NCBI GenBank assembly: GCA_964351975.1
Contig: CAYGPK010000001.1
Location: 85,270 to 149,269 of the forward strand
DNA length: 64,000 nt
Reading direction: 5' to 3'
From: an uncultured Methanosarcinales archaeon
GTDB lineage: Archaea > Nanobdellota > Nanobdellia > Woesearchaeales > UBA583
Made by a program: the position numbers and the translations under genes. The notes beneath the pieces were generated by a model. The model was given only the letters and a program-made list of their open reading frames with translations, did no database searches and was not told the DNA's origin. Below, piece after piece: positions 1 to 64,000 of the stretch (positions within the stretch are counted from its first letter, which is position 1; each line of letters begins with the position of its first letter).

Positions 1-265
1 CCCCAATCCCCCCAGTCTCTTTCCTTCAATTCTTCAATTTCTTTAGTTTGTATATTATCTTCACTAGCTATTATTTGTGCAGTTTGTTTAGTTCTTTGCA
101 TTGGAGAATAATAAATTTTTTCAAAATTATATTTTTTTAATTTTTGTGCTAACTGTCTTACTTCATTAATTCCATTTTCTGTCAATTCTGCTGTGCTTAA
201 AACAGGAGAGTTGATACCTTTTAAGTTATCTTTTGTTTCACCGTGTCTTACAAATATTATTTTCA
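1..265 (-). CDS. histidine phosphatase (phosphoglycerate mutase family) protein, partial. N-terminus at 265, C-terminus off the window.
   Basis: Manual reverse-strand translation gives MKIIFVRHGETKDNLKGINSPVLSTAELTENG..., with the RHGE catalytic motif of the histidine phosphatase superfamily. It is not in the ORF track because it is truncated. Confidence 0.55.
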
Positions 266-395
266 TATTATAATTGAGATTTTATAATTTATATAATTAT
301 TGAAAATTTGAGAGTTTATATTAATGATAAATATGTGATTTTTTCTATGATTTTTAAAATACAACAAAAAGTTATTTAATACAGAAGTATTAGTT

Positions 396-1109
396 ATGAC
401 TATGAAAGAAGATATTATGTTAATTAAAGCAGAGACAAGAGGAAAAGGTGATTATGGTTGGCTTAAAACTAATTATTATTTTTCTTTTTCAAATTATTAT
501 AACCCTGAAAGAGTTGGGTTTTGTAAACTATTAGTTATTAATGACGATGTAATAGCGCCAGATAGTGGGTTTCCTTTTCATTCTCATCAAAATATGGAAA
601 TTGTTACAATTGTTATGGATGGTGAATTACAACATAAAGATTCACTTGGAAATATAGGTGATATTACTAAAGGTGAAATTCAGAGAATGAGTGCAGGGAC
701 AGGAATTACTCATAGTGAGTATAATTCTAGTTCTAAAGAGTTTTTGAAATTGTTTCAAATTTGGATTGAAACTGATAAAGTAGGAATGCCTGCAGATTAT
801 GAACAGAAGAACATTAATTTTGAAGATAAAGGGATTCATTTGTTAATATCACCTAAAGGAGAGAAAGGTAGTTTGAAAATTAATCAGAATACTTATTTTT
901 CAATTTTAAATTTAGAGAAAGATGAAAAGTTTGTATATAAAAATTATGATGAAACTAATTCTATATTTATTTTATTAATTGATGGAAAAGTTAATGTTTT
1001 AAGTTATGATTTAGAGAAAAGAGATTCAATTGGTTTTTATGATAAGAATGAAGTTGAAATTAGTTCAAAAGAAAAGAGTAGTGTTTTAATTATTGAAGTT
1101 GCTAAGTAA
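396..1109 (+). CDS. pirin-family cupin protein
   Basis: FPFHSHQNMEIVTIVMDGELQHKDSLGN...MSAGTGITHSE matches the pirin N-terminal cupin metal-binding pattern (HxH...H...E). Confidence 0.65.
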   Translation: MTMKEDIMLIKAETRGKGDYGWLKTNYYFSFSNYYNPERVGFCKLLVINDDVIAPDSGFPFHSHQNMEIVTIVMDGELQHKDSLGNIGDITKGEIQRMSAGTGITHSEYNSSSKEFLKLFQIWIETDKVGMPADYEQKNINFEDKGIHLLISPKGEKGSLKINQNTYFSILNLEKDEKFVYKNYDETNSIFILLIDGKVNVLSYDLEKRDSIGFYDKNEVEISSKEKSSVLIIEVAK

Positions 1110-1135
1110 TTTTTTTGTTAGTGCCTTGGTTTATT

Positions 1136-3031
1136 TTAAACGTCAATATCTTTTGCAAACTCTGCGTTTTCTATGATAAAGTTTTTACGTGGTTCTACTT
1201 TATCACCCATAAGCATTACAAATGCCATATCAGCTTCTATTGCATCATCAATAGTTACTTTTTTAAGGAATCTAAACTCAGGATCTAGCGTAGTTTCCCA
1301 TAATTGTTCTGCATTCATTTCTCCAAGACCTTTATATCTTTGAATTTCAATTTTTGTACCAGGATTTTCTTTTCTACATTCATCAAGAGCTAAATCATTG
1401 AATAAATATTTGCTAGTTTTTCCAATCTTTACTCTGTATAGTGGAGGCATTGCAATATATATGTGACCTTTTAATATTAATTCTTTAAAGTGTCTAAAGA
1501 ACAATGTTAATAATAATGTTGAAATGTGAGAACCATCAACATCAGCATCTGTCATAATAATAATTTTATGATATCTTAATTTTTCTGCATCAAAGTTTTC
1601 ACCAAAACCAGTTCCAAGAGCAGAGATTAGAGTTTTGATTTCTTCGTTTTCAAGAATTTTTACAAGTCTTGCTTTTTCAACATTTAAAATTTTTCCTTTA
1701 AGAGGTAGTATTGCTTGAGTTTCTCTAAGTCTTCCTTGTTTTGCTGATCCCCCCGCACTGTCTCCCTCTACAATAAATATTTCTGAAATAGAAGGGTCCT
1801 TACTTGAACAATCAGCAAGTTTACCCGGCAGAGATGAAAATTCTAGAACATTTTTTCTTCTTACTAAGTCTTTTGCTTTTCTAGCAGCTTCTCTTGCTTT
1901 TTGAGCTTGAAGAGCTTTTTCTAAAATGGATTGAGCAGCTTTTGGATTTTCATCTAAATATGTGTATAGTTTATCAAAGAATACAGTATTTACAATATTT
2001 TGAACTTCAGGATTTCCTAGTTTATCTTTTGTTTGACCTTCAAATTGTGGTTCTGGAACTTTAACTGAGATAATTGCAACGATTCCTTCTCTGATATCTT
2101 CACCAGTCAAGTTAATTTTCTTATCATTTGCTTTTCCATGTAAATTTAGATAGTCCTTTATTGCTTTAGTTATTGCAAGTTTAAATCCTGAGATATGTGT
2201 TCCACCACCTGGTGTTGGAATAATATTTACAAAACCTTCAAGTGTTTCATTGTAGGAATCAGTATATGTCATTGCAATATCAACTGTCACATCATCTTTT
2301 TCTCCACTTACGTGAACAATATCTTTAATTACTTGTTTAGAATTTTGTGTCATATATTTTACAAAATCACTAAGCCCACCTTCGTAGTGGAAAATTTCTT
2401 CTTTATTATTTCTCTCATCTGTAAATATAATTTTAACTTGAGGAGTTAGAAAAGCAACTTCACGATATCTTTTTATCATCGTTTTGAAATCAAATTCAAT
2501 TGTTTGAAAAATAGAAGCATCTGGGTGAAAAGTAACTTTTGTTCCCCTTTTAGAAGTTGGGCCTGTTTCAGATAAAGGATGAATTGCTTTTTGATCTTTG
2601 AATTTCATCTCAAATTTTTTACCACCACGGCAAATTTCAACTTCAAGATGAGTAGATAGTGCATTAACAACTGATGCACCAACACCATGTAGTCCTCCTG
2701 AAACTTTATAAGAGTCTTTATCGAATTTTCCACCTGCGTGTAGAACGGTGAAAATAACTTCTGCAGCGGATACTCCTTCTGCATGTTTATCAGTTGGGAT
2801 TCCACGGCCATTATCTTCAACAGTTACAGAATTATCTTTATGAATTGTAATTCTTACTTTATCACAATGTCCTGCTAGAGCTTCATCTATAGCATTATCA
2901 ACTAATTCTTTTACTAAGTGATGAAGACCATCTATTCCTGTTCCACCAATATACATCCCCGGTCTTTTTCTAACTGCTTCAAGTCCTTTTAGAACTTTAA
3001 TATTACTTGCTCCGTAATCTTCGTCTACCAT
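1136..3031 (-). CDS. gyrB: DNA gyrase subunit B
   Basis: The GHKL ATPase N-terminus (LEAVRKRPGMYIGGT, HHLVKELVDNAIDEALAG), a Toprim domain (EGDSAGG) and a C-terminal tail are present. 631 aa. No gyrA is adjacent. Confidence 0.9.
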   Translation of the reverse strand: MVDEDYGASNIKVLKGLEAVRKRPGMYIGGTGIDGLHHLVKELVDNAIDEALAGHCDKVRITIHKDNSVTVEDNGRGIPTDKHAEGVSAAEVIFTVLHAGGKFDKDSYKVSGGLHGVGASVVNALSTHLEVEICRGGKKFEMKFKDQKAIHPLSETGPTSKRGTKVTFHPDASIFQTIEFDFKTMIKRYREVAFLTPQVKIIFTDERNNKEEIFHYEGGLSDFVKYMTQNSKQVIKDIVHVSGEKDDVTVDIAMTYTDSYNETLEGFVNIIPTPGGGTHISGFKLAITKAIKDYLNLHGKANDKKINLTGEDIREGIVAIISVKVPEPQFEGQTKDKLGNPEVQNIVNTVFFDKLYTYLDENPKAAQSILEKALQAQKAREAARKAKDLVRRKNVLEFSSLPGKLADCSSKDPSISEIFIVEGDSAGGSAKQGRLRETQAILPLKGKILNVEKARLVKILENEEIKTLISALGTGFGENFDAEKLRYHKIIIMTDADVDGSHISTLLLTLFFRHFKELILKGHIYIAMPPLYRVKIGKTSKYLFNDLALDECRKENPGTKIEIQRYKGLGEMNAEQLWETTLDPEFRFLKKVTIDDAIEADMAFVMLMGDKVEPRKNFIIENAEFAKDIDV

Positions 3032-3136
3032 AGTTAAACTTAAATAAAATGAGTTTTTAAAGGTTTGTAATTCTATTATTATAGACAGTTATATTTTTTT
3101 TGTTTTCTTTTTATCACTTGATAAAAGTGAGAAATC

Positions 3137-3147
3137 TCTATATAATT
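3137..3147 (+). promoter_or_regulatory. archaeal TATA-box-like element ~27 nt upstream of ATG 3169. Consistent with a leaderless or short-leader transcript.
   Basis: The sequence ctctatataat is centred ~27 nt upstream of the start codon. Confidence 0.3.
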
Positions 3148-3168
3148 TTCTTAGTATAATAAGTTTAT

Positions 3169-3513
3169 ATGTTAGCTAAAAGACACGACGAAAAACAGGA
3201 GTTTTCATTACTTGATACTGCTGTTATTAACTTAATTGTTGAAAAAACTAAGTTAAACAAGGAGAAGTATAGTCTAGTACTTTCTAAAACAGTTATAGTT
3301 TATGCACTGTTAATTTTAATTGCGGTGTATTCTTCTGTTCAAGAAATTATTTCAGGTCAAATTATGGTTGTGGCACTTATTGTTGGAACGCTTTTATTAT
3401 TTGTTGTTTATTTATATGTAATTGAACATTTTAATAAGATGGATAGAGATATTGATGAAGTTGTGTCACTTCTTCAAACTAAAGCTTTAATGCACAATAA
3501 AAATAATAAATAA
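3169..3513 (+). CDS. hypothetical small membrane protein
   Basis: ORF with two hydrophobic segments. No recognisable motif. Confidence 0.4.
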   Translation: MLAKRHDEKQEFSLLDTAVINLIVEKTKLNKEKYSLVLSKTVIVYALLILIAVYSSVQEIISGQIMVVALIVGTLLLFVVYLYVIEHFNKMDRDIDEVVSLLQTKALMHNKNNK

Positions 3514-3638
3514 TTCTTTTATTTTAATTTCAAATTTTGGATTTTATTTTTTACAAATTAATATCAAATCAGTTTCCTTCGAACCTTTTCTTTAACGTTT
3601 ACTTTCATGGCACTAAGAAAAGCTTCACCAAAAGAATC

Positions 3639-4172
3639 TTATTTTCTACAAACTAAAATTAAATCTTTTTCTTCTTCAATTTTTTCTTCTATTTTAAAAT
3701 ATTTATTTAATTCACTTATTATATTTTCTTTTTTAGATGATTTTTTTAGAAATGAGAGAATTAAAATCCCCTTATTTTTTAAAATTCTATTAATTTCTGA
3801 AATTACTTTTTTAGTATTTTCAACATCTTGAATTGCTGTAAATGAAATTATATTATCTATGGAATTTGTTTTTATTGGGATATTAGTTATTGATGCTTGA
3901 AGTTTATTTTTATTTGAATTATTTTTAAGCATTTTAAAACTTAAATCAAGGGAGATTAAGTTTTGTTTTTTATCTAAGAAATTATTCAAAACACCATCTC
4001 CTGAACCTAAATCTAAAATTGGAGATTGAAGATTGGGAAGGTGAGAAGAGACAAGAGAAATTTTTTTAATTTGCTCAGAATGGTATAATTCAGAATATCC
4101 TTTAGAAATAGCATCATAGTAAAACTGAGTTTTTTTAATTTGAGGAATTTCTAAACCTTTATTTTTTTCCAT
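3639..4172 (-). CDS. class I SAM-dependent methyltransferase
   Basis: Motif I ILDLGSGDGVL. Confidence 0.6.
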   Translation of the reverse strand: MEKNKGLEIPQIKKTQFYYDAISKGYSELYHSEQIKKISLVSSHLPNLQSPILDLGSGDGVLNNFLDKKQNLISLDLSFKMLKNNSNKNKLQASITNIPIKTNSIDNIISFTAIQDVENTKKVISEINRILKNKGILILSFLKKSSKKENIISELNKYFKIEEKIEEEKDLILVCRK

Positions 4173-4205
4173 ACTTTTATAAAATAATTTAAGTTTAAAA
4201 ATATT

Positions 4206-5837
4206 ATGTCAGATAAAAAAGATAGTTTTAAAGAAAAAACTATTGATATTTTATTAAATTTTAGAATTTGGATTTTAGTTTTTTTTATTTTTATTAGTTT
4301 TATTGCAATAGGATTTAACTTTGATACTAAAGGGATTGCAATTAATGGAGTTACTCAAAATTCTATTGCTTACAATTCAGGAATAACTTATAAATCTGAA
4401 GTTAGTCAGTCTAATTTGGAGAGAATTTTATATGTAGGTTATAATGAGGTTAATTCTGAATCAGAGTTTTATAACTTAATTGAAAACTTAGAACCTAATT
4501 CTAGTGTTTTAATTTATACAGATTTAAATCCAAGTGGTTATAATTTAGAACTTGGCAATTTCTCAAGCGATTTAGTTGATACTTTAGGAGTTTCAGTAAG
4601 ATCAGTTCCAACATCAAATATTAAGTTAGGAATTGAACTTGAAGGGGGTTCAAGATTAATTTTAAAACCAACTCAGAATTTAACAGAAGATGAATTTGAT
4701 TTATTAGTTAATACACTTCAAAGTAGACTTGATGTTTATGGAGCAAGTGGAACTAAAGTTAACAAATTAGAAGATGTTTTTTCAAATGAGAAGTTTATTA
4801 TTGTTGAGAGTATTAATTCTAATAAAAATGATATTTTTGAATTAATTAAAAGACAAGGAGAATTTGAAGCTAAAGTTGGCAATGTTACTGTTTTTACAGG
4901 AGATAATGTTGTTAGAGTATTAAATGATCCAACTCATGAAATTTTAAAAGGTTGTACTGATTCAGGAACTTCAGTAAATCCTGTTAGTTGTAGTTATACG
5001 TTTTCAATAGAAATTGATTCAACTGGTACAGATAATTTTTTTAATGTATCAAAGGATTTATCTGTGACAAATGGATATTTATCAGAAAAAATTTCTTTTT
5101 ATTTAGATGGAGAAGAAATTACTTCATTAAATGTTGCAGCAAGCTTTAAGTATCAAAAAATTAGTAATCCACAAATTACAGTTTCAGAGTCAGGAATTAA
5201 TGAGGAAGAAGCAATTAGAAATACTAAAAAAGAAATGAGATTTTTACAAGCAATTTTATCAACTCAGAGTTTACCAAGTGATTTAGAAGTTGTTCAAAGT
5301 TATTCAATTTCAAGTTCACGTGGGGATGTTCTTTTAGAGAATGCAATTTACGTTGGTATTGCAGCTCTTCTTTTAGTTTCAAGTATTGTTGCAATTAGAT
5401 ATAGAACACTACCCGTATTTTTTGGAATTGTTATTGCTCTTGTAACTGAGATTTTCATTGTTTTTGGAGCTGCAGCATTTTTAAGACTTAGTATTGATCT
5501 TGCAGCAATTGGAGGACTTATTGCAGCAATAGGAACTGGAGTTGATGATCAAATTATTATTACTGATGAACAGTTTAGAAATAAGAAGAAAAATATATCT
5601 TCAAGAAAGAGAATTAAAAATGCGATGTATATTATTATGATTGCATATTTTACAACTCTTGCTGCTATGGGTCCATTATATTTTGCAGGATTAAAAGTTC
5701 TTCAAGGATTTGCATTTATGATTATTGTTGGAATTACAATTGGAGTTTTTATTACAAGACCAGCATATGCTGCTTATTTGAGAGTTATGATGACAAGTAG
5801 AAAAGAAAGAAAAGAAGAGGAGGAGAATGAAAAATAA
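4206..5837 (+). CDS. SecD/SecF-family protein-export membrane protein (single unit)
   Basis: An N-terminal TM and a large extracytoplasmic domain are followed by a C-terminal TM bundle with LSIDLAAIGGLIAAIGTGVDDQIIITDEQ. This resembles the SecD/SecF/RND 'GIAG..L.IG..VD.N.li.ER' signature. Confidence 0.5.
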   Translation: MSDKKDSFKEKTIDILLNFRIWILVFFIFISFIAIGFNFDTKGIAINGVTQNSIAYNSGITYKSEVSQSNLERILYVGYNEVNSESEFYNLIENLEPNSSVLIYTDLNPSGYNLELGNFSSDLVDTLGVSVRSVPTSNIKLGIELEGGSRLILKPTQNLTEDEFDLLVNTLQSRLDVYGASGTKVNKLEDVFSNEKFIIVESINSNKNDIFELIKRQGEFEAKVGNVTVFTGDNVVRVLNDPTHEILKGCTDSGTSVNPVSCSYTFSIEIDSTGTDNFFNVSKDLSVTNGYLSEKISFYLDGEEITSLNVAASFKYQKISNPQITVSESGINEEEAIRNTKKEMRFLQAILSTQSLPSDLEVVQSYSISSSRGDVLLENAIYVGIAALLLVSSIVAIRYRTLPVFFGIVIALVTEIFIVFGAAAFLRLSIDLAAIGGLIAAIGTGVDDQIIITDEQFRNKKKNISSRKRIKNAMYIIMIAYFTTLAAMGPLYFAGLKVLQGFAFMIIVGITIGVFITRPAYAAYLRVMMTSRKERKEEEENEK

Positions 5838-5880
5838 TTTTTTTAAATTAATTATTTTATGTTTTATTTAATTTTTTAAT

Positions 5881-6663
5881 ATGGGATTTGTTGATGTTCA
5901 TTGTCATTTAGACTGGGAGAGTTACGGGGAAGATATTTACAAAATTATCTCAGAGATGAAAGAGAAGAAAATAATCGGCCTTTCAAATACTACGACACCA
6001 GAAGGTTTTGAACTTGCAAAAGAGAAGTTTAAAGAATATGATAATGTTAAAGTTTGCCCAGGACTTTATCCAACTGAGGCAAATAAGATTTCTGATTCTG
6101 ATTTTGAGAAATATTTAAAATATTTAGAAAGTATTAAGGATGAATTTCTTGCAATTGGAGAAATTGGTCTTGATAGACACCTTAATCGAGAGATGAGTGA
6201 AGAAGACCAAGAAATCGATAATAATGTTCAAGAGAAAAGATTTAGAGCTTTAATTGAGCTTGGGATTAAATTAGATAAGCCTTTGATTATACATACAAGA
6301 AGGGCGGAGGCTAGAGTTTTAGAAATAGTTCGTGAATATGTTGAGAGTACAGGATTTAAAAAATTTAATTTACATTGTTTTATGGGAAAGAAAAAGTTAA
6401 TAAAGGATATTGTAGAGTTACAAATATACTGTTCAATTCCATACATTGTTATGAACACTGAGAGTTTTAAAATTCTGGTTAATGAACTTCCGATTAGACA
6501 AATTTTAGTTGAGACGGATAGTCCTTTTTTACATCCAGATAGAATTCAAAATTCACCACTTAGTGTGCCTTTTATTTATGAAGAAATTGCAAGAATTAAA
6601 GGCTATGATAAAATAGAGATTGAGAATATAATATACCGAAACTATATGAAATTAATTAATTAA
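5881..6663 (+). CDS. tatD: TatD-family metal-dependent hydrolase (DNase)
   Basis: MGFVDVHCHLD and ETDSPFL motifs. 260 aa. Confidence 0.85.
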   Translation: MGFVDVHCHLDWESYGEDIYKIISEMKEKKIIGLSNTTTPEGFELAKEKFKEYDNVKVCPGLYPTEANKISDSDFEKYLKYLESIKDEFLAIGEIGLDRHLNREMSEEDQEIDNNVQEKRFRALIELGIKLDKPLIIHTRRAEARVLEIVREYVESTGFKKFNLHCFMGKKKLIKDIVELQIYCSIPYIVMNTESFKILVNELPIRQILVETDSPFLHPDRIQNSPLSVPFIYEEIARIKGYDKIEIENIIYRNYMKLIN

Positions 6664-6680
6664 AAATATAAAAAATTAAA

Positions 6681-7415
6681 ATGGCAAAATTAGAAGTTAT
6701 TACAGTTCCTGAGTCAAAGGATGAAAAAGATGTTACGTATAAATACCAAAAGGTATTAGAAGATAGAAGTAGTTCAATTGCAAAATTGTTTAAGATGGAA
6801 GTTTTAGATGTTACTTTAAAACTTCATTTTTCAAGAGGTGCAATTGTTGCTGCTATGGGTCCTAATGGAGATTCAATGGGAGTTTTTGCAAGTTATGGAG
6901 ATTGTGATGATTTTATTAATGTAATTCATCCAGCTGCAGCTCAAGGTCTTTTTTCTGACTTAGATAAACAGATGTTAATTTTAATTGATTATTGTCTTGT
7001 TAAATTTTATTTATGTAAAAAATATTTCCCACAAAGTACTGATTTTAAAATGTATTACAAATATTTATCTGATGTTCTTGCTGGAATTGTTTCAGGAGAT
7101 TTTAGAGAAGAGAGTATTAAATTTGATATTAGAATGTATGAAGATGGAAAGAAACTTAAGAAAGATCAAGAGCTTGCTATGATTTTTTATATTATGATGA
7201 AGAATTCAGGAGTAGATTTTATTTTTGAACATTTAGATAAAATTATGCAAGATTGTGATATTGTAAAAACTGTATTTACAATTTATAAGAAGAGTTTTTC
7301 TGAACTTGTTAAAGTTATTAAAAAAGATGTTCTTGATGAAAAGAGAAAATTAGAAGAGCTTGAAAGAAATAAAAGAGCAGCTCAAAGAGATAGAGCAAGA
7401 AATGCTAGTGCTTAA
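6681..7415 (+). CDS. hypothetical protein
   Basis: 244-aa ORF with a basic, coiled C-terminus. No motif recognised. Confidence 0.4.
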   Translation: MAKLEVITVPESKDEKDVTYKYQKVLEDRSSSIAKLFKMEVLDVTLKLHFSRGAIVAAMGPNGDSMGVFASYGDCDDFINVIHPAAAQGLFSDLDKQMLILIDYCLVKFYLCKKYFPQSTDFKMYYKYLSDVLAGIVSGDFREESIKFDIRMYEDGKKLKKDQELAMIFYIMMKNSGVDFIFEHLDKIMQDCDIVKTVFTIYKKSFSELVKVIKKDVLDEKRKLEELERNKRAAQRDRARNASA

Positions 7416-7948
7416 AGAAGAAATCTATAATCCCCAATGTTAGGAGTAATTAACGTGTCTAGGTGTTTTTTATTTTTTTTACTTGATTTTGCATCATAGT
7501 ATCTTCTAAGTTGTCTTGCAATTTCATCAGCTCTATTTACAATTGGATATTGAGTGTCAGCTTGTTCAGTTATTACAATTCTATCTCTAAAAAATTCATA
7601 TTCAGGAATTTCTAGTCTTTTTAATGCTTCTGTTAATTTAGAAAGGCTTGTAATTAAAGGTGATTCTGCAATAAATACTTGTTTAGGTTTAAAATACTGA
7701 ATTAGTTCGCAAATTCCAATTAAATTTATTTGATCTTCATTAGCAAATCTTTTGCTAAATTCTTCAGGGATAAATACATGTTTGTAATTAACTCTCCAAA
7801 CACACGGTTGTCCTTTTCTATCTCTTGGGTCTAATCTTCTCATAGTATGTTCTTCTATATGTTTATCATTGTTTGATGTAACACCAACAAAAATTTTAGG
7901 CATTTTTCCATTGTTTGTTGAATCGATTCCTAAATATTTATAATCCAT
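7412..7948 (-). CDS. hypothetical protein. Possibly an RNase H-like/YqgF-like fold (weak).
   Basis: The N-terminus YLGIDSTNNGKMPKIFVGVTS is reminiscent of the RuvC/YqgF 'LGIDxG...IGVAVS' start. Weak. Confidence 0.35.
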   Translation of the reverse strand: MDYKYLGIDSTNNGKMPKIFVGVTSNNDKHIEEHTMRRLDPRDRKGQPCVWRVNYKHVFIPEEFSKRFANEDQINLIGICELIQYFKPKQVFIAESPLITSLSKLTEALKRLEIPEYEFFRDRIVITEQADTQYPIVNRADEIARQLRRYYDAKSSKKNKKHLDTLITPNIGDYRFLL

Positions 7949-8062
7949 ATTTTAGTTACTATTAAATAGTTTATAAAGCAAATTAATGTGTGCTAATTGT
8001 TTTTCTTTTTTTTCTTTTAAAAGCAAAATCTTTTTAAAGATAATCTGAATTATTATTATTAT

Positions 8063-8134
8063 GCGTCTATAGCTCAGTGGTAGAGCGGCTGCCTTGTAAG
8101 CAGCAGGTCGCGTGTTCAAATCGCGCTAGGCGCT
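8063..8134 (+). tRNA. tRNA-Thr (anticodon UGU)
   Basis: Manual fold. Acceptor stem GCGTCTA/TAGGCGC, D-arm GCTC-AGTGGTA-GAGC, anticodon stem-loop GCTGC-CTTGTAA-GCAGC, T-arm GCGTG-TTCAAAT-CGCGC. No encoded CCA. Confidence 0.85.
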
Positions 8135-8150
8135 TTAATTTTATGATTAA

Positions 8151-8160
8151 AGTTTTAAAT
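8151..8160 (+). promoter_or_regulatory. TATA-box-like 'ttttaaat' ~25 nt upstream of ATG 8181
   Basis: Spacing is typical for an archaeal TATA box ahead of a leaderless mRNA. Confidence 0.3.
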
Positions 8161-8180
8161 CAAAACTTGTTCTAATTTTT

Positions 8181-8624
8181 ATGAATGAAAAAAGAGATTC
8201 AAATATTAATGTTCTCAAATCAGTCGATTCTCTTCAAGAAGAGAGAATTCAAGCACTTTTTCAATTGATGAATATTGCTGATGATGATTCTTTAGATGCT
8301 ATTTTTGAATGTTTAAAAAATGATTCTTGTGAAATTGTTCGCCATGAAGCAGCTTTTGTTTTAGGAGAATGTGTATCTCAGAGGGCGATTGCGGAACTGA
8401 AAAGAGCGATAACTGATGATGATAGTGATGTTGTTAAACACGAAGCTCTTCTAGCCCTTGGAACGATTGCAGATAAGGATTTAATTGAATTTATAACTTC
8501 TATTCAAGATGATGAGAAATATTCTCATTTTGTTCGTGAAAGTGCAAAAGTTTCTCTACAAAGATTAAATTATACTCAAAAGCCATATCGTGGTCCAGAT
8601 GAATTTGAGTATTTGAAAGAGTAA
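8181..8624 (+). CDS. HEAT/PBS-lyase-like repeat protein
   Basis: Repeated VRHEAAFVLGE / VVKHEALLALGTI HEAT-like units. Confidence 0.55.
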   Translation: MNEKRDSNINVLKSVDSLQEERIQALFQLMNIADDDSLDAIFECLKNDSCEIVRHEAAFVLGECVSQRAIAELKRAITDDDSDVVKHEALLALGTIADKDLIEFITSIQDDEKYSHFVRESAKVSLQRLNYTQKPYRGPDEFEYLKE

Positions 8625-8627
8625 AAG

Positions 8628-9125
8628 TTACTCAATCATAATTGTTTCAAAAGGTCTATCTAACCAAGAAAATAAATTTATTTCATCTCTGTTTTCTATT
8701 CTATTTAAAAAAAATATATATGTGGCAGTATTTTTTTTAAAAAAATTATCTATTGTTTCTTTAAATATTTCAGAATTTTTCTCATCTGTAAAAATCTGTT
8801 CAGAGTTTTTAATTATTAAAAAAGAGGGGATATCACCATAAGAAATACTATTAATAAATGAATTTACTTCTTCAAATTTGTCATTATCAATTATACTTTT
8901 ATTAAAGTTTACTTTATCTAAAATTTCTATTAAAAATTTTAAAAAATTTTCAATTTTGTCATATTCAGTAGATGCATATATTCCTCCTTTTTTTCTATTA
9001 ATATTTTTTTCATATTCTAAATCCATAATAGTAAAATCAACACTTTCTCCTAATTTTCTATAAGGCGTTTGATAAATAAGAAATCTTTTAATCCTTTCAA
9101 TTTTATCATATAGTTCGTTAGTCAT
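8628..9125 (-). CDS. hypothetical protein
   Basis: 165-aa ORF. No motif. Confidence 0.4.
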   Translation of the reverse strand: MTNELYDKIERIKRFLIYQTPYRKLGESVDFTIMDLEYEKNINRKKGGIYASTEYDKIENFLKFLIEILDKVNFNKSIIDNDKFEEVNSFINSISYGDIPSFLIIKNSEQIFTDEKNSEIFKETIDNFFKKNTATYIFFLNRIENRDEINLFSWLDRPFETIMIE

Positions 9126-9194
9126 AAGATAGATGCAATTTTAGAATTTATAAATTTTTACTTTTAATCTATAAAAATGGTAAATATATTAGAA

Positions 9195-9425
9195 TTAGGA
9201 TTCAGAAATAATTTGGTCTTTATACGCTTCTTCAAGTAATACCATTAATTTAGGTAAATCCGAAGTTCTTAGACTTTGAGTATGAGCCCATTTGTCTTCT
9301 TTATCTTTATATGATCTTTGAAATGAGTATGATTTTATTTTTTCTGTTCCAATTCCATTCTCCCAAACATTTAATGAGAGTACTCCTGCTTTGAATGATT
9401 TAACTGGTTTATTTGTTTCAACCAT
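9195..9425 (-). CDS. PC4-like (DUF3276-like) single-stranded DNA-binding protein
   Basis: 76 aa. KSFKAGVLSLNVWENGIGTEKIKSYSFQRSYKDKEDKWAHTQSL resembles the bacterial PC4/YdbC-like fold pattern. Confidence 0.45.
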   Translation of the reverse strand: MVETNKPVKSFKAGVLSLNVWENGIGTEKIKSYSFQRSYKDKEDKWAHTQSLRTSDLPKLMVLLEEAYKDQIISES

Positions 9426-9504
9426 AATCTAACATAGTTTTAGAATTATAAATATTTTACTTTTGAGTTTGGATAAAAAAATTTATTTTTTTAAAATAAG
9501 GATT

Positions 9505-10572
9505 TTATTTAATAACTTTTAATTTGTTAGGGTCAAATTTTTTCATTTGTTTTTTGCAGTTTTCAATTAATTCTTTTTTAAGAATTTCATAATCTTTGTA
9601 AATTACAAATTTTTTAATTTTATTTTCAGTTTCTTTTATTCTTTCTTCATCTTCTTCATCAAAAATATCAGTTTTACTAAAATAGATTTGAATATTTTTA
9701 TTTGATGTATCTTGTGTTTTTTTTAATAATTTTAGTTGACTCTCAATTGAATAACCACAACTTTGAGTAAAGTCTAATACAAAGATAATTTCATTTGCAT
9801 ATTGAGTCACAACTATTTGCGCACGTTCTTCTATATCATTATTTTTATCTCTTCCTAAAAGTCCAGGAGTATCAATTAGTTGAATTACTTTTCTATCATT
9901 TTCGTATAAATAAGAAAACATTAAACCTTTAGTTGTAAAAGGATAGTTTTGAATTTCTACATCAGAACCACTCATATTTTTCATAAGAGTTGATTTTCCA
10001 ACGTTTGGATATCCTGCAATACAAATTGTGTATAAATCTTCAAAGCTTGGAAGTTTATTCATAAATTTTCTAGCATCATCTAAGCTTAAGAAAAATTCTT
10101 TATTTTTTCTAAATAAGGAGTTTACTTTTCCTAAATGTTTTTTCATAAGAAAACCAACAGTTTCTCCAGTTCTTGCGTATTTGATTTTATGTTCTGTTTT
10201 TTGTGTGAATTCATCAATTGTATTTGCAATCCAAATAATTCTTCCAAGTGAATCCTTTATGCTAGCAACTTTAACAGGTGAAGTATTGATTAACTTTAGA
10301 TAAATTTGGTCTACTTTTTCGAAGTGTGGAAATTTTTTATCTATTTTTCTTAAACTAGTGTTTAAATGATTGTTTAGATATCTTATTTTTTGTAATTCTA
10401 AATCTTTTCTTTTATCTAAATTAACATCATCTTTTTGTTTTCTTTGAGTTGAAGCTACTCTTTTGAATCTTTCACCAATTTTTTCTCTTTCATTTGTTGC
10501 AAATTCTTGCATAGCTTTCATTGCTTGGTCAATATAAAAGTCAGCTTTTTCTATTTGTGGTATTTTGAACAT
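9505..10572 (-). CDS. NOG1-family GTPase
   Basis: G1 GYPNVGKST, G3 DTPGLL, and a NOG1-type N-terminal domain. Confidence 0.8.
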   Translation of the reverse strand: MFKIPQIEKADFYIDQAMKAMQEFATNEREKIGERFKRVASTQRKQKDDVNLDKRKDLELQKIRYLNNHLNTSLRKIDKKFPHFEKVDQIYLKLINTSPVKVASIKDSLGRIIWIANTIDEFTQKTEHKIKYARTGETVGFLMKKHLGKVNSLFRKNKEFFLSLDDARKFMNKLPSFEDLYTICIAGYPNVGKSTLMKNMSGSDVEIQNYPFTTKGLMFSYLYENDRKVIQLIDTPGLLGRDKNNDIEERAQIVVTQYANEIIFVLDFTQSCGYSIESQLKLLKKTQDTSNKNIQIYFSKTDIFDEEDEERIKETENKIKKFVIYKDYEILKKELIENCKKQMKKFDPNKLKVIK

Positions 10573-10658
10573 AGATATGTTAATATAGATTGATTAATAA
10601 ATATAAGTGTAATTTTTGCTAACTTTATTTAGTGTTTGATTAAATGTTTATACAAAAG

Positions 10659-10670
10659 TTTTTAAATAAA
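10659..10670 (+). promoter_or_regulatory. TATA-box-like 'tttttaaataaa' upstream of ATG 10688
   Basis: Lies at -29..-18 relative to the ATG. The same 'ttttaaata' core recurs upstream of 8181 and 17641. Confidence 0.3.
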
Positions 10671-10687
10671 AAAGATGATTATTTACT

Positions 10688-11173
10688 ATGGCTGATTTTA
10701 GTGAAACCCCACTTATGGAAATTATTCTTAGAAGATATGAGAGTCCTCATAACCTTAATGAACGTGATTCTTTAAAGAAAATATGTTTAGCGCTAGGTTT
10801 ATTACAACCTGGGGATTCTAGAGATATTATTGTTGATATTTTACTTGTTCTTGAGAAGGCAAAAAAAGATAAAAAAGAGCTTAGTGCTGTTGAAATTAAA
10901 TATGAATTACTTGAAATTAGAAAGAAAAATGGACTTTCTTTAAATGGAACTGCTGATTCTAATATTAGACGTCAACTTAAAAGATTAAGAGATGTTTTTT
11001 TAGCAGAAAAAGTTAGAAATAATTACAGAATTTTAGAATTTATGAGCTTAGAAGACATTTTTAACGAAAAGATTAAAAAGATAATACTTGATGCTATATT
11101 ATCGCGTAATGAAGAATATTTTAAATATTACAACGAAAACTTTGAGGTAAAGAAAAGTGATAAAAAAAAATAA
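10688..11173 (+). CDS. hypothetical protein
   Basis: 161-aa ORF. No motif. Confidence 0.4.
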   Translation: MADFSETPLMEIILRRYESPHNLNERDSLKKICLALGLLQPGDSRDIIVDILLVLEKAKKDKKELSAVEIKYELLEIRKKNGLSLNGTADSNIRRQLKRLRDVFLAEKVRNNYRILEFMSLEDIFNEKIKKIILDAILSRNEEYFKYYNENFEVKKSDKKK

Positions 11174-12035
11174 GTTAATTGTTTTGTTTTTGGTTTTATT
11201 TGGACTCTTGTTTAGTTCTTGTTCTAGTTTAACAGGAGATGATACTCAAACAAGTGGGATTAGTATTGGTAAAGGAAGTAGTTCTTCTTCAGGAAATGGA
11301 GTTAGTTTAACTTTTGGGGACAGTAATGTTGACCCTCAGAAAGGATTTGAATTTCCTCTTCAATTAATTATCAATAATTATCAAAGACATGCTATTGATG
11401 ATTTAAAAATTAAACCGACAGGTTTTGATTGGGGATATGTTTCAGGTCTTGATAGAGAGTATAATGTCAGGATGGGCGCTGCTACAGAGTCTGGACCTAA
11501 TCAATATTCACAGCTAATTCAAAGTATTAAGCTTGATGGGTTTACAGGGAGTTATCCCTTTGATCCAACTTTTAAATACTGTTACAGCGCTAAAACTGTG
11601 TTTCGTGAAACTGTTTGTGTTCCAGATAAATTTGGTGCTTGTGATATTTCAGGGGGGGATAATTTTGAGAATGGACCATTAAATATTAATATTGATAGAA
11701 TTTATCCTAGAGGAGAGCAAGACATTTTAGTTGAATTTTCAGTTAAAGATTCAGCAGGTGGAAATATTGTTAATGAGTGTTTTCAAGATGAGAGAAAAAT
11801 GGATTTTGGAAATGTTTATGCTTTGCAAGATATTAAGTTAGGAAGTAGTAGTGGAAATTGTAAACCTTTATCTTCAGATACTTATGTTGTTAACAGTGGA
11901 ACTTCAAAATTTTTATGTGAATTTACAAGAAGTAGTGAGGACCAATACAGTGCTCAATTAAGTGCAGGTCTAGATTATAAATATCAACAACAAGCTCAAA
12001 AGAAAATTACTATTCGTGATTTACAAATAGGATAG
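11157..12035 (+). CDS. secreted putative lipoprotein (lipobox-like LLFSSC), unknown function
   Basis: GTG start preceded by gaggt. Signal peptide MIKKNKLIVLFLVLFGLLFSSCSS. Paralogous in architecture to 50249..51145. Confidence 0.5.
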   Translation: MIKKNKLIVLFLVLFGLLFSSCSSLTGDDTQTSGISIGKGSSSSSGNGVSLTFGDSNVDPQKGFEFPLQLIINNYQRHAIDDLKIKPTGFDWGYVSGLDREYNVRMGAATESGPNQYSQLIQSIKLDGFTGSYPFDPTFKYCYSAKTVFRETVCVPDKFGACDISGGDNFENGPLNINIDRIYPRGEQDILVEFSVKDSAGGNIVNECFQDERKMDFGNVYALQDIKLGSSSGNCKPLSSDTYVVNSGTSKFLCEFTRSSEDQYSAQLSAGLDYKYQQQAQKKITIRDLQIG

Positions 12036-12037
12036 TT

Positions 12038-12136
12038 AATTCTTTTTTTCCCCTTCGTAAAAAAGAATATAACAACAATTTTTTTTAAATATAAAAATTC
12101 TTGGAACATTTTTTTCCCTTCGTGAAAAAGAATATT
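12038..12136 (+). repeat. two copies of 'ttttttcccttcgtRaaaaagaatat', each forming an AT-stem hairpin. Terminator/promoter region between 11157..12035 and 12170..13705.
   Basis: Copy 1 at 12038..12070 (stem attctttttt / aaaaaagaat, loop tccccttcgt). Copy 2 at 12108..12136. A TATA-like 'atttataaa' at 12135..12143 lies inside the palindrome aagaat-atttataa-attctt. Confidence 0.4.
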
Positions 12137-12169
12137 TATAAATTCTTTTTTTTATAAAATAGTATAATA

Positions 12170-13705
12170 ATGGATATAAAATTTATTTTAAGGTTTTCAA
12201 TTGCAATATTTCTAGTTTTTGGTGTGGTTTTAGGTGGAGTGTTTGGTGCAGCACCTATAACTGGTACTGTTTCTCAATCTGTTGTTCCTCAACAACAGGC
12301 TCAAACAACTGCAAGTACTCCTGCTTCAACTTTAACAGGGAATGTTGCAAATTCTAAGATTCAACAACAAACTCAAACACCCTCCACCAAATATTTAACT
12401 AGAGTTGTAGGTGACAAGTATTTTATTTATCCTTATGATGAGAATACCGATGTTAAAGATGGTATTTTAAATTATGTTGATCCTACACCCGGTGGACCTA
12501 ATATTCAAATTCCTTTGAAATCAGGTTTTGTTTCTGATGATGTGAATATAGCTTCAATAAAAGGAAAGTATAACACAAATAAATTAGATAAAGAAACTAT
12601 TGAAAAAATTCCTGCAACTGAGATAATGGCTTTGCCATTAGCTGAAAAAGAAGCATTAATTAAATTGGCAAATGATGAAGGGGATGGATATTTAAATTCT
12701 ATTTTCTCTGCATTTACACAAAAGATGACAGCTACAACTCTTGGTGCTAAAACTGTAGATGAAGTTTCAAAAAATACTGCTGCAAGTTGTAGTGGATGTA
12801 GTGCTGCTCAATATAATACTGAATATGAAAAGCAATTAAATTCCAAGTTAAGTAATCTATGTAGTAATGCCTTAAACAGTAATAAACCTTGTTCTTGTAG
12901 TTTAAATAGTTGTGATTTAAATGTATTATCTCAATTAGATAAGGATATATATAATTCTATTAAAAACAATTATGATAAGAAAACACAAGTTGAAACTAAT
13001 GGAATTTACAAAGCAATTTCTATTCTTACTAATCCAGATGAGAATGCTTTAAAGGCATCTAAATTATTTGGACTTGATGAAGCATTTAATTTTAAGGATA
13101 ATGCACTATATGATGTTTTTGGTGAGCCATTTCCTTCTAATATTTGTATTGCAAAGATAGATGGATACTTAGATGATCAACAAAACACAAATGGCGGAGT
13201 TACATCTTATCAATTCGGGACTGATGATCCTGATGAAAAACTTTCAGAGAGATCTATTAATGTACGTTATGATTTAAGAGCACAAATGACCAGAGTTACA
13301 CCAGATGCTAAAGTTAGTATTTCATATTCATATTTTGTAAAAGCGCCATTTGAAGAAGATTTACAATTTATTATTGCAGTTTCTTATGTTGCTGATAATA
13401 AAGTTAAAAAGGTTGCCTTAACAGATTTAAAATCAATAAAGGGCGGAGAGAAATCAAATGGTTTTGAAACAGTTGATTTGCCTTTAAATTCAACTAATGT
13501 TGATGAAAATTCATTTCAAATTGGGCTTGTAGCTGTTGATTCAACAAAGAGTCCAGTTTATAGTGTAACTACCCCTATAATTTTAATAACCTCTGGAACT
13601 AATAATTATAATATTAATTCTGGAAGTGGGAATTCACAAGGTAATACTAATGCACAATCAAATGCAAACTCTTTTGGTGTGGAGGATATGCTTAATTTGA
13701 TTTAA
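12170..13705 (+). CDS. secreted/surface protein, Cys-rich, with an N-terminal TM/signal and a Q/T-rich linker
   Basis: MDIKFILRFSIAIFLVFGVVLGG... followed by a QQQAQTT linker and a Cys cluster CSGCSAAQ...CSNALNSNKPCSCSLNSCDLN. Confidence 0.5.
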   Translation: MDIKFILRFSIAIFLVFGVVLGGVFGAAPITGTVSQSVVPQQQAQTTASTPASTLTGNVANSKIQQQTQTPSTKYLTRVVGDKYFIYPYDENTDVKDGILNYVDPTPGGPNIQIPLKSGFVSDDVNIASIKGKYNTNKLDKETIEKIPATEIMALPLAEKEALIKLANDEGDGYLNSIFSAFTQKMTATTLGAKTVDEVSKNTAASCSGCSAAQYNTEYEKQLNSKLSNLCSNALNSNKPCSCSLNSCDLNVLSQLDKDIYNSIKNNYDKKTQVETNGIYKAISILTNPDENALKASKLFGLDEAFNFKDNALYDVFGEPFPSNICIAKIDGYLDDQQNTNGGVTSYQFGTDDPDEKLSERSINVRYDLRAQMTRVTPDAKVSISYSYFVKAPFEEDLQFIIAVSYVADNKVKKVALTDLKSIKGGEKSNGFETVDLPLNSTNVDENSFQIGLVAVDSTKSPVYSVTTPIILITSGTNNYNINSGSGNSQGNTNAQSNANSFGVEDMLNLI

Positions 13706-13718
13706 GAGATTATAGAAA

Positions 13719-14063
13719 ATGGCATTGTTTAATAAAAAAAGGATTACTATCGGATTAATTGAAGATATAACTTTAGAAAATGGAACAACTTACAAAGCAA
13801 AGATAGATACTGGTGCTGATTCAAGTTCTATTGATGAAGCTATTTTAGAAAAACTGGGAAAGAAAGAATTTTCTAAACATAAAATTGTTAAATCTGCATT
13901 AGGTAAACACAAAAGAGCGACAGTTATTTTGGATGTTGAGTTTAAGGGTAAGATGTTTAGAGAGAGATTTTCAATTTCAGATAGAACTCATTTGAAATAT
14001 AAAATTTTAATAGGTAAAGATATTTTGAAAAAAGAAGGATTTTTGATAGATCCTAATAGTTAG
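13719..14063 (+). CDS. retropepsin-like aspartic protease (RimB-like, 'ATP-dependent zinc protease' domain) partner of RimK
   Basis: IDTGAD aspartyl-protease motif. 114 aa. Lies immediately upstream of a RimK-type ATP-grasp gene. Confidence 0.6.
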   Translation: MALFNKKRITIGLIEDITLENGTTYKAKIDTGADSSSIDEAILEKLGKKEFSKHKIVKSALGKHKRATVILDVEFKGKMFRERFSISDRTHLKYKILIGKDILKKEGFLIDPNS

Positions 14064-14098
14064 GTAATTTTATAAAATGAGAGTGGTTAAAGGTTAAT

Positions 14099-15175
14099 AT
14101 GGGATTAAGATTTGGACTTATAAGTTTGGGTAGTAAGTCTTCTAAAATGATTTTAGAGGAAGCAGGAAAACTTTTTGAAGTTGCTGATGAAATTGATTTA
14201 AAAAAAATTGAAGTTAAAATTGATAAACAAACTACAGTTTTGTACAATGGTCAACCTCTGGAAAAATACGATTGTCTTTATATGAGAGGTAGTTATAAAT
14301 ATTCAACACTTCTCTATGCATTATCTGAGGTCTATAGAGATAAGTGTTTTGTTCCTATTGATGCTAATGCACATATAATTGCACATAATAAATTTATGAC
14401 ACATTTATTTTTATCTTCTGAGAAATCTTTAAAAATGCCAGCAACTTATTTTGCTGCAAAAATTTCTGAAACCAAAGAATTTCTTAAAACCTTAAATTAT
14501 CCAATTATTATGAAATTTCCATCTGGAACACATGGTAAAGGAGTTATTTTTACAGAGAGTTATTCTAGTGCAAGTTCTATGATTGATGCTCTTAATGTAT
14601 TTGATCAACCAGTTATTATTCAAGATTATGTTAATATAAAATCTGATATTAGAATTATTGTTGCTGGAGATAAAGTAGTTGGAGCTATGAAGAGAACTTC
14701 TGCTAAAGATGAAGTTAGAGCAAATGCACATATGGGTGGAGATGCTGAGCCTTTTGTTGTTACACAAGAGATTAAGTTAATGTCAATTAAAGCTGCTCAA
14801 AAACTTAAAGCAGGAGTTTGTGCTGTTGATATTATTGAATCAGAGTATGGTCCACAAATTTTAGAAATTAATACTTCACCTGGACTTCAAAAGATAACAG
14901 AGGTTACAAAGAAAAATATTGCAAAAGAAATTGCAAGTTATTTATTTAATGAAACAGATAAAATTAAATCTGGTAAAGATAGAAAAATTTCAAAAGATGT
15001 TATGGGTAGTTTAGGAATTGATGAAATTGGTGTTCGTGAAATTGAAGGTGAAATACTTGTTAGAACAGGTAAGATAGTTTTACCAGAGTTTGCAACTACA
15101 ATGTCAGAATTTACTGATGGTGAAAATGTTATTTTAAAAGTTTCTAAAAATTCTATAGAGATAAGAAAAGAATAA
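14099..15175 (+). CDS. RimK-family alpha-L-glutamate ligase (ATP-grasp)
   Basis: ATP-grasp motifs (IMKFPSGTHGKGV, IIQDYV, ANAHMGGDAEP, ILEINTSPGL), plus a ~60-aa C-terminal extension. Confidence 0.75.
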   Translation: MGLRFGLISLGSKSSKMILEEAGKLFEVADEIDLKKIEVKIDKQTTVLYNGQPLEKYDCLYMRGSYKYSTLLYALSEVYRDKCFVPIDANAHIIAHNKFMTHLFLSSEKSLKMPATYFAAKISETKEFLKTLNYPIIMKFPSGTHGKGVIFTESYSSASSMIDALNVFDQPVIIQDYVNIKSDIRIIVAGDKVVGAMKRTSAKDEVRANAHMGGDAEPFVVTQEIKLMSIKAAQKLKAGVCAVDIIESEYGPQILEINTSPGLQKITEVTKKNIAKEIASYLFNETDKIKSGKDRKISKDVMGSLGIDEIGVREIEGEILVRTGKIVLPEFATTMSEFTDGENVILKVSKNSIEIRKE

Positions 15176-15186
15176 TTTTTAAAAAT

Positions 15187-15504
15187 TTATTTAATATCTT
15201 TTTTTGAGAGTGCTTTTATTCTTAAATATTTATCTTCAATTGAATGATTATCATAAGTATTTCCTTTTTTTAATTTTAGATGATTGAATTCATTTAATTC
15301 TTTATCGTGAATGTGCCAGGCAAGTTGTCCTTTTGGTGTTTCAATCATAACTATATTTCTTAGTTCTACTGGCCACTTTTCATCTTCAATTGGATGTTTT
15401 TCTAAATGAGAAGGAAATAATTTTGTTAAGAATAAAATTAGTTGATCTCTTTCCCAATAAGCAATGTCTTTATGTTCTTTATCTGTAAAATTAAGCTTGT
15501 TCAT
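15187..15504 (-). CDS. hypothetical protein
   Basis: 105-aa ORF overlapping the upstream Pop5-like gene by 14 nt (operon). Confidence 0.4.
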   Translation of the reverse strand: MNKLNFTDKEHKDIAYWERDQLILFLTKLFPSHLEKHPIEDEKWPVELRNIVMIETPKGQLAWHIHDKELNEFNHLKLKKGNTYDNHSIEDKYLRIKALSKKDIK

Positions 15505-15889
15505 TTTTTTTAGCTTTTTTATCCATTCTAATTCCTTTTAGAGTTGAGCTTGTTTTTAGTGTTTTAATTTTAATACTACAACTTCCAATATTTTGAATTA
15601 GTGCTAAAACTCCAATTAATTTATCTTTTGATTTAGTACTAACTTTAATAATTATTTCTTGTTTTTCAAAGTCAAATTTATCTCTAAGTAACCAAATTCC
15701 AGATTTTCCTAATTCAACAACTCCAAGATATTTTATTAATTCTTCAATTAAATTTTCAGATAATTCTTTAAAATCAAACTGTTTGCTCGATTCAATTTTT
15801 AGTAAAACAAACCTTTTTTTCTGTCTAAGCGTTGGACTTAAAACTTTAAGTTTTGAATCAGCGAGTGTTGTTTTACTATTTTTTTGCAT
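15491..15889 (-). CDS. RNase P protein subunit Pop5-like
   Basis: RFVLLKIES...LIEELIKYLG...IKVSTKSKDKLIGVLALI...TLKTSSTLKGI fits the Pop5/Rpp14 family pattern (KRY-lvfe...fGe...SGTlk). Confidence 0.5.
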   Translation of the reverse strand: MQKNSKTTLADSKLKVLSPTLRQKKRFVLLKIESSKQFDFKELSENLIEELIKYLGVVELGKSGIWLLRDKFDFEKQEIIIKVSTKSKDKLIGVLALIQNIGSCSIKIKTLKTSSTLKGIRMDKKAKKNEQA

Positions 15890-15981
15890 ATTTCTAATAT
15901 AATTAAAGATAATATAAGTTAAAAGGTTTTCCCTTTTTAAGAGATAACAAGTTTTATAAAACTTTAAGCTAATATTTAACT

Positions 15982-16872
15982 ATGTCAGATTTGCATTATT
16001 GTAAACCATCTAAGAATGATTTATTTTTAGTTTTTATAGTATCGGTTGTTTTTTCAGTATTGTTTTCTATGATGTTTTTGAGATTTGATTCAGGTTCAAC
16101 TATTTTTGAAACAATTATTATATTTTTTATTTATTTATTTATTCTATTTTTAACAAGATTAGTTATTATGAAATTTGCAGGAATTAGAAATGCATTTGAA
16201 TTAAATTTAGAATGGATATATTTTGATAGATTTGGTTTTAGATCTTATGACAAATTATCCTATTATAAAAATAAAGTTGAGGATAATACAGTTGGGCTTT
16301 CGATAGATGTTGCTCACTCTATTGGAAAATTAAAAGAAATTAATTATTCTAAAGTTGATAATTTTAAAGGGATACCAGTTTTGTTTATTAGCGTATTTTT
16401 TTATATTTTGACATTAGGTTTTTTTATCTTTCCTTCAGTTTTAAAATACAATATTAAAAAAATTCCTCATTTGTTTTTAGGTTCTAAAAAGAGATGGGAA
16501 TTTAGTTTATTATATTTCTATAATATGGACATTTCAGGTTATAGAGTTAGTAAAGTTTTATTTACTGGGTTTTTATATTATTTTGTTTTTGGAATTTTTG
16601 TTAAATTATTTTTAGGAGATTCAGAATTTTATTATTGGTTTATTTTTATTTTATATTGGTTTGCATTTATTACTTTAATACCATATCCTAGTTCAGAAGG
16701 ATTTCAATTATTTAGTTATAATAAATTTGCTTGGCTTATGGTTTTTACAATTTTAGTTTTAGGAATGATTGGACTTTTAGTTTTTAATAATTTATGGTAT
16801 ATGTTTGGAGTTTTAATTTTTGGATTTATTGCAGTTATGTTTGTTACACTTTGGAAGAAATTTATGGGCTAA
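15982..16872 (+). CDS. hypothetical polytopic membrane protein
   Basis: Multiple TM segments. No protease or peptidase motif found. Confidence 0.45.
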   Translation: MSDLHYCKPSKNDLFLVFIVSVVFSVLFSMMFLRFDSGSTIFETIIIFFIYLFILFLTRLVIMKFAGIRNAFELNLEWIYFDRFGFRSYDKLSYYKNKVEDNTVGLSIDVAHSIGKLKEINYSKVDNFKGIPVLFISVFFYILTLGFFIFPSVLKYNIKKIPHLFLGSKKRWEFSLLYFYNMDISGYRVSKVLFTGFLYYFVFGIFVKLFLGDSEFYYWFIFILYWFAFITLIPYPSSEGFQLFSYNKFAWLMVFTILVLGMIGLLVFNNLWYMFGVLIFGFIAVMFVTLWKKFMG

Positions 16873-16893
16873 TATAACTAAGAGTGATTGTGA

Positions 16894-17463
16894 TTGATGA
16901 TGAAAGGTAGGCGAGAAATAAGAAGTAGAAAAGCAGAACTTGGAATAGAAACTATGTTTTTTATTTTGATGGGTATTATTATGATTGCAATTATAGTTTT
17001 TGGTTTTAATAAGATTTTTTTAGTTAATGATACTTTATCACAATTAGAAGTTAATGATATGAAAAATCAAATTGAAGATGCCTTTAATCACTGTGAAGAT
17101 CCTCTTGCTAAGGGAGATGTTCAAGTTGTAAAATTTAAAAATAATTTATTTAATAGTGTATGTGTTATGAGTGGCGAGGTTACCCAAGATGATTTTTTAA
17201 ATCTTTTATATGAGAATGATATTAGTTATGATTTAAATAATATTGATTTTTTATATGGAGTTTTACGTGATGTTAATACTATTTTTCAAAGTGGAGATAA
17301 TGTAATTTTATTTGATTCTACTTTTATTAAAACTCAAGATACTTATTTATTATCCGATTTTCAAATCACACACAGTTTTAATGTTAATTTTGCATCTGAT
17401 AAATTATTTTGCCAATTTGATAAAGAGGGAGAAGGAGAGTTTGAGTTAAAACTTACTTGTTAG
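16894..17463 (+). CDS. putative archaeal type IV pilin-like protein (class III signal peptide)
   Basis: The N-terminus MMMKGRREIRSRKAELGIETMFFILMGIIMIAIIVFG has a charged region, then a K-A|E-L site fitting the FlaFind pattern, then a hydrophobic helix. Confidence 0.4.
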   Translation: MMMKGRREIRSRKAELGIETMFFILMGIIMIAIIVFGFNKIFLVNDTLSQLEVNDMKNQIEDAFNHCEDPLAKGDVQVVKFKNNLFNSVCVMSGEVTQDDFLNLLYENDISYDLNNIDFLYGVLRDVNTIFQSGDNVILFDSTFIKTQDTYLLSDFQITHSFNVNFASDKLFCQFDKEGEGEFELKLTC

Positions 17464-17475
17464 ATTACTTAAGTA

Positions 17476-17624
17476 TTTATCAATATATTTTCAAATAAAC
17501 CTTTTTTCGACGATTTTTCTTTTCGCAGTTTTTAAGTTCCGTTGAATCGAGAACTTAAACCTAGAAAATCGTAAAAAAGCTTTACCAAAAAATGGTGTTT
17601 TTATCAATATATTTTTAAATAAAC
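17476..17624 (+). repeat. palindromic ~97-bp element (17501..17597) flanked by a 25-bp direct repeat (17476..17500 and 17598..17624; 24/25 identical; contains TATA-like tttttaaataaac)
   Basis: Outer stem cttttttcgacgatttt / aaaatcgtaaaaaag. Inner hairpin taagttc-CGTTGAATCGAG-gaactta. The second direct-repeat copy sits 17-28 nt upstream of ATG 17641. Confidence 0.6.
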
Positions 17625-17640
17625 TAGAACTTAATAAGTT

Positions 17641-17871
17641 ATGAAGTCAGAAGATATCAAACTTGAGGCAAAAAATATTATGGATAATTTTATGTCTGCT
17701 ATGAAAGATATTGAAGTAGAGAATGATTTTATATTAGAGAGAGAAAATTCTTTTCGAGTAGAAGGAGATGGAGATGAATTAGATGAGAGTTTTAAGCAAA
17801 GATTTTTAGCAAATGCTAAAAGAACAACTGGTGATGCTATTCTCGCAAATAAAGGTGAGTGGGAGAGATAA
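17641..17871 (+). CDS. small acidic protein, possibly GatC-like
   Basis: LERENSFRVEGD...FKQRFLANAK resembles the GatC 'LReD...eeaLaNAP' region. Weak. No gatA/gatB nearby. Confidence 0.3.
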   Translation: MKSEDIKLEAKNIMDNFMSAMKDIEVENDFILERENSFRVEGDGDELDESFKQRFLANAKRTTGDAILANKGEWER

Positions 17872-18455
17872 ATATGGTAAAAAAAGAAGAAAACAAAAAG
17901 AAATATTTAAAGAAAGAAGAAGAAGGAGTTAGCAAACAAACTAAATATATGAGTTATTTTATTATTTTTATTATGATTTTTAGTGTAGCAGGTTTTGCAA
18001 TTTTAAGTGGAGGAGGAGGTAGTTTAGGAAGTTCTGGCACTTCTACCACTAGAGATTTACCTTTACAAGCAGATGTTTTTCAAAATCCACAAACTGGAGA
18101 AACTTATTGGGGAGCAGTTCTTAATGGTGAGCAATTTATTTTCTTTAATGGAGTTGAGGGTTATGAATTAAGAGAGGATATGAAAGGGATTGCTTCACAA
18201 ATTAAAAGTACTGAGTTTGTTAATATTTATGTTGATCCAAATTATCAATCTTCTGATGCTATTTATGTTGTTGAGAAAGCTTTAACTGGTCTGGAAATTT
18301 CACATCAAAGAATTACAGGAAATTTGAGTTGTACACCTAATACTTTAGTATTTACAAATAATATGACTGTAGATGGAGATTGTATTGTATTTGTAAGTCC
18401 ACAGGGTGAAGAGTATTTAGAATCAGATGTATTAGTTTATCATTTAATCAAATAA
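17859..18455 (+). CDS. membrane-anchored secreted protein, unknown function
   Basis: K-rich N-terminus, TM segment (YMSYFIIFIMIFSVAGFAIL) and a G/S-rich linker. The start may be the ATG at 17874 rather than 17859. Confidence 0.45.
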   Translation: MGEINMVKKEENKKKYLKKEEEGVSKQTKYMSYFIIFIMIFSVAGFAILSGGGGSLGSSGTSTTRDLPLQADVFQNPQTGETYWGAVLNGEQFIFFNGVEGYELREDMKGIASQIKSTEFVNIYVDPNYQSSDAIYVVEKALTGLEISHQRITGNLSCTPNTLVFTNNMTVDGDCIVFVSPQGEEYLESDVLVYHLIK

Positions 18456-18573
18456 ACCTTTTTTCTGCGATTTCTACTAATCGATGTCACAAACACCGTT
18501 GTATCGAGTGGTTTGTTCCTAAGAAATCGAAAAAAGCTTTACCAAAAAAAGTTTTTAATTTATTTCACAAACC
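18435..18573 (+). repeat. second copy of the palindromic element (core 18459..18550), with degenerate flanking repeats
   Basis: The termini aaaccttttttc and aaaaaagctttaccaaaaaa and the loop CGTTGTATCGAG are the same as in copy A. Outer stem cttttttc-tgc-gatttc / gaaatcg-aaaaaag. Inner stem acaaac/gtttgt. Confidence 0.55.
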
Positions 18574-19363
18574 ATTCTTGAATATCTTTTAGTGAGTATA
18601 TTCTTTTTGCATTTTTTTCAACATCATGAACTTTTAAAAGCCATTCTTCTTTAGGGTGAAATGGAGTTTTCCCAAAGTAGAGTTCTTTTGGAAGTATTTT
18701 TCTAATTGCTGTTTCATTTTTGTAGTTGGTATATTTTATTTTTACTTCTTCTTTTGCAAAGATTAGTATTTCAGGTAAAAGTTCTTCAAATTTATGAAGT
18801 ATTTTATGAGGGTTTCCATCATTTAAAACTTCAATACTATGAAATCCCCAACTAACTGCAAGTGATTTAACATTAACTTTATGAGCTTCTTTTAAATCTC
18901 CAAGCGTGTCTGTTATGAATAAACATTCTTCTGGTTTTAGATTATAATCCTTGAATAGCATTTTAAATTTTTCAACTTTAGAAGGATGTGTTTCTCTACC
19001 CATTATACTCTCAAAGTTTTTTTTTAAATCTACACTTTCAAGATACTTTGTTATTTTATTATTTCCTCCACTTGTTATTACATGTAGTTTAAATCTTTTT
19101 TTAAGGTTAGTAATAGTTTCAAAGATTGGTTCGAAAAAATGTTCTTCTTTTTTAAATCTTTGATTATGTTCAGAATCAAAACTCTCCATTGGTATTGTAT
19201 TAGTTGAGGTTTTAGGATTTTCGTAGACATTACTATTATGTAAATCCCTATATTCTTTTTCCTTCATTTTAGGATGGAAAACTTTAACTACTTCGTAATT
19301 CAATTTATAAGTATTGGCAATTACACCATCAAAATCAAAAATGACAGCTTTTAAATTGGTCAT
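18560..19363 (-). CDS. HAD-superfamily hydrolase with a C-terminal extension
   Basis: N-terminal VIFDFDGVIANT (HAD motif I). Confidence 0.7.
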   Translation of the reverse strand: MTNLKAVIFDFDGVIANTYKLNYEVVKVFHPKMKEKEYRDLHNSNVYENPKTSTNTIPMESFDSEHNQRFKKEEHFFEPIFETITNLKKRFKLHVITSGGNNKITKYLESVDLKKNFESIMGRETHPSKVEKFKMLFKDYNLKPEECLFITDTLGDLKEAHKVNVKSLAVSWGFHSIEVLNDGNPHKILHKFEELLPEILIFAKEEVKIKYTNYKNETAIRKILPKELYFGKTPFHPKEEWLLKVHDVEKNAKRIYSLKDIQEWFVK

Positions 19364-19422
19364 TTTTGGTCACCACAAAATATATTTTGTGATAAGTCGA
19401 ATATAATTGCTTTTAGAACCAT

Positions 19423-21828
19423 TTACTTTTTAGCAACTTTTTTAGTTGTAGTTTTTTTTGTTGCTGCTTTTTTAGTAGTTGCTTTTTTGGTTGTTGTTTT
19501 CTTTGTTGTTTTTTTTGCAGCAGGTGTAACAGGATTTGTGTTCACTTCTCCATTTCTAATTTGCATCATTGTTTTACATTTTGGATAATTATTACATCCT
19601 AAAAATTCACCATAAAAACTTTTTCTTAAGACCATTTGACCTTCATTACAATTAGGACAAGTCATTCCTTCTTCCTTATATTTTTTTTCACCTAATTCTT
19701 TTTCTTCTTCTTCAGGTGTATCTGGGTTCAAACAAACTTTTCTATAATTACCTTCAGACTTACCTGCTAGAAACCAAATTTTTCCATCATCATCTGTTGC
19801 ATCTTCTTCAAGGCCTTTAATGTAATTTACTTGAGGTGCATTAAATATAGTTTTACACTCGGGGTATTTATCACATGCAATGAATTTTTTTCTTGTTTTT
19901 CTTGCAGTTTTTAAAACTAAAGTTCCATCTTCACAATTTGGACATTTTGCAATTTTAGCAGCTTCAAATCTTGCAAGTTTAGATGCATCTGCTAATTTTT
20001 TCCCAAGTTCAATTTCATTTTTTCTAATGTCAGTTAAAATTTTTGTTAATTTTTCTTTAGCAGAATTTAAAACTTTTTCAGGTGTTGATTTTTCTTGTCT
20101 AATTAATTCCATCTCATCTTCAAATTCTCTTGTTAACTCTTCTTCAACTAAAGTAGGCACTTCATCTGTTAGAACAGAGTCCATTTGAAGACCTAATTCG
20201 GTAACTTTTATTGATTTATCAACAATGTACCCTCTATCTTTTAATTGTTCTAATATTGTTGCCCTAGTTGCCTTTGTTCCTAGATTTCTTTTTTCAAGTT
20301 CTTTAATAATTGATGCGTCAGTGTATCTTTTAGGCGGAGATGTTTCTTTTTCAATTTCTTCAATTTCATTATTAACAACTTCTGTTCCTTGATCTAATTT
20401 TGGAAGCTGTATATCCTCAAATTTTAAATAAGGCTCATACAATTCATGCCAGTTTTTTTCAACAGTTCTTGTTCCTTTTAATACAAAATTGTGAGAGTTG
20501 ATATCAATTGTTATTGTGTTTGTTTCACGAATTGCATCTTCACCAAATACAGCGAAAAATCTTTTCACAATTAAATCATACAATCTTGAATCTTGAGGGT
20601 TTTCAAATTGTTTCGGAACTTCACCTGTTGGATGAATTGCAGGATGCGCAGGGTCATCTTTATTTCCTTCTTTAGGTTTTATGTTAGGATTTATTTTTAG
20701 AACTTTATCTACAAGTTCTTTGTATTTAGATTGGGATTTTAATTTTAGTAATTTATCTTTTAAATCAAGTTCTTTTGGTAATTTTTGTGAAGAAGTTCTT
20801 GGATATGAAGTTACACCTTCAATATATAATTTTTGAGCAATTTCAAGTGTTCTTTTTGGGGAGAGTCCAAGCATAGTTGATGCCTCCATTTGTAGGGATG
20901 TTAAATCAAAAGGATAAGGAACTGCTTGTTTGAATTTTTTTGCAGTTATTTCTTTAATAGTTCCATTTTTATTTTGTGTTTCTGAAACAACTTTTTGTGA
21001 GAACTCTTTGTTAAAAATTTTGTATCTATCTATTGTTTTTTTAACTTCTCCATCTTCATTTTCCTCGTCAAGTTGATGCTCTTTTGCAATGTCAAGAGGA
21101 AGTTCATATTGCGCCTTTATATTTACTGATTTACAATTTCCATCTAAATAAATCTCTGTAAATGATTCTGGTTGAAACGCTTCAATTTTTCTTTCTCGAT
21201 TTGCAAGAAAGTGAAGTGTTGGCGCTTGAACTCTTCCAGTTGATAGAACTTTGAATTGATTTGTTCCTTTTTTTATACTCTCAGTAAATGCCCTTGATAA
21301 ATTAATTCCATAATACCAATCTAAGGTATGTCTTGTTTCTCCTGCTTTTGCTTGACCCCACTCAAGATGTTTTTGTTTGTTTTCATATGATTTAATAAGT
21401 TCATTTTTAGTTAGAGTTGAGAATTTCATTCTATTTGCATCTTCACGACCTAAGGCATATCTTACAATATTTAGCCCAATAACTTCACCTTCAATATCAA
21501 AGTCTGATGCAATTGTTACTTCATCTGCTCCTTTTCCTAGATTAATTAAATTGTTAAGATAGTCTTTTGTATATGCCGCGGCTTTATTTGTTTTATATGT
21601 TGCTTTCCACTCTGTATTAAAAACAGGATACTCCCAACTTTCTCCACCTTTTTCTCCAAGTCCATATAAATGTCCAACTGCTGATGCTACAATTATTTTT
21701 TTACCGTTATGTGTTAATTCAAAATTGTTAACTTTATCTCTGGACTTTTTAGCAGAAGTATCTGCTAGTGCTTCTGCAATTTTTTGCGCTGCTTGTGGTT
21801 TTTCAGAAATGATTAACTCATAGGACAT
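19423..21828 (-). CDS. topA: DNA topoisomerase I (type IA) with C-terminal zinc ribbons and a Lys/Thr-rich tail
   Basis: Toprim N-terminus and the active-site motif GVTSYPRTSSQ. Two zinc ribbons (CPNCEDG...CDKYPECK and CPNCNEG...CNNYPKCK). Tail AAKKTTKKTTTKKATTKKAATKKTTTKKVAKK. Strong SD (aggagg) upstream. Confidence 0.9.
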   Translation of the reverse strand: MSYELIISEKPQAAQKIAEALADTSAKKSRDKVNNFELTHNGKKIIVASAVGHLYGLGEKGGESWEYPVFNTEWKATYKTNKAAAYTKDYLNNLINLGKGADEVTIASDFDIEGEVIGLNIVRYALGREDANRMKFSTLTKNELIKSYENKQKHLEWGQAKAGETRHTLDWYYGINLSRAFTESIKKGTNQFKVLSTGRVQAPTLHFLANRERKIEAFQPESFTEIYLDGNCKSVNIKAQYELPLDIAKEHQLDEENEDGEVKKTIDRYKIFNKEFSQKVVSETQNKNGTIKEITAKKFKQAVPYPFDLTSLQMEASTMLGLSPKRTLEIAQKLYIEGVTSYPRTSSQKLPKELDLKDKLLKLKSQSKYKELVDKVLKINPNIKPKEGNKDDPAHPAIHPTGEVPKQFENPQDSRLYDLIVKRFFAVFGEDAIRETNTITIDINSHNFVLKGTRTVEKNWHELYEPYLKFEDIQLPKLDQGTEVVNNEIEEIEKETSPPKRYTDASIIKELEKRNLGTKATRATILEQLKDRGYIVDKSIKVTELGLQMDSVLTDEVPTLVEEELTREFEDEMELIRQEKSTPEKVLNSAKEKLTKILTDIRKNEIELGKKLADASKLARFEAAKIAKCPNCEDGTLVLKTARKTRKKFIACDKYPECKTIFNAPQVNYIKGLEEDATDDDGKIWFLAGKSEGNYRKVCLNPDTPEEEEKELGEKKYKEEGMTCPNCNEGQMVLRKSFYGEFLGCNNYPKCKTMMQIRNGEVNTNPVTPAAKKTTKKTTTKKATTKKAATKKTTTKKVAKK

Positions 21829-22000
21829 TGTTTATTCCTCCTTGAGTTAATTGTCCAAAAATTCTATTTGCACATAAATTAAAATTTATGGCATGCCAAA
21901 AATAATTAATTTTTGAGCATTTGAGAATAATTAATTCGTAAGTCATATGTATATATTTTAGAAAGGTTTTTATAAAAGTTTGTCTTAGCAATAATATAAT

Positions 22001-22456
22001 ATGGTTGACTTTTATCATTATGATGCAAAAAATTTTGAAGGCAATGAAATAACTGTTACAATTGCAACTGGTCCAGTAATTATTGATAATTTAGGAAAAT
22101 ATTTATTACATAGAGCGGATAGTACGGGGAAATATCAATTTACAGGAGGAAGATTAGATGATACTAAAACTTCACAAGATAATGCAGTTTTTAGACCTTT
22201 TGAAGATTTAGGAGTTGAAGTTGAATTAGAAAAATCAATTAATCCTTTTGTTGTCTCAGATGAAATTGAAAGAAATGGAGTTAAAGAAACTTTAGTTTTA
22301 ATTCATTATTTAGCCAAACTAAAAAACAATTCTTTACCTGAAAAAGGAGAGTGGAATTGGTTTACTTTAGAAGAAATTATTGCAATGGAAAAAAGAAATG
22401 AAGTTTCCTCACCAAACATTAGGCTTGCTTGTGAACATTTTAGAGAGTATAATTAG
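22001..22456 (+). CDS. hypothetical protein, possibly a degenerate Nudix-like fold
   Basis: FTGGRLDD...FRPFEDLGVEV partially resembles a Nudix box but lacks the canonical glutamates. Confidence 0.35.
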   Translation: MVDFYHYDAKNFEGNEITVTIATGPVIIDNLGKYLLHRADSTGKYQFTGGRLDDTKTSQDNAVFRPFEDLGVEVELEKSINPFVVSDEIERNGVKETLVLIHYLAKLKNNSLPEKGEWNWFTLEEIIAMEKRNEVSSPNIRLACEHFREYN

Positions 22457-23124
22457 CTAAGTGTTAAATATAAATTACCTTTATCATATTCTTTTTTTTT
22501 TAGTTTAAAATTAGCTTCTTTACATAAATCAATTAGTTCTTTTTCTTCAAATAAATAATAATAACGTTCGAGTGTGATTGGAGATAGGTGATTTGAGACA
22601 TCAGTATAAGTGACTTTTACTTCTTGTTTTGAAATAAATTCAAATTTCTTTTTTTTAATTTGTTCTTCTATAAACTTTTTTTCTGGAAACCAATTTGATA
22701 AAAGTAGTTTTCCACTATCCTTTAGAACTCGTTTCATTTCCTTTAATGATTTTAATTGTTCTTCTTTTTTTAGCAAATGATGATGAGCTGCAATGCAGAT
22801 TATTATATCAAAAGAATTGTCTTCAAATGGAATATTTGTAAGCTCACCTTCAATTGCTCGAAATCCTTTTTCTTTAACAATTTTTAATTGTCCTTGGGAA
22901 TAATCGTAACCTGTTAAATTTTTATTTTTAAAATTTAAATTTTGGGCAAGTTCTAGAAACCTCCCCGTTCCACAACCAAGATCAATAAGAGAAAGTGATT
23001 TTGAATTTGAGAACTCAGATAAAAATTCTTCAACTGGTTTCCAAGTATATTTTCTTTTGGTATCCCAATTCTCAGAAATAGAATTATAAGTTTCTTTTGT
23101 TATTTTATTATAATCTAATTTCAT
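22453..23124 (-). CDS. class I SAM-dependent methyltransferase
   Basis: LSLIDLGCGTGRFLE (motif I) and DIIICIAAHHHL (motif II/III). Confidence 0.7.
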   Translation of the reverse strand: MKLDYNKITKETYNSISENWDTKRKYTWKPVEEFLSEFSNSKSLSLIDLGCGTGRFLELAQNLNFKNKNLTGYDYSQGQLKIVKEKGFRAIEGELTNIPFEDNSFDIIICIAAHHHLLKKEEQLKSLKEMKRVLKDSGKLLLSNWFPEKKFIEEQIKKKKFEFISKQEVKVTYTDVSNHLSPITLERYYYLFEEKELIDLCKEANFKLKKKEYDKGNLYLTLS

Positions 23125-23848
23125 TTGTTTTTCTATTTATATAATAATCAAGTATGATTTTAAGATTTACAATGTCTTCATAATTATATTTTAATAATTT
23201 TGCAAGGGCATTTGGATCTCCTCGTTTATATCTTCTCCAAAGTCTTACTGCTTCAAATCCATCAACTCCTAATAATTCATCTGGTCTTGTAATTCCTAAT
23301 TCTAACTCTATTTTTTTTAATCCTCCAGAGAGTCCAAATTCTTTTAACATCCATCTCAAATCTAAATGTATAATATCATATTTTTCTTTAAACTTATATT
23401 CAATAAATGGCATATCAAAAGTTTTTCCGTTAAATGTAACAATTATATCAAATTTTTTGAGATGTTCTTTAGCATCTTCTAAATCAATACCTTGTATATA
23501 GGATTTAGCAATTTCACCATCATAAATCCCAATCATAGTTATTTCATCAGTGTATCTTGAGAGTCCAGTTGTTTCAATATCAACAAATGCAATTTTACAA
23601 GAATTGTGTAGTCTCCAATGTTCATTTGAATCTAGTTTTTCACGAAAATATTTTAAGTTATTTTCTTCTAAATTTTGTTTTGAGAAGAAAAGTTCAGTTT
23701 TTATTTTATCTATTTTAGACTGAGGTAGAAAATTTATTTCTGAATGTTTTTCAAGAAATTGTTCCCAATTTTCTATATTGTTGTTCCATAGAAGTTTTTC
23801 AGTTTCTTTTGAAACTCCTTCAATATGGCAGAAAGTTTTATTTATCAT
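23108..23848 (-). CDS. RNase H-like/DEDD-type predicted 3'-5' exonuclease (YprB-like)
   Basis: IAFVDIETTGL and FNGKTFDMPF motifs. Overlaps the downstream methyltransferase by 17 nt. Confidence 0.6.
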   Translation of the reverse strand: MINKTFCHIEGVSKETEKLLWNNNIENWEQFLEKHSEINFLPQSKIDKIKTELFFSKQNLEENNLKYFREKLDSNEHWRLHNSCKIAFVDIETTGLSRYTDEITMIGIYDGEIAKSYIQGIDLEDAKEHLKKFDIIVTFNGKTFDMPFIEYKFKEKYDIIHLDLRWMLKEFGLSGGLKKIELELGITRPDELLGVDGFEAVRLWRRYKRGDPNALAKLLKYNYEDIVNLKIILDYYINRKTNEIRL

Positions 23849-23966
23849 TTTAATATATATAGTAAAAAAGATTTCTATTTAAAAGATTTGTTCATTATCT
23901 ATTTCGAAACCTTTAGTTTTAAAGTTATAAGTTAGTTTTATAAACTTTAATATAAAATATTTCTTT

Positions 23967-25193
23967 GTGGCTACAATAGATCCTTTAATGATTGGCATTG
24001 TGATAATTGCATTTTTTGCAGTTTCAATGACTCTTCTTCTTAAATATTTTAAAATGCCTTCAGTTGTTGCTTATATAATAGGAGGTGTTGCAATGGGGTC
24101 TTATGGATTTAATCTTATTCCTAATTCTAATTTTGTAACTCAATTAGGTTCTTTAGGTGTTCTTTTTCTTCTTTTTTTTATTGGAATGGAATTTGATTTA
24201 AAAAAAATAATCTCAAATTGGAAGATTACAGTTTTCGGAGTATTTTTTAAAGTATTATTTACTTTGATTTTTTTTATAGTATTGAGTTATTTTTTTTTAG
24301 GTTGGCCTTTCGGAAGATTAATATTCATTAGTTTTGTTTTAAGTATAAGTAGTACAGCAGTTGTTTTGAAAATTCTACAAGAAAGAAATGAACTTGATAC
24401 TTTAGTTGGTTCAAATGTTGTTAGTGTTTCTTTAGTTCAAGATATTGCAACAATTCCAATGATTGTTATTTTAAGCTTTTTTAGTTCAGAAGGAGTTGAG
24501 GCATCAAAGTTATTTTTACAAATTATAGGTGGGATGTTATTTATTGCAACTTTAATATTTCTAATAAAGAAAAAAAATTTTTCAATACCATTTGGAAAAC
24601 ACTTTAAAGATGATAATGATGTTCAATTTTTTGTTGCTCTTTTGTTTTGTTTTAGTTTCGGGATTATAAGTTTATTATTTGAACTCTCAGCAACACTAGG
24701 GGCTTTTTTAGCAGGATTAATTATTTCTGCAGGTAAAGAAACTAGTACTTTCAAATCAAATTTACATCCATTTTATATTTTATTTATGGCTTTATTTTTC
24801 ATTTCAATTGGACTTTTGATTGACTTACTTTTTATGTATGAAAATTTTAAAGTAATTATTTTTTTAGTTCTTTTCGTATTTCTCATCAACACACTTATTT
24901 ATGCAGTTATATTTAGATTGTTTAAAAGAAGATGGAAAACTAGTTTTTATGCAGGAGCATTGTTATCAAATATAGGAGAATTTAGTTTTGTACTCGCTGC
25001 AATAGGGCTTGAGGGTGGGATTATTTTTAATTATGGATACCAGATGACTATTGCAGTTATATCTTTATCATTACTTTTAAGTCCACTTTGGATTTATTTA
25101 ATAAAATATGTTATTGATTTTGATAACCTAAAACTTTCAGTTTTAAAAATTCCTAAAATTTCAAGAATTAGAAAATCCAAAATTAAAAATTAA
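23967..25193 (+). CDS. cation:proton antiporter (CPA2/Kef-type), paralog 1
   Basis: MPSVVAYIIGGVAMGSYGFNLI N-terminal Kef/NapA-type motif and ~12 TM segments. Confidence 0.75.
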   Translation: MATIDPLMIGIVIIAFFAVSMTLLLKYFKMPSVVAYIIGGVAMGSYGFNLIPNSNFVTQLGSLGVLFLLFFIGMEFDLKKIISNWKITVFGVFFKVLFTLIFFIVLSYFFLGWPFGRLIFISFVLSISSTAVVLKILQERNELDTLVGSNVVSVSLVQDIATIPMIVILSFFSSEGVEASKLFLQIIGGMLFIATLIFLIKKKNFSIPFGKHFKDDNDVQFFVALLFCFSFGIISLLFELSATLGAFLAGLIISAGKETSTFKSNLHPFYILFMALFFISIGLLIDLLFMYENFKVIIFLVLFVFLINTLIYAVIFRLFKRRWKTSFYAGALLSNIGEFSFVLAAIGLEGGIIFNYGYQMTIAVISLSLLLSPLWIYLIKYVIDFDNLKLSVLKIPKISRIRKSKIKN

Positions 25194-25237
25194 TCTTTTT
25201 AATTAGTTTTATAAACATATAAATTTAGTCTCATATT

Positions 25238-26485
25238 ATGGTAGGTTTAGATCCAATTATTTCTGCAACAGCAATTATAGCATTAGTTATTGTAATTGTT
25301 AGTATAATTTTAAAAGTATTAGATATGCCTTCAGTTGTAGGTTATATTTTGGCAGGAGTATTACTAGGATCTTACGGTTTTAATTTTATTACAAATATTG
25401 ATTTTATTACTCAATTAGGTTCAATTGGTGTTTTACTTTTATTATTTTTTATTGGAATGGAAGTTGATATAAATAAAATTATTTCTAATTGGAGAATTGC
25501 GGTTTTTGGAGTTTTATTGAAAATTTTTTTAACATTATTAATAATATTTGGGCTTAGTTATTTGTTTGTAGATTGGACTTTAGAAACAATAATTTTGATT
25601 AGTTTTGTTTTAAGTATAAGTAGTACTGCTGTTGTTTTGAAAATTTTACAAGATAGTAATGAGATGGAAACAAAAGTTGGTGCTAATGTCATTAGTATTT
25701 TAATTGTACAAGATATTGTTGTTATTCCAATGATTGTTATTTTGAATTTATTTAGTCCTGAACCATTAAGTACTTCTGAATTATTCTTACAATTAGTAGG
25801 AGGATTTTTATTTATTGCAACTTTGGTTTACATTTTAAAAAAAAAAGAAATCAAATTACCTTTTGGAAAATATATTAAAAAAGATACCGAAGTTCAATTC
25901 TTTATTGCACTTTTGTTTTGTTTTGGTTTTTCAGTATTTAGTGCTTGGTTTCACTTATCAGCAACTTTGGGAGCATTTTTAGCAGGAATACTAGTTTCAG
26001 CTGGAAAAGAGACTAGTTGGTTCAAAGAGAATTTACATCCATTTTATATTTTATTTATGGCTTTATTTTTCATTTCAATCGGTCTTTTAATTGATATTGA
26101 TTTTTTAATTGAAAATATTAATATTATCGTATTTTTACTTTTATTTACATTTTTGATAAATACTATTTTATATTATTTTATTTTCAGATTATTTAAAAGA
26201 GGCCCAAAAGCAAGTTTATATGGTGCAAGTTTACTTTCTCAAGTTGGAGAATTTAGTTTTATACTTGCAGCAGTTGGTCTTGCAAACGGTATGATTTTAA
26301 ATTACTCTTATCAAATTTCAATATTAGTAATTTCTTTATCATTATTATTTAGTCCACTTTGGATTGGTATAATTAAATATTTGATTGGTTTTGATAAGAT
26401 GAGATTAGTAAAAATCAAATTTCCAAATACTAAAAATTTAAAAGATAAGTTGAAATTTAAATCTGGAAAGAAAGCTGAGAGTTAG
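25238..26485 (+). CDS. cation:proton antiporter (CPA2/Kef-type), paralog 2
   Basis: Collinear with the previous gene (MPSVVGYILAGVLLGSYGFNFI ... HPFYILFMALFFISIGLLID identical blocks). Confidence 0.75.
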   Translation: MVGLDPIISATAIIALVIVIVSIILKVLDMPSVVGYILAGVLLGSYGFNFITNIDFITQLGSIGVLLLLFFIGMEVDINKIISNWRIAVFGVLLKIFLTLLIIFGLSYLFVDWTLETIILISFVLSISSTAVVLKILQDSNEMETKVGANVISILIVQDIVVIPMIVILNLFSPEPLSTSELFLQLVGGFLFIATLVYILKKKEIKLPFGKYIKKDTEVQFFIALLFCFGFSVFSAWFHLSATLGAFLAGILVSAGKETSWFKENLHPFYILFMALFFISIGLLIDIDFLIENINIIVFLLLFTFLINTILYYFIFRLFKRGPKASLYGASLLSQVGEFSFILAAVGLANGMILNYSYQISILVISLSLLFSPLWIGIIKYLIGFDKMRLVKIKFPNTKNLKDKLKFKSGKKAES

Positions 26486-26645
26486 GTTAATTAAAAAATT
26501 ATTCTTTTCGTTAGTTTTATAAATTATTATTCACATATATATACTATGTCAAAAGAGAAAAAAGTTATTGAAGAAATGGAAAAAGTTGCAGAGATTGCAT
26601 TTGATTCTATTCCTGAAGTTATGAAGGATTTATCAAATCTTTAGT

Positions 26646-27161
26646 TTATCTTTTATATTCTCTAATTTTACCTGTTTTTAAAAATTCTTTAATTTCATTA
26701 AATTCGTAATAATTTCCTTCTCGAATTCCAATCATCATTTTAGCATCCATTTTAGAATATCTATCAACAAAGAATTTAGAGATGTTTAGAGCATTATCTA
26801 TATACCCTTTTTTCTCATCAAAAATCAGAAAATAACTTGCTGATAAAAATGCTGTTCTTCTATTCGCACTTGAAAATGCGTGCGCTTGAACAATTTTTAT
26901 TAAAAGTTCAGTTACTTTATCATATTTATCTCCCTTTTTATTTAGATAGGAAATAATTGCATTTTTTAATTTTAGGGAACTTTTACATTTATAAGAATCA
27001 CCTTTGTGACCCCAGTTATGTTCTTTTGACATTTTAATAACTGTTTTATTTAAGTTACAAATTGCTTTTTCATAAATATGAACTAATTCTAATTTATTCT
27101 TATCTTCTAAAAATAATTCTTTCGAGTCAAAGAGAAGGGGAAGCTTTGTTTTCTTCCCCAT
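26646..27161 (-). CDS. Fic/Doc-family protein
   Basis: Core motif HAFSSANRRTAF (HxFx[DNS][AG]N[KR]R). The start codon lies inside the last 35 nt of thrS. Confidence 0.55.
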   Translation of the reverse strand: MGKKTKLPLLFDSKELFLEDKNKLELVHIYEKAICNLNKTVIKMSKEHNWGHKGDSYKCKSSLKLKNAIISYLNKKGDKYDKVTELLIKIVQAHAFSSANRRTAFLSASYFLIFDEKKGYIDNALNISKFFVDRYSKMDAKMMIGIREGNYYEFNEIKEFLKTGKIREYKR

Positions 27162-29106
27162 TTTTAATTTCTTTATTATCTCTTTCTTTAGTTATTCCTT
27201 TAATGAAATCATCAATATTTGTTGTTGTTGTTTTATTATTTCTATCTCTATAAGAAATAGTTTTTTCTTCTAAATCTGTATCACCTATAATTAACAGATA
27301 ATTGGGTTTGTCATTTTCAAAGGAGAGTCTTATTTTATTTGATACAGTCTCGTGTTCATAATTAGTATCCACTCTGAAATTATTTTCTTCAAGTTTTTGT
27401 TTTATTTCATTACAATAATCAATGTGCCTATCAGCAACATTTATTATTTTAACTTGAATTGGTGCAAGCCATAAAGGAAATTTCCCTGCAAAGTGTTCAA
27501 TCATAACTGCCATAAATCTTTCTAATGATCCTAATATTGCTCTATGAATCATTACTGGTTGCATAGGACCTTTACCTTCTGATTCATATTTTAATTCAAA
27601 TCTTTGAGGAAGATTAAAGTCTAGTTGAATTGTTGCAGTTTGCCAAACTCTATTTAATGTGTCTCTTATTCTAAAGTCAATTTTAGGTCCATAAAAAGCA
27701 CCATCACCTTCACAAATTTTATATTCTTTATTGTTTCTTTCTATAGCGTTTGCTAATGATTTTTCTGCGGAATCCCATATTTCTTTAGTTCCTAGAAAGT
27801 CATCTGGTCTTGTTGAGAGTTCGATTTCATATTTCATTTGAAAAACATCTTTGTAAACGTAATCTACAAATTCTAAAAGTTTATCGATTTCATCTTCAAC
27901 TTGTTCCATTGTACAAAAAATATGAGCATCATCTTGACAAAATTTTCTAACTCTTGTTAAACCTGATAATGCCCCTGAAAGTTCATTTCTATGTAATGCT
28001 CCAAAATCTGCAATTCTTAGAGGTAGTTCTTTATATGATCTAAAATCATTTTTGAAAATTAAACAATGAGATGGACAATTCATAGGTTTTAATGAAAATT
28101 CTTGACCTTCAACATTAAATATAAACATATCATCTTTGTAATGTTCCCAATGCCCTGATGTTTCCCATAATTTTTTATTAAACATATTAGGAGTCATAAC
28201 TTCTTTGTAATCATATTTTTTATATTGTTCTCTTATGAAGTTTTGAAGTTCTTTCCACATATGAAATCCTTTTGGTAAAAAAAAAGTCATACCAGGTGCG
28301 TATTCGTGTGTCATAAATAAATCTAACCCTTTTCCTAGAATTCTATGGTCTCTTTTTTTTGCTTCCTCTAGCATTTCAAAGTATTCATCCATATCAGTTT
28401 TTTTCCAAAAAGCAGTACCGTAAACTCTATTTAATTGTTTATTGTTAGCATCTGCTCTCCAATATGCTTTAGTTACTTTTTCAAGTTTGAAAGCTTTAAT
28501 TAATCCAGTTTTAGGTAAGTGTGGACCAGTACATAAATCTTCGAATTCAGATTGTTTATAGAATTTAAATTTACCATTTTCTAAATTTCCTTCCTCAAGT
28601 TCTTCTTCTTTAAGATTTCCTTTTGAGATTGCTTCAATTATTTCTTTTTTGTATTCATTGTTTTTGAAATGTTTTAGAGCTTCTTCTTTTGTTTTATAAT
28701 TTATTGTTATTTCTAAATCTTCTTTGATTATTTTTTGCATCTCAGCTTCAATTTTAGGAAGTTTTTCATCAGTTATTTCATCACAATCAACATCATAGTA
28801 AAATCCATTTTCAATTGCAGGACCTATTGTTATTTTTGCTTTTGGAAATAATCTTAATACTGACTGTGCAAAAACGTGCGCTGTTGTGTGTCTTAAAATG
28901 TGAAGTGATTCCTCTGATTTAGATGTTATTATTTCAATACTGCTATCTGTGGTTATGGTAGTGCTTAAATCAATTAGTTTATTATCTATTTTTGCAGCAA
29001 TTGCCATTCTGGCAAGTCCTTCTGAAATAGATCTTGCAACATCAAGTGCTGTAGTCTCTTTTTCAAATTGTTTAATTGTTCCATCAGGTAGCGTTATTTT
29101 TACCAT
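27127..29106 (-). CDS. thrS: threonyl-tRNA synthetase (bacterial-type, with TGS and N2 editing domains)
   Basis: TGS N-terminus, HTTAHVFAQ, class II motifs (HRNELSGALSGLTRVRKFCQDDAHIF) and an anticodon-binding C-terminus. Confidence 0.9.
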   Translation of the reverse strand: MVKITLPDGTIKQFEKETTALDVARSISEGLARMAIAAKIDNKLIDLSTTITTDSSIEIITSKSEESLHILRHTTAHVFAQSVLRLFPKAKITIGPAIENGFYYDVDCDEITDEKLPKIEAEMQKIIKEDLEITINYKTKEEALKHFKNNEYKKEIIEAISKGNLKEEELEEGNLENGKFKFYKQSEFEDLCTGPHLPKTGLIKAFKLEKVTKAYWRADANNKQLNRVYGTAFWKKTDMDEYFEMLEEAKKRDHRILGKGLDLFMTHEYAPGMTFFLPKGFHMWKELQNFIREQYKKYDYKEVMTPNMFNKKLWETSGHWEHYKDDMFIFNVEGQEFSLKPMNCPSHCLIFKNDFRSYKELPLRIADFGALHRNELSGALSGLTRVRKFCQDDAHIFCTMEQVEDEIDKLLEFVDYVYKDVFQMKYEIELSTRPDDFLGTKEIWDSAEKSLANAIERNNKEYKICEGDGAFYGPKIDFRIRDTLNRVWQTATIQLDFNLPQRFELKYESEGKGPMQPVMIHRAILGSLERFMAVMIEHFAGKFPLWLAPIQVKIINVADRHIDYCNEIKQKLEENNFRVDTNYEHETVSNKIRLSFENDKPNYLLIIGDTDLEEKTISYRDRNNKTTTTNIDDFIKGITKERDNKEIKNGEENKASPSL

Positions 29107-29202
29107 ATATGAATAAAAAAGTCAGGTTTTATAAATTCTTTGTTCTCTTTTAGATAAAAATTAGATAAAAATATTTATATATATTAAAGCATATTTCTTG
29201 TT

Positions 29203-30006
29203 ATGCTAGAAAAAAAGATAGATGAAAACTTCATTATATTCTTGAGGGGCCAATTTAATGATAGAAAAAAAGAGTTGACAGATGAAAGAGTTGAATTGAC
29301 AAAATTATGGCTTTCTATTTTTAATGATTTATCTAGTAAAAATTTATCTATTGAAGATGAAACAAATCTGAGAGAAAAGATATCTGAGAATATCGGTTTG
29401 TATATAAATTTAAATAAGGAGATAGAATCTAAACGTAAAGAGATATGGAAGTTCATTCTGGAGTTGATTTCAAAAGATTTTGAAGATTCATACAATTCTG
29501 TCAATAGTCAGTTTTTTTCGCAAGTTTTAAACTTAAGTGAACATATCAACAATTTAAATATAATATTTGGAGAATCTAATTTAAATACTTTTTTACAAGA
29601 CTTACAAAAAAGTGTTAACGATAAAAATTTCTTAATTTCTGAACTTAGATATAGATTTAATTTATTTTTTAATAGGTTTTATGATAAAACAGAAGATACT
29701 TTACCTATTGAAATTTGTAGATCTCTTTCTATTTTGACTTTTTTATTTAATATTGTTAGAGATTTAGAAAAGAATCTAGACTCATCATTGTCAATTAGTT
29801 TAGTTTATTTCTGTAATGGATTTCTAATAGATTATTTAATTGCTATAGAACCTCTTCAGTTTATAGATTTGAAAGATAATAATATGAATATATCTTTTTT
29901 TAAAGGTGATATTTTCCATTATGATGGAGAAAGCTGTTCAATAACCAAGATTTATAACAAACTACTTGTGATTGATAAGTATTTATTTTCTAGTTTAAAT
30001 AAATAG
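29203..30006 (+). CDS. hypothetical protein
   Basis: 267-aa ORF. TATA-like atttatatatatt ~30 nt upstream. Confidence 0.4.
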   Translation: MLEKKIDENFIIFLRGQFNDRKKELTDERVELTKLWLSIFNDLSSKNLSIEDETNLREKISENIGLYINLNKEIESKRKEIWKFILELISKDFEDSYNSVNSQFFSQVLNLSEHINNLNIIFGESNLNTFLQDLQKSVNDKNFLISELRYRFNLFFNRFYDKTEDTLPIEICRSLSILTFLFNIVRDLEKNLDSSLSISLVYFCNGFLIDYLIAIEPLQFIDLKDNNMNISFFKGDIFHYDGESCSITKIYNKLLVIDKYLFSSLNK

Positions 30007-30101
30007 AGCAATTTTTATTTTTTTTTATTTTTTTAGAGATAAATAATTTTTTTATATATATAATTAGTTTTATTAATAGCATTTGATTACTATTAGTTAA
30101 G

Positions 30102-30776
30102 ATGAGTAAGAAAGTAGTTTTAATGGAATTTGAAAGTAATCCTAATGTTGGGCTTTATATGTTTGCAAATGATAAATTTTGTCTTTTAGGATGTGAAGTA
30201 GATTCAGCGAAGAAAAAAGAGATAGAGAGTGTTTTAGGAGTTAAGGTTTATACTGTTACAGTACTGGGTACAGAGCTTGTAGGAGTTTTTGTTTCAGGTA
30301 ATAATGAAACTTTAGTAATTCCAGAGATGTTTGATTATGAGAGAAAAGTAATTGATAATATTTGTCAAGAATATGGTGTTAAATTACTTGTTATGGATAA
30401 TAAAATTAATACTTATGGAAATAGTATGTGTATGGGTAAAGAAGAGATTTTAATTAATTCAGATTATGATTTAGATTTTGTTAAGAAATTGAAAAAAAAG
30501 ACAGAATTGGAAGTTCACAAAATTAAAAATAAAGAATTTAAGGCAACAGGGGGGGTAATTAGATTTTTAAATGGAAAATATTATGCTTCTCAAGATTTAG
30601 AGAAAGAAGATGTTAAAGTTGTTTTAGATAAAATAGCAGGAGTTGGTAGTGTTAATTCTGGAGCTAGTTTTGTATCAAGTGGAATTGTTGGTAATTCAAA
30701 TGGACTTATTTTAGGTTCAATGTGTTCAACTGTTGAAATTCAAGATATTGTTGAGAGCTTAGATTATTTAGATTAA
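30102..30776 (+). CDS. eif6: translation initiation factor 6 (aIF6)
   Basis: 224 aa with repeated V/I-G-x-F pentein-like units (NPNVGLYMFAN, GTELVGVFVSGNNETLVIP). Confidence 0.75.
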   Translation: MSKKVVLMEFESNPNVGLYMFANDKFCLLGCEVDSAKKKEIESVLGVKVYTVTVLGTELVGVFVSGNNETLVIPEMFDYERKVIDNICQEYGVKLLVMDNKINTYGNSMCMGKEEILINSDYDLDFVKKLKKKTELEVHKIKNKEFKATGGVIRFLNGKYYASQDLEKEDVKVVLDKIAGVGSVNSGASFVSSGIVGNSNGLILGSMCSTVEIQDIVESLDYLD

Positions 30777-30782
30777 AATAGA

Positions 30783-31523
30783 ATGTTTGGGGCATTAGAT
30801 ATAGCTTATTGGCAATTGTATTCAAAGAAATTAGATCATCTAATAGGGGAGGAACATTTTGAAGAACCTTTGTTTGTAGATAGAAAAACTCAAGATTTAT
30901 GGGTTTGTTTTTTGCCTTGGCGAACATCTTTAAAAGAAGCTAATTTATTTGGCTTACTTCCTAGAAATGATTCTTTGCTTATTTATGAAGGTCCACCCAG
31001 TTTAGTAGGAACTACACCAACTCAAGCAAAAGAGAGTTTGCTTAGATTAATTGATTATTTTGATGAACATAAATTTATGGATATGTTTAATTGCAAAGTT
31101 TTAGGATTAAGTATTGGCACTTTACCAGCTTTTTATTTAGCCAATCATTTTTCTGTACAAAAAATAGTCACAGTTGCTGCAGGGGCAAGATTAGGTGAAA
31201 ATATTTATTCAAGTTTAGCAACTCAAGAAGTTAAAAAGAGAGCAATTTTAAATGGTTTTGAAACTTCAGAAGATTATGATCATAGAATGAAAGGATACAA
31301 TCCTATTGATAATTTAGATGATTTACCTTTTGGAGAGATTTATATTGAACTAGCAGAATTTGATAAACATATACCAACAAGAAGTGGGATGACTCTGATA
31401 AGCGAATTAAGAAAGAAAAAGATTGGTCATACTTTTCAATTAAATAGATGTGGTGATCATAGTTCAACTATTTTAGGTTGGGGGATGAGAAATAGATTTG
31501 GACAACTTCCTTATATGAATTAA
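30783..31523 (+). CDS. alpha/beta-hydrolase-fold protein (GxSxG)
   Basis: VLGLSIGTL nucleophile-elbow motif. Confidence 0.4.
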   Translation: MFGALDIAYWQLYSKKLDHLIGEEHFEEPLFVDRKTQDLWVCFLPWRTSLKEANLFGLLPRNDSLLIYEGPPSLVGTTPTQAKESLLRLIDYFDEHKFMDMFNCKVLGLSIGTLPAFYLANHFSVQKIVTVAAGARLGENIYSSLATQEVKKRAILNGFETSEDYDHRMKGYNPIDNLDDLPFGEIYIELAEFDKHIPTRSGMTLISELRKKKIGHTFQLNRCGDHSSTILGWGMRNRFGQLPYMN

Positions 31524-31577
31524 TTTACCTTTATGTGAATAGTAATCTATATAAATACTTTTGATTAAATTATATAT

Positions 31578-31883
31578 ATGATACCCATTGTTTTTTATAC
31601 TATAGGATTTGTTTTTTATTGCGCTTTTTGCCTTGTGACGTTTGATGTTTATTCTAAAAAGAGAGAACATACGAATCCACTTATTTTAAGTATGATTTTT
31701 GTTTATTATTCAATTCTTGCAGCGTATATTGTAAGTATAATGGAAACATCAACTGATGTTTTTGTTTTATCAATTGAAATTTTAATTTATGTTTTAGGAA
31801 GTGGTTTTTTATGTTTTTATTATTATAATACTGCAATTAGACCTAAGGATTCGGATTATGAAAAAGAAAGAAACGAATTTTAA
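31578..31883 (+). CDS. hypothetical small membrane protein
   Basis: Three hydrophobic segments. Confidence 0.35.
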   Translation: MIPIVFYTIGFVFYCAFCLVTFDVYSKKREHTNPLILSMIFVYYSILAAYIVSIMETSTDVFVLSIEILIYVLGSGFLCFYYYNTAIRPKDSDYEKERNEF

Positions 31884-31992
31884 TTCTAAATATCTATTTT
31901 TCTAATTTTTTCGTTATTTTAATGTTTACATAGTTATACTATGCTACACACTAAAATGTCTCAAACTTAAAAAAATATCTAATTTAGAATTT

Positions 31993-32511
31993 TTAATAAC
32001 ATTCGTTGTAGAATTCTTTGATTAATCTTCCTTCAATATTTTCAATTGAATATTTATGAACATTATAACCTTTATTTTTAACCCATTCTACAAATTTTTT
32101 TTTTTGTTCACCTGACATTAATTTGTAGTATATAAAAGTTTCACATTCAAAATTTACATCACAGTGCCCAATTCTTAAATCTTTTTTTGGTCCTTCTAGT
32201 TGTTCTTTAGGAACTATTTCATTTATTTTATTATGAAGTGGACAGGCAAAACAAGTTTCACTAAATTGAACTAGATTAAAGCAAACCCCAGATTTTGGAA
32301 ATTCATCATTATCATATCTTTTTTTGAAATTAATTAGAGCTGTTTCATTATCTTGTTCTTTTTCTAGTTCCTCGTTTAGCTCAATTGTATTTTCTTGAAT
32401 ATCTCTCAATACTTCTTTCTCAGTTGTAAGACCGGGAGAACAACAACCGTAACAGCTGATGCCGAGTTCAGGTATTTGACATGGGACTTTTGGCGGTTGA
32501 GAATAGGTCAT
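31993..32511 (-). CDS. cysteine-rich protein, possibly a YkgJ-like Zn/Fe-chelating domain
   Basis: ISCYGCCSPG (CxGCC), CFNLV...CFACPLH and GHCDVNFEC. Lies 7 nt downstream of metG on the same strand. Confidence 0.4.
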   Translation of the reverse strand: MTYSQPPKVPCQIPELGISCYGCCSPGLTTEKEVLRDIQENTIELNEELEKEQDNETALINFKKRYDNDEFPKSGVCFNLVQFSETCFACPLHNKINEIVPKEQLEGPKKDLRIGHCDVNFECETFIYYKLMSGEQKKKFVEWVKNKGYNVHKYSIENIEGRLIKEFYNECY

Positions 32512-32517
32512 ATTTTA

Positions 32518-34515
32518 TTAACAAATTTTACCTTCTATATTTTTATCAATTGTAATGCTTTCAATTTCTTTGTTATCATATAATACTTTTAATTTTTTTC
32601 CAAACATCTCAATTTTTTTAAATTGTTTTGAATTAATTATTTTATCGTTATTTGCAGTTTTTTTATCACAAATTAAATTAGTTCCATGTTTTAATTCAGA
32701 TGTTAAAAGTGCAACTTCACCTTTTTCGCTCTCACATGCAAGAATCATTCCATTTGATTCGTAGCCACCTAATTTTGCAGGTTTTAGATTTGTTATTACA
32801 ATAACATTTTTATTTTGTAATTCTTCTAATTTGTATATCTCTTGAAGTCCTGAAACTATTTGTCTTGTTTCTTTTCCTAAATCAACTTGAATAATATATA
32901 GTTTAGTTGAGTCTGGATGTTTTTCGATTTTTGAAATTTTTCCAGCAGTTAAATTTAATTTTTCAAAGCCTTGTTTTTCATCTGAGTTATTTTGATTGTT
33001 ATTATTTTCTTTTTTTTCTTCTAGTTTTATTTTTTCAAAAATATTTTCTTTTTCTGCAAGTTTGTGATTTTCTTTCATGAATTCAAATTTGAAGATTTTA
33101 TCATTTTCTAAATTAAATTGTTTGAAAATTAATTTTGATTTTTCAGGCATGAAACAATCAATATATTTTGCAATTAGAATACAAGTTGAGCAAAGCGTAT
33201 TTATTATTGTAGCAAGTCTTTTTTGATCTTGTTCTTTCCAAGGTGAGACTTTATTTACATAAGCATTACTTTCACGAATTGCAAACCAAATTGTTTCTAG
33301 AGTTTTATGGATTTCAACACCATTCATTTCAGTTTTTATTTTTTCAAAAATATTTAAAGTTTCTAAAAGTTCTGTTTCATTATTTGTTAACTTATCAACT
33401 TTAGGTATTCCAGTTGGAAAATATTTATTTGCCATTGCATGAACTCTTGATACTAAATTTCCTAAATCATTATTTAAATCATTATTAACTTTTTGAGCAA
33501 ATTCTTTCATCTCAAAATTTTGATTTTCTCCAAAACTACCGCCTGAAAATAGATAATATCTCAGTTCATCAACTCCGTATTCTTTTGCAATTTTAATTGG
33601 ATCAATAACATTACCCATTGATTTACCCATTTTTTCTCCTTCAACTGTCCACCAACCGTGTGCAAAAACTTTCTTTGGTGTTTCATATCCTGTTGACATT
33701 AAAAATGCAGGCCAATAAACTTTGTGAAACCACATAATATCTTTTCCAACCATATGAAGGTTTGCCGGCCAAAAATTTTCTTTATTATTTTCTTTTAGAG
33801 CTGAGAGGTAATTGAAAAGTGCATCGAACCAAACATATGTTACATGCTCTGAATCAAATGGCAATTCAATCCCCCAAGTTAAAGTTTTTTTATTTCTTGA
33901 AATTGAAATATCTTGGAGTCCTTCTTTAACTCTATTTAGTGTTTCTTGAGAGATTGATTTTGGAGATAAAAATTTAGGGTTTGTTTTATATAATTCAAGT
34001 AGTTTATCTTGATATTTTGATAATCTAAAAAAATAGTTTTCTTCTTCCATTTCATCAACTTTTTTTTTATGAATTGAACAGATGTTACCTTCTAATAATT
34101 CATCTTCTTTGTAATACTGCTCACAATCAATACAGTACAATCCTTTGTATTTTGCTTTGTAAATATCCCCATTATCAAATGATTTTTGAAGCATCCCTTG
34201 AACAAATCTTTTATGGTGTTCATCAGTTGTTCTAATAAAATAATCATATGAAACGTTTAATACTTTTAATTGAGATTTAAAATGTGGAATAAGTGAGTCA
34301 ACAAATTGCTTTGGTTTTATTTTTGCTTCTGTTGCTTTTTTCTCAACTTTTTGTCCGTGTTCATCTGTTCCTGTTGTAAAAAATACTTCTTTACCTATAT
34401 TTCTATTCCACCTTGCAATAATATCACAGGCAACGGATGTGTAGGCGTGTCCTAAGTGAGGTTTACCAGATGCGTAATAGATAGGCGTTGTAATGTAAAA
34501 AGTCTTGTCTGTCAT
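32518..34515 (-). CDS. metG: methionyl-tRNA synthetase with a C-terminal EMAP/Trbp111-like tRNA-binding domain
   Basis: HIGH (PHLGHAYT) and KMSKS (KMGKSMGN) motifs. C-terminal OB-fold (GKISKIEKHPDSTKLYIIQVDLG). Confidence 0.9.
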   Translation of the reverse strand: MTDKTFYITTPIYYASGKPHLGHAYTSVACDIIARWNRNIGKEVFFTTGTDEHGQKVEKKATEAKIKPKQFVDSLIPHFKSQLKVLNVSYDYFIRTTDEHHKRFVQGMLQKSFDNGDIYKAKYKGLYCIDCEQYYKEDELLEGNICSIHKKKVDEMEEENYFFRLSKYQDKLLELYKTNPKFLSPKSISQETLNRVKEGLQDISISRNKKTLTWGIELPFDSEHVTYVWFDALFNYLSALKENNKENFWPANLHMVGKDIMWFHKVYWPAFLMSTGYETPKKVFAHGWWTVEGEKMGKSMGNVIDPIKIAKEYGVDELRYYLFSGGSFGENQNFEMKEFAQKVNNDLNNDLGNLVSRVHAMANKYFPTGIPKVDKLTNNETELLETLNIFEKIKTEMNGVEIHKTLETIWFAIRESNAYVNKVSPWKEQDQKRLATIINTLCSTCILIAKYIDCFMPEKSKLIFKQFNLENDKIFKFEFMKENHKLAEKENIFEKIKLEEKKENNNNQNNSDEKQGFEKLNLTAGKISKIEKHPDSTKLYIIQVDLGKETRQIVSGLQEIYKLEELQNKNVIVITNLKPAKLGGYESNGMILACESEKGEVALLTSELKHGTNLICDKKTANNDKIINSKQFKKIEMFGKKLKVLYDNKEIESITIDKNIEGKIC

Positions 34516-34549
34516 AAGTTTACTAATGAAAGGTTGTTTATAAATATAA

Positions 34550-35431
34550 TTAATTTTCTTTATTTTTACCTAAAAATTCAATATTTATTACTTTCCCTTT
34601 TTTAGTATCAATTTCAACTAAAGTATTTACATTTCCACCAAAACCTGCGTTTATACAAATTGTTTTACCAATTTTATCTTTTCCATAACCTTCGTGCATA
34701 TGTCCACCTATGCAAAGTAGAGGTTGATATTTTTCAATTAAACCTTTTGCTATAACTGAGCCGAAATGGTGTCCATCTCTAGGTGATTCCTTATTGTTAA
34801 TTTTGTCTAATTTAGTCTGAAATGGAACATTGTGTGAAACAAATATAATTGGTTTTTTACTATTTTCAAATAAAGTTGATAACTTAGCAAAAGTTTTATC
34901 AAAATCATTTTTAGTTTTTTTAAGTTGTTCTTTTGTATAGAGATTTAAATCTTGCTTATATTGTGGATATTCTGGTCCAGAAATTATTCCATGACCAATA
35001 AAAGAGAGATTTTCAGTTTCAATTTTCTTGTGATGAAGGTCAATAATATTTGGCAAATTTTTAATTAATTCTTTGTAAAAATTATTTTTTAAATAATCCC
35101 AATTAGATTCTTCTCCAGTCCAATCCCAATTCCCGGGAGTTATATATATGGGGACATTTAATGAATTTAGATATTCTAATACTTTTCTTCCGTTTTTTAG
35201 AGATTCTTTAATTATAATTTTAGCTTTTCTTTTTCCACAAATATCATACCAAGTTGTTTTATTTTTTGGGTTTTTTAATTGTTTTTTTAAAGACTCAAAC
35301 ATTAGTGGTTTTGATTCATCACTACAAAAATCACCAGGTCCAATTATTGCATCAAAGTCTTTAGCATGCATAATTGGCATTGCTCCGTGTAAATCTCCAA
35401 TTATTAAAAATTTCACAATATTTTTAGTCAT
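34550..35431 (-). CDS. metallophosphoesterase (calcineurin-like)
   Basis: IIGDLHG and GHMHEGYG motifs. Confidence 0.7.
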   Translation of the reverse strand: MTKNIVKFLIIGDLHGAMPIMHAKDFDAIIGPGDFCSDESKPLMFESLKKQLKNPKNKTTWYDICGKRKAKIIIKESLKNGRKVLEYLNSLNVPIYITPGNWDWTGEESNWDYLKNNFYKELIKNLPNIIDLHHKKIETENLSFIGHGIISGPEYPQYKQDLNLYTKEQLKKTKNDFDKTFAKLSTLFENSKKPIIFVSHNVPFQTKLDKINNKESPRDGHHFGSVIAKGLIEKYQPLLCIGGHMHEGYGKDKIGKTICINAGFGGNVNTLVEIDTKKGKVINIEFLGKNKEN

Positions 35432-35462
35432 GTTTTATTTTAAATAAAGTTTTTTATAAAAC

Positions 35463-38132
35463 TTAGTTTTCAAAGAAATGATATTTATCTTGTATGAAAT
35501 TACCAAGTGTGTTTAGTAAAAATACTATTAATGTTGCTCCAAGTATCATTGTCCAATCTGTAAATCCTAAAAATACGGTTCCAAAGAAAATATTAATAGG
35601 AGTGTAAATTACAATTAATTGTAATATTAATGAAATGCATACTGCCCATACTAAATAGGGATTTGAGAATGGACCTAAATTATATTCTGTTCTAATTGCT
35701 TGAAGCCGAACTAGTTCCATTACGATAATTGCTGTAAATGCTATTGTTTGAATTTTTTCTAAAGAAAAACCTTTATTTTGTGCCCATACAATTAGAGCAA
35801 GAATTGCAATAGTTATTAGAATACCAACATAAACTACGTGAAACATCATTTCCTTATCCATAATTCCTTCTGAGGCTTTTTTAGGGGGCTTTGACATTAA
35901 CTTATCAGATTTAGGATCAGCACTTAGAGCAAGAGCAGGTAGTCCATCTGTTACAAGGTTTAACCATAAAAGCATAATTGCAGTCATAGGTAGAGGAAGT
36001 CCAAGTACTATTGCAAAGAAAATTAATAGTACTTCTGCTAAATTTGAAGAGAATAAATAGTTTACAAATTTTTTAATGTTTTCATAAATTCCTCTTCCTT
36101 CTTCAACGGCATTTACAATACTTGTGAATTTGTCATCAAGAAGAATCATCTCTGATGATTCTTTAGCAACATCTGTCCCATTTATACCCATTGCAATTCC
36201 CATATCAGCAGCTTTAATTGCAGGTGCATCATTTACTCCATCACCAGTCATTGCAACAACTTCACCTTGCTCTTGAAGAAGTTTTACTATTTGCATTTTA
36301 TGAATAGGTTCAACTCTTGCAAAAATTCTTATTTTTTTTATTATTTTCTTTTTTTCAGATTCAGAGAGTTTTGCAAAGTCTTCTCCATTCATAGATTCAC
36401 CTACAATTCCTATTTCTTTACCAATTGCAGCTGCTGTAATCTTATTATCACCAGTTATCATTATTACTTTAATTCCTGCAGTATTACATTTTGCAATTGC
36501 TTCTTTAACATCTAAATGAGGTGGGTCAATCATTGCTTGAAGTCCAACAAATATTAAATTAGATTCATTTTTTTCTTTTGAATTATATATTTTATATGCA
36601 AACCCTAAAACTCTTAGAGCAGAGCTTGCATAATTTTCATTTTGTTTTAGAATAGCTTTTTTATCAGAATCGTTTATGTTTCTAATTTTTCCATTGTCAA
36701 GAATTTTTTTACAAATTTTTAGAACTTGTTCTGGTGCTCCTTTAGTATGAACAATTTTTTCTTTTGTTTTACTATTTTCATTAATTGTACTCATTAATTT
36801 TCTATCAGAATCAAATGGTTCTTCATCTATTTTTTTCCAAAGTTTATTTGTTTCATCAAGATTAAAATCTGCTTTTTTTGCTGAAACTAAAAGAGCACCC
36901 TCAGTTGGATCTCCCGTTATTTTCCATAAATTTTTTTCTTTTAGAAGTGAAGCTGAATTACAAAGAAGTCCAATTCTAAATATTAGATTATCAATTTTTT
37001 TTGAAAGTGTTCCTTGTGGATTATATCCAATACCATCAATTTCACATTCAGAATCAATAGTCCAAACTTTTCTAACGGTCATTTGATTTTTAGTTAGTGT
37101 TCCAGTTTTATCAGTACATATAACTGTTGTTTCACCAAGTGTTTCAACTGATGGTAGTTTACGAATAAGTGCATTTTTTTTAACCATTGCTTTAACACCA
37201 AGAGCAAGAGCGATTGTAACAATTGCAGGAAGGCCTTCTGGAACTGCAGCAACAGCAAGGGAAATTGCAGTTAGAAACCAGTCTTTAGATGCAAAAACAA
37301 ATTCAGAGAATTGTCCTGAAAATAGAAGAGGAAGATAACCATCTTTAGTTACACCAACAATAAATATAATAGCACAAATAGCAAGAGTTGCACTTGCAAC
37401 CCATTTTCCAAATTGTTCTAATTTTTTTTGAAGTGGAGTCATTTCATTTTCAGTTGTATTTAGAAGATTTGCAATTTTTCCAATTTCGGTTTCCATTGCA
37501 ATTGAAGTTACTATTGCTCTTCCTTTTCCTTTTGTAATTATTGTTCCTGAAAACAACATATTTTTTCGATCAGCAACAGTTAAGTTCCCTTTTATTTCAT
37601 CTACTTGTTTAGATACTGGAACTGATTCCCCTGTTAACGCTGCTTCTTCAACACTTAGATTTTTACACTCAATAATTCTACAATCAGCAGGAATTTTATC
37701 TCCTTCTTCAAGAATTACAATATCACCTGGAACTAGTTCACTTACATCAATTTGTATTATTTGTTCATTTCTAAGTACTCTTGTTTTTAATGCGGAGATT
37801 TTTCTTAGAGCTTCTATTGATTTTTCTGCTCTGTACTCTTGTAAAAATCCAAACACCGCATTGAATACTAAAATAATTAAAATAATAATTGCCTCTGTGT
37901 ATTCTTTAGAGATAAAGGAGATTATAACTGCAAAGATTAAAATGTATATGATGAAACTTTTAAATTGATTGATGAATAGAATAAATGGATTTATTTTTTC
38001 TTTTTCAGTAAGTTTATTTTCTCCATATTTGTTTTGTCTAGTTTTAACTTCAGATGGAGAAAGTCCTGTTTGAGAATTGGATTTTAATTCTTTAATTGTA
38101 TCATTATAAGAGAGGTTGTAATAGTTTAACAT
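35463..38132 (-). CDS. P-type cation-transporting ATPase (P2/Ca2+-type)
   Basis: [10 protein letters not shown] phosphorylation site and [26 protein letters not shown] present. 889 aa. Confidence 0.9.
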
Positions 38133-38216
38133 AGATATTTCTTAAGAAATGGATTTATAATAATTTATACTTATCTTAGAGTTAGAATATTAAAAAGATT
38201 AAATATATATTATTAA

Positions 38217-38486
38217 TTAACAAATATTTGTGTGGTGCTCATACATTAATGCAACGTCACCATCTTCGATAATTAAAAGATTTTGAATTTCAGTTTTAAT
38301 ATCAACTGAATCTACTCTTTTACTTTTTTGAATTAATTCATCAATTGCAATTGTAATTTTAGTTGCAATTTCTTCAGCTCTTTGTTCATTTAAATGAGCA
38401 TTAATTGCAGATGCGTAGACGGTTGTGTAAATTTTTTTCTCGTCATACTTTTCTGCGTGCCCCCCTCTTTTAACTACTATTACCAT
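38217..38486 (-). CDS. ATP-cone domain protein
   Basis: MVIVVKRGGHAEKYDEKKI...VALMYEHH matches the ATP-cone (NrdR N-terminal) pattern. Confidence 0.55.
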   Translation of the reverse strand: MVIVVKRGGHAEKYDEKKIYTTVYASAINAHLNEQRAEEIATKITIAIDELIQKSKRVDSVDIKTEIQNLLIIEDGDVALMYEHHTNIC

Positions 38487-38497
38487 ATTTTTTTCTT

Positions 38498-38538
38498 TAT
38501 TTTTAGTTTAAATTAATTGTTCCATTTGCAATCAACAA
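38498..38538 (-). repeat. diverged duplicate of the ccdA 3' end, encoding the same C-terminal peptide (L)LIANGTINLN*
   Basis: The reverse-strand translation of 38503..38538 gives LLIANGTINLN-stop. It differs from the real gene end (38573..38608) only by synonymous changes, and is out of frame with ccdA. Confidence 0.55.
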
Positions 38539-38572
38539 AAATCTTAGATTTTTGAGATCACAAATTTCACTT

Positions 38573-39277
38573 TTAGTTAAGGTTGATAGTTCCATTTGCA
38601 ATTAATATTAATAACCAACCTAGACCAATTAATAATAATCCTGTGAAGTATCTCATATAGGATTTATTTGATTGTTTCCAATTTTGAACTTTTTGAATTT
38701 TAACACCAAAGTATACCATAAGTACAATTATAATTAATGGTAATACAAATATGAAATTGTATATCATAAGTAATATTAATGCACTCATGTCAAAATTTTC
38801 TTTAAGTATTAAAAGAATTGCAAGGTAAGGTCCACCAGTACAAGGTAGTTCTACAGCTGCAACAAATGCTCCTAAAAAGATAACTGTTCCAACAGAAACA
38901 TTTTGCATTTTTTCTTGAATTTTCTTTGCATATTTTGGAGGAATATGAAGTGAAACTCCTTCCCCATACCAAAAATAATCTTTCATTTCAAGAATTCCTG
39001 CTATAACTACAATTATTCCTACAAATATTGAAATATACTCTGCAACCCAAATTGGAATTGCTGATAGGAATGCTAGAACTCCGAATCCTAGTACGAAGTA
39101 TGTAATATATACTGCAGCAATATATAGTGCTCCAATCTTTAGCATTTTACTTTTTTGTTTTGTAACAAGTAGAGTTGATAACAATAAAATTAAAACTCCT
39201 ATAGCACAAGGATTTATACTATCAATTAATGCTGTAAAAATGATAGTTGTTAATGTTGGTAATGCGATTTCTACCAT
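38573..39277 (-). CDS. ccdA: cytochrome c-type biogenesis/thiol-disulfide transporter CcdA (DsbD transmembrane-domain family)
   Basis: Conserved NPC (IDSINPCAIG) and PCT (VELPCTGGPY) cysteine motifs in a 6-TM protein. Confidence 0.7.
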   Translation of the reverse strand: MVEIALPTLTTIIFTALIDSINPCAIGVLILLLSTLLVTKQKSKMLKIGALYIAAVYITYFVLGFGVLAFLSAIPIWVAEYISIFVGIIVVIAGILEMKDYFWYGEGVSLHIPPKYAKKIQEKMQNVSVGTVIFLGAFVAAVELPCTGGPYLAILLILKENFDMSALILLMIYNFIFVLPLIIIVLMVYFGVKIQKVQNWKQSNKSYMRYFTGLLLIGLGWLLILIANGTINLN

Positions 39278-39349
39278 CTTACTTACTCACCTCATACATC
39301 TGATTGTGATTGTGTTTAAAACAAAGATTAGTGATTTGCGATGTTAGTT

Positions 39350-40117
39350 TCATTGTTGCACCTCAACAAGACCTTGTCCATCTATATATTGCCATCCTTC
39401 TCCCATCCAACTTGGTTGATTAAACTTCTCTTTTCTAAGTTCTTTGAAATTTTCATAGTTCCAACTATTTGCAGCCCAGAAGTCACAAATTTTAGTTGTT
39501 GTATCGGGTAAGTTAGGTCCAAATTCAATTATAACACAATCACCTGGAGGCATACTTCCATGAGGGTAATACATATAAGTTTCTACATTATTGATTTTTT
39601 GTCCATTCACATAAACTTTTAATTGAGAAGGTTGTCCATTACAAGAATCTCCACTTTTAACATTAACATCTTCTCCGTTTTCAACAAGATATGCGAATTC
39701 ATTTGTAGTTAATTTCCCACCAACAGTTCTAAAAAATGAGGATAAAGTTACATCATCCATATTTGAAACTGTTCCTTCAACATGAATTCTATCGTCATTG
39801 TGTTCGTGAAATAAAGGAGTTCCAATTTTATTTGAGAGTCCAGTTGGATCAATTAAATCTTTTCTTTCTCCACAAACCCAAACTTGATAATCTGCGTGCC
39901 AGTGAATTGGTCCACCAGTTACTGATTTTATATTTTTGTATACTGTATTTCCTGCTAAATAAAGAGTTGGAAGTAAAACAATAATTACAATAAATATAAA
40001 AATACTTTTTTTAAATTTGGTCATAAATTTTTCTTTTGCAAATAAGACTACAATAGTTATAACTACAAGTAGAATTGCTGCAATTTCTATATATAATACT
40101 GGATTTGTTAATTTCAT
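39350..40117 (-). CDS. secreted/membrane-anchored hypothetical protein
   Basis: N-terminal TM and a Cys/His-containing extracytoplasmic domain. 4-nt overlap with the upstream small membrane ORF. Confidence 0.45.
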   Translation of the reverse strand: MKLTNPVLYIEIAAILLVVITIVVLFAKEKFMTKFKKSIFIFIVIIVLLPTLYLAGNTVYKNIKSVTGGPIHWHADYQVWVCGERKDLIDPTGLSNKIGTPLFHEHNDDRIHVEGTVSNMDDVTLSSFFRTVGGKLTTNEFAYLVENGEDVNVKSGDSCNGQPSQLKVYVNGQKINNVETYMYYPHGSMPPGDCVIIEFGPNLPDTTTKICDFWAANSWNYENFKELRKEKFNQPSWMGEGWQYIDGQGLVEVQQ

Positions 40118-40368
40118 TTTTTTTTAATTTTAATATGTTTTCCAATAACCATTAATGTTAATGTATAAATTCCCCAAGCTATTAAAAGCCAGAGACCTAT
40201 AATTAATATCCCATAAAAGTCATAACCATGAGAAAAATATTCAAAAGGATTTATACCTCCTGAAAATACTTCTTCTTCCCCATTATGAGCATAAGTAAGA
40301 CTTAAGGTTGTAAGTGTACTTAGTATATAACTAATAATTTTTTTCATTTTAACAAAAAGGACATGCAT
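40114..40368 (-). CDS. small membrane protein
   Basis: Signal-like N-terminus plus a C-terminal TM. Translationally coupled (ATGA overlap) to the downstream gene. Confidence 0.35.
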   Translation of the reverse strand: MHVLFVKMKKIISYILSTLTTLSLTYAHNGEEEVFSGGINPFEYFSHGYDFYGILIIGLWLLIAWGIYTLTLMVIGKHIKIKKK

Positions 40369-40495
40369 CTTCTTCTTTTTTGGAATCGTGCTTATGTTTA
40401 TCTTCTTTTTTAGGTTTTTCTGCCATATAAGATATTTTGGAGTTTTAAGGTTTATAAATATTTATTGTAAAGTTATAGTTATTACAGATTAGAAT

Positions 40496-41269
40496 TTAGT
40501 TAGTTTCTAAGATAATAGGATAATGATCTGATCCAAGAGAATTAGAATTAACTTTTTTATTTTTTATTTTTATAGGAATTGGAGTTAGTATATGATCAGT
40601 TTGATTTTTTATTTTAACTATAGTAGAATTATTTTTAAAATTGTTTATTAATTTATATTTTTTAAATATTTCTTCAAATTTTTTTCTTTCATTGATAAGA
40701 AAAGCTTCTTTAAAGCTATGTTCTATAAAAAAACTAAATGGTTTAACAAATTTGTTTTCTATAATATTAAAATCACCAGTTATTATATTGAAATTTTTTT
40801 CTGATAAGTTATCAATTATTTTATTAAATTGATTAATTCGTCTATTAATTCCTGAAACTAATTTTAGTCTTGCATTGTGAATCCTATATTTTTCATTTTT
40901 TATTTCAGTTTCAATATATATGGCTCCATTTCCAAAGTTTGATTTAGACCACCCAAATTGTTTTAATAAGAATATTACAAATAAAGATCTGGTTTTATAT
41001 TTGAATTTTTCAGAGATAATATATTCTTTTTTTTTGTTGATTTTGGTTTTAGATAGAATTACAAGATATAATTTTATTTTTTTATTTTCTACAAATGTAA
41101 AAGTATCTAGATCATAAAAGATGTAATAATCCAGTTTTTTTAATTTATTTAAAAATTCAACAGTAACTTCTTGTAGGGAGCAAATGTCTGGGGACTCAGT
41201 TTTTATAAATTCAATTATCTTATTGTGATTTTTGTTAGAGAATAAAACATTGAAACTTATAATTTTCAT
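40496..41269 (-). CDS. endonuclease/exonuclease/phosphatase (EEP) family protein
   Basis: N-terminal MKIISFNV...ICSLQEV and C-terminal SDHYPI motifs typical of the EEP fold. Confidence 0.65.
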   Translation of the reverse strand: MKIISFNVLFSNKNHNKIIEFIKTESPDICSLQEVTVEFLNKLKKLDYYIFYDLDTFTFVENKKIKLYLVILSKTKINKKKEYIISEKFKYKTRSLFVIFLLKQFGWSKSNFGNGAIYIETEIKNEKYRIHNARLKLVSGINRRINQFNKIIDNLSEKNFNIITGDFNIIENKFVKPFSFFIEHSFKEAFLINERKKFEEIFKKYKLINNFKNNSTIVKIKNQTDHILTPIPIKIKNKKVNSNSLGSDHYPIILETN

Positions 41270-41316
41270 ATTAATACTTTGGGTTTAAGATTTATATTAC
41301 TTTCTTTTATTTAGAA

Positions 41317-41346
41317 AGCGGCAAGACTGAGATTTGAAGTCTTAGA
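41317..41346 (-). repeat. partial duplicate of the tRNA-Ser 3' end (acceptor 3' strand plus T-loop; non-functional T-stem)
   Basis: ga[ag]agcggcaagactg[ag]gatttgaa is shared with 41424..41450 (25/27 identical). In the duplicate the T-stem pairing is destroyed. Confidence 0.6.
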
Positions 41347-41428
41347 GTGAAACGACGAGATACCAAAAATTATTATATAATTTCTAAGAAATAATTTTTG
41401 AGTACCAGAATGTAATTCTGGGTGAGAG

Positions 41429-41510
41429 CGGCAAGACTGGGATTTGAACCCAGAATTCCAAAGGAACCACCTTTCCAGGGTGGCGCAATACCGGATTATG
41501 CGATCTTGCC
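41429..41510 (-). tRNA. tRNA-Ser (anticodon GGA), type II with a long variable arm and 3-bp D-stem
   Basis: Manual fold of the reverse complement. Acceptor stem GGCAAGA/TCTTGCC with discriminator G. Anticodon stem-loop CCACC-CTGGAAA-GGTGG. Variable arm TTCC-TTT-GGAA. T-arm CTGGG-TTCAAAT-CCCAG. No encoded CCA. Confidence 0.85.
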
Positions 41511-41626
41511 ATTATATTAGAATAATAAAATTAACTTGATTGGTTTTAAAAACATTTGGGAGAATTTAATATTAAGATAGCTTAAAAATACATTATATTT
41601 ATAAAAAACAACTTTATATTTATATT

Positions 41627-42160
41627 ATGAAATTAAATCCGAAGTATTCTTATGAGTTTAACTGTGTATTAAACTCAAATTATGATGAGAGCGAGCAAAT
41701 TAAAAATTTTACTTCATTAATTACTGACAAAGATAGATTTTTGATTTTATTACCTTTGTTAAACCATAATAGAGAGTTAATTGAGAAAGGTTTAGGTTAT
41801 ACTTTACCTGAAAATTTAGATTTTTTTATTGTAAGAGGTGAATTATTCAAATCATTTTCTGAGCCTATTACAGTTGAGTATTCAATTTTACCCGAGGAGA
41901 TGTTTTTATTTTTATTTAAAGAAATTTTGAAAGTTACCATCACTGATAGGTTTTTATCTGAGGAGTTAAGGGAGCAATATATTAATTCATTTATAGATTA
42001 TGTCTGTGTTAATGGAGAATTTGGAAAAAATGATTTTGTTAAGTTTACAAAAAATTTACATGATGAGAGTAAGAGACTTTTTCCAAATTATGAATTTAAA
42101 GAATATGATTTTTCAAATAAAACAATGCTGGATTATATATCAGAGATGTACGAAAACTAA
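41627..42160 (+). CDS. hypothetical protein
   Basis: Its stop is 2 nt from the start of lgt, so the two are probably co-transcribed. Confidence 0.4.
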   Translation: MKLNPKYSYEFNCVLNSNYDESEQIKNFTSLITDKDRFLILLPLLNHNRELIEKGLGYTLPENLDFFIVRGELFKSFSEPITVEYSILPEEMFLFLFKEILKVTITDRFLSEELREQYINSFIDYVCVNGEFGKNDFVKFTKNLHDESKRLFPNYEFKEYDFSNKTMLDYISEMYEN

Positions 42161-42162
42161 AA

Positions 42163-42903
42163 ATGGTTGACCCTGTTGCTTTTTCAATATTTGGCCTTGA
42201 AATTTATTGGTATGGTTTAACTTATGCAATAGGTTTTTTAGTTTCTTATTTTTTTATTATGCACTTTGGAAAAGCAATTGCCAAAAGAGAGATTTTAGAA
42301 GATTTATTTTTTTATTTTATGATTTTTTCAGTTTTAGGAGGAAGAGTCTTTGAAATTATTTTTTATGATTTAAGTTATTATTTAGCTGAGCCTATAAAAA
42401 TATTTTACGTTTGGGAAGGAGGGATGAGTATTCACGGGGGATTTTTTTTTGGAATGATTACTCTTTGGTATTTATGTAGAAAGTATAAAGTTGATTATTT
42501 AAAAATTTGGGATTTATTTTCTATTCCAACTGCATTAGGTCTTTCTTTTGGAAGACTTGCAAATTTTGTTAATCAAGAATTAGTTGGTAAAGTTACAACC
42601 TCTAATTTAGGGATAGTTTTTCCTTTATACGACAATCAAAATCGTTGGCCTACTACAATTTTTGAGAGTGTTAAAAATATGGCAACTTTTCAAATTATTT
42701 TGTATTTGAGCTTTTTTAAAAGTTTAAAACCTGGGATTTTAACAGCTTGGTTTTTTATATTATATGATTTTGGAAGATTCTTTATTAATTTTTTACGTGA
42801 ACCAACAGTTAGTTTAGGTTTTATTTCAATGGGGCAATTTTTATGTTTGATTTTTGGATTCTATGGAGTTTGGATGTTGTATAAGATTAACAAAAAAAAT
42901 TAA
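42163..42903 (+). CDS. lgt: prolipoprotein diacylglyceryl transferase
   Basis: GRLANFVNQELVG matches the Lgt signature G-R-[LIV]-[GA]-N-F-[LIV]-N-x-E-[LIV]-x-G exactly. 7-TM topology. Conserved YW..Y and HGG motifs. Confidence 0.8.
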   Translation: MVDPVAFSIFGLEIYWYGLTYAIGFLVSYFFIMHFGKAIAKREILEDLFFYFMIFSVLGGRVFEIIFYDLSYYLAEPIKIFYVWEGGMSIHGGFFFGMITLWYLCRKYKVDYLKIWDLFSIPTALGLSFGRLANFVNQELVGKVTTSNLGIVFPLYDNQNRWPTTIFESVKNMATFQIILYLSFFKSLKPGILTAWFFILYDFGRFFINFLREPTVSLGFISMGQFLCLIFGFYGVWMLYKINKKN

Positions 42904-42913
42904 TTGAATTTAT

Positions 42914-44797
42914 TTAATTTAATATTTTTTCTTTTAGAAATAATCTAATAAATGCTATGCTTCCAAATATATAAAATATAGCTGTGAAGAAGAATCTTAT
43001 TATTTCTAAATTATTTAATGTAGTATTTTGTTTTAAGCCTATTATTGGCTTTATAATTTCAATTAATTCTGCTTGATTGATTTGTTTATCAAAAACATTT
43101 GAATTATTTTCTAATTGGTATATGAACATCACATTGCCTTTTTGAAATTTAAAATCTTGATAATCTTTTGAATTTTCAAAATAAATATTTTCTAGATTTT
43201 TAATATTGTACTTTTTTGTTGTATCAATGTTTTCTAAATTAAATAATATATATTCTGATTTAATATCCTTTAATGGAGTTAACTTAAGATTATAATAATT
43301 TGATCCAATTGAGATAGTTTCATATTTGTCAATCTCATCATTTTTGATTTTATTACTTAAATCATTATATTCAGTTTCACCTTTAACTTGATCATTTAAA
43401 GTAAATTTTTCTTGAATAGTTGTAGTTTGGAGTTTTGCTATACTAAAGAAAAACATACTAATATAGATTATAAAAAAGATTAACGCTATTGTTGGCATTA
43501 ATTTGTATTTGATTATTTTTGAATTTGTATTTTTTAATGTATAATAAATCCCAATTGAAACTATTAAACTTAAAACTAAAAAAGTTATCGTACTTAGCAT
43601 AGTTGTATTTGTTATTTGAGTTATAGTTTGATGAGTATTAAAATTTACACCAATTATTTGAGAGTTATCAAGCGCGGAGTTTATAGTTATATTTGGATTT
43701 AAATCAGGAATTAAAAACAATGATAAGTAAAGTATGCTTACAGTTAGAAATATATATTTTACTAAATCAGGGCTATGAGTTTTGTTATTGGTTATGAATT
43801 TGTAGAAATAATAAAATGGTCCAAGCATTACTAAAAAATAGAATAGAATAGTTGTCATATAACTTACTAGAATAGTTAAAATTAACAATGGATTATAATT
43901 TGCAATTGTAAAATCTAGATAAATTTGTGAGAATTGATAATTAAATATATTAATTAATGGAGTGTTTATTGATGAAGCGTATAGAGCGTTCGGATTTCCC
44001 AATAAATATGGTATTAAATAAACTCCTATGTCAACAATTAGATGAATAGTTAATATTAATGATGTTCCAATTAGAAATGTTTTTTTGTTTGAAAATTGAT
44101 TAATTAAATTTTGATAAAAATTATTTCCAGTATTTGAAATTGTTCCAAGGTATTTTTCTGTATTTAATTTAGTGTGTTTATGGAGATATTTGATTATATA
44201 ATAAATTAAACCTATTACAAGTATTACTGAATCTACAGCAAGTGCAAACCACTCCATAAAGAAATTAAATACTATTAAACTAAAGAAGGTTAGAGTAAAG
44301 ATTAGTATTATATATTCTCCTCCTACAAATTTTATATATCCTTTCAGATTAAAACTTCCAATAAGAGAATCTTTTGTTGCCACATATTTTTTTAGAGAAT
44401 AAAATGAAATAAAAATTATTATTATAAGTCCTATTATGAAGAGTGTTTGTTCAAAAGTTGTTATTTCTTTTATATTTTGAAAGAATTTAATTATAAACTC
44501 GAAAATTAAGAAATTTGATTTTTGAGTTGATTCAAGATGAACATATAACACTATTGATTTTGTAATTGTCATTAATGAGAATGCTAAAAGTAGAATTAAA
44601 TCAATTATTTTATCCCTTGTTCCTAAAAATATTTTGGTGAAACTACTTTTGTAAAAGATATAACCAATAATTGTCCAAGAAAGAAGTTTCTTAAAAAAAT
44701 CAAAGTCTCCTTGTAAATATCCAAGAAAATCAAAGACATTTAGAAGGATGAATATTATAAAATATACTTGTAAAAGTATTTTTTTAGGAATTTTCAT
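42914..44797 (-). CDS. large polytopic membrane protein, unknown function
   Basis: 627 aa with >12 hydrophobic segments plus a soluble domain. No STT3 WWDYG motif. Confidence 0.45.
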   Translation of the reverse strand: MKIPKKILLQVYFIIFILLNVFDFLGYLQGDFDFFKKLLSWTIIGYIFYKSSFTKIFLGTRDKIIDLILLLAFSLMTITKSIVLYVHLESTQKSNFLIFEFIIKFFQNIKEITTFEQTLFIIGLIIIIFISFYSLKKYVATKDSLIGSFNLKGYIKFVGGEYIILIFTLTFFSLIVFNFFMEWFALAVDSVILVIGLIYYIIKYLHKHTKLNTEKYLGTISNTGNNFYQNLINQFSNKKTFLIGTSLILTIHLIVDIGVYLIPYLLGNPNALYASSINTPLINIFNYQFSQIYLDFTIANYNPLLILTILVSYMTTILFYFLVMLGPFYYFYKFITNNKTHSPDLVKYIFLTVSILYLSLFLIPDLNPNITINSALDNSQIIGVNFNTHQTITQITNTTMLSTITFLVLSLIVSIGIYYTLKNTNSKIIKYKLMPTIALIFFIIYISMFFFSIAKLQTTTIQEKFTLNDQVKGETEYNDLSNKIKNDEIDKYETISIGSNYYNLKLTPLKDIKSEYILFNLENIDTTKKYNIKNLENIYFENSKDYQDFKFQKGNVMFIYQLENNSNVFDKQINQAELIEIIKPIIGLKQNTTLNNLEIIRFFFTAIFYIFGSIAFIRLFLKEKILN

Positions 44798-44848
44798 TGT
44801 TATAATTTAATTAAAAATCTTTATAAACTTTCTTTATCACTTGTAATT

Positions 44849-45718
44849 ATGCTTGATTTTAAGAATCTTTTCAAATTAGAAGAAAGACTTGTATTTTTCA
44901 TGAATTTTATTTTTGTTTTAATAGTTATTTTTTCTTTATTGTATAATATTTCTCTTAGATATTTTTTTTATTTTAATATAATTACAACTTTTGTTGTTTC
45001 ATATTTTTTCTTTAAAAGATCAAGAAAACTCGCTAAACAACTAATTGTTACGAATTTATTTATATTTTTTTATTTTTTATATCCACAAGTAGCTTGGTTT
45101 TTATCAGAAATTTTCTCAGCACAGAGTTATATTTTTATTATAGCATATAATGTTATTATAGCCTATATTTTTTTAATATTTTCAGGAAATCAAAAGAACT
45201 TATTGGGGAATTTTAATAGATTTCATTTAGGGGTTTTATTTTGTATTGCTTTGTTAGGTATGGTTTTTGGACTTCTTTTTAATTTAGTTAAAGAACCAGT
45301 TCCGAGTTTGTTTGTTAATTTTGCATCAGGAGAGTTAGCTAGTGTTTTCATTTTTTTAATTTTTAGCTCTTTTGCGGTTGCTTTTTCAGAACAAATGATT
45401 TTTTCGGGATTTTTATTTAATACTTATAGAAGTTTAACTTCAAAGTATGACGCATTTTATCAAGTTTCATTAATATTTGTTTTGTTTCATTTACTTAGAT
45501 TTGAAATACTTGTGAAACATTATTTTACTAATTTTACTAATTGGTATTTAGTTTTCATTACTTGTTATTATTTATTATTGTTTGTATTTATGCTACTTTG
45601 TCTTTATTTTTATTCTTTTAAATATAAGAAATATGAAGGTAATTTTTTATATCCTGTAATTTTTCATTTTATGGCAGATTTAGGATTATTCATATTCTAT
45701 ATAATTGGAGCTGGGTAA
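44849..45718 (+). CDS. CPBP-family intramembrane metalloprotease (CAAX protease/Abi)
   Basis: Motifs SEQMIFSG (EExxxR-like), FVLFH (FxxxH) and HFMAD (HxxxD/N). Confidence 0.55.
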   Translation: MLDFKNLFKLEERLVFFMNFIFVLIVIFSLLYNISLRYFFYFNIITTFVVSYFFFKRSRKLAKQLIVTNLFIFFYFLYPQVAWFLSEIFSAQSYIFIIAYNVIIAYIFLIFSGNQKNLLGNFNRFHLGVLFCIALLGMVFGLLFNLVKEPVPSLFVNFASGELASVFIFLIFSSFAVAFSEQMIFSGFLFNTYRSLTSKYDAFYQVSLIFVLFHLLRFEILVKHYFTNFTNWYLVFITCYYLLLFVFMLLCLYFYSFKYKKYEGNFLYPVIFHFMADLGLFIFYIIGAG

Positions 45719-45728
45719 TTTGGAATAA

Positions 45729-46478
45729 ATGTTTGAGACTTTCATTTTTAATTCAGAGAAAAACTATTCTTTTTTTAGAGTTTTTTTAGGATGTTTTTTT
45801 TTAACTCTAATTATTTCAATCTTAAATTCATTTTTAGGGGGAGATTTTTTATTTCTAGTTGCTTTGGTTTCTTTAGGTTTATCTTATCCAGTTATTAATT
45901 TTATTTTAGATTTTAGTAAAGTTGAACTTGAGACTCAGATGAGAGCAAAAATTTTATTTTTAAGACATGAGAGAGAAATGATTGTTTTTTTAAGTTTATT
46001 TTTAGGTGTTAGTTTAGGATTTTTTTTATCTAGTTTTTATTTTATTTCTGATTTTTCATATCAGGAAAAATTTGTCGATTTGATTAGTGGAAGTTTTTTG
46101 AATTTAGAGAGTTCTTTTTTTACTATCTTATTAAATAATTTAATTGTTGGTTGTTTTACTTTTTTGATTAGTATGTTTATATTTTCAGGATTTATTTTTA
46201 TTTTAGTTTGGAACGCATCTATTTTGAGTTATTTTATTTATAGTTTAAAGAGTACAAGTTCTATGTTTATTTCTTTTGTTTCTATTTTACCTCATCTTTT
46301 ATTTGAGATAGGAGGATTTATTTTAGCAGGATTCGCAGGATCAGTTCTTGCTTACAAATTTTATAGAAAAGAAAAGTATGGACATAATTTTAACAATGAA
46401 TTTTTCAAGGATTTAATAATACTTATTTTTATGTCGTTTGTTTTTATTTTAATTGGAGCTTTAATTGAAGTTTTGTGA
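45729..46478 (+). CDS. SpoIIM-like/DUF95-family membrane protein
   Basis: LPHLLFEIGGFILAG resembles the DUF95 'PHGxxE' signature. 10-nt gap after the CPBP protease gene. Confidence 0.4.
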   Translation: MFETFIFNSEKNYSFFRVFLGCFFLTLIISILNSFLGGDFLFLVALVSLGLSYPVINFILDFSKVELETQMRAKILFLRHEREMIVFLSLFLGVSLGFFLSSFYFISDFSYQEKFVDLISGSFLNLESSFFTILLNNLIVGCFTFLISMFIFSGFIFILVWNASILSYFIYSLKSTSSMFISFVSILPHLLFEIGGFILAGFAGSVLAYKFYRKEKYGHNFNNEFFKDLIILIFMSFVFILIGALIEVL

Positions 46479-46538
46479 GTTGAGAAGTTATAATTAATTT
46501 GCTATATATTTATTAAGGATTAATGAGAATTTATTTTA

Positions 46539-47711
46539 ATGAAAGTTGAAGATGTTATTTTAAAATCTCGAAATTTAATTTTAAAATCTAAAAATCCTAT
46601 TGTTTTTTTCGATCAGGACACTGATGGTTCTTGTTCTTATATTCAATTAAGAAAAACCTTTTCAAATATTAAAGAGGGTTATCCACTTTCAAAAAATGAT
46701 GATTCTCAAGATGAGTGTTTAGAAAAAATTTACGATAATCATGATTTGATTATTTTTGTTGATACGCCTTATTTAAAGAAAGAGTTTTTTGAAACTGTAG
46801 GTAAAAGAGATTGTATTTGGGTTGATCATCACCCGCGTGCGGGTGAGATGCAGGAAATACGAAAGAGTTTTAGTGATAATATAATTGTTTTGAATCCACT
46901 TGATTTTGACTCTAAAGACGGGAGATGTACTAGTTATCAGATTTATAGAATTTGTGATAAAAAAAAAAATTTAGTTTATTGCGCTCTTGCTTGTGTTTCT
47001 GATTTTTATTTGTTTGACATATTAATTGATTTGTATAATTATGATTCTAAATTGTTTAGTTTAGTTTTTAAAATATCTGAGGAGAAGAGACTTGAACTTT
47101 TTGATTTTATTAATAAGTACGATTTTCGTGATGATACAGTTTATGATGAGAGGGCAAATTGGATACAGTATTTAAGTTATGATTGTGGTAGCATATTATA
47201 TAAAAATTTTTTTGATTTACTTTACAAATTTAGTGATTCTCGAGATTCAACTCGTCTTTTAAGAAAAATTTCTAAACTAGATTTCATTGATTTTAAAGTT
47301 GAGTTAAATAATTCTAAGGATGAGTTATTTGAGAGATTCAATACTATTTACGATGAATACAAACAAGTTTACAAAAAAGTGTTTAAGAGTTTATCAAAGG
47401 GTGAGTGGAAGAAAAGTGGAATTGTTTTTGTAGAACATAGTAATTGTATAAAGAGTTTTAATAGGCAATTATCAGAGGAACTTGCTTATAGATTAGAGGA
47501 TTGGAGAGTTATTTGTTCTTGTTATCAAAAGGATAATTATGATAGCGTTTCTTGTAGTTTAAGAAGTAGAGGAGTTAATGTTAATGAGCTTTTACAAAAT
47601 GCTTTAAGTGGACTTGATGGAAGAGGTGGTGGTCATGATTTTGCTTGTGGTGCTAGCATTTCAAAGAAAGATTTTAATGAGTTTAAGAAAAGATTAAACG
47701 CAGGAGTTTAG
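46539..47711 (+). CDS. DHH/DHHA1-family phosphoesterase (NrnA/RecJ-like)
   Basis: FFDQDTDGSCS (motif I), WVDHHP (DHH) and GRGGGHDFACGA (DHHA1 GGGH). Confidence 0.7.
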   Translation: MKVEDVILKSRNLILKSKNPIVFFDQDTDGSCSYIQLRKTFSNIKEGYPLSKNDDSQDECLEKIYDNHDLIIFVDTPYLKKEFFETVGKRDCIWVDHHPRAGEMQEIRKSFSDNIIVLNPLDFDSKDGRCTSYQIYRICDKKKNLVYCALACVSDFYLFDILIDLYNYDSKLFSLVFKISEEKRLELFDFINKYDFRDDTVYDERANWIQYLSYDCGSILYKNFFDLLYKFSDSRDSTRLLRKISKLDFIDFKVELNNSKDELFERFNTIYDEYKQVYKKVFKSLSKGEWKKSGIVFVEHSNCIKSFNRQLSEELAYRLEDWRVICSCYQKDNYDSVSCSLRSRGVNVNELLQNALSGLDGRGGGHDFACGASISKKDFNEFKKRLNAGV

Positions 47712-49535
47712 ACAGTTTCCATCATTAGCATTAGAGTTTGAATTTGCAACTTGAGTTTCTTGCGGAGTTCCTTCTTTTTCATTTATATTTTGAGTATTTT
47801 GTGTATTTTCTGAAGTTGTAGTATCAGTAGTAATTTGTGTTTGAGGAGTGTTTGAGTTTTCATTTGATGCAATTAGGGGTTCGTCTTTCTCTTCTACGAA
47901 GTTAGGATCTTTTATTGCTAGCCTTAATGTGCCTTTTTTCTCAAACTCTGAATTTGTTGTAAAAGTTATAACATCATTTATACTTTCTTCTTCAAGTGTT
48001 GAACCTTCAGTTGTAATTGTAAATCTTAAAGATGCTTTATCTTTGTAGGATGCAAGTTCATAGGGTATTGTAGGAGGATTTTTAATTGAAATTATTTTGT
48101 CTGTTGGTTGTTCAAATTTAGTTAATGTGCTCTTTGTTAGAGTTCCTAAATTATTTAGATTGTCTTCTTGAAAAATTATTTCTACATAATATTCTCTATC
48201 ATTTTCATCAGGACTATTTATAATTACAGGAAACGGTGAGTTTTCAATAGTATATTTTAGAGCATTGTTTAGTGCTGCAACTCTTCCTTGTCCTAAATTT
48301 TCTAATGCGTGAGAATATACATCTTCACCACTATCAAAATCTAACTTTTGAATGTACAAATCATAATTTACTACAGGAATTTCTAAATTGGAATTAGTTT
48401 CTACCTCTAAAAATAGAACTGTTTTTATTTGGACATCTTCATCAAATTCTTGTTCTAATTTTAATTTTTCTGCTGAACACCTAAATACTTCATTTTTACT
48501 TTTTTGAGCTATTATAATTTTATTTATTTCAACAGTCTCTAATAGAGTATTTCCTTGATAACATTCAATTTTTTTAACTAAAATTCCATTTTCTCCAGTT
48601 TCAAAATTATATATAACTGGAATTTTTTCTTCTTTTAAAATAGGTAAATCATAACGAGGATTATTGGGTTGTTCTAATCTTACTGTATATCTTTCTATAG
48701 TTTTTGTTTCAGTTTCAACAGAGTTTTCTTTTGCAGAACATTCTGTGGGAGTTTTACTAAGGTAGCACATAGGTCCGTCTAAAAAGTTTTGCCATGCTGA
48801 TTTGGATTGTGTTTGGACAGTATCTATAGGATTTGTATCATCAATTTGAAATGTATTTGCCCAAATTAGAGAAGTTCCAACAGGAATTAATAGGAAAATT
48901 AGCATTATAGCTTCCCAATATACGAATTTCATAGTTGTTTCTTTTGTGTTATCTTTAGCTTTTAATAAATATTCAAACCAGAGAAAAGGAAGGAGAATTA
49001 AAATGTTAGCATATAGAGTTAAGGTTAGATACCCTACAACAATACTTAAATATGATTTAGCACTGATAGTCCAAATAGTAGGATGAGTGTATAGATTTGC
49101 TACTGATGAAAATAAATTACCAATAATACTAACAGTTCCTAATAGATTAAATTTTATATATAACATATAAATGCACACAAGTGCAAAAAGATAAATCGTA
49201 GTTCTTAAGATATCAGAAGAAAAATTCCCTTTATGATTTGTAGGTTTTGTTTCTGTTTCATCTTGTCTTTCTTTTAATTCATTAATTCCAGAGCTTACTT
49301 TTTTGAATTCATTTTCAATTTTTTTGGCTTTGTCGGTATCTAGAAATAAAAAAATAATTGGTATAAATACTTTAAATTGATTTAATATTTGAAATATTTT
49401 TTCAATATAAGACAAATTAAATAGTATAATTGAGATTAAAACTATCGAAGTACTAAGTAACAAGTATCGAGGGTGTAATATATTTTTTTTTATTTCAACC
49501 TTTGAAATAAATCTTGAGGATTCTAAATATTTCAT
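47694..49535 (-). CDS. membrane protein with a large extracytoplasmic domain and a T/N/Q-rich C-terminal tail
   Basis: N-terminal TM bundle. The C-terminus is TPQTQITTDTTTSENTQNTQN...NDGNCLNSCV. ATGA overlap with the upstream gene. Confidence 0.45.
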   Translation of the reverse strand: MKYLESSRFISKVEIKKNILHPRYLLLSTSIVLISIILFNLSYIEKIFQILNQFKVFIPIIFLFLDTDKAKKIENEFKKVSSGINELKERQDETETKPTNHKGNFSSDILRTTIYLFALVCIYMLYIKFNLLGTVSIIGNLFSSVANLYTHPTIWTISAKSYLSIVVGYLTLTLYANILILLPFLWFEYLLKAKDNTKETTMKFVYWEAIMLIFLLIPVGTSLIWANTFQIDDTNPIDTVQTQSKSAWQNFLDGPMCYLSKTPTECSAKENSVETETKTIERYTVRLEQPNNPRYDLPILKEEKIPVIYNFETGENGILVKKIECYQGNTLLETVEINKIIIAQKSKNEVFRCSAEKLKLEQEFDEDVQIKTVLFLEVETNSNLEIPVVNYDLYIQKLDFDSGEDVYSHALENLGQGRVAALNNALKYTIENSPFPVIINSPDENDREYYVEIIFQEDNLNNLGTLTKSTLTKFEQPTDKIISIKNPPTIPYELASYKDKASLRFTITTEGSTLEEESINDVITFTTNSEFEKKGTLRLAIKDPNFVEEKDEPLIASNENSNTPQTQITTDTTTSENTQNTQNINEKEGTPQETQVANSNSNANDGNCLNSCV

Positions 49536-50131
49536 TGTAGCACCTCTTCAATTTTTTTTGGATTAAATTCATATTGTCCTATACTTTCTATCAATTGTTT
49601 TAATTGAGCTTTCTTTCTTGTTCTTTTAAGAAAAGACAAATTTCGAAAATCATAAGTTTGAGTATATTTTTCAACTTTTGTTGCAAAGTACGCTCTTAAT
49701 TTATTTTTTAAATGTCCTTTAAATTTTTCAAATTCTTCATTATCTTCTAATTTTAAAATACTTTCAATAACATCAAATCTTGCAATGATATAGAAATTAA
49801 TTAGTTTGTCAATAATATTTGAACAATTTTCATTAACTTGATTTTGGTTTGCTTTGTATTCTGATAACCATTTTGAATAAGCTTGTTTTATTATTTGTAA
49901 ATCATCGCTACTTTCTTGATTGTTTTCAGTTTGATTTTTAATTTCATTTTCACATTCATCAATTATTTGTTTTGCCCAAGGTTCAATTTCAGGTTTTTCT
50001 TTAAATTTAATTAAGTCATTTTGGTTTTGTGAAACTAAATTTATTATTGAATTTTTTATTTTATTTTTAGAATAATTATCAGTTGAGTTTTTGTATTCGT
50101 TAAGAAGGTTAAGTAATTCTAGTTCAAACAT
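49532..50131 (-). CDS. hypothetical cytoplasmic protein (first gene of a two-gene operon)
   Basis: 199-aa acidic ORF with N/Q-rich stretches. Confidence 0.4.
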   Translation of the reverse strand: MFELELLNLLNEYKNSTDNYSKNKIKNSIINLVSQNQNDLIKFKEKPEIEPWAKQIIDECENEIKNQTENNQESSDDLQIIKQAYSKWLSEYKANQNQVNENCSNIIDKLINFYIIARFDVIESILKLEDNEEFEKFKGHLKNKLRAYFATKVEKYTQTYDFRNLSFLKRTRKKAQLKQLIESIGQYEFNPKKIEEVLQ

Positions 50132-50248
50132 ATATATTTATCTGTGAAAATTGTTTATAAATGTTATTTTTTGTTTAAGAGTGAAGTTTTTATATAAAAA
50201 GGTTTTAATAAAATTAAAGTTACTAGTAAACTATATAAATATTAATGC

Positions 50249-51145
50249 TTGTTTTATTTTATGAGAAAAGTTTTAATAATTTTATTTATACTTTTAGGAC
50301 TTATTTTTAGTTCTTGTTCAGGTGGATTGAATTTTGGAGGAAGTAAGACTGATTATCCTGATGAAGTTAAAAGTGGAAATGGTCTTAAAATTAATTTTAA
50401 TATTGATGATAGATGGATAAAGGCAGGAAAATTACAATATGAAATAACATTAAAAAATGAAGGAACTGATGAAATTAAACTTTCAAAAGATAATTTTGTT
50501 TTAAGTGTTGATACGACTCAGAGTGTTTTTGTTCCTAGTTCTTTAGAAGAGTTTTATAATAGTATATTAGAGGGGGGAGATTTAGTTTTATATCCTAGTC
50601 AAGAGAGAAGTTCTGGTGGGGCTTTAGAGTTTGAACCTAATTTTTTAGAAGATAGAGTTTTACCCGATTTTAATTTAATTTTAAATGTCAATTATGATTA
50701 TACTACAAAGTTTGATAGTAGTGTTAGTTTAAGAAGAGAGAGTGGAATTTGGAAATTAGGTCAAGATAATTCTAACCAAGCAGCTCCAGTTAAGATAGAT
50801 AAATTAGAACTTATGCTTGATAAAGGAAATAACTATTTTTTAATTTTTTATTTTAGAGATGTTGGTCAAAATGGAGGTTTACTTTCAAATAATGTTTTAA
50901 TTAATATTGATAATTTTAATGCTAATTTAGGAACAGGTTCACTTAGTTGTGTTCCTTCTTATTATGATGGAAAATATTTTACTTCGGCTAATGGTTATAT
51001 TATTAACTCAGAAAAAGATGATTTGGTTGCAAGATGCAGTATTTCACTAGGAGATGTTTCAGATTATACTACTAAAGTTGTTTCAACTTTTGATTATAAT
51101 TATAAGATGAGATTTAATGAGAAGATTACATTTCCTAAAAATTGA
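50249..51145 (+). CDS. secreted putative lipoprotein (lipobox-like LIFSSC), paralog of 11157..12035
   Basis: Signal peptide MRKVLIILFILLGLIFSSCSGG. Architecture similar to the 11157 gene. Confidence 0.5.
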   Translation: MFYFMRKVLIILFILLGLIFSSCSGGLNFGGSKTDYPDEVKSGNGLKINFNIDDRWIKAGKLQYEITLKNEGTDEIKLSKDNFVLSVDTTQSVFVPSSLEEFYNSILEGGDLVLYPSQERSSGGALEFEPNFLEDRVLPDFNLILNVNYDYTTKFDSSVSLRRESGIWKLGQDNSNQAAPVKIDKLELMLDKGNNYFLIFYFRDVGQNGGLLSNNVLINIDNFNANLGTGSLSCVPSYYDGKYFTSANGYIINSEKDDLVARCSISLGDVSDYTTKVVSTFDYNYKMRFNEKITFPKN

Positions 51146-51246
51146 TTGAGAGAATATTTCTAACAAAAATATTTATAAAGGCATATTTATTCTTATTATT
51201 ATAAATCCGTTTACTATAGTCTTGTTACTATAGGAGGAGCTTTAAA

Positions 51247-51897
51247 ATGAATGTTAAAGATATTGAGAAAAAAGTAAAAGAAGTTCGAGCAAACTCTAAA
51301 AAGAGAGGTTTTCCTCAAACTTTTGATTTGATTTTCAACCTACAAAATATGGACTTGAAAAAGCCAGACCATAAGGTTGATGTTGGAGCTGTGTTATACA
51401 CACAAGTTAAAACTAGCAAATTTAAGATTTGTGCTATTATTGATCATAGTGTTTCTGGTGCTGATGAAGTATTTGATAGAGTTTTATTTAATGATGAACT
51501 TGCTGCCCTTAAAGGTAATATGAAAGAAATTAGAAAAATTACTCAAGGTTATGATAAATTTGTTGTTCAAGCAAATCATATGCCTTTATTTGCTCAAATT
51601 TTAGGTAGATACTTAGGACCTATGAATAAAATGCCTTCTCCAAAATTAGGTATGATTATTACAGCTAAAACTCCTCTTGATGATTTATATAGTAAATTAC
51701 AAAAGACAGTTCATTTACAAACTAAGAAAAATTTAGTTATTCAAGCAAGTGTTGGTTCAGAAAAAGAATCAGATAATAATGTTGCACAAAACATTGTTCA
51801 TATTTATGAGACAATGCTTCATGCACTTCCAGCACAAAAGAATAATATCAAAGATGTTAGCTTAAAGCTTACTATGGGTAAGCCTGAGGTGTTATAA
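51247..51897 (+). CDS. rpl1: 50S ribosomal protein L1
   Basis: L1-family pattern (RGFPQTFDLIFNL...GRYLGP). Leader with a GGAGG Shine-Dalgarno. Confidence 0.9.
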   Translation: MNVKDIEKKVKEVRANSKKRGFPQTFDLIFNLQNMDLKKPDHKVDVGAVLYTQVKTSKFKICAIIDHSVSGADEVFDRVLFNDELAALKGNMKEIRKITQGYDKFVVQANHMPLFAQILGRYLGPMNKMPSPKLGMIITAKTPLDDLYSKLQKTVHLQTKKNLVIQASVGSEKESDNNVAQNIVHIYETMLHALPAQKNNIKDVSLKLTMGKPEVL

Positions 51898-51898
51898 A

Positions 51899-52912
51899 AT
51901 GGCAATTGATAGTACTTATAAATCCAAAGTAAATCCTAGAAATAAAGAATTTGCAGATAAGATTAGAAATTTATCTAATAAATATTCAATTGTAGGTATT
52001 GTTGATGTTTCAGGTTTACCTGCACCACAATTTCAAAGAATTAGATCAAAAGTTAAAAAAACAGCAGAAGTTTTAATTGTAAAGAAAAATTTAATTGAAA
52101 TTGTTTTAAAGGAACTTGAAACTAAGTTTAAAGGTATTAGTGACTTAATTTCTAAAACTTCAGGAGTTGTAGGACTTGTTTTTACTAATGATAATCCTTT
52201 TACTTTATATAAATTTGTTAAAAAGAATAAATCAACAGCACCTGCTAAAGCAGGTCAAATTGCACCAAATAATATTGTAGTTCCAGCAGGACCAACTAGT
52301 TTTGCACCTGGGCCAATTATTGGTGAGTTAGGAGCTTTAGGAATTAAAGCAGGAATTACAGCGGGTAAAGTTGAAATTAAGGCAGACTCAGTTGTTGCAA
52401 AAGAAGGAGATGAAATATCAGCAGCTCTTGCTGGAGTTTTATCCAGACTTGGTATTGAACCTATGGAAGTTGGTTTAAATATTAAAGCTATTTATGAAGA
52501 AGGAACAATTTATGGAAGAGATATTTTAGATGTTGATTCAGATGCAATTCTGGCAGATCTTATAGGTGCTGCTAGTGATTGTTTCAACTTAGCTTTAGGA
52601 TTGCATTATCCAACTAAGGAGAACGTATCATTGTTAATTGGTTCTGCAGCGAGAGATTCTCTTGGTTTAGGAATTGGTGTTGCATATCCTGCTGCTGAGA
52701 CAATTAAGCAATTAATTACTAAGGCTGAGTCTCAAGGTTATGGGGTAGCATTATCCCTACCAGAAGATAACAGGCCTGCTGGGTTTGCTGTTAAATCAGC
52801 ACCAGTAGCAGAAAATAATAATGTTTCTGCTAATGAAGAGTCAAAACCAGAAGATAAAAAAGAAGAAGCTCCTGCAGCAGACATGTCTGCTGGCTTTGGA
52901 GGACTTTTTTAA
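51899..52912 (+). CDS. rplP0: 50S ribosomal protein L10 (acidic P0)
   Basis: Archaeal P0 with an Ala/Glu-rich C-terminus ending ...MSAGFGGLF. Confidence 0.9.
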   Translation: MAIDSTYKSKVNPRNKEFADKIRNLSNKYSIVGIVDVSGLPAPQFQRIRSKVKKTAEVLIVKKNLIEIVLKELETKFKGISDLISKTSGVVGLVFTNDNPFTLYKFVKKNKSTAPAKAGQIAPNNIVVPAGPTSFAPGPIIGELGALGIKAGITAGKVEIKADSVVAKEGDEISAALAGVLSRLGIEPMEVGLNIKAIYEEGTIYGRDILDVDSDAILADLIGAASDCFNLALGLHYPTKENVSLLIGSAARDSLGLGIGVAYPAAETIKQLITKAESQGYGVALSLPEDNRPAGFAVKSAPVAENNNVSANEESKPEDKKEEAPAADMSAGFGGLF

Positions 52913-52949
52913 AAATTATTTGAGATTAAATCTCATAAACTTATAAAAA

Positions 52950-53246
52950 ATGGAATACATATACGCTGCTATGCTTTTAAACAAAGCTGGGAAAAAAATT
53001 GAAGAGAAAGATATGACTGCAGTTCTTAAAGCTGCAGGTGTTGAGGCTGACGCTGCTAAAGTTAAGTCTTTAATTGCTGCACTTGATGGTGTAGATATTG
53101 CTCAAGTAATTGCTGATTCAGCTATGGTTGCTGCACCTTCTGCTGCTGCTCCTGCTGCATCTGCTGCATCTGCTCCTGCTGCTGAAGAGAAAAAGGAGGA
53201 AGCTCCTGCTGTTGACGCATCTGCTGGGCTTGGCTCATTATTTTAA
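52950..53246 (+). CDS. rpl12: 50S ribosomal protein L12 (P1 stalk protein)
   Basis: MEYIYAAMLLNKAGK... with Ala-rich hinge and tail ...EEAPAVDASAGLGSLF. Confidence 0.85.
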   Translation: MEYIYAAMLLNKAGKKIEEKDMTAVLKAAGVEADAAKVKSLIAALDGVDIAQVIADSAMVAAPSAAAPAASAASAPAAEEKKEEAPAVDASAGLGSLF

Positions 53247-53424
53247 TATTTTTATTTAATATTATTTTTTCAAATTTACGTCAAATATTAATAGGAATAT
53301 TAAATATTTTTATTATATTTTATAGTAAATAAACAAACAAACTAAACAAAATCATAAAAAATGGGAGAGACGCTCAAAAATTCGCTCTTTCACATTTTTT
53401 ATTAACAAAAAACATATATAAAAA

Positions 53425-54315
53425 ATGGATAAAGAGGCAATTCGTGATGAATTGAAAAAGGTTCGAGAAGAAATCAAAAAGGTTAAATCCGAATTTTTGA
53501 CTAAAAAAGATAAGAAAGAAGAGCACTTTGAAAAAGGTGATGATTATTCTAAAGAAATTGATGCTTTATATGAAGAAGTTAAAACTATTGAGCAAGATAA
53601 TAATTTAGATAAGATTAATGAAGAATTAGAGATTCAAAAAAAAGAATTTGATGAACACTCTGCTAAATTAAAAATTTTACAAACTGAATTTGATAAAGCA
53701 AAAACTCAAGAGAAACCTTCTACATTTAAACCTAAGATTAAAACTGTTTCTTTAGATAAAGCAAACAAAGAAATTGCAGAATTAGATTTGAAATTACAAA
53801 CTCAAGTTTTATCTTTAGATAAAGAATCTGTTATTACTAAAAAGATTGCAGAATTAAAAGATTTCATTGGAAAACATCAAACTTCTTCTTCATCTTCTTC
53901 AGAAGGTAATTATAGTGATGATTTTAAACAAGTTAGAAAAGATTTTAACAATGTTCGAAAAAAATTTAATAATTCAGAGAGAAAGATTAGAAACCTTTAC
54001 AAGAAAATTCGTTTAATTAGTAAAGAGAAGAAATTAAGATATAAAAAGATTGATGAATTAAGAAATCTTAAAAAAGAGGTTTTTGAAGAATTTAGAAGTC
54101 AAAAGAAAGAATATTCTGATATTGGAAAATCGCTTCGTGATCTTTTTAAAAAAGAAGAAGAACTACTTATTGAGTTAGGTGAATCACCAAATCAAAAGAA
54201 GAGACAATTCGAAAAAGACATTAAAGTAAAACAAAAGGAAGCTGAGGATAAATTTATGAATAAAGGTATTCTTACAACTGATGATTTACTGATGTTACAA
54301 TCAGGTAAAAAATAA
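53425..54315 (+). CDS. K/E-rich coiled-coil protein, unknown function
   Basis: 296 aa, low complexity with heptad-like repeats. Confidence 0.4.
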   Translation: MDKEAIRDELKKVREEIKKVKSEFLTKKDKKEEHFEKGDDYSKEIDALYEEVKTIEQDNNLDKINEELEIQKKEFDEHSAKLKILQTEFDKAKTQEKPSTFKPKIKTVSLDKANKEIAELDLKLQTQVLSLDKESVITKKIAELKDFIGKHQTSSSSSSEGNYSDDFKQVRKDFNNVRKKFNNSERKIRNLYKKIRLISKEKKLRYKKIDELRNLKKEVFEEFRSQKKEYSDIGKSLRDLFKKEEELLIELGESPNQKKRQFEKDIKVKQKEAEDKFMNKGILTTDDLLMLQSGKK

Positions 54316-54401
54316 TTTTATTCTTTTTTAACTACTACTACTACTAATTTTCACTAATAAAGTTTAATTAAATTTATAAATTTGTATTTTTCTATTTTAT
54401 T

Positions 54402-55043
54402 ATGTTTATATACATTTTTGCTTTATTTGTTGTATTTTTGGGAATTTATATTTTATACAATAGTTTTACTTTTCAAATTTTTATTAGAAAAGTTAGAGTT
54501 AAAAATAAAGTTTTAGATGAATTTGTTTCAAAAGTAAGGGGAACTTATGTTAGTTCAGGATATTTTTCACTTTCTCATAAGATAATCTATGAAAAAGAAT
54601 ATATTTCTTTAAGCAATAGAGTAAAAAAAGAGTATGGAAATTGTTATAATGTTGTTAAATTTAGAACTGCAGATGCTAATTGGGAGCTTTTTTTTCATCT
54701 TTTGAAAGAAGGATTGAAGTTTAGTGAGATAATGACTGTTAGAGTTTTTCCAAATGATATTAAAATACGTAGTGAAGGTAATATTGAGAAGATTCATTCT
54801 AGGTTAAATATATTTACTAATAATCAATATTTAAGCAGAATATTAGAAGATTCACATATGAAGAATCATTTAAATTTTTTATTGCAATCCAATGGAGATA
54901 TGGGCTTAATTGCACATAACAATATACATTTTAAGACTTTTACCAGTGGAGTTTCAGTTGAGGTTAATGATATTTTAGAGATTATAAAATCTATTAATTA
55001 TATTAAAAATAAAGTGTATGTTAAAGGAGTTATGGAATATTAA
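54402..55043 (+). CDS. hypothetical N-terminally membrane-anchored protein
   Basis: N-terminal TM MFIYIFALFVVFLGIYILY. Confidence 0.4.
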   Translation: MFIYIFALFVVFLGIYILYNSFTFQIFIRKVRVKNKVLDEFVSKVRGTYVSSGYFSLSHKIIYEKEYISLSNRVKKEYGNCYNVVKFRTADANWELFFHLLKEGLKFSEIMTVRVFPNDIKIRSEGNIEKIHSRLNIFTNNQYLSRILEDSHMKNHLNFLLQSNGDMGLIAHNNIHFKTFTSGVSVEVNDILEIIKSINYIKNKVYVKGVMEY

Positions 55044-55142
55044 TTTCAGAATCAGATTGAGATTGCGAGGAATGTATAGTAGTTGTGAAAGGCGATGAAA
55101 ATTTAGACTAAAATTAATAAGTAATTAAGAATTGTATTATTT

Positions 55143-55646
55143 ATGGATTGGAATAATGTTAAGTTTAGAAATTTAATTACAGATGAATTAGAATTAAATC
55201 TACCTAAAGACAAAGAAGTTCAACAAAGACTTTCAGCTTATTGCTTAGTTATTAAAGATACAAGGGTTTTACTTGTAAAAGATAGTTTTGGTGAAAAAGA
55301 ATTTTGGCAATTACCAGGAGGGGGAGTAGAAATAGGTGAATCTCTTTTTGAAGCTGGAGAGAGAGAAACTTTAGAAGAGAGTGGTTATGAAGTTAAGATT
55401 TTTGATAAACTTCCTGTAGTAATTAGAACTGATTTTGCAAAGAATGCAATTTCAGATAATTATTATCAGAGTTTTTTGTTTATTTATAGGGCGGAGTTGT
55501 TAAATGATAAAGTTAAAGAATTAAATTTGGATTTTGAGGGAGAAGTTACGGAAGTTAAATGGATTGAACTTAAGGATTTAGAGAAATTAGAAAATATAAG
55601 AGAAGTTAATAAAGAAGTTTTAAGAAATATTAAATCTTATCTTTGA
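55143..55646 (+). CDS. Nudix hydrolase
   Basis: Canonical Nudix box GGGVEIGESLFEAGERETLEESGY. Confidence 0.8.
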   Translation: MDWNNVKFRNLITDELELNLPKDKEVQQRLSAYCLVIKDTRVLLVKDSFGEKEFWQLPGGGVEIGESLFEAGERETLEESGYEVKIFDKLPVVIRTDFAKNAISDNYYQSFLFIYRAELLNDKVKELNLDFEGEVTEVKWIELKDLEKLENIREVNKEVLRNIKSYL

Positions 55647-56494
55647 ATTTTTAGTTGCCTTAATGCCTTTATTCGATCTTCTGTTGAAGGGTGAGTTGAA
55701 AACATTTTAAACAATGAACTTGATTTAAATGGATTAATTATAAATAAACTCTCTGTTGCAGCAGCACTAGGATTATTATTTGTGTGTCCTTTTACTCCTT
55801 CTTCAAGCTTTCGTAGTGCATTAATCATTGGTTGTGCTGTTTTCATTATTTGAGCTGCTCCAGCATCTGCAAGATATTCTCTTTGTCTTGAAATTGCTAA
55901 TTGAATTATAGTTGCAATTAAAGGCGTTAATATAATTATTGCCATAGCACCAACAATATTACTTAATCCATTATCATTATCACCTCTACCATATCCAAAA
56001 ATAATTGCCCATTGAAGCATATTTGCAATAAGAGAAATTGCTGATGCTATTCCTACAGCTATTGTTTGAATCAATGTGTCTCTGTGTTTAATGTGAGATA
56101 GTTCGTGAGCCATAACAGCTCGGACTTCTTCCTCGCTCATAAGGGTGAGAAGTGATTCGGTAGCTGCGACTGCTGAATTTTTGTAATTTCTTCCTGTTGC
56201 AAAAGCGTTTGGAGATGGAGCTGTTATTGTATATACTTTTGGTGTTGGAATTTTTGCAAGTCTTGCAAGTTCCTTTACTATAATATATAATTTATGATCG
56301 TGTGAAACTTCTTTTGCTTTGTACATTTTAAGTACAATTTTATCACTAAACCAATAACTACCGAAATTGAAGATCATTGCAATTGCAAAACCAATTATCA
56401 TACCTACTTGATTACCTATTAGGTATCCAATTCCAATAAAGAGACCTGCTAAAGTTGCAAGTAATATAGTTGTTTTTATTCTATTTCCTATCAT
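55637..56494 (-). CDS. htpX: HtpX-like M48 zinc metalloprotease
   Basis: HELSHIKHRD (HExxH), N-terminal TM helices, and the conserved layout of HtpX. Confidence 0.85.
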   Translation of the reverse strand: MIGNRIKTTILLATLAGLFIGIGYLIGNQVGMIIGFAIAMIFNFGSYWFSDKIVLKMYKAKEVSHDHKLYIIVKELARLAKIPTPKVYTITAPSPNAFATGRNYKNSAVAATESLLTLMSEEEVRAVMAHELSHIKHRDTLIQTIAVGIASAISLIANMLQWAIIFGYGRGDNDNGLSNIVGAMAIIILTPLIATIIQLAISRQREYLADAGAAQIMKTAQPMINALRKLEEGVKGHTNNNPSAAATESLFIINPFKSSSLFKMFSTHPSTEDRIKALRQLKIQR

Positions 56495-56633
56495 TTTATT
56501 TTATTATGTTATATTAATTATAAATGTTAATATATATTTAAATATTTCTTTTATTTAACAATTGTTAATAAATAGGTTATTATGTAGTATTCAAATTACA
56601 AATTTTTATAAATGCTTGAATTTAGAATAGTTT

Positions 56634-56879
56634 ATGGTAAAAAAATCCTGGTTTGATAAGTTTGAGAGTATAGATAGACACACAATGGCTCATTTCTATT
56701 TAGGAATTGGTGTAACAATTTTCATATTGAATGTAATTTCATTTATGTCAATTTACGTTTATTTTAAAGATTCAAGTTTAGGAGTTGTTGGTCCTTATTT
56801 TGGTCATTATTCTTCATTTGTTGCAGCAATTTTATTGATTGTCTTTTCAATTTATGAAATGAACAAACATAAGAAATAA
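56634..56879 (+). CDS. small membrane protein
   Basis: Two TM segments. Confidence 0.35.
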   Translation: MVKKSWFDKFESIDRHTMAHFYLGIGVTIFILNVISFMSIYVYFKDSSLGVVGPYFGHYSSFVAAILLIVFSIYEMNKHKK

Positions 56880-56992
56880 TTTTTTTAATTTTAAGTTAAG
56901 TTTATAAATAATTTATTCTTAACTATATCATTGAGTTTTGGTACTCTATAATTCTTAATTCGAAATATTATACGAAAAGAATTCTATTTAAA

Positions 56993-58906
56993 ATGGTAAA
57001 AATCCTAGATGAAATTATGAAAGAATTACCTCAAGAAGAGGTTAGTTCTGTTGAATTTGAAGGTGCAAACATTGTTGTTTACACGAAAAGTAAAGACTTC
57101 CTATTTAAAGGAAGAGCAAAGATAAAACAAATTGTTTCTATCTTTAAAAAAAGAATTGAACTACGTGCTGACGCAAGTATTTTAATGAAAGAAGAAGATA
57201 CGCAGAAAGCAGTAAAAGAGATTTTAAGCGATGTTGAAAATTTAGAATTTAAATTTGATTCTGCAAGATCAAGATTGACTTTAGAAGTTGATAATGTTGG
57301 TGCTGCTGTTGGTAAAGAGGGTTCTAATTTGAAAGAAATTCAGAAAAGAACAATGTGGACTGTTGTTGTAAGGAGAATTCCTCCTATTAGATCAAAAACT
57401 GTTGATGCTATGCGTGCTGTTGAGTTTCAAGAATCAGAGTATAGAAGAAAATTTTTGAATAAAGTTGGTAAGAGAATTTATGGAGGTTGGAACAAAGGAA
57501 AGATTAAAGGCTGGTCAAGAGTTACTATGCTTGGAGCTGGAAATCAAATAGGTAGAAGTTCTATTTATTTACAAACAACTGAGAGTAGAATTTTATTTGA
57601 TTGTGGAATTGATCCAAGTGTTCCTTTGGGTGACCCCGCGGAATTTCCTTATTTAGATTCTCCAGATTTTAAGTTAGAAGATGTTGATGCAGTAGTTTTA
57701 TCACATGCACATATGGATCATTGTGGTTTACTTCCTTATTTATATAGGGTAGGATATAAAGGTCCTATTTATTGTACTGAGCCAACGCGTGATATTATGG
57801 CTCTTTCCCAATTAGATTTTATTAAAATTATGGGACAAACTCAAGCTGAGAGTGTTTTATATAAAGCTGAAGATGTTAAAGAGATGATTAAACATGTTAT
57901 TACACTTGATTATGGAAGTGTGACAGATATTACTCCGGACATTAGATTAACATTTTATAACAGTGGGCATATTTTAGGTAGTGCATTTTGTCATGTTAAT
58001 ATTGGTAATGGTATGCATAATTTCATGTATACAGGAGATTTTAATTATTCTTTTAAACAAAGATTACTTGATAGGGCTGTTACTGAATTTCCAAGACTTG
58101 AGAGTATTATGATGGAAAATACAAGTACTGGTTCTAAAGATATTTCAATGTCTCGTGAAGATGCTGAAGAGGAACTTCTTAAAATTTTAGTTGATGCTTA
58201 TGTAAATAAAGGAAAAGTTATTATTCCAGTTTTTGGTGTTGGACGTTCACAAGAAATGCTTCTGGTTATTGAGAGTTTAATTTCTCAAGGAAGATTACCT
58301 AAAGATATTAAAGTTTATGTTGATGGAATGGTTTATGAAGTTACAGCAATTCACACAGCTTATCCTGAATTTTTAAATAGGCAATTAAGAAGTAGAATTT
58401 TGCGAGGGGATAATCCTTTTACAATTGAGAATTTTAAAGCAGTAGGTTCTCATAAAGAGAGAGAAGCAATTTTTGAGAGTAATGAGTGTGCAATTGTTCT
58501 TGCAACATCAGGTATGCTTAATGGTGGAACTTCACTTGAATATTTTAAACAATTCGCACCTTATGAAAATAATGCAATTGTTTTTGTTGGTTATCAAGCA
58601 AGAGGAACTTTAGGACGTCGTGTTAAAGATGGTGAGAAGGAAATCTTATTATCTAATACTGGAAGTTCTGATGATAGAATTTCTGTTAAAATGAAAGTTT
58701 GTGAAATGAAAGGTGCATTTTCAGCTCATAGTGATTTTAATCTAACTAAGAAATTTGTTTCAAATTTATCAGTTAAACCTAAAAAAGTGATTTTAAATCA
58801 TGGTGAACCTGCTAAGCTTGCTTCATTTTCAGAAGTTGTTAAAAGAATTATTCCGGGTGTTAAAACTTATACTCCTGAGAACTTGGAATCAATTAGATTG
58901 AATTAG
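56993..58906 (+). CDS. archaeal CPSF1-type beta-CASP ribonuclease with N-terminal KH domains (aCPSF1/FttA)
   Basis: KH-like N-terminus. Metallo-beta-lactamase HAHMDHCG. Length 637 aa is typical of aCPSF1. Confidence 0.85.
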   Translation: MVKILDEIMKELPQEEVSSVEFEGANIVVYTKSKDFLFKGRAKIKQIVSIFKKRIELRADASILMKEEDTQKAVKEILSDVENLEFKFDSARSRLTLEVDNVGAAVGKEGSNLKEIQKRTMWTVVVRRIPPIRSKTVDAMRAVEFQESEYRRKFLNKVGKRIYGGWNKGKIKGWSRVTMLGAGNQIGRSSIYLQTTESRILFDCGIDPSVPLGDPAEFPYLDSPDFKLEDVDAVVLSHAHMDHCGLLPYLYRVGYKGPIYCTEPTRDIMALSQLDFIKIMGQTQAESVLYKAEDVKEMIKHVITLDYGSVTDITPDIRLTFYNSGHILGSAFCHVNIGNGMHNFMYTGDFNYSFKQRLLDRAVTEFPRLESIMMENTSTGSKDISMSREDAEEELLKILVDAYVNKGKVIIPVFGVGRSQEMLLVIESLISQGRLPKDIKVYVDGMVYEVTAIHTAYPEFLNRQLRSRILRGDNPFTIENFKAVGSHKEREAIFESNECAIVLATSGMLNGGTSLEYFKQFAPYENNAIVFVGYQARGTLGRRVKDGEKEILLSNTGSSDDRISVKMKVCEMKGAFSAHSDFNLTKKFVSNLSVKPKKVILNHGEPAKLASFSEVVKRIIPGVKTYTPENLESIRLN

Positions 58907-58943
58907 GATTTAAGGCTTTTAAATTTAAATATTATTAAATAAA

Positions 58944-59606
58944 ATGATTATTCCTCAAAAACTTGAAAAATTAATATTACAAGAGAGATTTAATATTGGG
59001 TCTTTTTCAAATAGTGATATTGAAATGGATATAGGGGGTAATTTTTATTGTGATGGTTCAAATGAGTCCCATTCTTTTCCTTCTTTTTTTAAAAAATCAG
59101 ATGGAGCATATCAAATTCATTTGATAACTGAAGGTTTAGAAAGAGGTTTAGCTATAGCTGGACTTAGTTTTGATATTGATGAAGATTTAGAAATAGTAAA
59201 AGTTCTTCAAATTCAAGGTTTAGTTGATAAAGAATATTTTAAAGAATATTTAGATTTACTTAAAGAAGTAGATTGGAAAAAATTACTTTTAAGTTATATG
59301 GTGTCTTTGTCAAAAAAATTAAATGCAGCAGAGATTTCTGTTCAAGGGTATAGAAATAATTTATCTGTTGGAGAAACTTATGAGTTTGTAAGGGAAGTCG
59401 GAGAAAAAGTAGATTTTAATAATTTTTTAGTTTTTTCAAATAGAAAGATGAGAAAGTTAACAGATTCAATTTTAATTTCTAGTGATGATCCAAATAAAAG
59501 CTACCATTTATGGCCAAAAAGAGCATATCAAATTTATGATCAAACGGCTTTAGATTTAGGATTTTCTCCAGATGGAAATGGAGATTATGTTTTAGATTTA
59601 AAATAA
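58944..59606 (+). CDS. hypothetical protein
   Basis: 220-aa ORF. No motif. Confidence 0.4.
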   Translation: MIIPQKLEKLILQERFNIGSFSNSDIEMDIGGNFYCDGSNESHSFPSFFKKSDGAYQIHLITEGLERGLAIAGLSFDIDEDLEIVKVLQIQGLVDKEYFKEYLDLLKEVDWKKLLLSYMVSLSKKLNAAEISVQGYRNNLSVGETYEFVREVGEKVDFNNFLVFSNRKMRKLTDSILISSDDPNKSYHLWPKRAYQIYDQTALDLGFSPDGNGDYVLDLK

Positions 59607-59746
59607 ATTTATCAAAAAACCTCAGTTCCTTTTTAAAGGTTATTATGCGATTTCTTTCACACTTATTCTAAGCTACAATAAGCTTTATAAACCAATTAAC
59701 GTTATTTTATAGTTATGCCGTTTGCATTAAGCGGTGTTTGATTGGT

Positions 59747-59820
59747 GGGCCTGTAGCTCAGTCCGGTAGAGCATCGCCCTTGCAAGGCGGGGGCCTCGGG
59801 TTCAAATCCCGGCGGGTCCA
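59747..59820 (+). tRNA. tRNA-Ala (anticodon UGC)
   Basis: Acceptor stem GGGCCTG/CGGGTCC including the G3:U70 Ala identity pair. Anticodon loop CTTGCAA. T-loop TTCAAAT. No encoded CCA. Confidence 0.9.
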
Positions 59821-59926
59821 TTGAGTGTGCAGTACTTGAGATTATCTCGAGTGCGAAGAACGGAAGAAATGTTTACATTTCTAATGAGGTTAAATTTGAA
59901 TCTGTAGTAAAAATATAGTGTATTTG
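59821..59926 (+). other. 5' strand of the 23S rRNA processing stem (pairs with 62747..62816)
   Basis: 59888..59926 (ggttaaatttgaatctgtagtaaaaatatagtgtatttg) is complementary to 62747..62779. 59821..59829 (ttgagtgtg) pairs with 62808..62816. The stem begins immediately after tRNA-Ala. Confidence 0.7.
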
Positions 59927-62748
59927 TAAAATAATAAACTCTATTATGTGGATGACTTGGCTTGAGTAACGATGAAGGGCGTGGTTAGCTGCGATAATCG
60001 TAAGGTAGGGGCATACTCCCATTGAACTTACGGTACCTGAATTGGACTTCCTAATAATTCGCTAGACGAAGGTGTACCTGGGGAACTGAAACATCTTAGT
60101 ACCCGGAGGAAGAGAAATCAATTGAGATTCGGTTAGTAACAGCGAGTGAAAACCGATCAGATCAAACTGAATCTGTATTAGTAATAATATAGAGATGTGG
60201 TGTATGGAGCCTTGTTGGACCTTGATAAATGTTAAAATATTCTGGAAAGTATAACCTTAGAGGGTGATAGTCCCGTATGGCATTGTTGATAGGTTCTTTA
60301 GGAATTCCTGAGTAGTGTCTGTTGGAATTCAGGCATGAATATGGGGGACACTGACCTCCAAATCTAAATATAACTCAAGACCGATAGAGAATTAGTAGCG
60401 TGAGCGAATGTTGAAAAGAAGCCTTAATAGGTTTTGAAAAGATCTGAAACATACTAGAGATAGGATGATGCGGCGTTTAGGCGTTGCATCGTACGTTCTG
60501 AATAACGGGCCAGGGAGTTTATTTTTGTGGCAAGATGAAAGTCGAAGGGAAACCGAGTGGTGTTAATAGCGCCCATAGTCACAGGGATAAGACCCGAAAC
60601 CAGATGATCTATACCTGAGCAGGCTGAAGCGGGAGTAAAATCCCGTGGAGGGCCGAAGCTGTATCGCGTTTATTGATTTGTATGACTTGGGTATAGGGGT
60701 GAAAAGCCAATCGAATCTGGTGATAGCTGGTTCCAGTCAAAATTGGCCTTAGTCAAGCCTTCATGGAGAATGTTACAGGGGTAGAGCTACGGATTAGAAG
60801 GTTGGGGAGAGCAATTTCTTCATTTTTTAGTCCAACTCCGAATACTGTGACTTCGTAGAAGTGAGGAGACGGGATTACACGGGGTAAACTTGTAATCCGC
60901 GAGGGGAACAACCCAGACTACAGTTAAGGCCCCTAAATGATAATTAAGTGATAAAGGGTAAAGGGTGTGTGTATTCGAAGACAAAGAGGAGGTTTGCTTA
61001 GAAGCAGCAATCCCTTAAAGAATGCGTAACAGCTCACTCTTCGAGAGTATATGCCCCGAAAATAATCGGGTCTAAATTATCTGCCGATACTGTAGTTCAT
61101 GCACACGGTGCATGTAAGTTAGACTGGTGATGTGATAGGGTAGAAGTAAGTCTTCAAGGATTTGTGGACCTATTACATATAAGAATCCTGGCGGTAGTAG
61201 GAGAATAGAGGTGTGAGAGTCACCTCGGACGAAAGGGCAAGGGTTCCTTCTCAATGTAGTTCAGAGAAGGGTTAGTCACTCCTAACTCCTGTCCTAATTG
61301 GATAAGGGGGAAAGGGAAACAGATTAATATTTCTGTACTGTTTAGATAAACATGGTGACATAAGTACTATTTCGATCGGATAGGGCTAATTGCTACTAGA
61401 CTTGTCTAGTTTAAGAAGCATAAGACATTGGAGTGTTGTAATGACGAGAAAATGTTTAAACTTTTATGAGTAATTTGTGATGACGCCTAGTTTCTTTGAA
61501 AACGAAATAGTATTGATTCTAAATAAGTGTACCCACAACCGGCACAGGTGCCCCAAGGTGAGAAACCTAAGTCCTGCAGGGTTAATCTTTCTAAGGGAAT
61601 TCGGCAAATTAGCCACATGCCTTCGGTATATGTGGTCCCTGGAATATATGATAATTTCAATTAATTTCAGGGTGCAATAGCAAGGACGGTCCGACTGTTT
61701 AATTAAAACATAGCCAACTGCTAGGCCGTAAGGCTGCGTATAGTTGGTGAAGTCTGCCCACTGCCAGTAACTAAAACCCTTTTTCAAGGGGGCCAAGGTC
61801 TGGTAAAGGGCGGGGATAACTATGATCCTCTTAAGGTAGCGAAATGCCTTGCCGTTTAAATGACGGCTTGCATGAATGGCGTAACGAGATTGTCACTGTC
61901 CCTAGAAAGAACCCTCCGAATACACTATCCCGGTGCAAAAGCCGGGGACTCCAAGTGGGAAGTAAAGACCCCGTTGAACTTTACTGCAGCCTGCTATTGT
62001 GATCAATTTTATAGTATAACAAGGAGCTTCGGCGACAAGGTAGTACTTGTTGCTATGAAGTTGGTTGCTTATCCCTATATGGGAAACAGTAGTTGGTGGG
62101 CAGTTTGGCTGGGGTGGCACCCTGCTGAAAAGATATCAGCAGGGCCCAAAGGTTGGCTCAGTTGGTTTAGAAATCCAACGTAGAGTGTAAGGGCAAAAGC
62201 CAGCTTTATTGTGATTACCATAATACTAATCGCAATTTGGAAACAATGGCCTAACGATCTACAATGTGCTTCTTAGTGAGGCCTTGTATTGACAGAAAAG
62301 TTACCACGGGGATAACAGAGTTGTCGCTCCTGAGAGTTCATATCGACGGAGCGGTTTGCTACATCGATGTCGGCTCATCCTAACCTGGCACTGCAGCAGG
62401 TGCCAAAGGTGGGGGTGTTCACCCATTAAAAGGGTTCGTGAGCTGGGTTTACAACGCTGTGAGGCAGTTGGTATAATATCTGCTTGGAGTGTTTAGTATC
62501 TGCGAGAAAGATGCGTTTAGTACGAAAGGAACGGCGGGTCGTGGCCACTGGTGTATCTATTGTCCATATGGGCATGTAGAGCAGCTACGCCATCAGGGAT
62601 AAAGGCTGAAAGCATCTAAGCCTGAAACCCTCCTCTAAAAAAGATACATTGTTTGCGAGTAAAAGACTCGTTTGATAGGAGTGCGGTGTGCGATAGAAGC
62701 TAAAGCGACTATTTTAGCCGGCACTTACTAAAAAACATATTAAACACA
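59927..62748 (+). rRNA. rrl: 23S ribosomal RNA (~2.8 kb, boundaries +/-20 nt). No intron.
   Basis: Conserved 23S blocks are present: GTGGATGACTTGGC near the 5' end, GCGTAACAGCTCAC (~1090), a sarcin-ricin-like AGTACGAAAGGAAC (~62517), and the 3' block TTAGCCGGCACTTACTAA. GC content rises to ~50%. Confidence 0.9.
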
Positions 62749-62816
62749 AAATACACTATATATAGATTCAAATTTAACCTGCAATTCGTTCTGCACAACT
62801 TAAATCACACTCAAGC
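62747..62816 (+). other. 3' strand of the 23S rRNA processing stem
   Basis: Complementary to 59821..59926 (see above). Confidence 0.7.
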
Positions 62817-63011
62817 ATAAAAAATTAAAATAAAAACTTAATTTATTTGTTCTAAACATAATAATTATAACTTAAATTGATCATTTTATATTCAAAGAAT
62901 TAGTCTAATTAGCTAATTTATTGATATTTTGAAAACTTTTATTTTCATAGTCCAATAAATTGAAAGATTTATTGATAAAATTTTATAAATAACTTTTTTT
63001 TAATATTTTTA

Positions 63012-63842
63012 ATGAAAAAGATAGGTTTGTATATTGAAGGAGGTGGCAATAAAGTTTTTTTTGCAAATGGTGTTCTTAAAGTATTTAATGAAAATAAAAT
63101 AAAGGTTGATCATGTTTTTGGAATAAGTTCTTCTTCTGCAATTTTATTTGCATATTTATTTAATTGTAATAATTTTGTTTTGAAAATTTTTGGAAAAAAA
63201 TTAAGAGAAAATAAAAGAAATTTTTATTATTTTAAGAAAAAACATTTTCCTCAAAATGATATTTATAAAAATTCAATTGAAGAAATGTTTGAAAAATATT
63301 TTGATAATTTCAAAGATAAAAACTTAAATTATACAATTATAGCATCTTCAACTTCGATAAGATTTAAGCGTTTAAAAGGGGTATTTGCTTCATTTTCTTT
63401 AATTTTAGATATTATATTCTTAAAAATTTTACCGAAAAATTACTTTTTAAAATTAATAAAAAAAGTATTTAATATTTCTGAGTTTTATTTTTATTCAAGT
63501 AAAGAACATACTTCTAAAGATATAATTAATGTTATTATGGGGTCTTCTACAATATACCCATTTATAGATTTACATACTTATAGAAATAAATTAATTTTAG
63601 AAGGTAGTTTTGCACAAGCTAACTATAATTTATTGTTAGAGAAATATGAGAAGAAAATAGTTATTCATAATGATTTTGGAAAAACACAAATTAGGGATAA
63701 TACTCTTCATATTTATTCTTCAATAAAAATTCCTGAGAATATTTTAGATTATACCGATGAAAATAAAATTATAAATTATCATAATGCTGGTGAAATTGAA
63801 GCAAAGAGAAACTTAGGATTAATCAAGAGTTATTTATCTTAA
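63012..63842 (+). CDS. patatin-like phospholipase-family protein (variant GxSxS nucleophile motif)
   Basis: LYIEGGGNKVFFANGVLKVFNE...VFGISSSSAI follows the patatin 'GGGxKG...GxSxG' pattern, with Ser replacing the final Gly. Confidence 0.45.
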   Translation: MKKIGLYIEGGGNKVFFANGVLKVFNENKIKVDHVFGISSSSAILFAYLFNCNNFVLKIFGKKLRENKRNFYYFKKKHFPQNDIYKNSIEEMFEKYFDNFKDKNLNYTIIASSTSIRFKRLKGVFASFSLILDIIFLKILPKNYFLKLIKKVFNISEFYFYSSKEHTSKDIINVIMGSSTIYPFIDLHTYRNKLILEGSFAQANYNLLLEKYEKKIVIHNDFGKTQIRDNTLHIYSSIKIPENILDYTDENKIINYHNAGEIEAKRNLGLIKSYLS

Positions 63843-63873
63843 CATTTATAAGTTCTTAATTTATATTTATTTT

Positions 63874-64000
63874 ATGAATAAAGTTAAAGCAATTTTATTT
63901 GATATGGATGGTGTTTTAGTTGATTCTATGTCAGCACATATAGAATCTTGGTATAAAGCTTTTCACAAATTTAATATTAAAGTTTCTAAAGATGAGTTAA
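63874..64000 (+). CDS. HAD-superfamily hydrolase (beta-phosphoglucomutase-like), partial. C-terminus off the window.
   Basis: MNKVKAILFDMDGVLVDS (HAD motif I). Confidence 0.6.
   Translation, partial: MNKVKAILFDMDGVLVDSMSAHIESWYKAFHKFNIKVSKDEL

What the first reader, a model, noticed from the sequence alone, without database searches (positions are those of the whole stretch)
42163..42903. Canonical bacterial-type Lgt in an archaeal context, together with two lipobox-like (FSSC) secreted paralogs.
The ORF carries the exact Lgt signature GRLANFVNQELVG and the expected 7-TM layout. Elsewhere the window is clearly archaeal (P0/P1 stalk, aIF6, Pop5, aCPSF1). Two secreted proteins, 11157..12035 and 50249..51145, have signal peptides ending ...LLFSSC / ...LIFSSC with Cys at the predicted +1, which is lipobox-like. 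Lgt homologs are not normally part of archaeal lipoprotein biogenesis. This looks like a horizontally acquired bacterial diacylglyceryl-modification pathway, a trait that could matter for an episymbiotic surface. No Lsp (signal peptidase II) is visible in the window.
Basis: partly seen in the sequence, partly recalled or inferred. Interest (0 to 1): 0.55.

Follow-up and report, generated by a model that had tools for sequence, protein, structure and literature searches.

The report
Bacterial-type Lgt fixed in DPANN archaea
A small-genome (DPANN) archaeon carries an intact copy of Lgt, the bacterial enzyme that lipid-anchors secreted proteins, together with matching target proteins, although recent papers state that archaea have no Lgt.

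Summary
ORF 42163..42903 is a full-length Lgt: Pfam PF01790 E=2.6e-60, and TIGR00544 scores 162.9 bits against a 118.9 cut-off. All essential residues are present, and the AlphaFold model matches only E. coli Lgt 5AZB.

The contig is archaeal. It carries an archaeal 23S rRNA, aIF6, P0/P1, Pop5 and aCPSF1. The gene's GC equals that of its neighbours, and two independent assemblies reproduce the locus.

It is not a one-off. More than 100 homologues form a DPANN (Woesearchaeota/Nanoarchaeota) clade with the catalytic residues conserved. They share a conserved block: an unknown 177-aa cytoplasmic protein, then lgt, a polytopic membrane protein and a CPBP/Rce1-like protease.

The two "FSSC" proteins are distant paralogs (hhalign 97.5%). 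All 14 available family members keep a signal peptide ending [LF]-S-[GSA]-Cys.

No Lsp was found in the window or in 760 kb of related loci; the rest of the genome could not be searched.

A second archaeal lineage has lgt, then a lipobox thioredoxin, then Lit. This argues for ester-type lipid donors.

Two papers (Nat Commun 2025; mBio 2026) state that Lgt is absent from archaea. NCBI already labels such MAG proteins as Lgt, so this is a new member of a known family, of moderate-to-high interest.

The parts
42163..42903 (+). lgt: prolipoprotein diacylglyceryl transferase homologue, 246 aa, 7 TM, short head segment
   Evidence: PF01790 E=2.6e-60. TIGR00544 162.9 bits, above the 118.9 cut-off. 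Aligns to 5AZB with E=2.6e-26. AF2 model vs 5AZB: E=5.9e-14, TM 0.79. Residues equivalent to E. coli Y26, R73, H103, D129, R143, N146, E151, G154, Y235, R239 and R246 are present.
41627..42160 (+). up177: 177-aa cytoplasmic protein of unknown family. It forms an operon with lgt: its stop codon is 2 nt before the lgt ATG.
   Evidence: Sequence. A homologue lies directly upstream of lgt in the clade-A loci that have upstream flank (17 loci, 15 of them distinct), including the deep members L087 and L091. The family has 138 proteins; the few that carry an organism name are all Woesearchaeota/Nanoarchaeota, and none has a Pfam domain. AF2 pLDDT 95.4, with no significant PDB or BFVD fold match.
42914..44797 (-). 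big627: 627-aa polytopic membrane protein, convergent with lgt, conserved neighbour of unknown function
   Evidence: Present at the same position and orientation in L003, L004-6, L010, L012, L015, L019 and L022. No Pfam or PDB sequence match. Its ~450-aa membrane domain has 386 representatives, some fused to giant FG-GAP/Ig-like proteins.
44849..45718 (+). CPBP/Rce1-like intramembrane protease homologue, divergent from big627, conserved neighbour
   Evidence: PF02517 28.9 bits, above the 22.4 cut-off. Conserved next to big627 in 8 lineages. Invariant E181, F210xxxH214 and H273xxxD277; the canonical EExxxR motif reads SEQxxF.
45729..46478 (+). SpoIIM-like membrane protein. It is adjacent in the window and L003 only, so linkage to lgt is weak.
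   Evidence: PF01944 E=8.7e-14. Found only in the window and L003. SpoIIM (arCOG01994) is a reported neighbour of AliA in other archaea (PMC12462473).
11157..12035 (+). Predicted Sec lipoprotein, 292 aa, signal peptide MIKKNKLIVLFLVLFGLLFSS|C
   Evidence: All 9 family members keep [LF]-S-[GS]-C at the same position.
50261..51145 (+). Predicted Sec lipoprotein, 294 aa from the ATG (the listed ORF starts at a TTG at 50249), signal peptide MRKVLIILFILLGLIFSS|C. Distant paralog of 11157..12035.
   Evidence: Syntenic orthologues in L012 (LILSG|C) and L015 (FIFSS|C). Paralogy supported by hhalign 97.5%.

Best explanation
The ORF is a functional Lgt. An ancestor of a DPANN lineage (the named relatives are Woesearchaeota / GTDB Nanoarchaeota) acquired it from bacteria, and it has been inherited vertically since.

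Proposed mechanism, by analogy with bacterial Lgt (inferred): Sec-exported preproteins have a signal peptide ending in a lipobox, [LF]-S-[GSA]-C. Lgt binds them in the membrane and transfers the glyceryl-lipid moiety of a phosphatidylglycerol-type lipid onto the Cys thiol as a thioether. This anchors the protein to the cell surface. The two ~290-aa paralogs in the window are such substrates.

I commit to a bacterial-type, ester-linked diacyl phosphatidylglycerol as the more likely donor, either scavenged or partly self-made. The reasons are that the whole bacterial active site is unchanged, and that a neighbouring archaeal Lgt lineage couples lgt to Lit, an enzyme that needs an ester-linked acyl chain. 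This donor assignment is inference, at roughly 55:45 over archaetidylglycerol.

Removal of the signal peptide must be done by something other than a recognisable Lsp near lgt. The enzyme works in a conserved setting: it is translationally coupled to a clade-specific cytoplasmic protein (up177). In the core clade it sits beside a polytopic membrane protein and a CPBP-family protease.

Shown: identity, fold, conserved residues, archaeal host, clade, synteny, conserved lipobox Cys. Inferred: activity, donor lipid, roles of the partners, direction of transfer.
For: Family identity: PF01790 E=2.6e-60; TIGR00544 above its curated cut-off; 5AZB is the only PDB sequence hit and the only significant fold hit.

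Functional constraint: the six residues called absolutely required in E. coli (Y26, H103, R143, N146, G154, R239; PMC13251419) are kept in at least 98% of 122 clade sequences that are only ~50% identical overall.

Archaeal host and not an artefact: the archaeal 23S rRNA and markers lie on the same contig. The gene's GC equals that of its neighbours. Two independent Logan assemblies reproduce the locus.

Clade: 139 homologues were found. The few of the top ~100 that carry a source name are all Woesearchaeota/Nanoarchaeota. Relatives sit next to archaeal genes: FEN1 and V_ATPase_I in CP060218; the S17-L14-L24-S4e-L5 operon; FEN1, RIO1 and the PolD small subunit; L15e. NJ bootstrap is 60% for the clade. 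Known archaeal sequences separate from known bacterial ones in 194 of 200 replicates.

Synteny: the up177-lgt pair holds down to 40% Lgt identity. The block with big627 and CPBP is present in all 8 core lineages that have enough flank.

Substrates: the lipobox Cys is invariant in 12 database homologues and 2 syntenic orthologues, while the flanking sequence varies.

Donor lipid: lgt-Trx lipoprotein-Lit clusters occur in the archaeal loci L026, L037 and L077. The window has a patatin-like phospholipase. A ketoacyl synthase and an acyl-activating enzyme lie upstream of lgt in L090. Bacterial-type GpsA, GlpK, PlsC and PlsY are reported sporadically in Woesearchaeota/DPANN (PMC6431249).
Against: There is no biochemical evidence of any kind.

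No Lsp was found in the window or in 760 kb of loci, so a complete bacterial pathway is not demonstrated.

The window has no Lit and no lipid-synthesis gene. Known DPANN take archaeal ether lipids from archaeal hosts (general knowledge), which would favour an archaetidylglycerol donor.

E. coli E243 is replaced by N or D.

The phylogeny is neighbour-joining on a sample biased towards the query. Support is moderate, and at least one probably bacterial sequence (P0112) falls among the archaeal ones. The donor lineage and the number of transfers are therefore unresolved.

Only 2 lipobox proteins occur in 64 kb.
Confidence: 0.78

Rival explanations
1. Same enzyme, archaeal donor. The archaeal Lgt has adapted to transfer archaeol (diphytanylglyceryl) from archaetidylglycerol. 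This would give the thioether-archaeol Cys known from haloarchaeal lipoproteins, and would replace AliA functionally.
For: Haloarchaeal lipoproteins carry thioether-linked archaeol, and AliA/AliB perform that step (PMC12462473). That paper notes archaeal genomes with many predicted lipoproteins but no AliA/AliB. AliA's reported neighbours, inositol monophosphatase and SpoIIM, also lie next to lgt in CP060218 and in the window and L003. This hints at replacement in place. Characterised DPANN use host archaeal lipids (general knowledge).
Against: The active-site residues are indistinguishable from bacterial Lgt, although the archaeal glycerol backbone has the opposite stereochemistry. Lit next to lgt in another archaeal lineage needs an ester-linked chain. 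The IMPase and SpoIIM adjacency is confined to one and two lineages respectively. Presence or absence of AliA in these genomes could not be tested.
Confidence: 0.35
2. Bacterial contamination or a chimeric assembly: the lgt segment does not belong to the archaeal genome.
For: Lgt is otherwise a bacterial hallmark. One related contig (L003) is filed under a Methanosarcinales MAG, which shows that binning errors occur.
Against: GC is uniform across the window, and the lgt GC has z=-0.19 against neighbouring genes. The same up177-lgt-big627 arrangement was assembled independently in two runs. Gene order is conserved in at least 8 further lineages, including a closed 1.54-Mb Woesearchaeota chromosome. 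lgt is 750 bp from a tRNA gene and lies 8-17 kb from the archaeal L1/P0/P1 genes and the archaeal 23S rRNA on the same contig.
Confidence: 0.02
3. Vertical relic. Lgt predates the archaeal-bacterial split or was present in early archaea. It survives in some DPANN, and AliA is its radically rearranged descendant elsewhere.
For: PMC12462473 considers that AliA may have originated from Lgt. DPANN are sometimes placed deep in the archaeal tree. Several distinct archaeal Lgt lineages exist.
Against: The distribution is patchy and restricted to some DPANN. The archaeal sequences are 35-43% identical to ordinary bacterial Lgts. In the NJ tree rooted on E. coli they nest beside low-GC bacterial sequences such as L021 rather than outside Bacteria. 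DPANN genomes are known to hold many bacterial xenologues (general knowledge).
Confidence: 0.07
4. Repurposed enzyme. The homologue is active but no longer lipidates proteins, for example acting in lipid remodelling, and the conserved Cys has another role.
For: The head segment is short, 18 residues vs 40 in E. coli. There is a novel cytoplasmic operon partner of unknown function. No Lsp is seen.
Against: The short head is shared with the nearest bacterial Lgts. Lipobox proteins with an invariant Cys co-occur. In L026, L037 and L077, lgt sits immediately beside a lipobox protein and Lit.
Confidence: 0.06

Closest known systems
Bacterial prolipoprotein diacylglyceryl transferase Lgt (E. coli Lgt, PDB 5AZB/5AZC; PF01790, TIGR00544)
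   Same: The sequence family, the signature motif G-R-x-[GA]-N-F-x-N-x-E-x-x-G, all essential residues, and the 7-TM body with an arm hairpin. It co-occurs with signal peptides ending in L/F-S-G/S/A-C.
   Different: The host is an archaeon. The head segment is 18 rather than 40 residues, although the nearest bacterial relatives share this. E243 is N or D. The gene is translationally coupled to a clade-specific 177-aa cytoplasmic protein not seen next to lgt in the bacterial loci fetched here. No Lsp is detectable nearby. The donor lipid in an archaeal membrane is unknown.
AliA/AliB (arCOG02177/arCOG02178), the archaeal lipoprotein lipidation components of Haloferax volcanii (PMC12462473, PMC13631571)
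   Same: The same proposed step, thioether lipidation of the lipobox Cys of Sec/Tat substrates in an archaeon. Some of the same kinds of gene neighbours occur sporadically (inositol monophosphatase, SpoIIM).
Lit, lipoprotein intramolecular transacylase of Firmicutes (PF07314)
   Same: Found directly downstream of lgt and a lipobox thioredoxin in the archaeal loci L026, L077 and L037 (E=1e-23 to 9e-26, full profile length). A second bacterial lipoprotein-maturation enzyme is therefore present in DPANN.
   Different: Not present in the window or in its own clade's loci. It belongs to a different archaeal Lgt lineage (39-42% Lgt identity).
CPBP / Rce1 family intramembrane proteases (PF02517; M. 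maripaludis Rce1)
   Same: The conserved neighbour 44849..45718 matches the family above threshold. It keeps the Glu, FxxxH and HxxxD motifs.
   Different: The EExxxR motif is SEQxxF. Its substrate is unknown. Any role as a substitute for signal peptidase II is pure hypothesis.

Membership tests
Lgt (PF01790 / TIGR00544) | Full-length profile match above the curated thresholds | tested here: met
   PF01790 204 bits vs 24.9, covering 1-239 of 240 positions. TIGR00544 equivalog 162.9 bits vs 118.9.
Lgt (PF01790 / TIGR00544) | Signature motif G142-R143-L-G-N146-F-I-N-G-E151-L-W-G154 (E. coli numbering) | tested here: met
   The window has G130-R-L-A-N-F-V-N-Q-E-L-V-G142. R, N, N, E and G are invariant in 54- and 39-sequence alignments.
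Lgt (PF01790 / TIGR00544) | Residues absolutely required in E. coli: Y26, H103, R143, N146, G154, R239 (PMC13251419) | tested here: met
   Window Y17, H91, R131, N134, G142 and R205. They are kept in 120-122 of 122 clade sequences.
Lgt (PF01790 / TIGR00544) | Seven-TM body with arms, fold of 5AZB | tested here: met
   AF2 pLDDT 92.5, a hairpin at residues 5-15 plus 7 long helices. Foldseek vs 5AZB: E=5.9e-14, prob 1.00, TMq 0.79, the only hit below 1e-3.
Lgt (PF01790 / TIGR00544) | Extracytoplasmic head domain | tested here: inconclusive
   The segment between the equivalents of G154 and R195 is 18 residues vs 40 in E. coli. It is equally short in the nearest bacterial sequences. The literature describes small heads in many bacteria.
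Lgt (PF01790 / TIGR00544) | Catalyses transfer of diacylglyceryl from phosphatidylglycerol to the lipobox Cys | not testable with these tools
   Needs an enzyme assay, complementation or mass spectrometry.
Bacterial lipoprotein pathway (Lgt-Lsp-Lnt/Lit) | Lipobox-bearing substrates encoded in the same genome | tested here: met
   Two ORFs in the window. The Cys is invariant in 14 of 14 family members.
Bacterial lipoprotein pathway (Lgt-Lsp-Lnt/Lit) | Signal peptidase II (Lsp, PF01252) present | tested here: not met
   No PF01252 hit among the window ORFs scanned with Pfam. The custom LspA HMM (E. coli, P. aeruginosa and S. aureus sequences) gave nothing better than E=0.1 in the window plus 89 loci, 760 kb in total. 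Whole genomes could not be searched, so absence from the genome is not shown.
Bacterial lipoprotein pathway (Lgt-Lsp-Lnt/Lit) | N-terminal modification enzyme (Lnt or Lit) | tested here: not met
   None in the window or in clade-A loci. Lit is present next to lgt in the other archaeal lineage, L026, L037 and L077.
AliA/AliB (arCOG02177/02178) | Membership of arCOG02177/8, a family with only marginal similarity to PF01790 | tested here: not met
   The ORF is a strong PF01790 member, whereas AliA reaches only 29% HHpred probability against PF01790 (PMC12462473). A direct comparison with an AliA sequence was not possible. The one unannotated 7-TM ORF in the window (15982..16872) shows no similarity to the Lgt profile.
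CPBP / Rce1-like (PF02517), for neighbour 44849..45718 | Profile match and the three motifs EExxxR, FxxxH, HxxxN/D | tested here: inconclusive
   28.9 bits vs the 22.4 cut-off. FxxxH and HxxxD are invariant. Motif 1 is S-E-Q-x-x-F, with one Glu kept and the Arg lost.

The most novel reading that the evidence does not exclude
These DPANN archaea run a hybrid lipoprotein pathway that crosses the lipid divide. A bacterial Lgt, working with the clade-specific cytoplasmic protein up177, attaches an ester-linked diacylglyceryl lipid scavenged from a bacterial or mixed-lipid source to archaeal surface proteins. The always-adjacent CPBP/Rce1-like protease, whose family cleaves next to thioether-lipidated cysteines, serves as the missing archaeal prolipoprotein signal peptidase.
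Probability: 0.12. Interest if true: 0.88.

Novelty: new member of a known kind. Interest (0 to 1): 0.62.

Why it matters
[quoted passage not shown] The field has built the AliA/AliB pathway on that premise. The Nat Commun paper also notes archaeal genomes rich in predicted lipoproteins that lack AliA/AliB.

A conserved clade of bona fide Lgt in DPANN archaea under purifying selection offers a concrete candidate for that gap. A second lineage with an lgt-lipoprotein-Lit cluster adds to this.

It also makes an old question testable: can a bacterial lipid-transfer enzyme work in an archaeal membrane, and with which lipid (sn-1,2 ester or sn-2,3 ether)? Genes are now available to express.

It qualifies the argument that Lgt is a strictly bacteria-specific drug target. 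It adds a surface-biogenesis trait to the list of bacterial genes fixed in DPANN.

The limit is that public annotation (NCBI PGAP) already names these MAG proteins Lgt. What is new is that nobody in the searchable literature has noticed or analysed them.

Tried and rejected
1. The genome-contig scan with the single protein returned one locus only, because its peptide patterns were too specific.

2. The look-up of encoding contigs did not return the 176.7-kb NCBI contig for the window's own proteins, so the window could not be extended.

3. The Lsp search found nothing. It used a custom HMM from three LspA sequences (the E. coli sequence from memory, validated against PDB). Its sensitivity to a very divergent Lsp is limited.

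5. Pfam scans of distant big627 relatives identified only the extracellular repeats of the fusion proteins.

6. The idea that lgt replaced AliA in place was checked. IMPase adjacency is confined to the CP060218 lineage, and SpoIIM adjacency to the window and L003. It is kept only as a weak hint.

7. An exact "core-clade" bipartition defined by an identity threshold had 0% bootstrap, because three long-branch archaeal sequences nest inside it. The clade was redefined from the tree.

8. The supplementary tables of PMC12462473, which give AliA presence per genome, are not held.

9. The 7-TM ORF 15982..16872 was tested as a possible AliA-like protein against the Lgt profile, with no similarity.
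Full report
**1. The observation**

The window has an ORF at 42163..42903 (+) encoding 246 aa.
- It matches Pfam PF01790 (LGT) end to end, profile positions 1-239 of 240, E=2.6e-60.
- It exceeds the curated equivalog cut-off of NCBIfam TIGR00544, 162.9 vs 118.9 bits.
- The only related solved structure by sequence is E. coli Lgt 5AZB (E=2.6e-26).
- That alignment places window residues Y17, H91, D117, R131, N134, E139, G142, Y201, R205 and R212 on E. coli Y26, H103, D129, R143, N146, E151, G154, Y235, R239 and R246. E243 is Asn.
- An AlphaFold2 model built on 39 homologues is confident (pLDDT 92.5). It shows an N-terminal hairpin and seven long helices.
- Its only significant PDB fold match is 5AZB (E=5.9e-14, TM 0.79).

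So the ORF is a canonical Lgt by sequence, motif and fold.

**2. The host is archaeal and the gene belongs to it**

Rfam finds an archaeal 23S rRNA at 59924..62747 with 2331 bits. Pfam finds these archaeal or archaeo-eukaryotic markers:

| Marker | Coordinates |
|---|---|
| Pop5 | 15491..15889 |
| NOG1 | 9505..10572 |
| aIF6 | 30102..30776 |
| L1 | 51247..51897 |
| P0 with the archaeo-eukaryotic insertion domain | 51899..52912 |
| aCPSF1/FttA | 56993..58906 |

GC is uniformly 22-31% outside the rRNA. The lgt gene has GC 0.267 against a gene mean of 0.274, z=-0.19. Two independent Logan assemblies of different runs contain the identical up177-lgt-big627 arrangement. Contamination or chimerism is therefore effectively excluded, and the gene is compositionally fully ameliorated.

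**3. It is a clade, not a singleton**

A search of 5.8 billion proteins gave 139 homologues. About 100 of them are 48-72% identical to the query. The few of these that carry a source name are all "Candidatus Woesearchaeota", "Nanoarchaeota" or "Nanoarchaeales archaeon", annotated by NCBI as prolipoprotein diacylglyceryl transferase. One lies on a closed 1.54-Mb chromosome, CP060218.1.

More distant relatives, at 40-43% identity, also sit among archaeal genes:
- P0109 lies beside the archaeal S17-L14-L24-S4e-L5-S14-S8-L6 operon.
- P0095 lies beside FEN1, RIO1 and the PolD small subunit.
- P0094 lies beside L15e.

Others at similar identity are bacterial:
- P0107 lies beside rnpA-yidD-yidC.
- L021 carries a PBP transpeptidase and RelA/SpoT.
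- P0112 is probably bacterial.

In a neighbour-joining tree of 201 sequences, the window groups with all sequences of at least 46% identity plus P0088, P0090, P0095 and P0109. I call this clade A; its bootstrap is 60%. Sequences known to be archaeal are separated from sequences known to be bacterial in 194 of 200 replicates. The sampling is biased towards the query and the method is simple. I therefore treat "one or a few old transfers from Bacteria" as the likely reading, not a demonstrated one.

Across 122 clade-A sequences, the six residues that Legood et al. call absolutely required (PMC13251419) are kept in 120-122. That is strong evidence of purifying selection on catalysis. The extracytoplasmic head segment is short, 18 vs 40 residues in E. 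coli. The nearest bacterial sequences share this.

**4. Anatomy of the locus**

lgt is the second gene of a two-gene operon. The stop of the upstream ORF 41627..42160 ("up177") lies 2 nt before the lgt ATG. An A/T-rich, TATA-like stretch lies about 25 nt upstream of the up177 start.

Downstream, tail-to-tail, lies a 627-aa polytopic membrane protein (42914..44797, "big627"). A CPBP/Rce1-like protein (44849..45718, PF02517) is transcribed divergently from it. A SpoIIM-like protein follows.

I fetched 80 metagenome loci with an Lgt profile. I compared them, and the other loci, with the window's proteins.
- An up177 homologue lies directly upstream of lgt in the clade-A loci that have upstream flank (17 loci, 15 of them distinct). 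These include the deep members L087 and L091, with 40-43% Lgt identity.
- big627 and CPBP follow lgt in all eight core lineages that have enough downstream flank (L003, L004-6, L010, L012, L015, L019, L022).
- The genes beyond this block differ between lineages (SpoIIM, RecJ-like, GAPDH).
- None of the loci with Lgt identity of 43% or less outside clade A has any of these neighbours.

What is known about the neighbours:
- **up177** is a family of 138 proteins; the few that carry an organism name are all Woesearchaeota/Nanoarchaeota, and none has a Pfam domain. Its model is very confident (pLDDT 95.4) but has no significant match in PDB or BFVD.
- **big627** has no Pfam or PDB match. Its membrane domain has 386 representatives, some fused to giant FG-GAP/Ig-like proteins.
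- **The CPBP protein** keeps an invariant Glu, FxxxH and HxxxD. Its first motif reads SEQxxF instead of EExxxR.

The functional meaning of these partners is unknown. The conserved up177-lgt coupling is the strongest lead.

**5. The substrates**

Only two ORFs in the window combine a positively charged N-terminus, a hydrophobic core and a PROSITE-type lipobox:
- 11157..12035: ...GLLFSS|C
- 50249..51145: ...GLIFSS|C, more likely starting at the ATG at 50261

They are distant paralogs (hhalign 97.5%, E=5.5e-12 over 257 columns).

A profile search found only 12 family members in the whole database. Two more orthologues lie at the syntenic position downstream of lgt in L012 and L015. All 14 carry a Cys at the same position, preceded by LIFSS, VVLSS, LLFSS, FVFSA, IFLSG, IIFSG, LVFSS, LAFSG, LLFSG, VLFSG, LLLSG, LILSG or FIFSS. 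The consensus is [LF]-S-[GSA]-C, the classical lipobox, and the mature N-terminus varies.

**6. The rest of the pathway**

No Lsp was found. There was no PF01252 hit among the window ORFs scanned with Pfam. An HMM built from E. coli, P. aeruginosa and S. aureus LspA gave nothing better than E=0.1. It was searched against six-frame translations of the window plus 89 loci, 760 kb in total. I could not search whole genomes, so absence of Lsp from the genome is not established.

A different archaeal Lgt lineage gave an unexpected result. L026, L037 and L077 have 39-42% Lgt identity to the window. L026 and L077 are archaeal by NAC-alpha, and L077 also carries an SPP/presenilin homologue. In these loci lgt is followed by a thioredoxin-fold lipobox protein (...LILPA|C...FIIG|C). 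Next comes Lit, the lipoprotein intramolecular transacylase known from Firmicutes (PF07314, E=1e-23 and 9e-26, full profile length).

Lit moves an ester-linked acyl chain from the diacylglyceryl group to the free alpha-amino group of the lipidated Cys (established knowledge of the family). Its presence therefore implies two things in those archaea: the signal peptide is removed by some enzyme, and the lipid on the Cys is ester-linked, meaning bacterial-type.

Three further observations point the same way:
- A patatin-like phospholipase is in the window (63012..63842).
- A ketoacyl synthase and an acyl-activating enzyme lie just upstream of lgt in L090.
- Bacterial-type GpsA, GlpK, PlsC and PlsY are reported sporadically in Woesearchaeota/DPANN (PMC6431249).

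Together with the unchanged active site, this makes me favour a diacyl-PG donor. The margin is narrow, because characterised DPANN use host archaeal lipids.

**7. Comparison with what is known**

The ORF is a member of the Lgt family; every sequence- and structure-level criterion tested was met. It is not AliA/AliB, the archaeal lipidation components, which have only marginal similarity to PF01790 (PMC12462473).

The literature held here says the following:
[quoted passage not shown] No paper in the library combines Woesearchaeota with diacylglyceryl transferase. No paper discusses PF01790 in archaea other than to say it is absent. Public annotation nevertheless already names these MAG proteins Lgt. 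The finding is thus a new, unreported phyletic occurrence of a known enzyme, with a new conserved gene context.

**8. Verdict**

The best explanation is a functional, anciently acquired Lgt that lipid-anchors lipobox proteins in a DPANN lineage (confidence about 0.78). Three points remain open: the donor lipid, the signal peptidase, and the roles of up177, big627 and the CPBP protease.

Interest is 0.62. The finding contradicts explicit statements in recent specialist papers. It supplies a candidate for the lipoprotein-rich archaea that lack AliA. It makes the question of lipid specificity directly testable. Against this, the enzyme family itself is well known and the proteins are already labelled in databases.

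Noticed in passing
L026:4297-6274; L077:3304-7158; L037:1017-2468: A second archaeal Lgt lineage has a conserved cluster: lgt, then a thioredoxin-fold lipobox lipoprotein, then Lit (PF07314, lipoprotein intramolecular transacylase, E=1e-23 and 9e-26). L026 and L077 are archaeal by NAC-alpha, and L077 also has an SPP/presenilin homologue. L026 also has VKOR and a second Trx-like lipoprotein. I found no mention of Lit in archaea in the papers read.
   Followed up: partly
window 41627..42160 and homologues (P0147-P0266): up177 is a 138-member protein family of ~177 aa, translationally coupled to lgt; its few named members are all DPANN. The AF2 model is very confident (pLDDT 95.4, pTM 0.91) but has no significant PDB or BFVD fold match and no Pfam domain. 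Invariant motifs are DKDRF, VR, SFSxP, EYS and KE.
   Followed up: partly
window 42914..44797: The ~450-aa N-terminal membrane domain of this 627-aa protein has 386 representatives at E<=1e-3 and no Pfam family. In some proteins it forms the C-terminal part of 1,400-2,700-aa giants with FG-GAP or Ig/cadherin-like repeats. An invariant D23...D31-x-D33 sits just after the first TM helix.
   Followed up: partly
window 63012..63842: A patatin-like phospholipase (PF01734, E=1.8e-9) is encoded just downstream of the 23S rRNA. An ester-lipid hydrolase is unexpected in an organism with ether lipids.
   Followed up: no
window 59746..62747: tRNA-Ala(UGC) is followed by the 23S rRNA, with a protein gene (58944..59606) rather than a 16S rRNA upstream. 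The rRNA genes therefore appear unlinked. The listed ORFs 61464..61796 and 61860..62183 lie inside the rRNA and are spurious.
   Followed up: no
L003 (CAYLKB010000064.1): This 9.4-kb contig is filed under an 'uncultured Methanosarcinales archaeon' MAG. It has GC 0.249 and the full up177-lgt-big627-CPBP-SpoIIM block of the DPANN clade, so it is probably a mis-binned DPANN contig.
   Followed up: partly
L090:1681-8232: In the archaeal locus of P0109, lgt is preceded on the same strand by ketoacyl synthase (PF00109/PF02801), an Orn/Arg decarboxylase-like gene, a metallophosphoesterase, an AMP-binding acyl-activating enzyme and an AAA_18 kinase-like gene. These are fatty-acid-related genes next to lgt in an archaeon.
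   Followed up: no
window 23967..26485: Two tandem paralogous Na+/H+ exchanger genes (408 and 415 aa; PF00999 confirmed for the first).
   Followed up: no
window 13719..15175: A retropepsin-like/Zn_protease (PF05618) gene immediately precedes a RimK-type ATP-grasp ligase, the known RimK-associated pair.
   Followed up: no
window 1136..3031 and 19423..21828: A bacterial-type DNA gyrase B and a topoisomerase IA are present in this archaeal window. These are further genes of likely bacterial affinity in the same genome.
   Followed up: no
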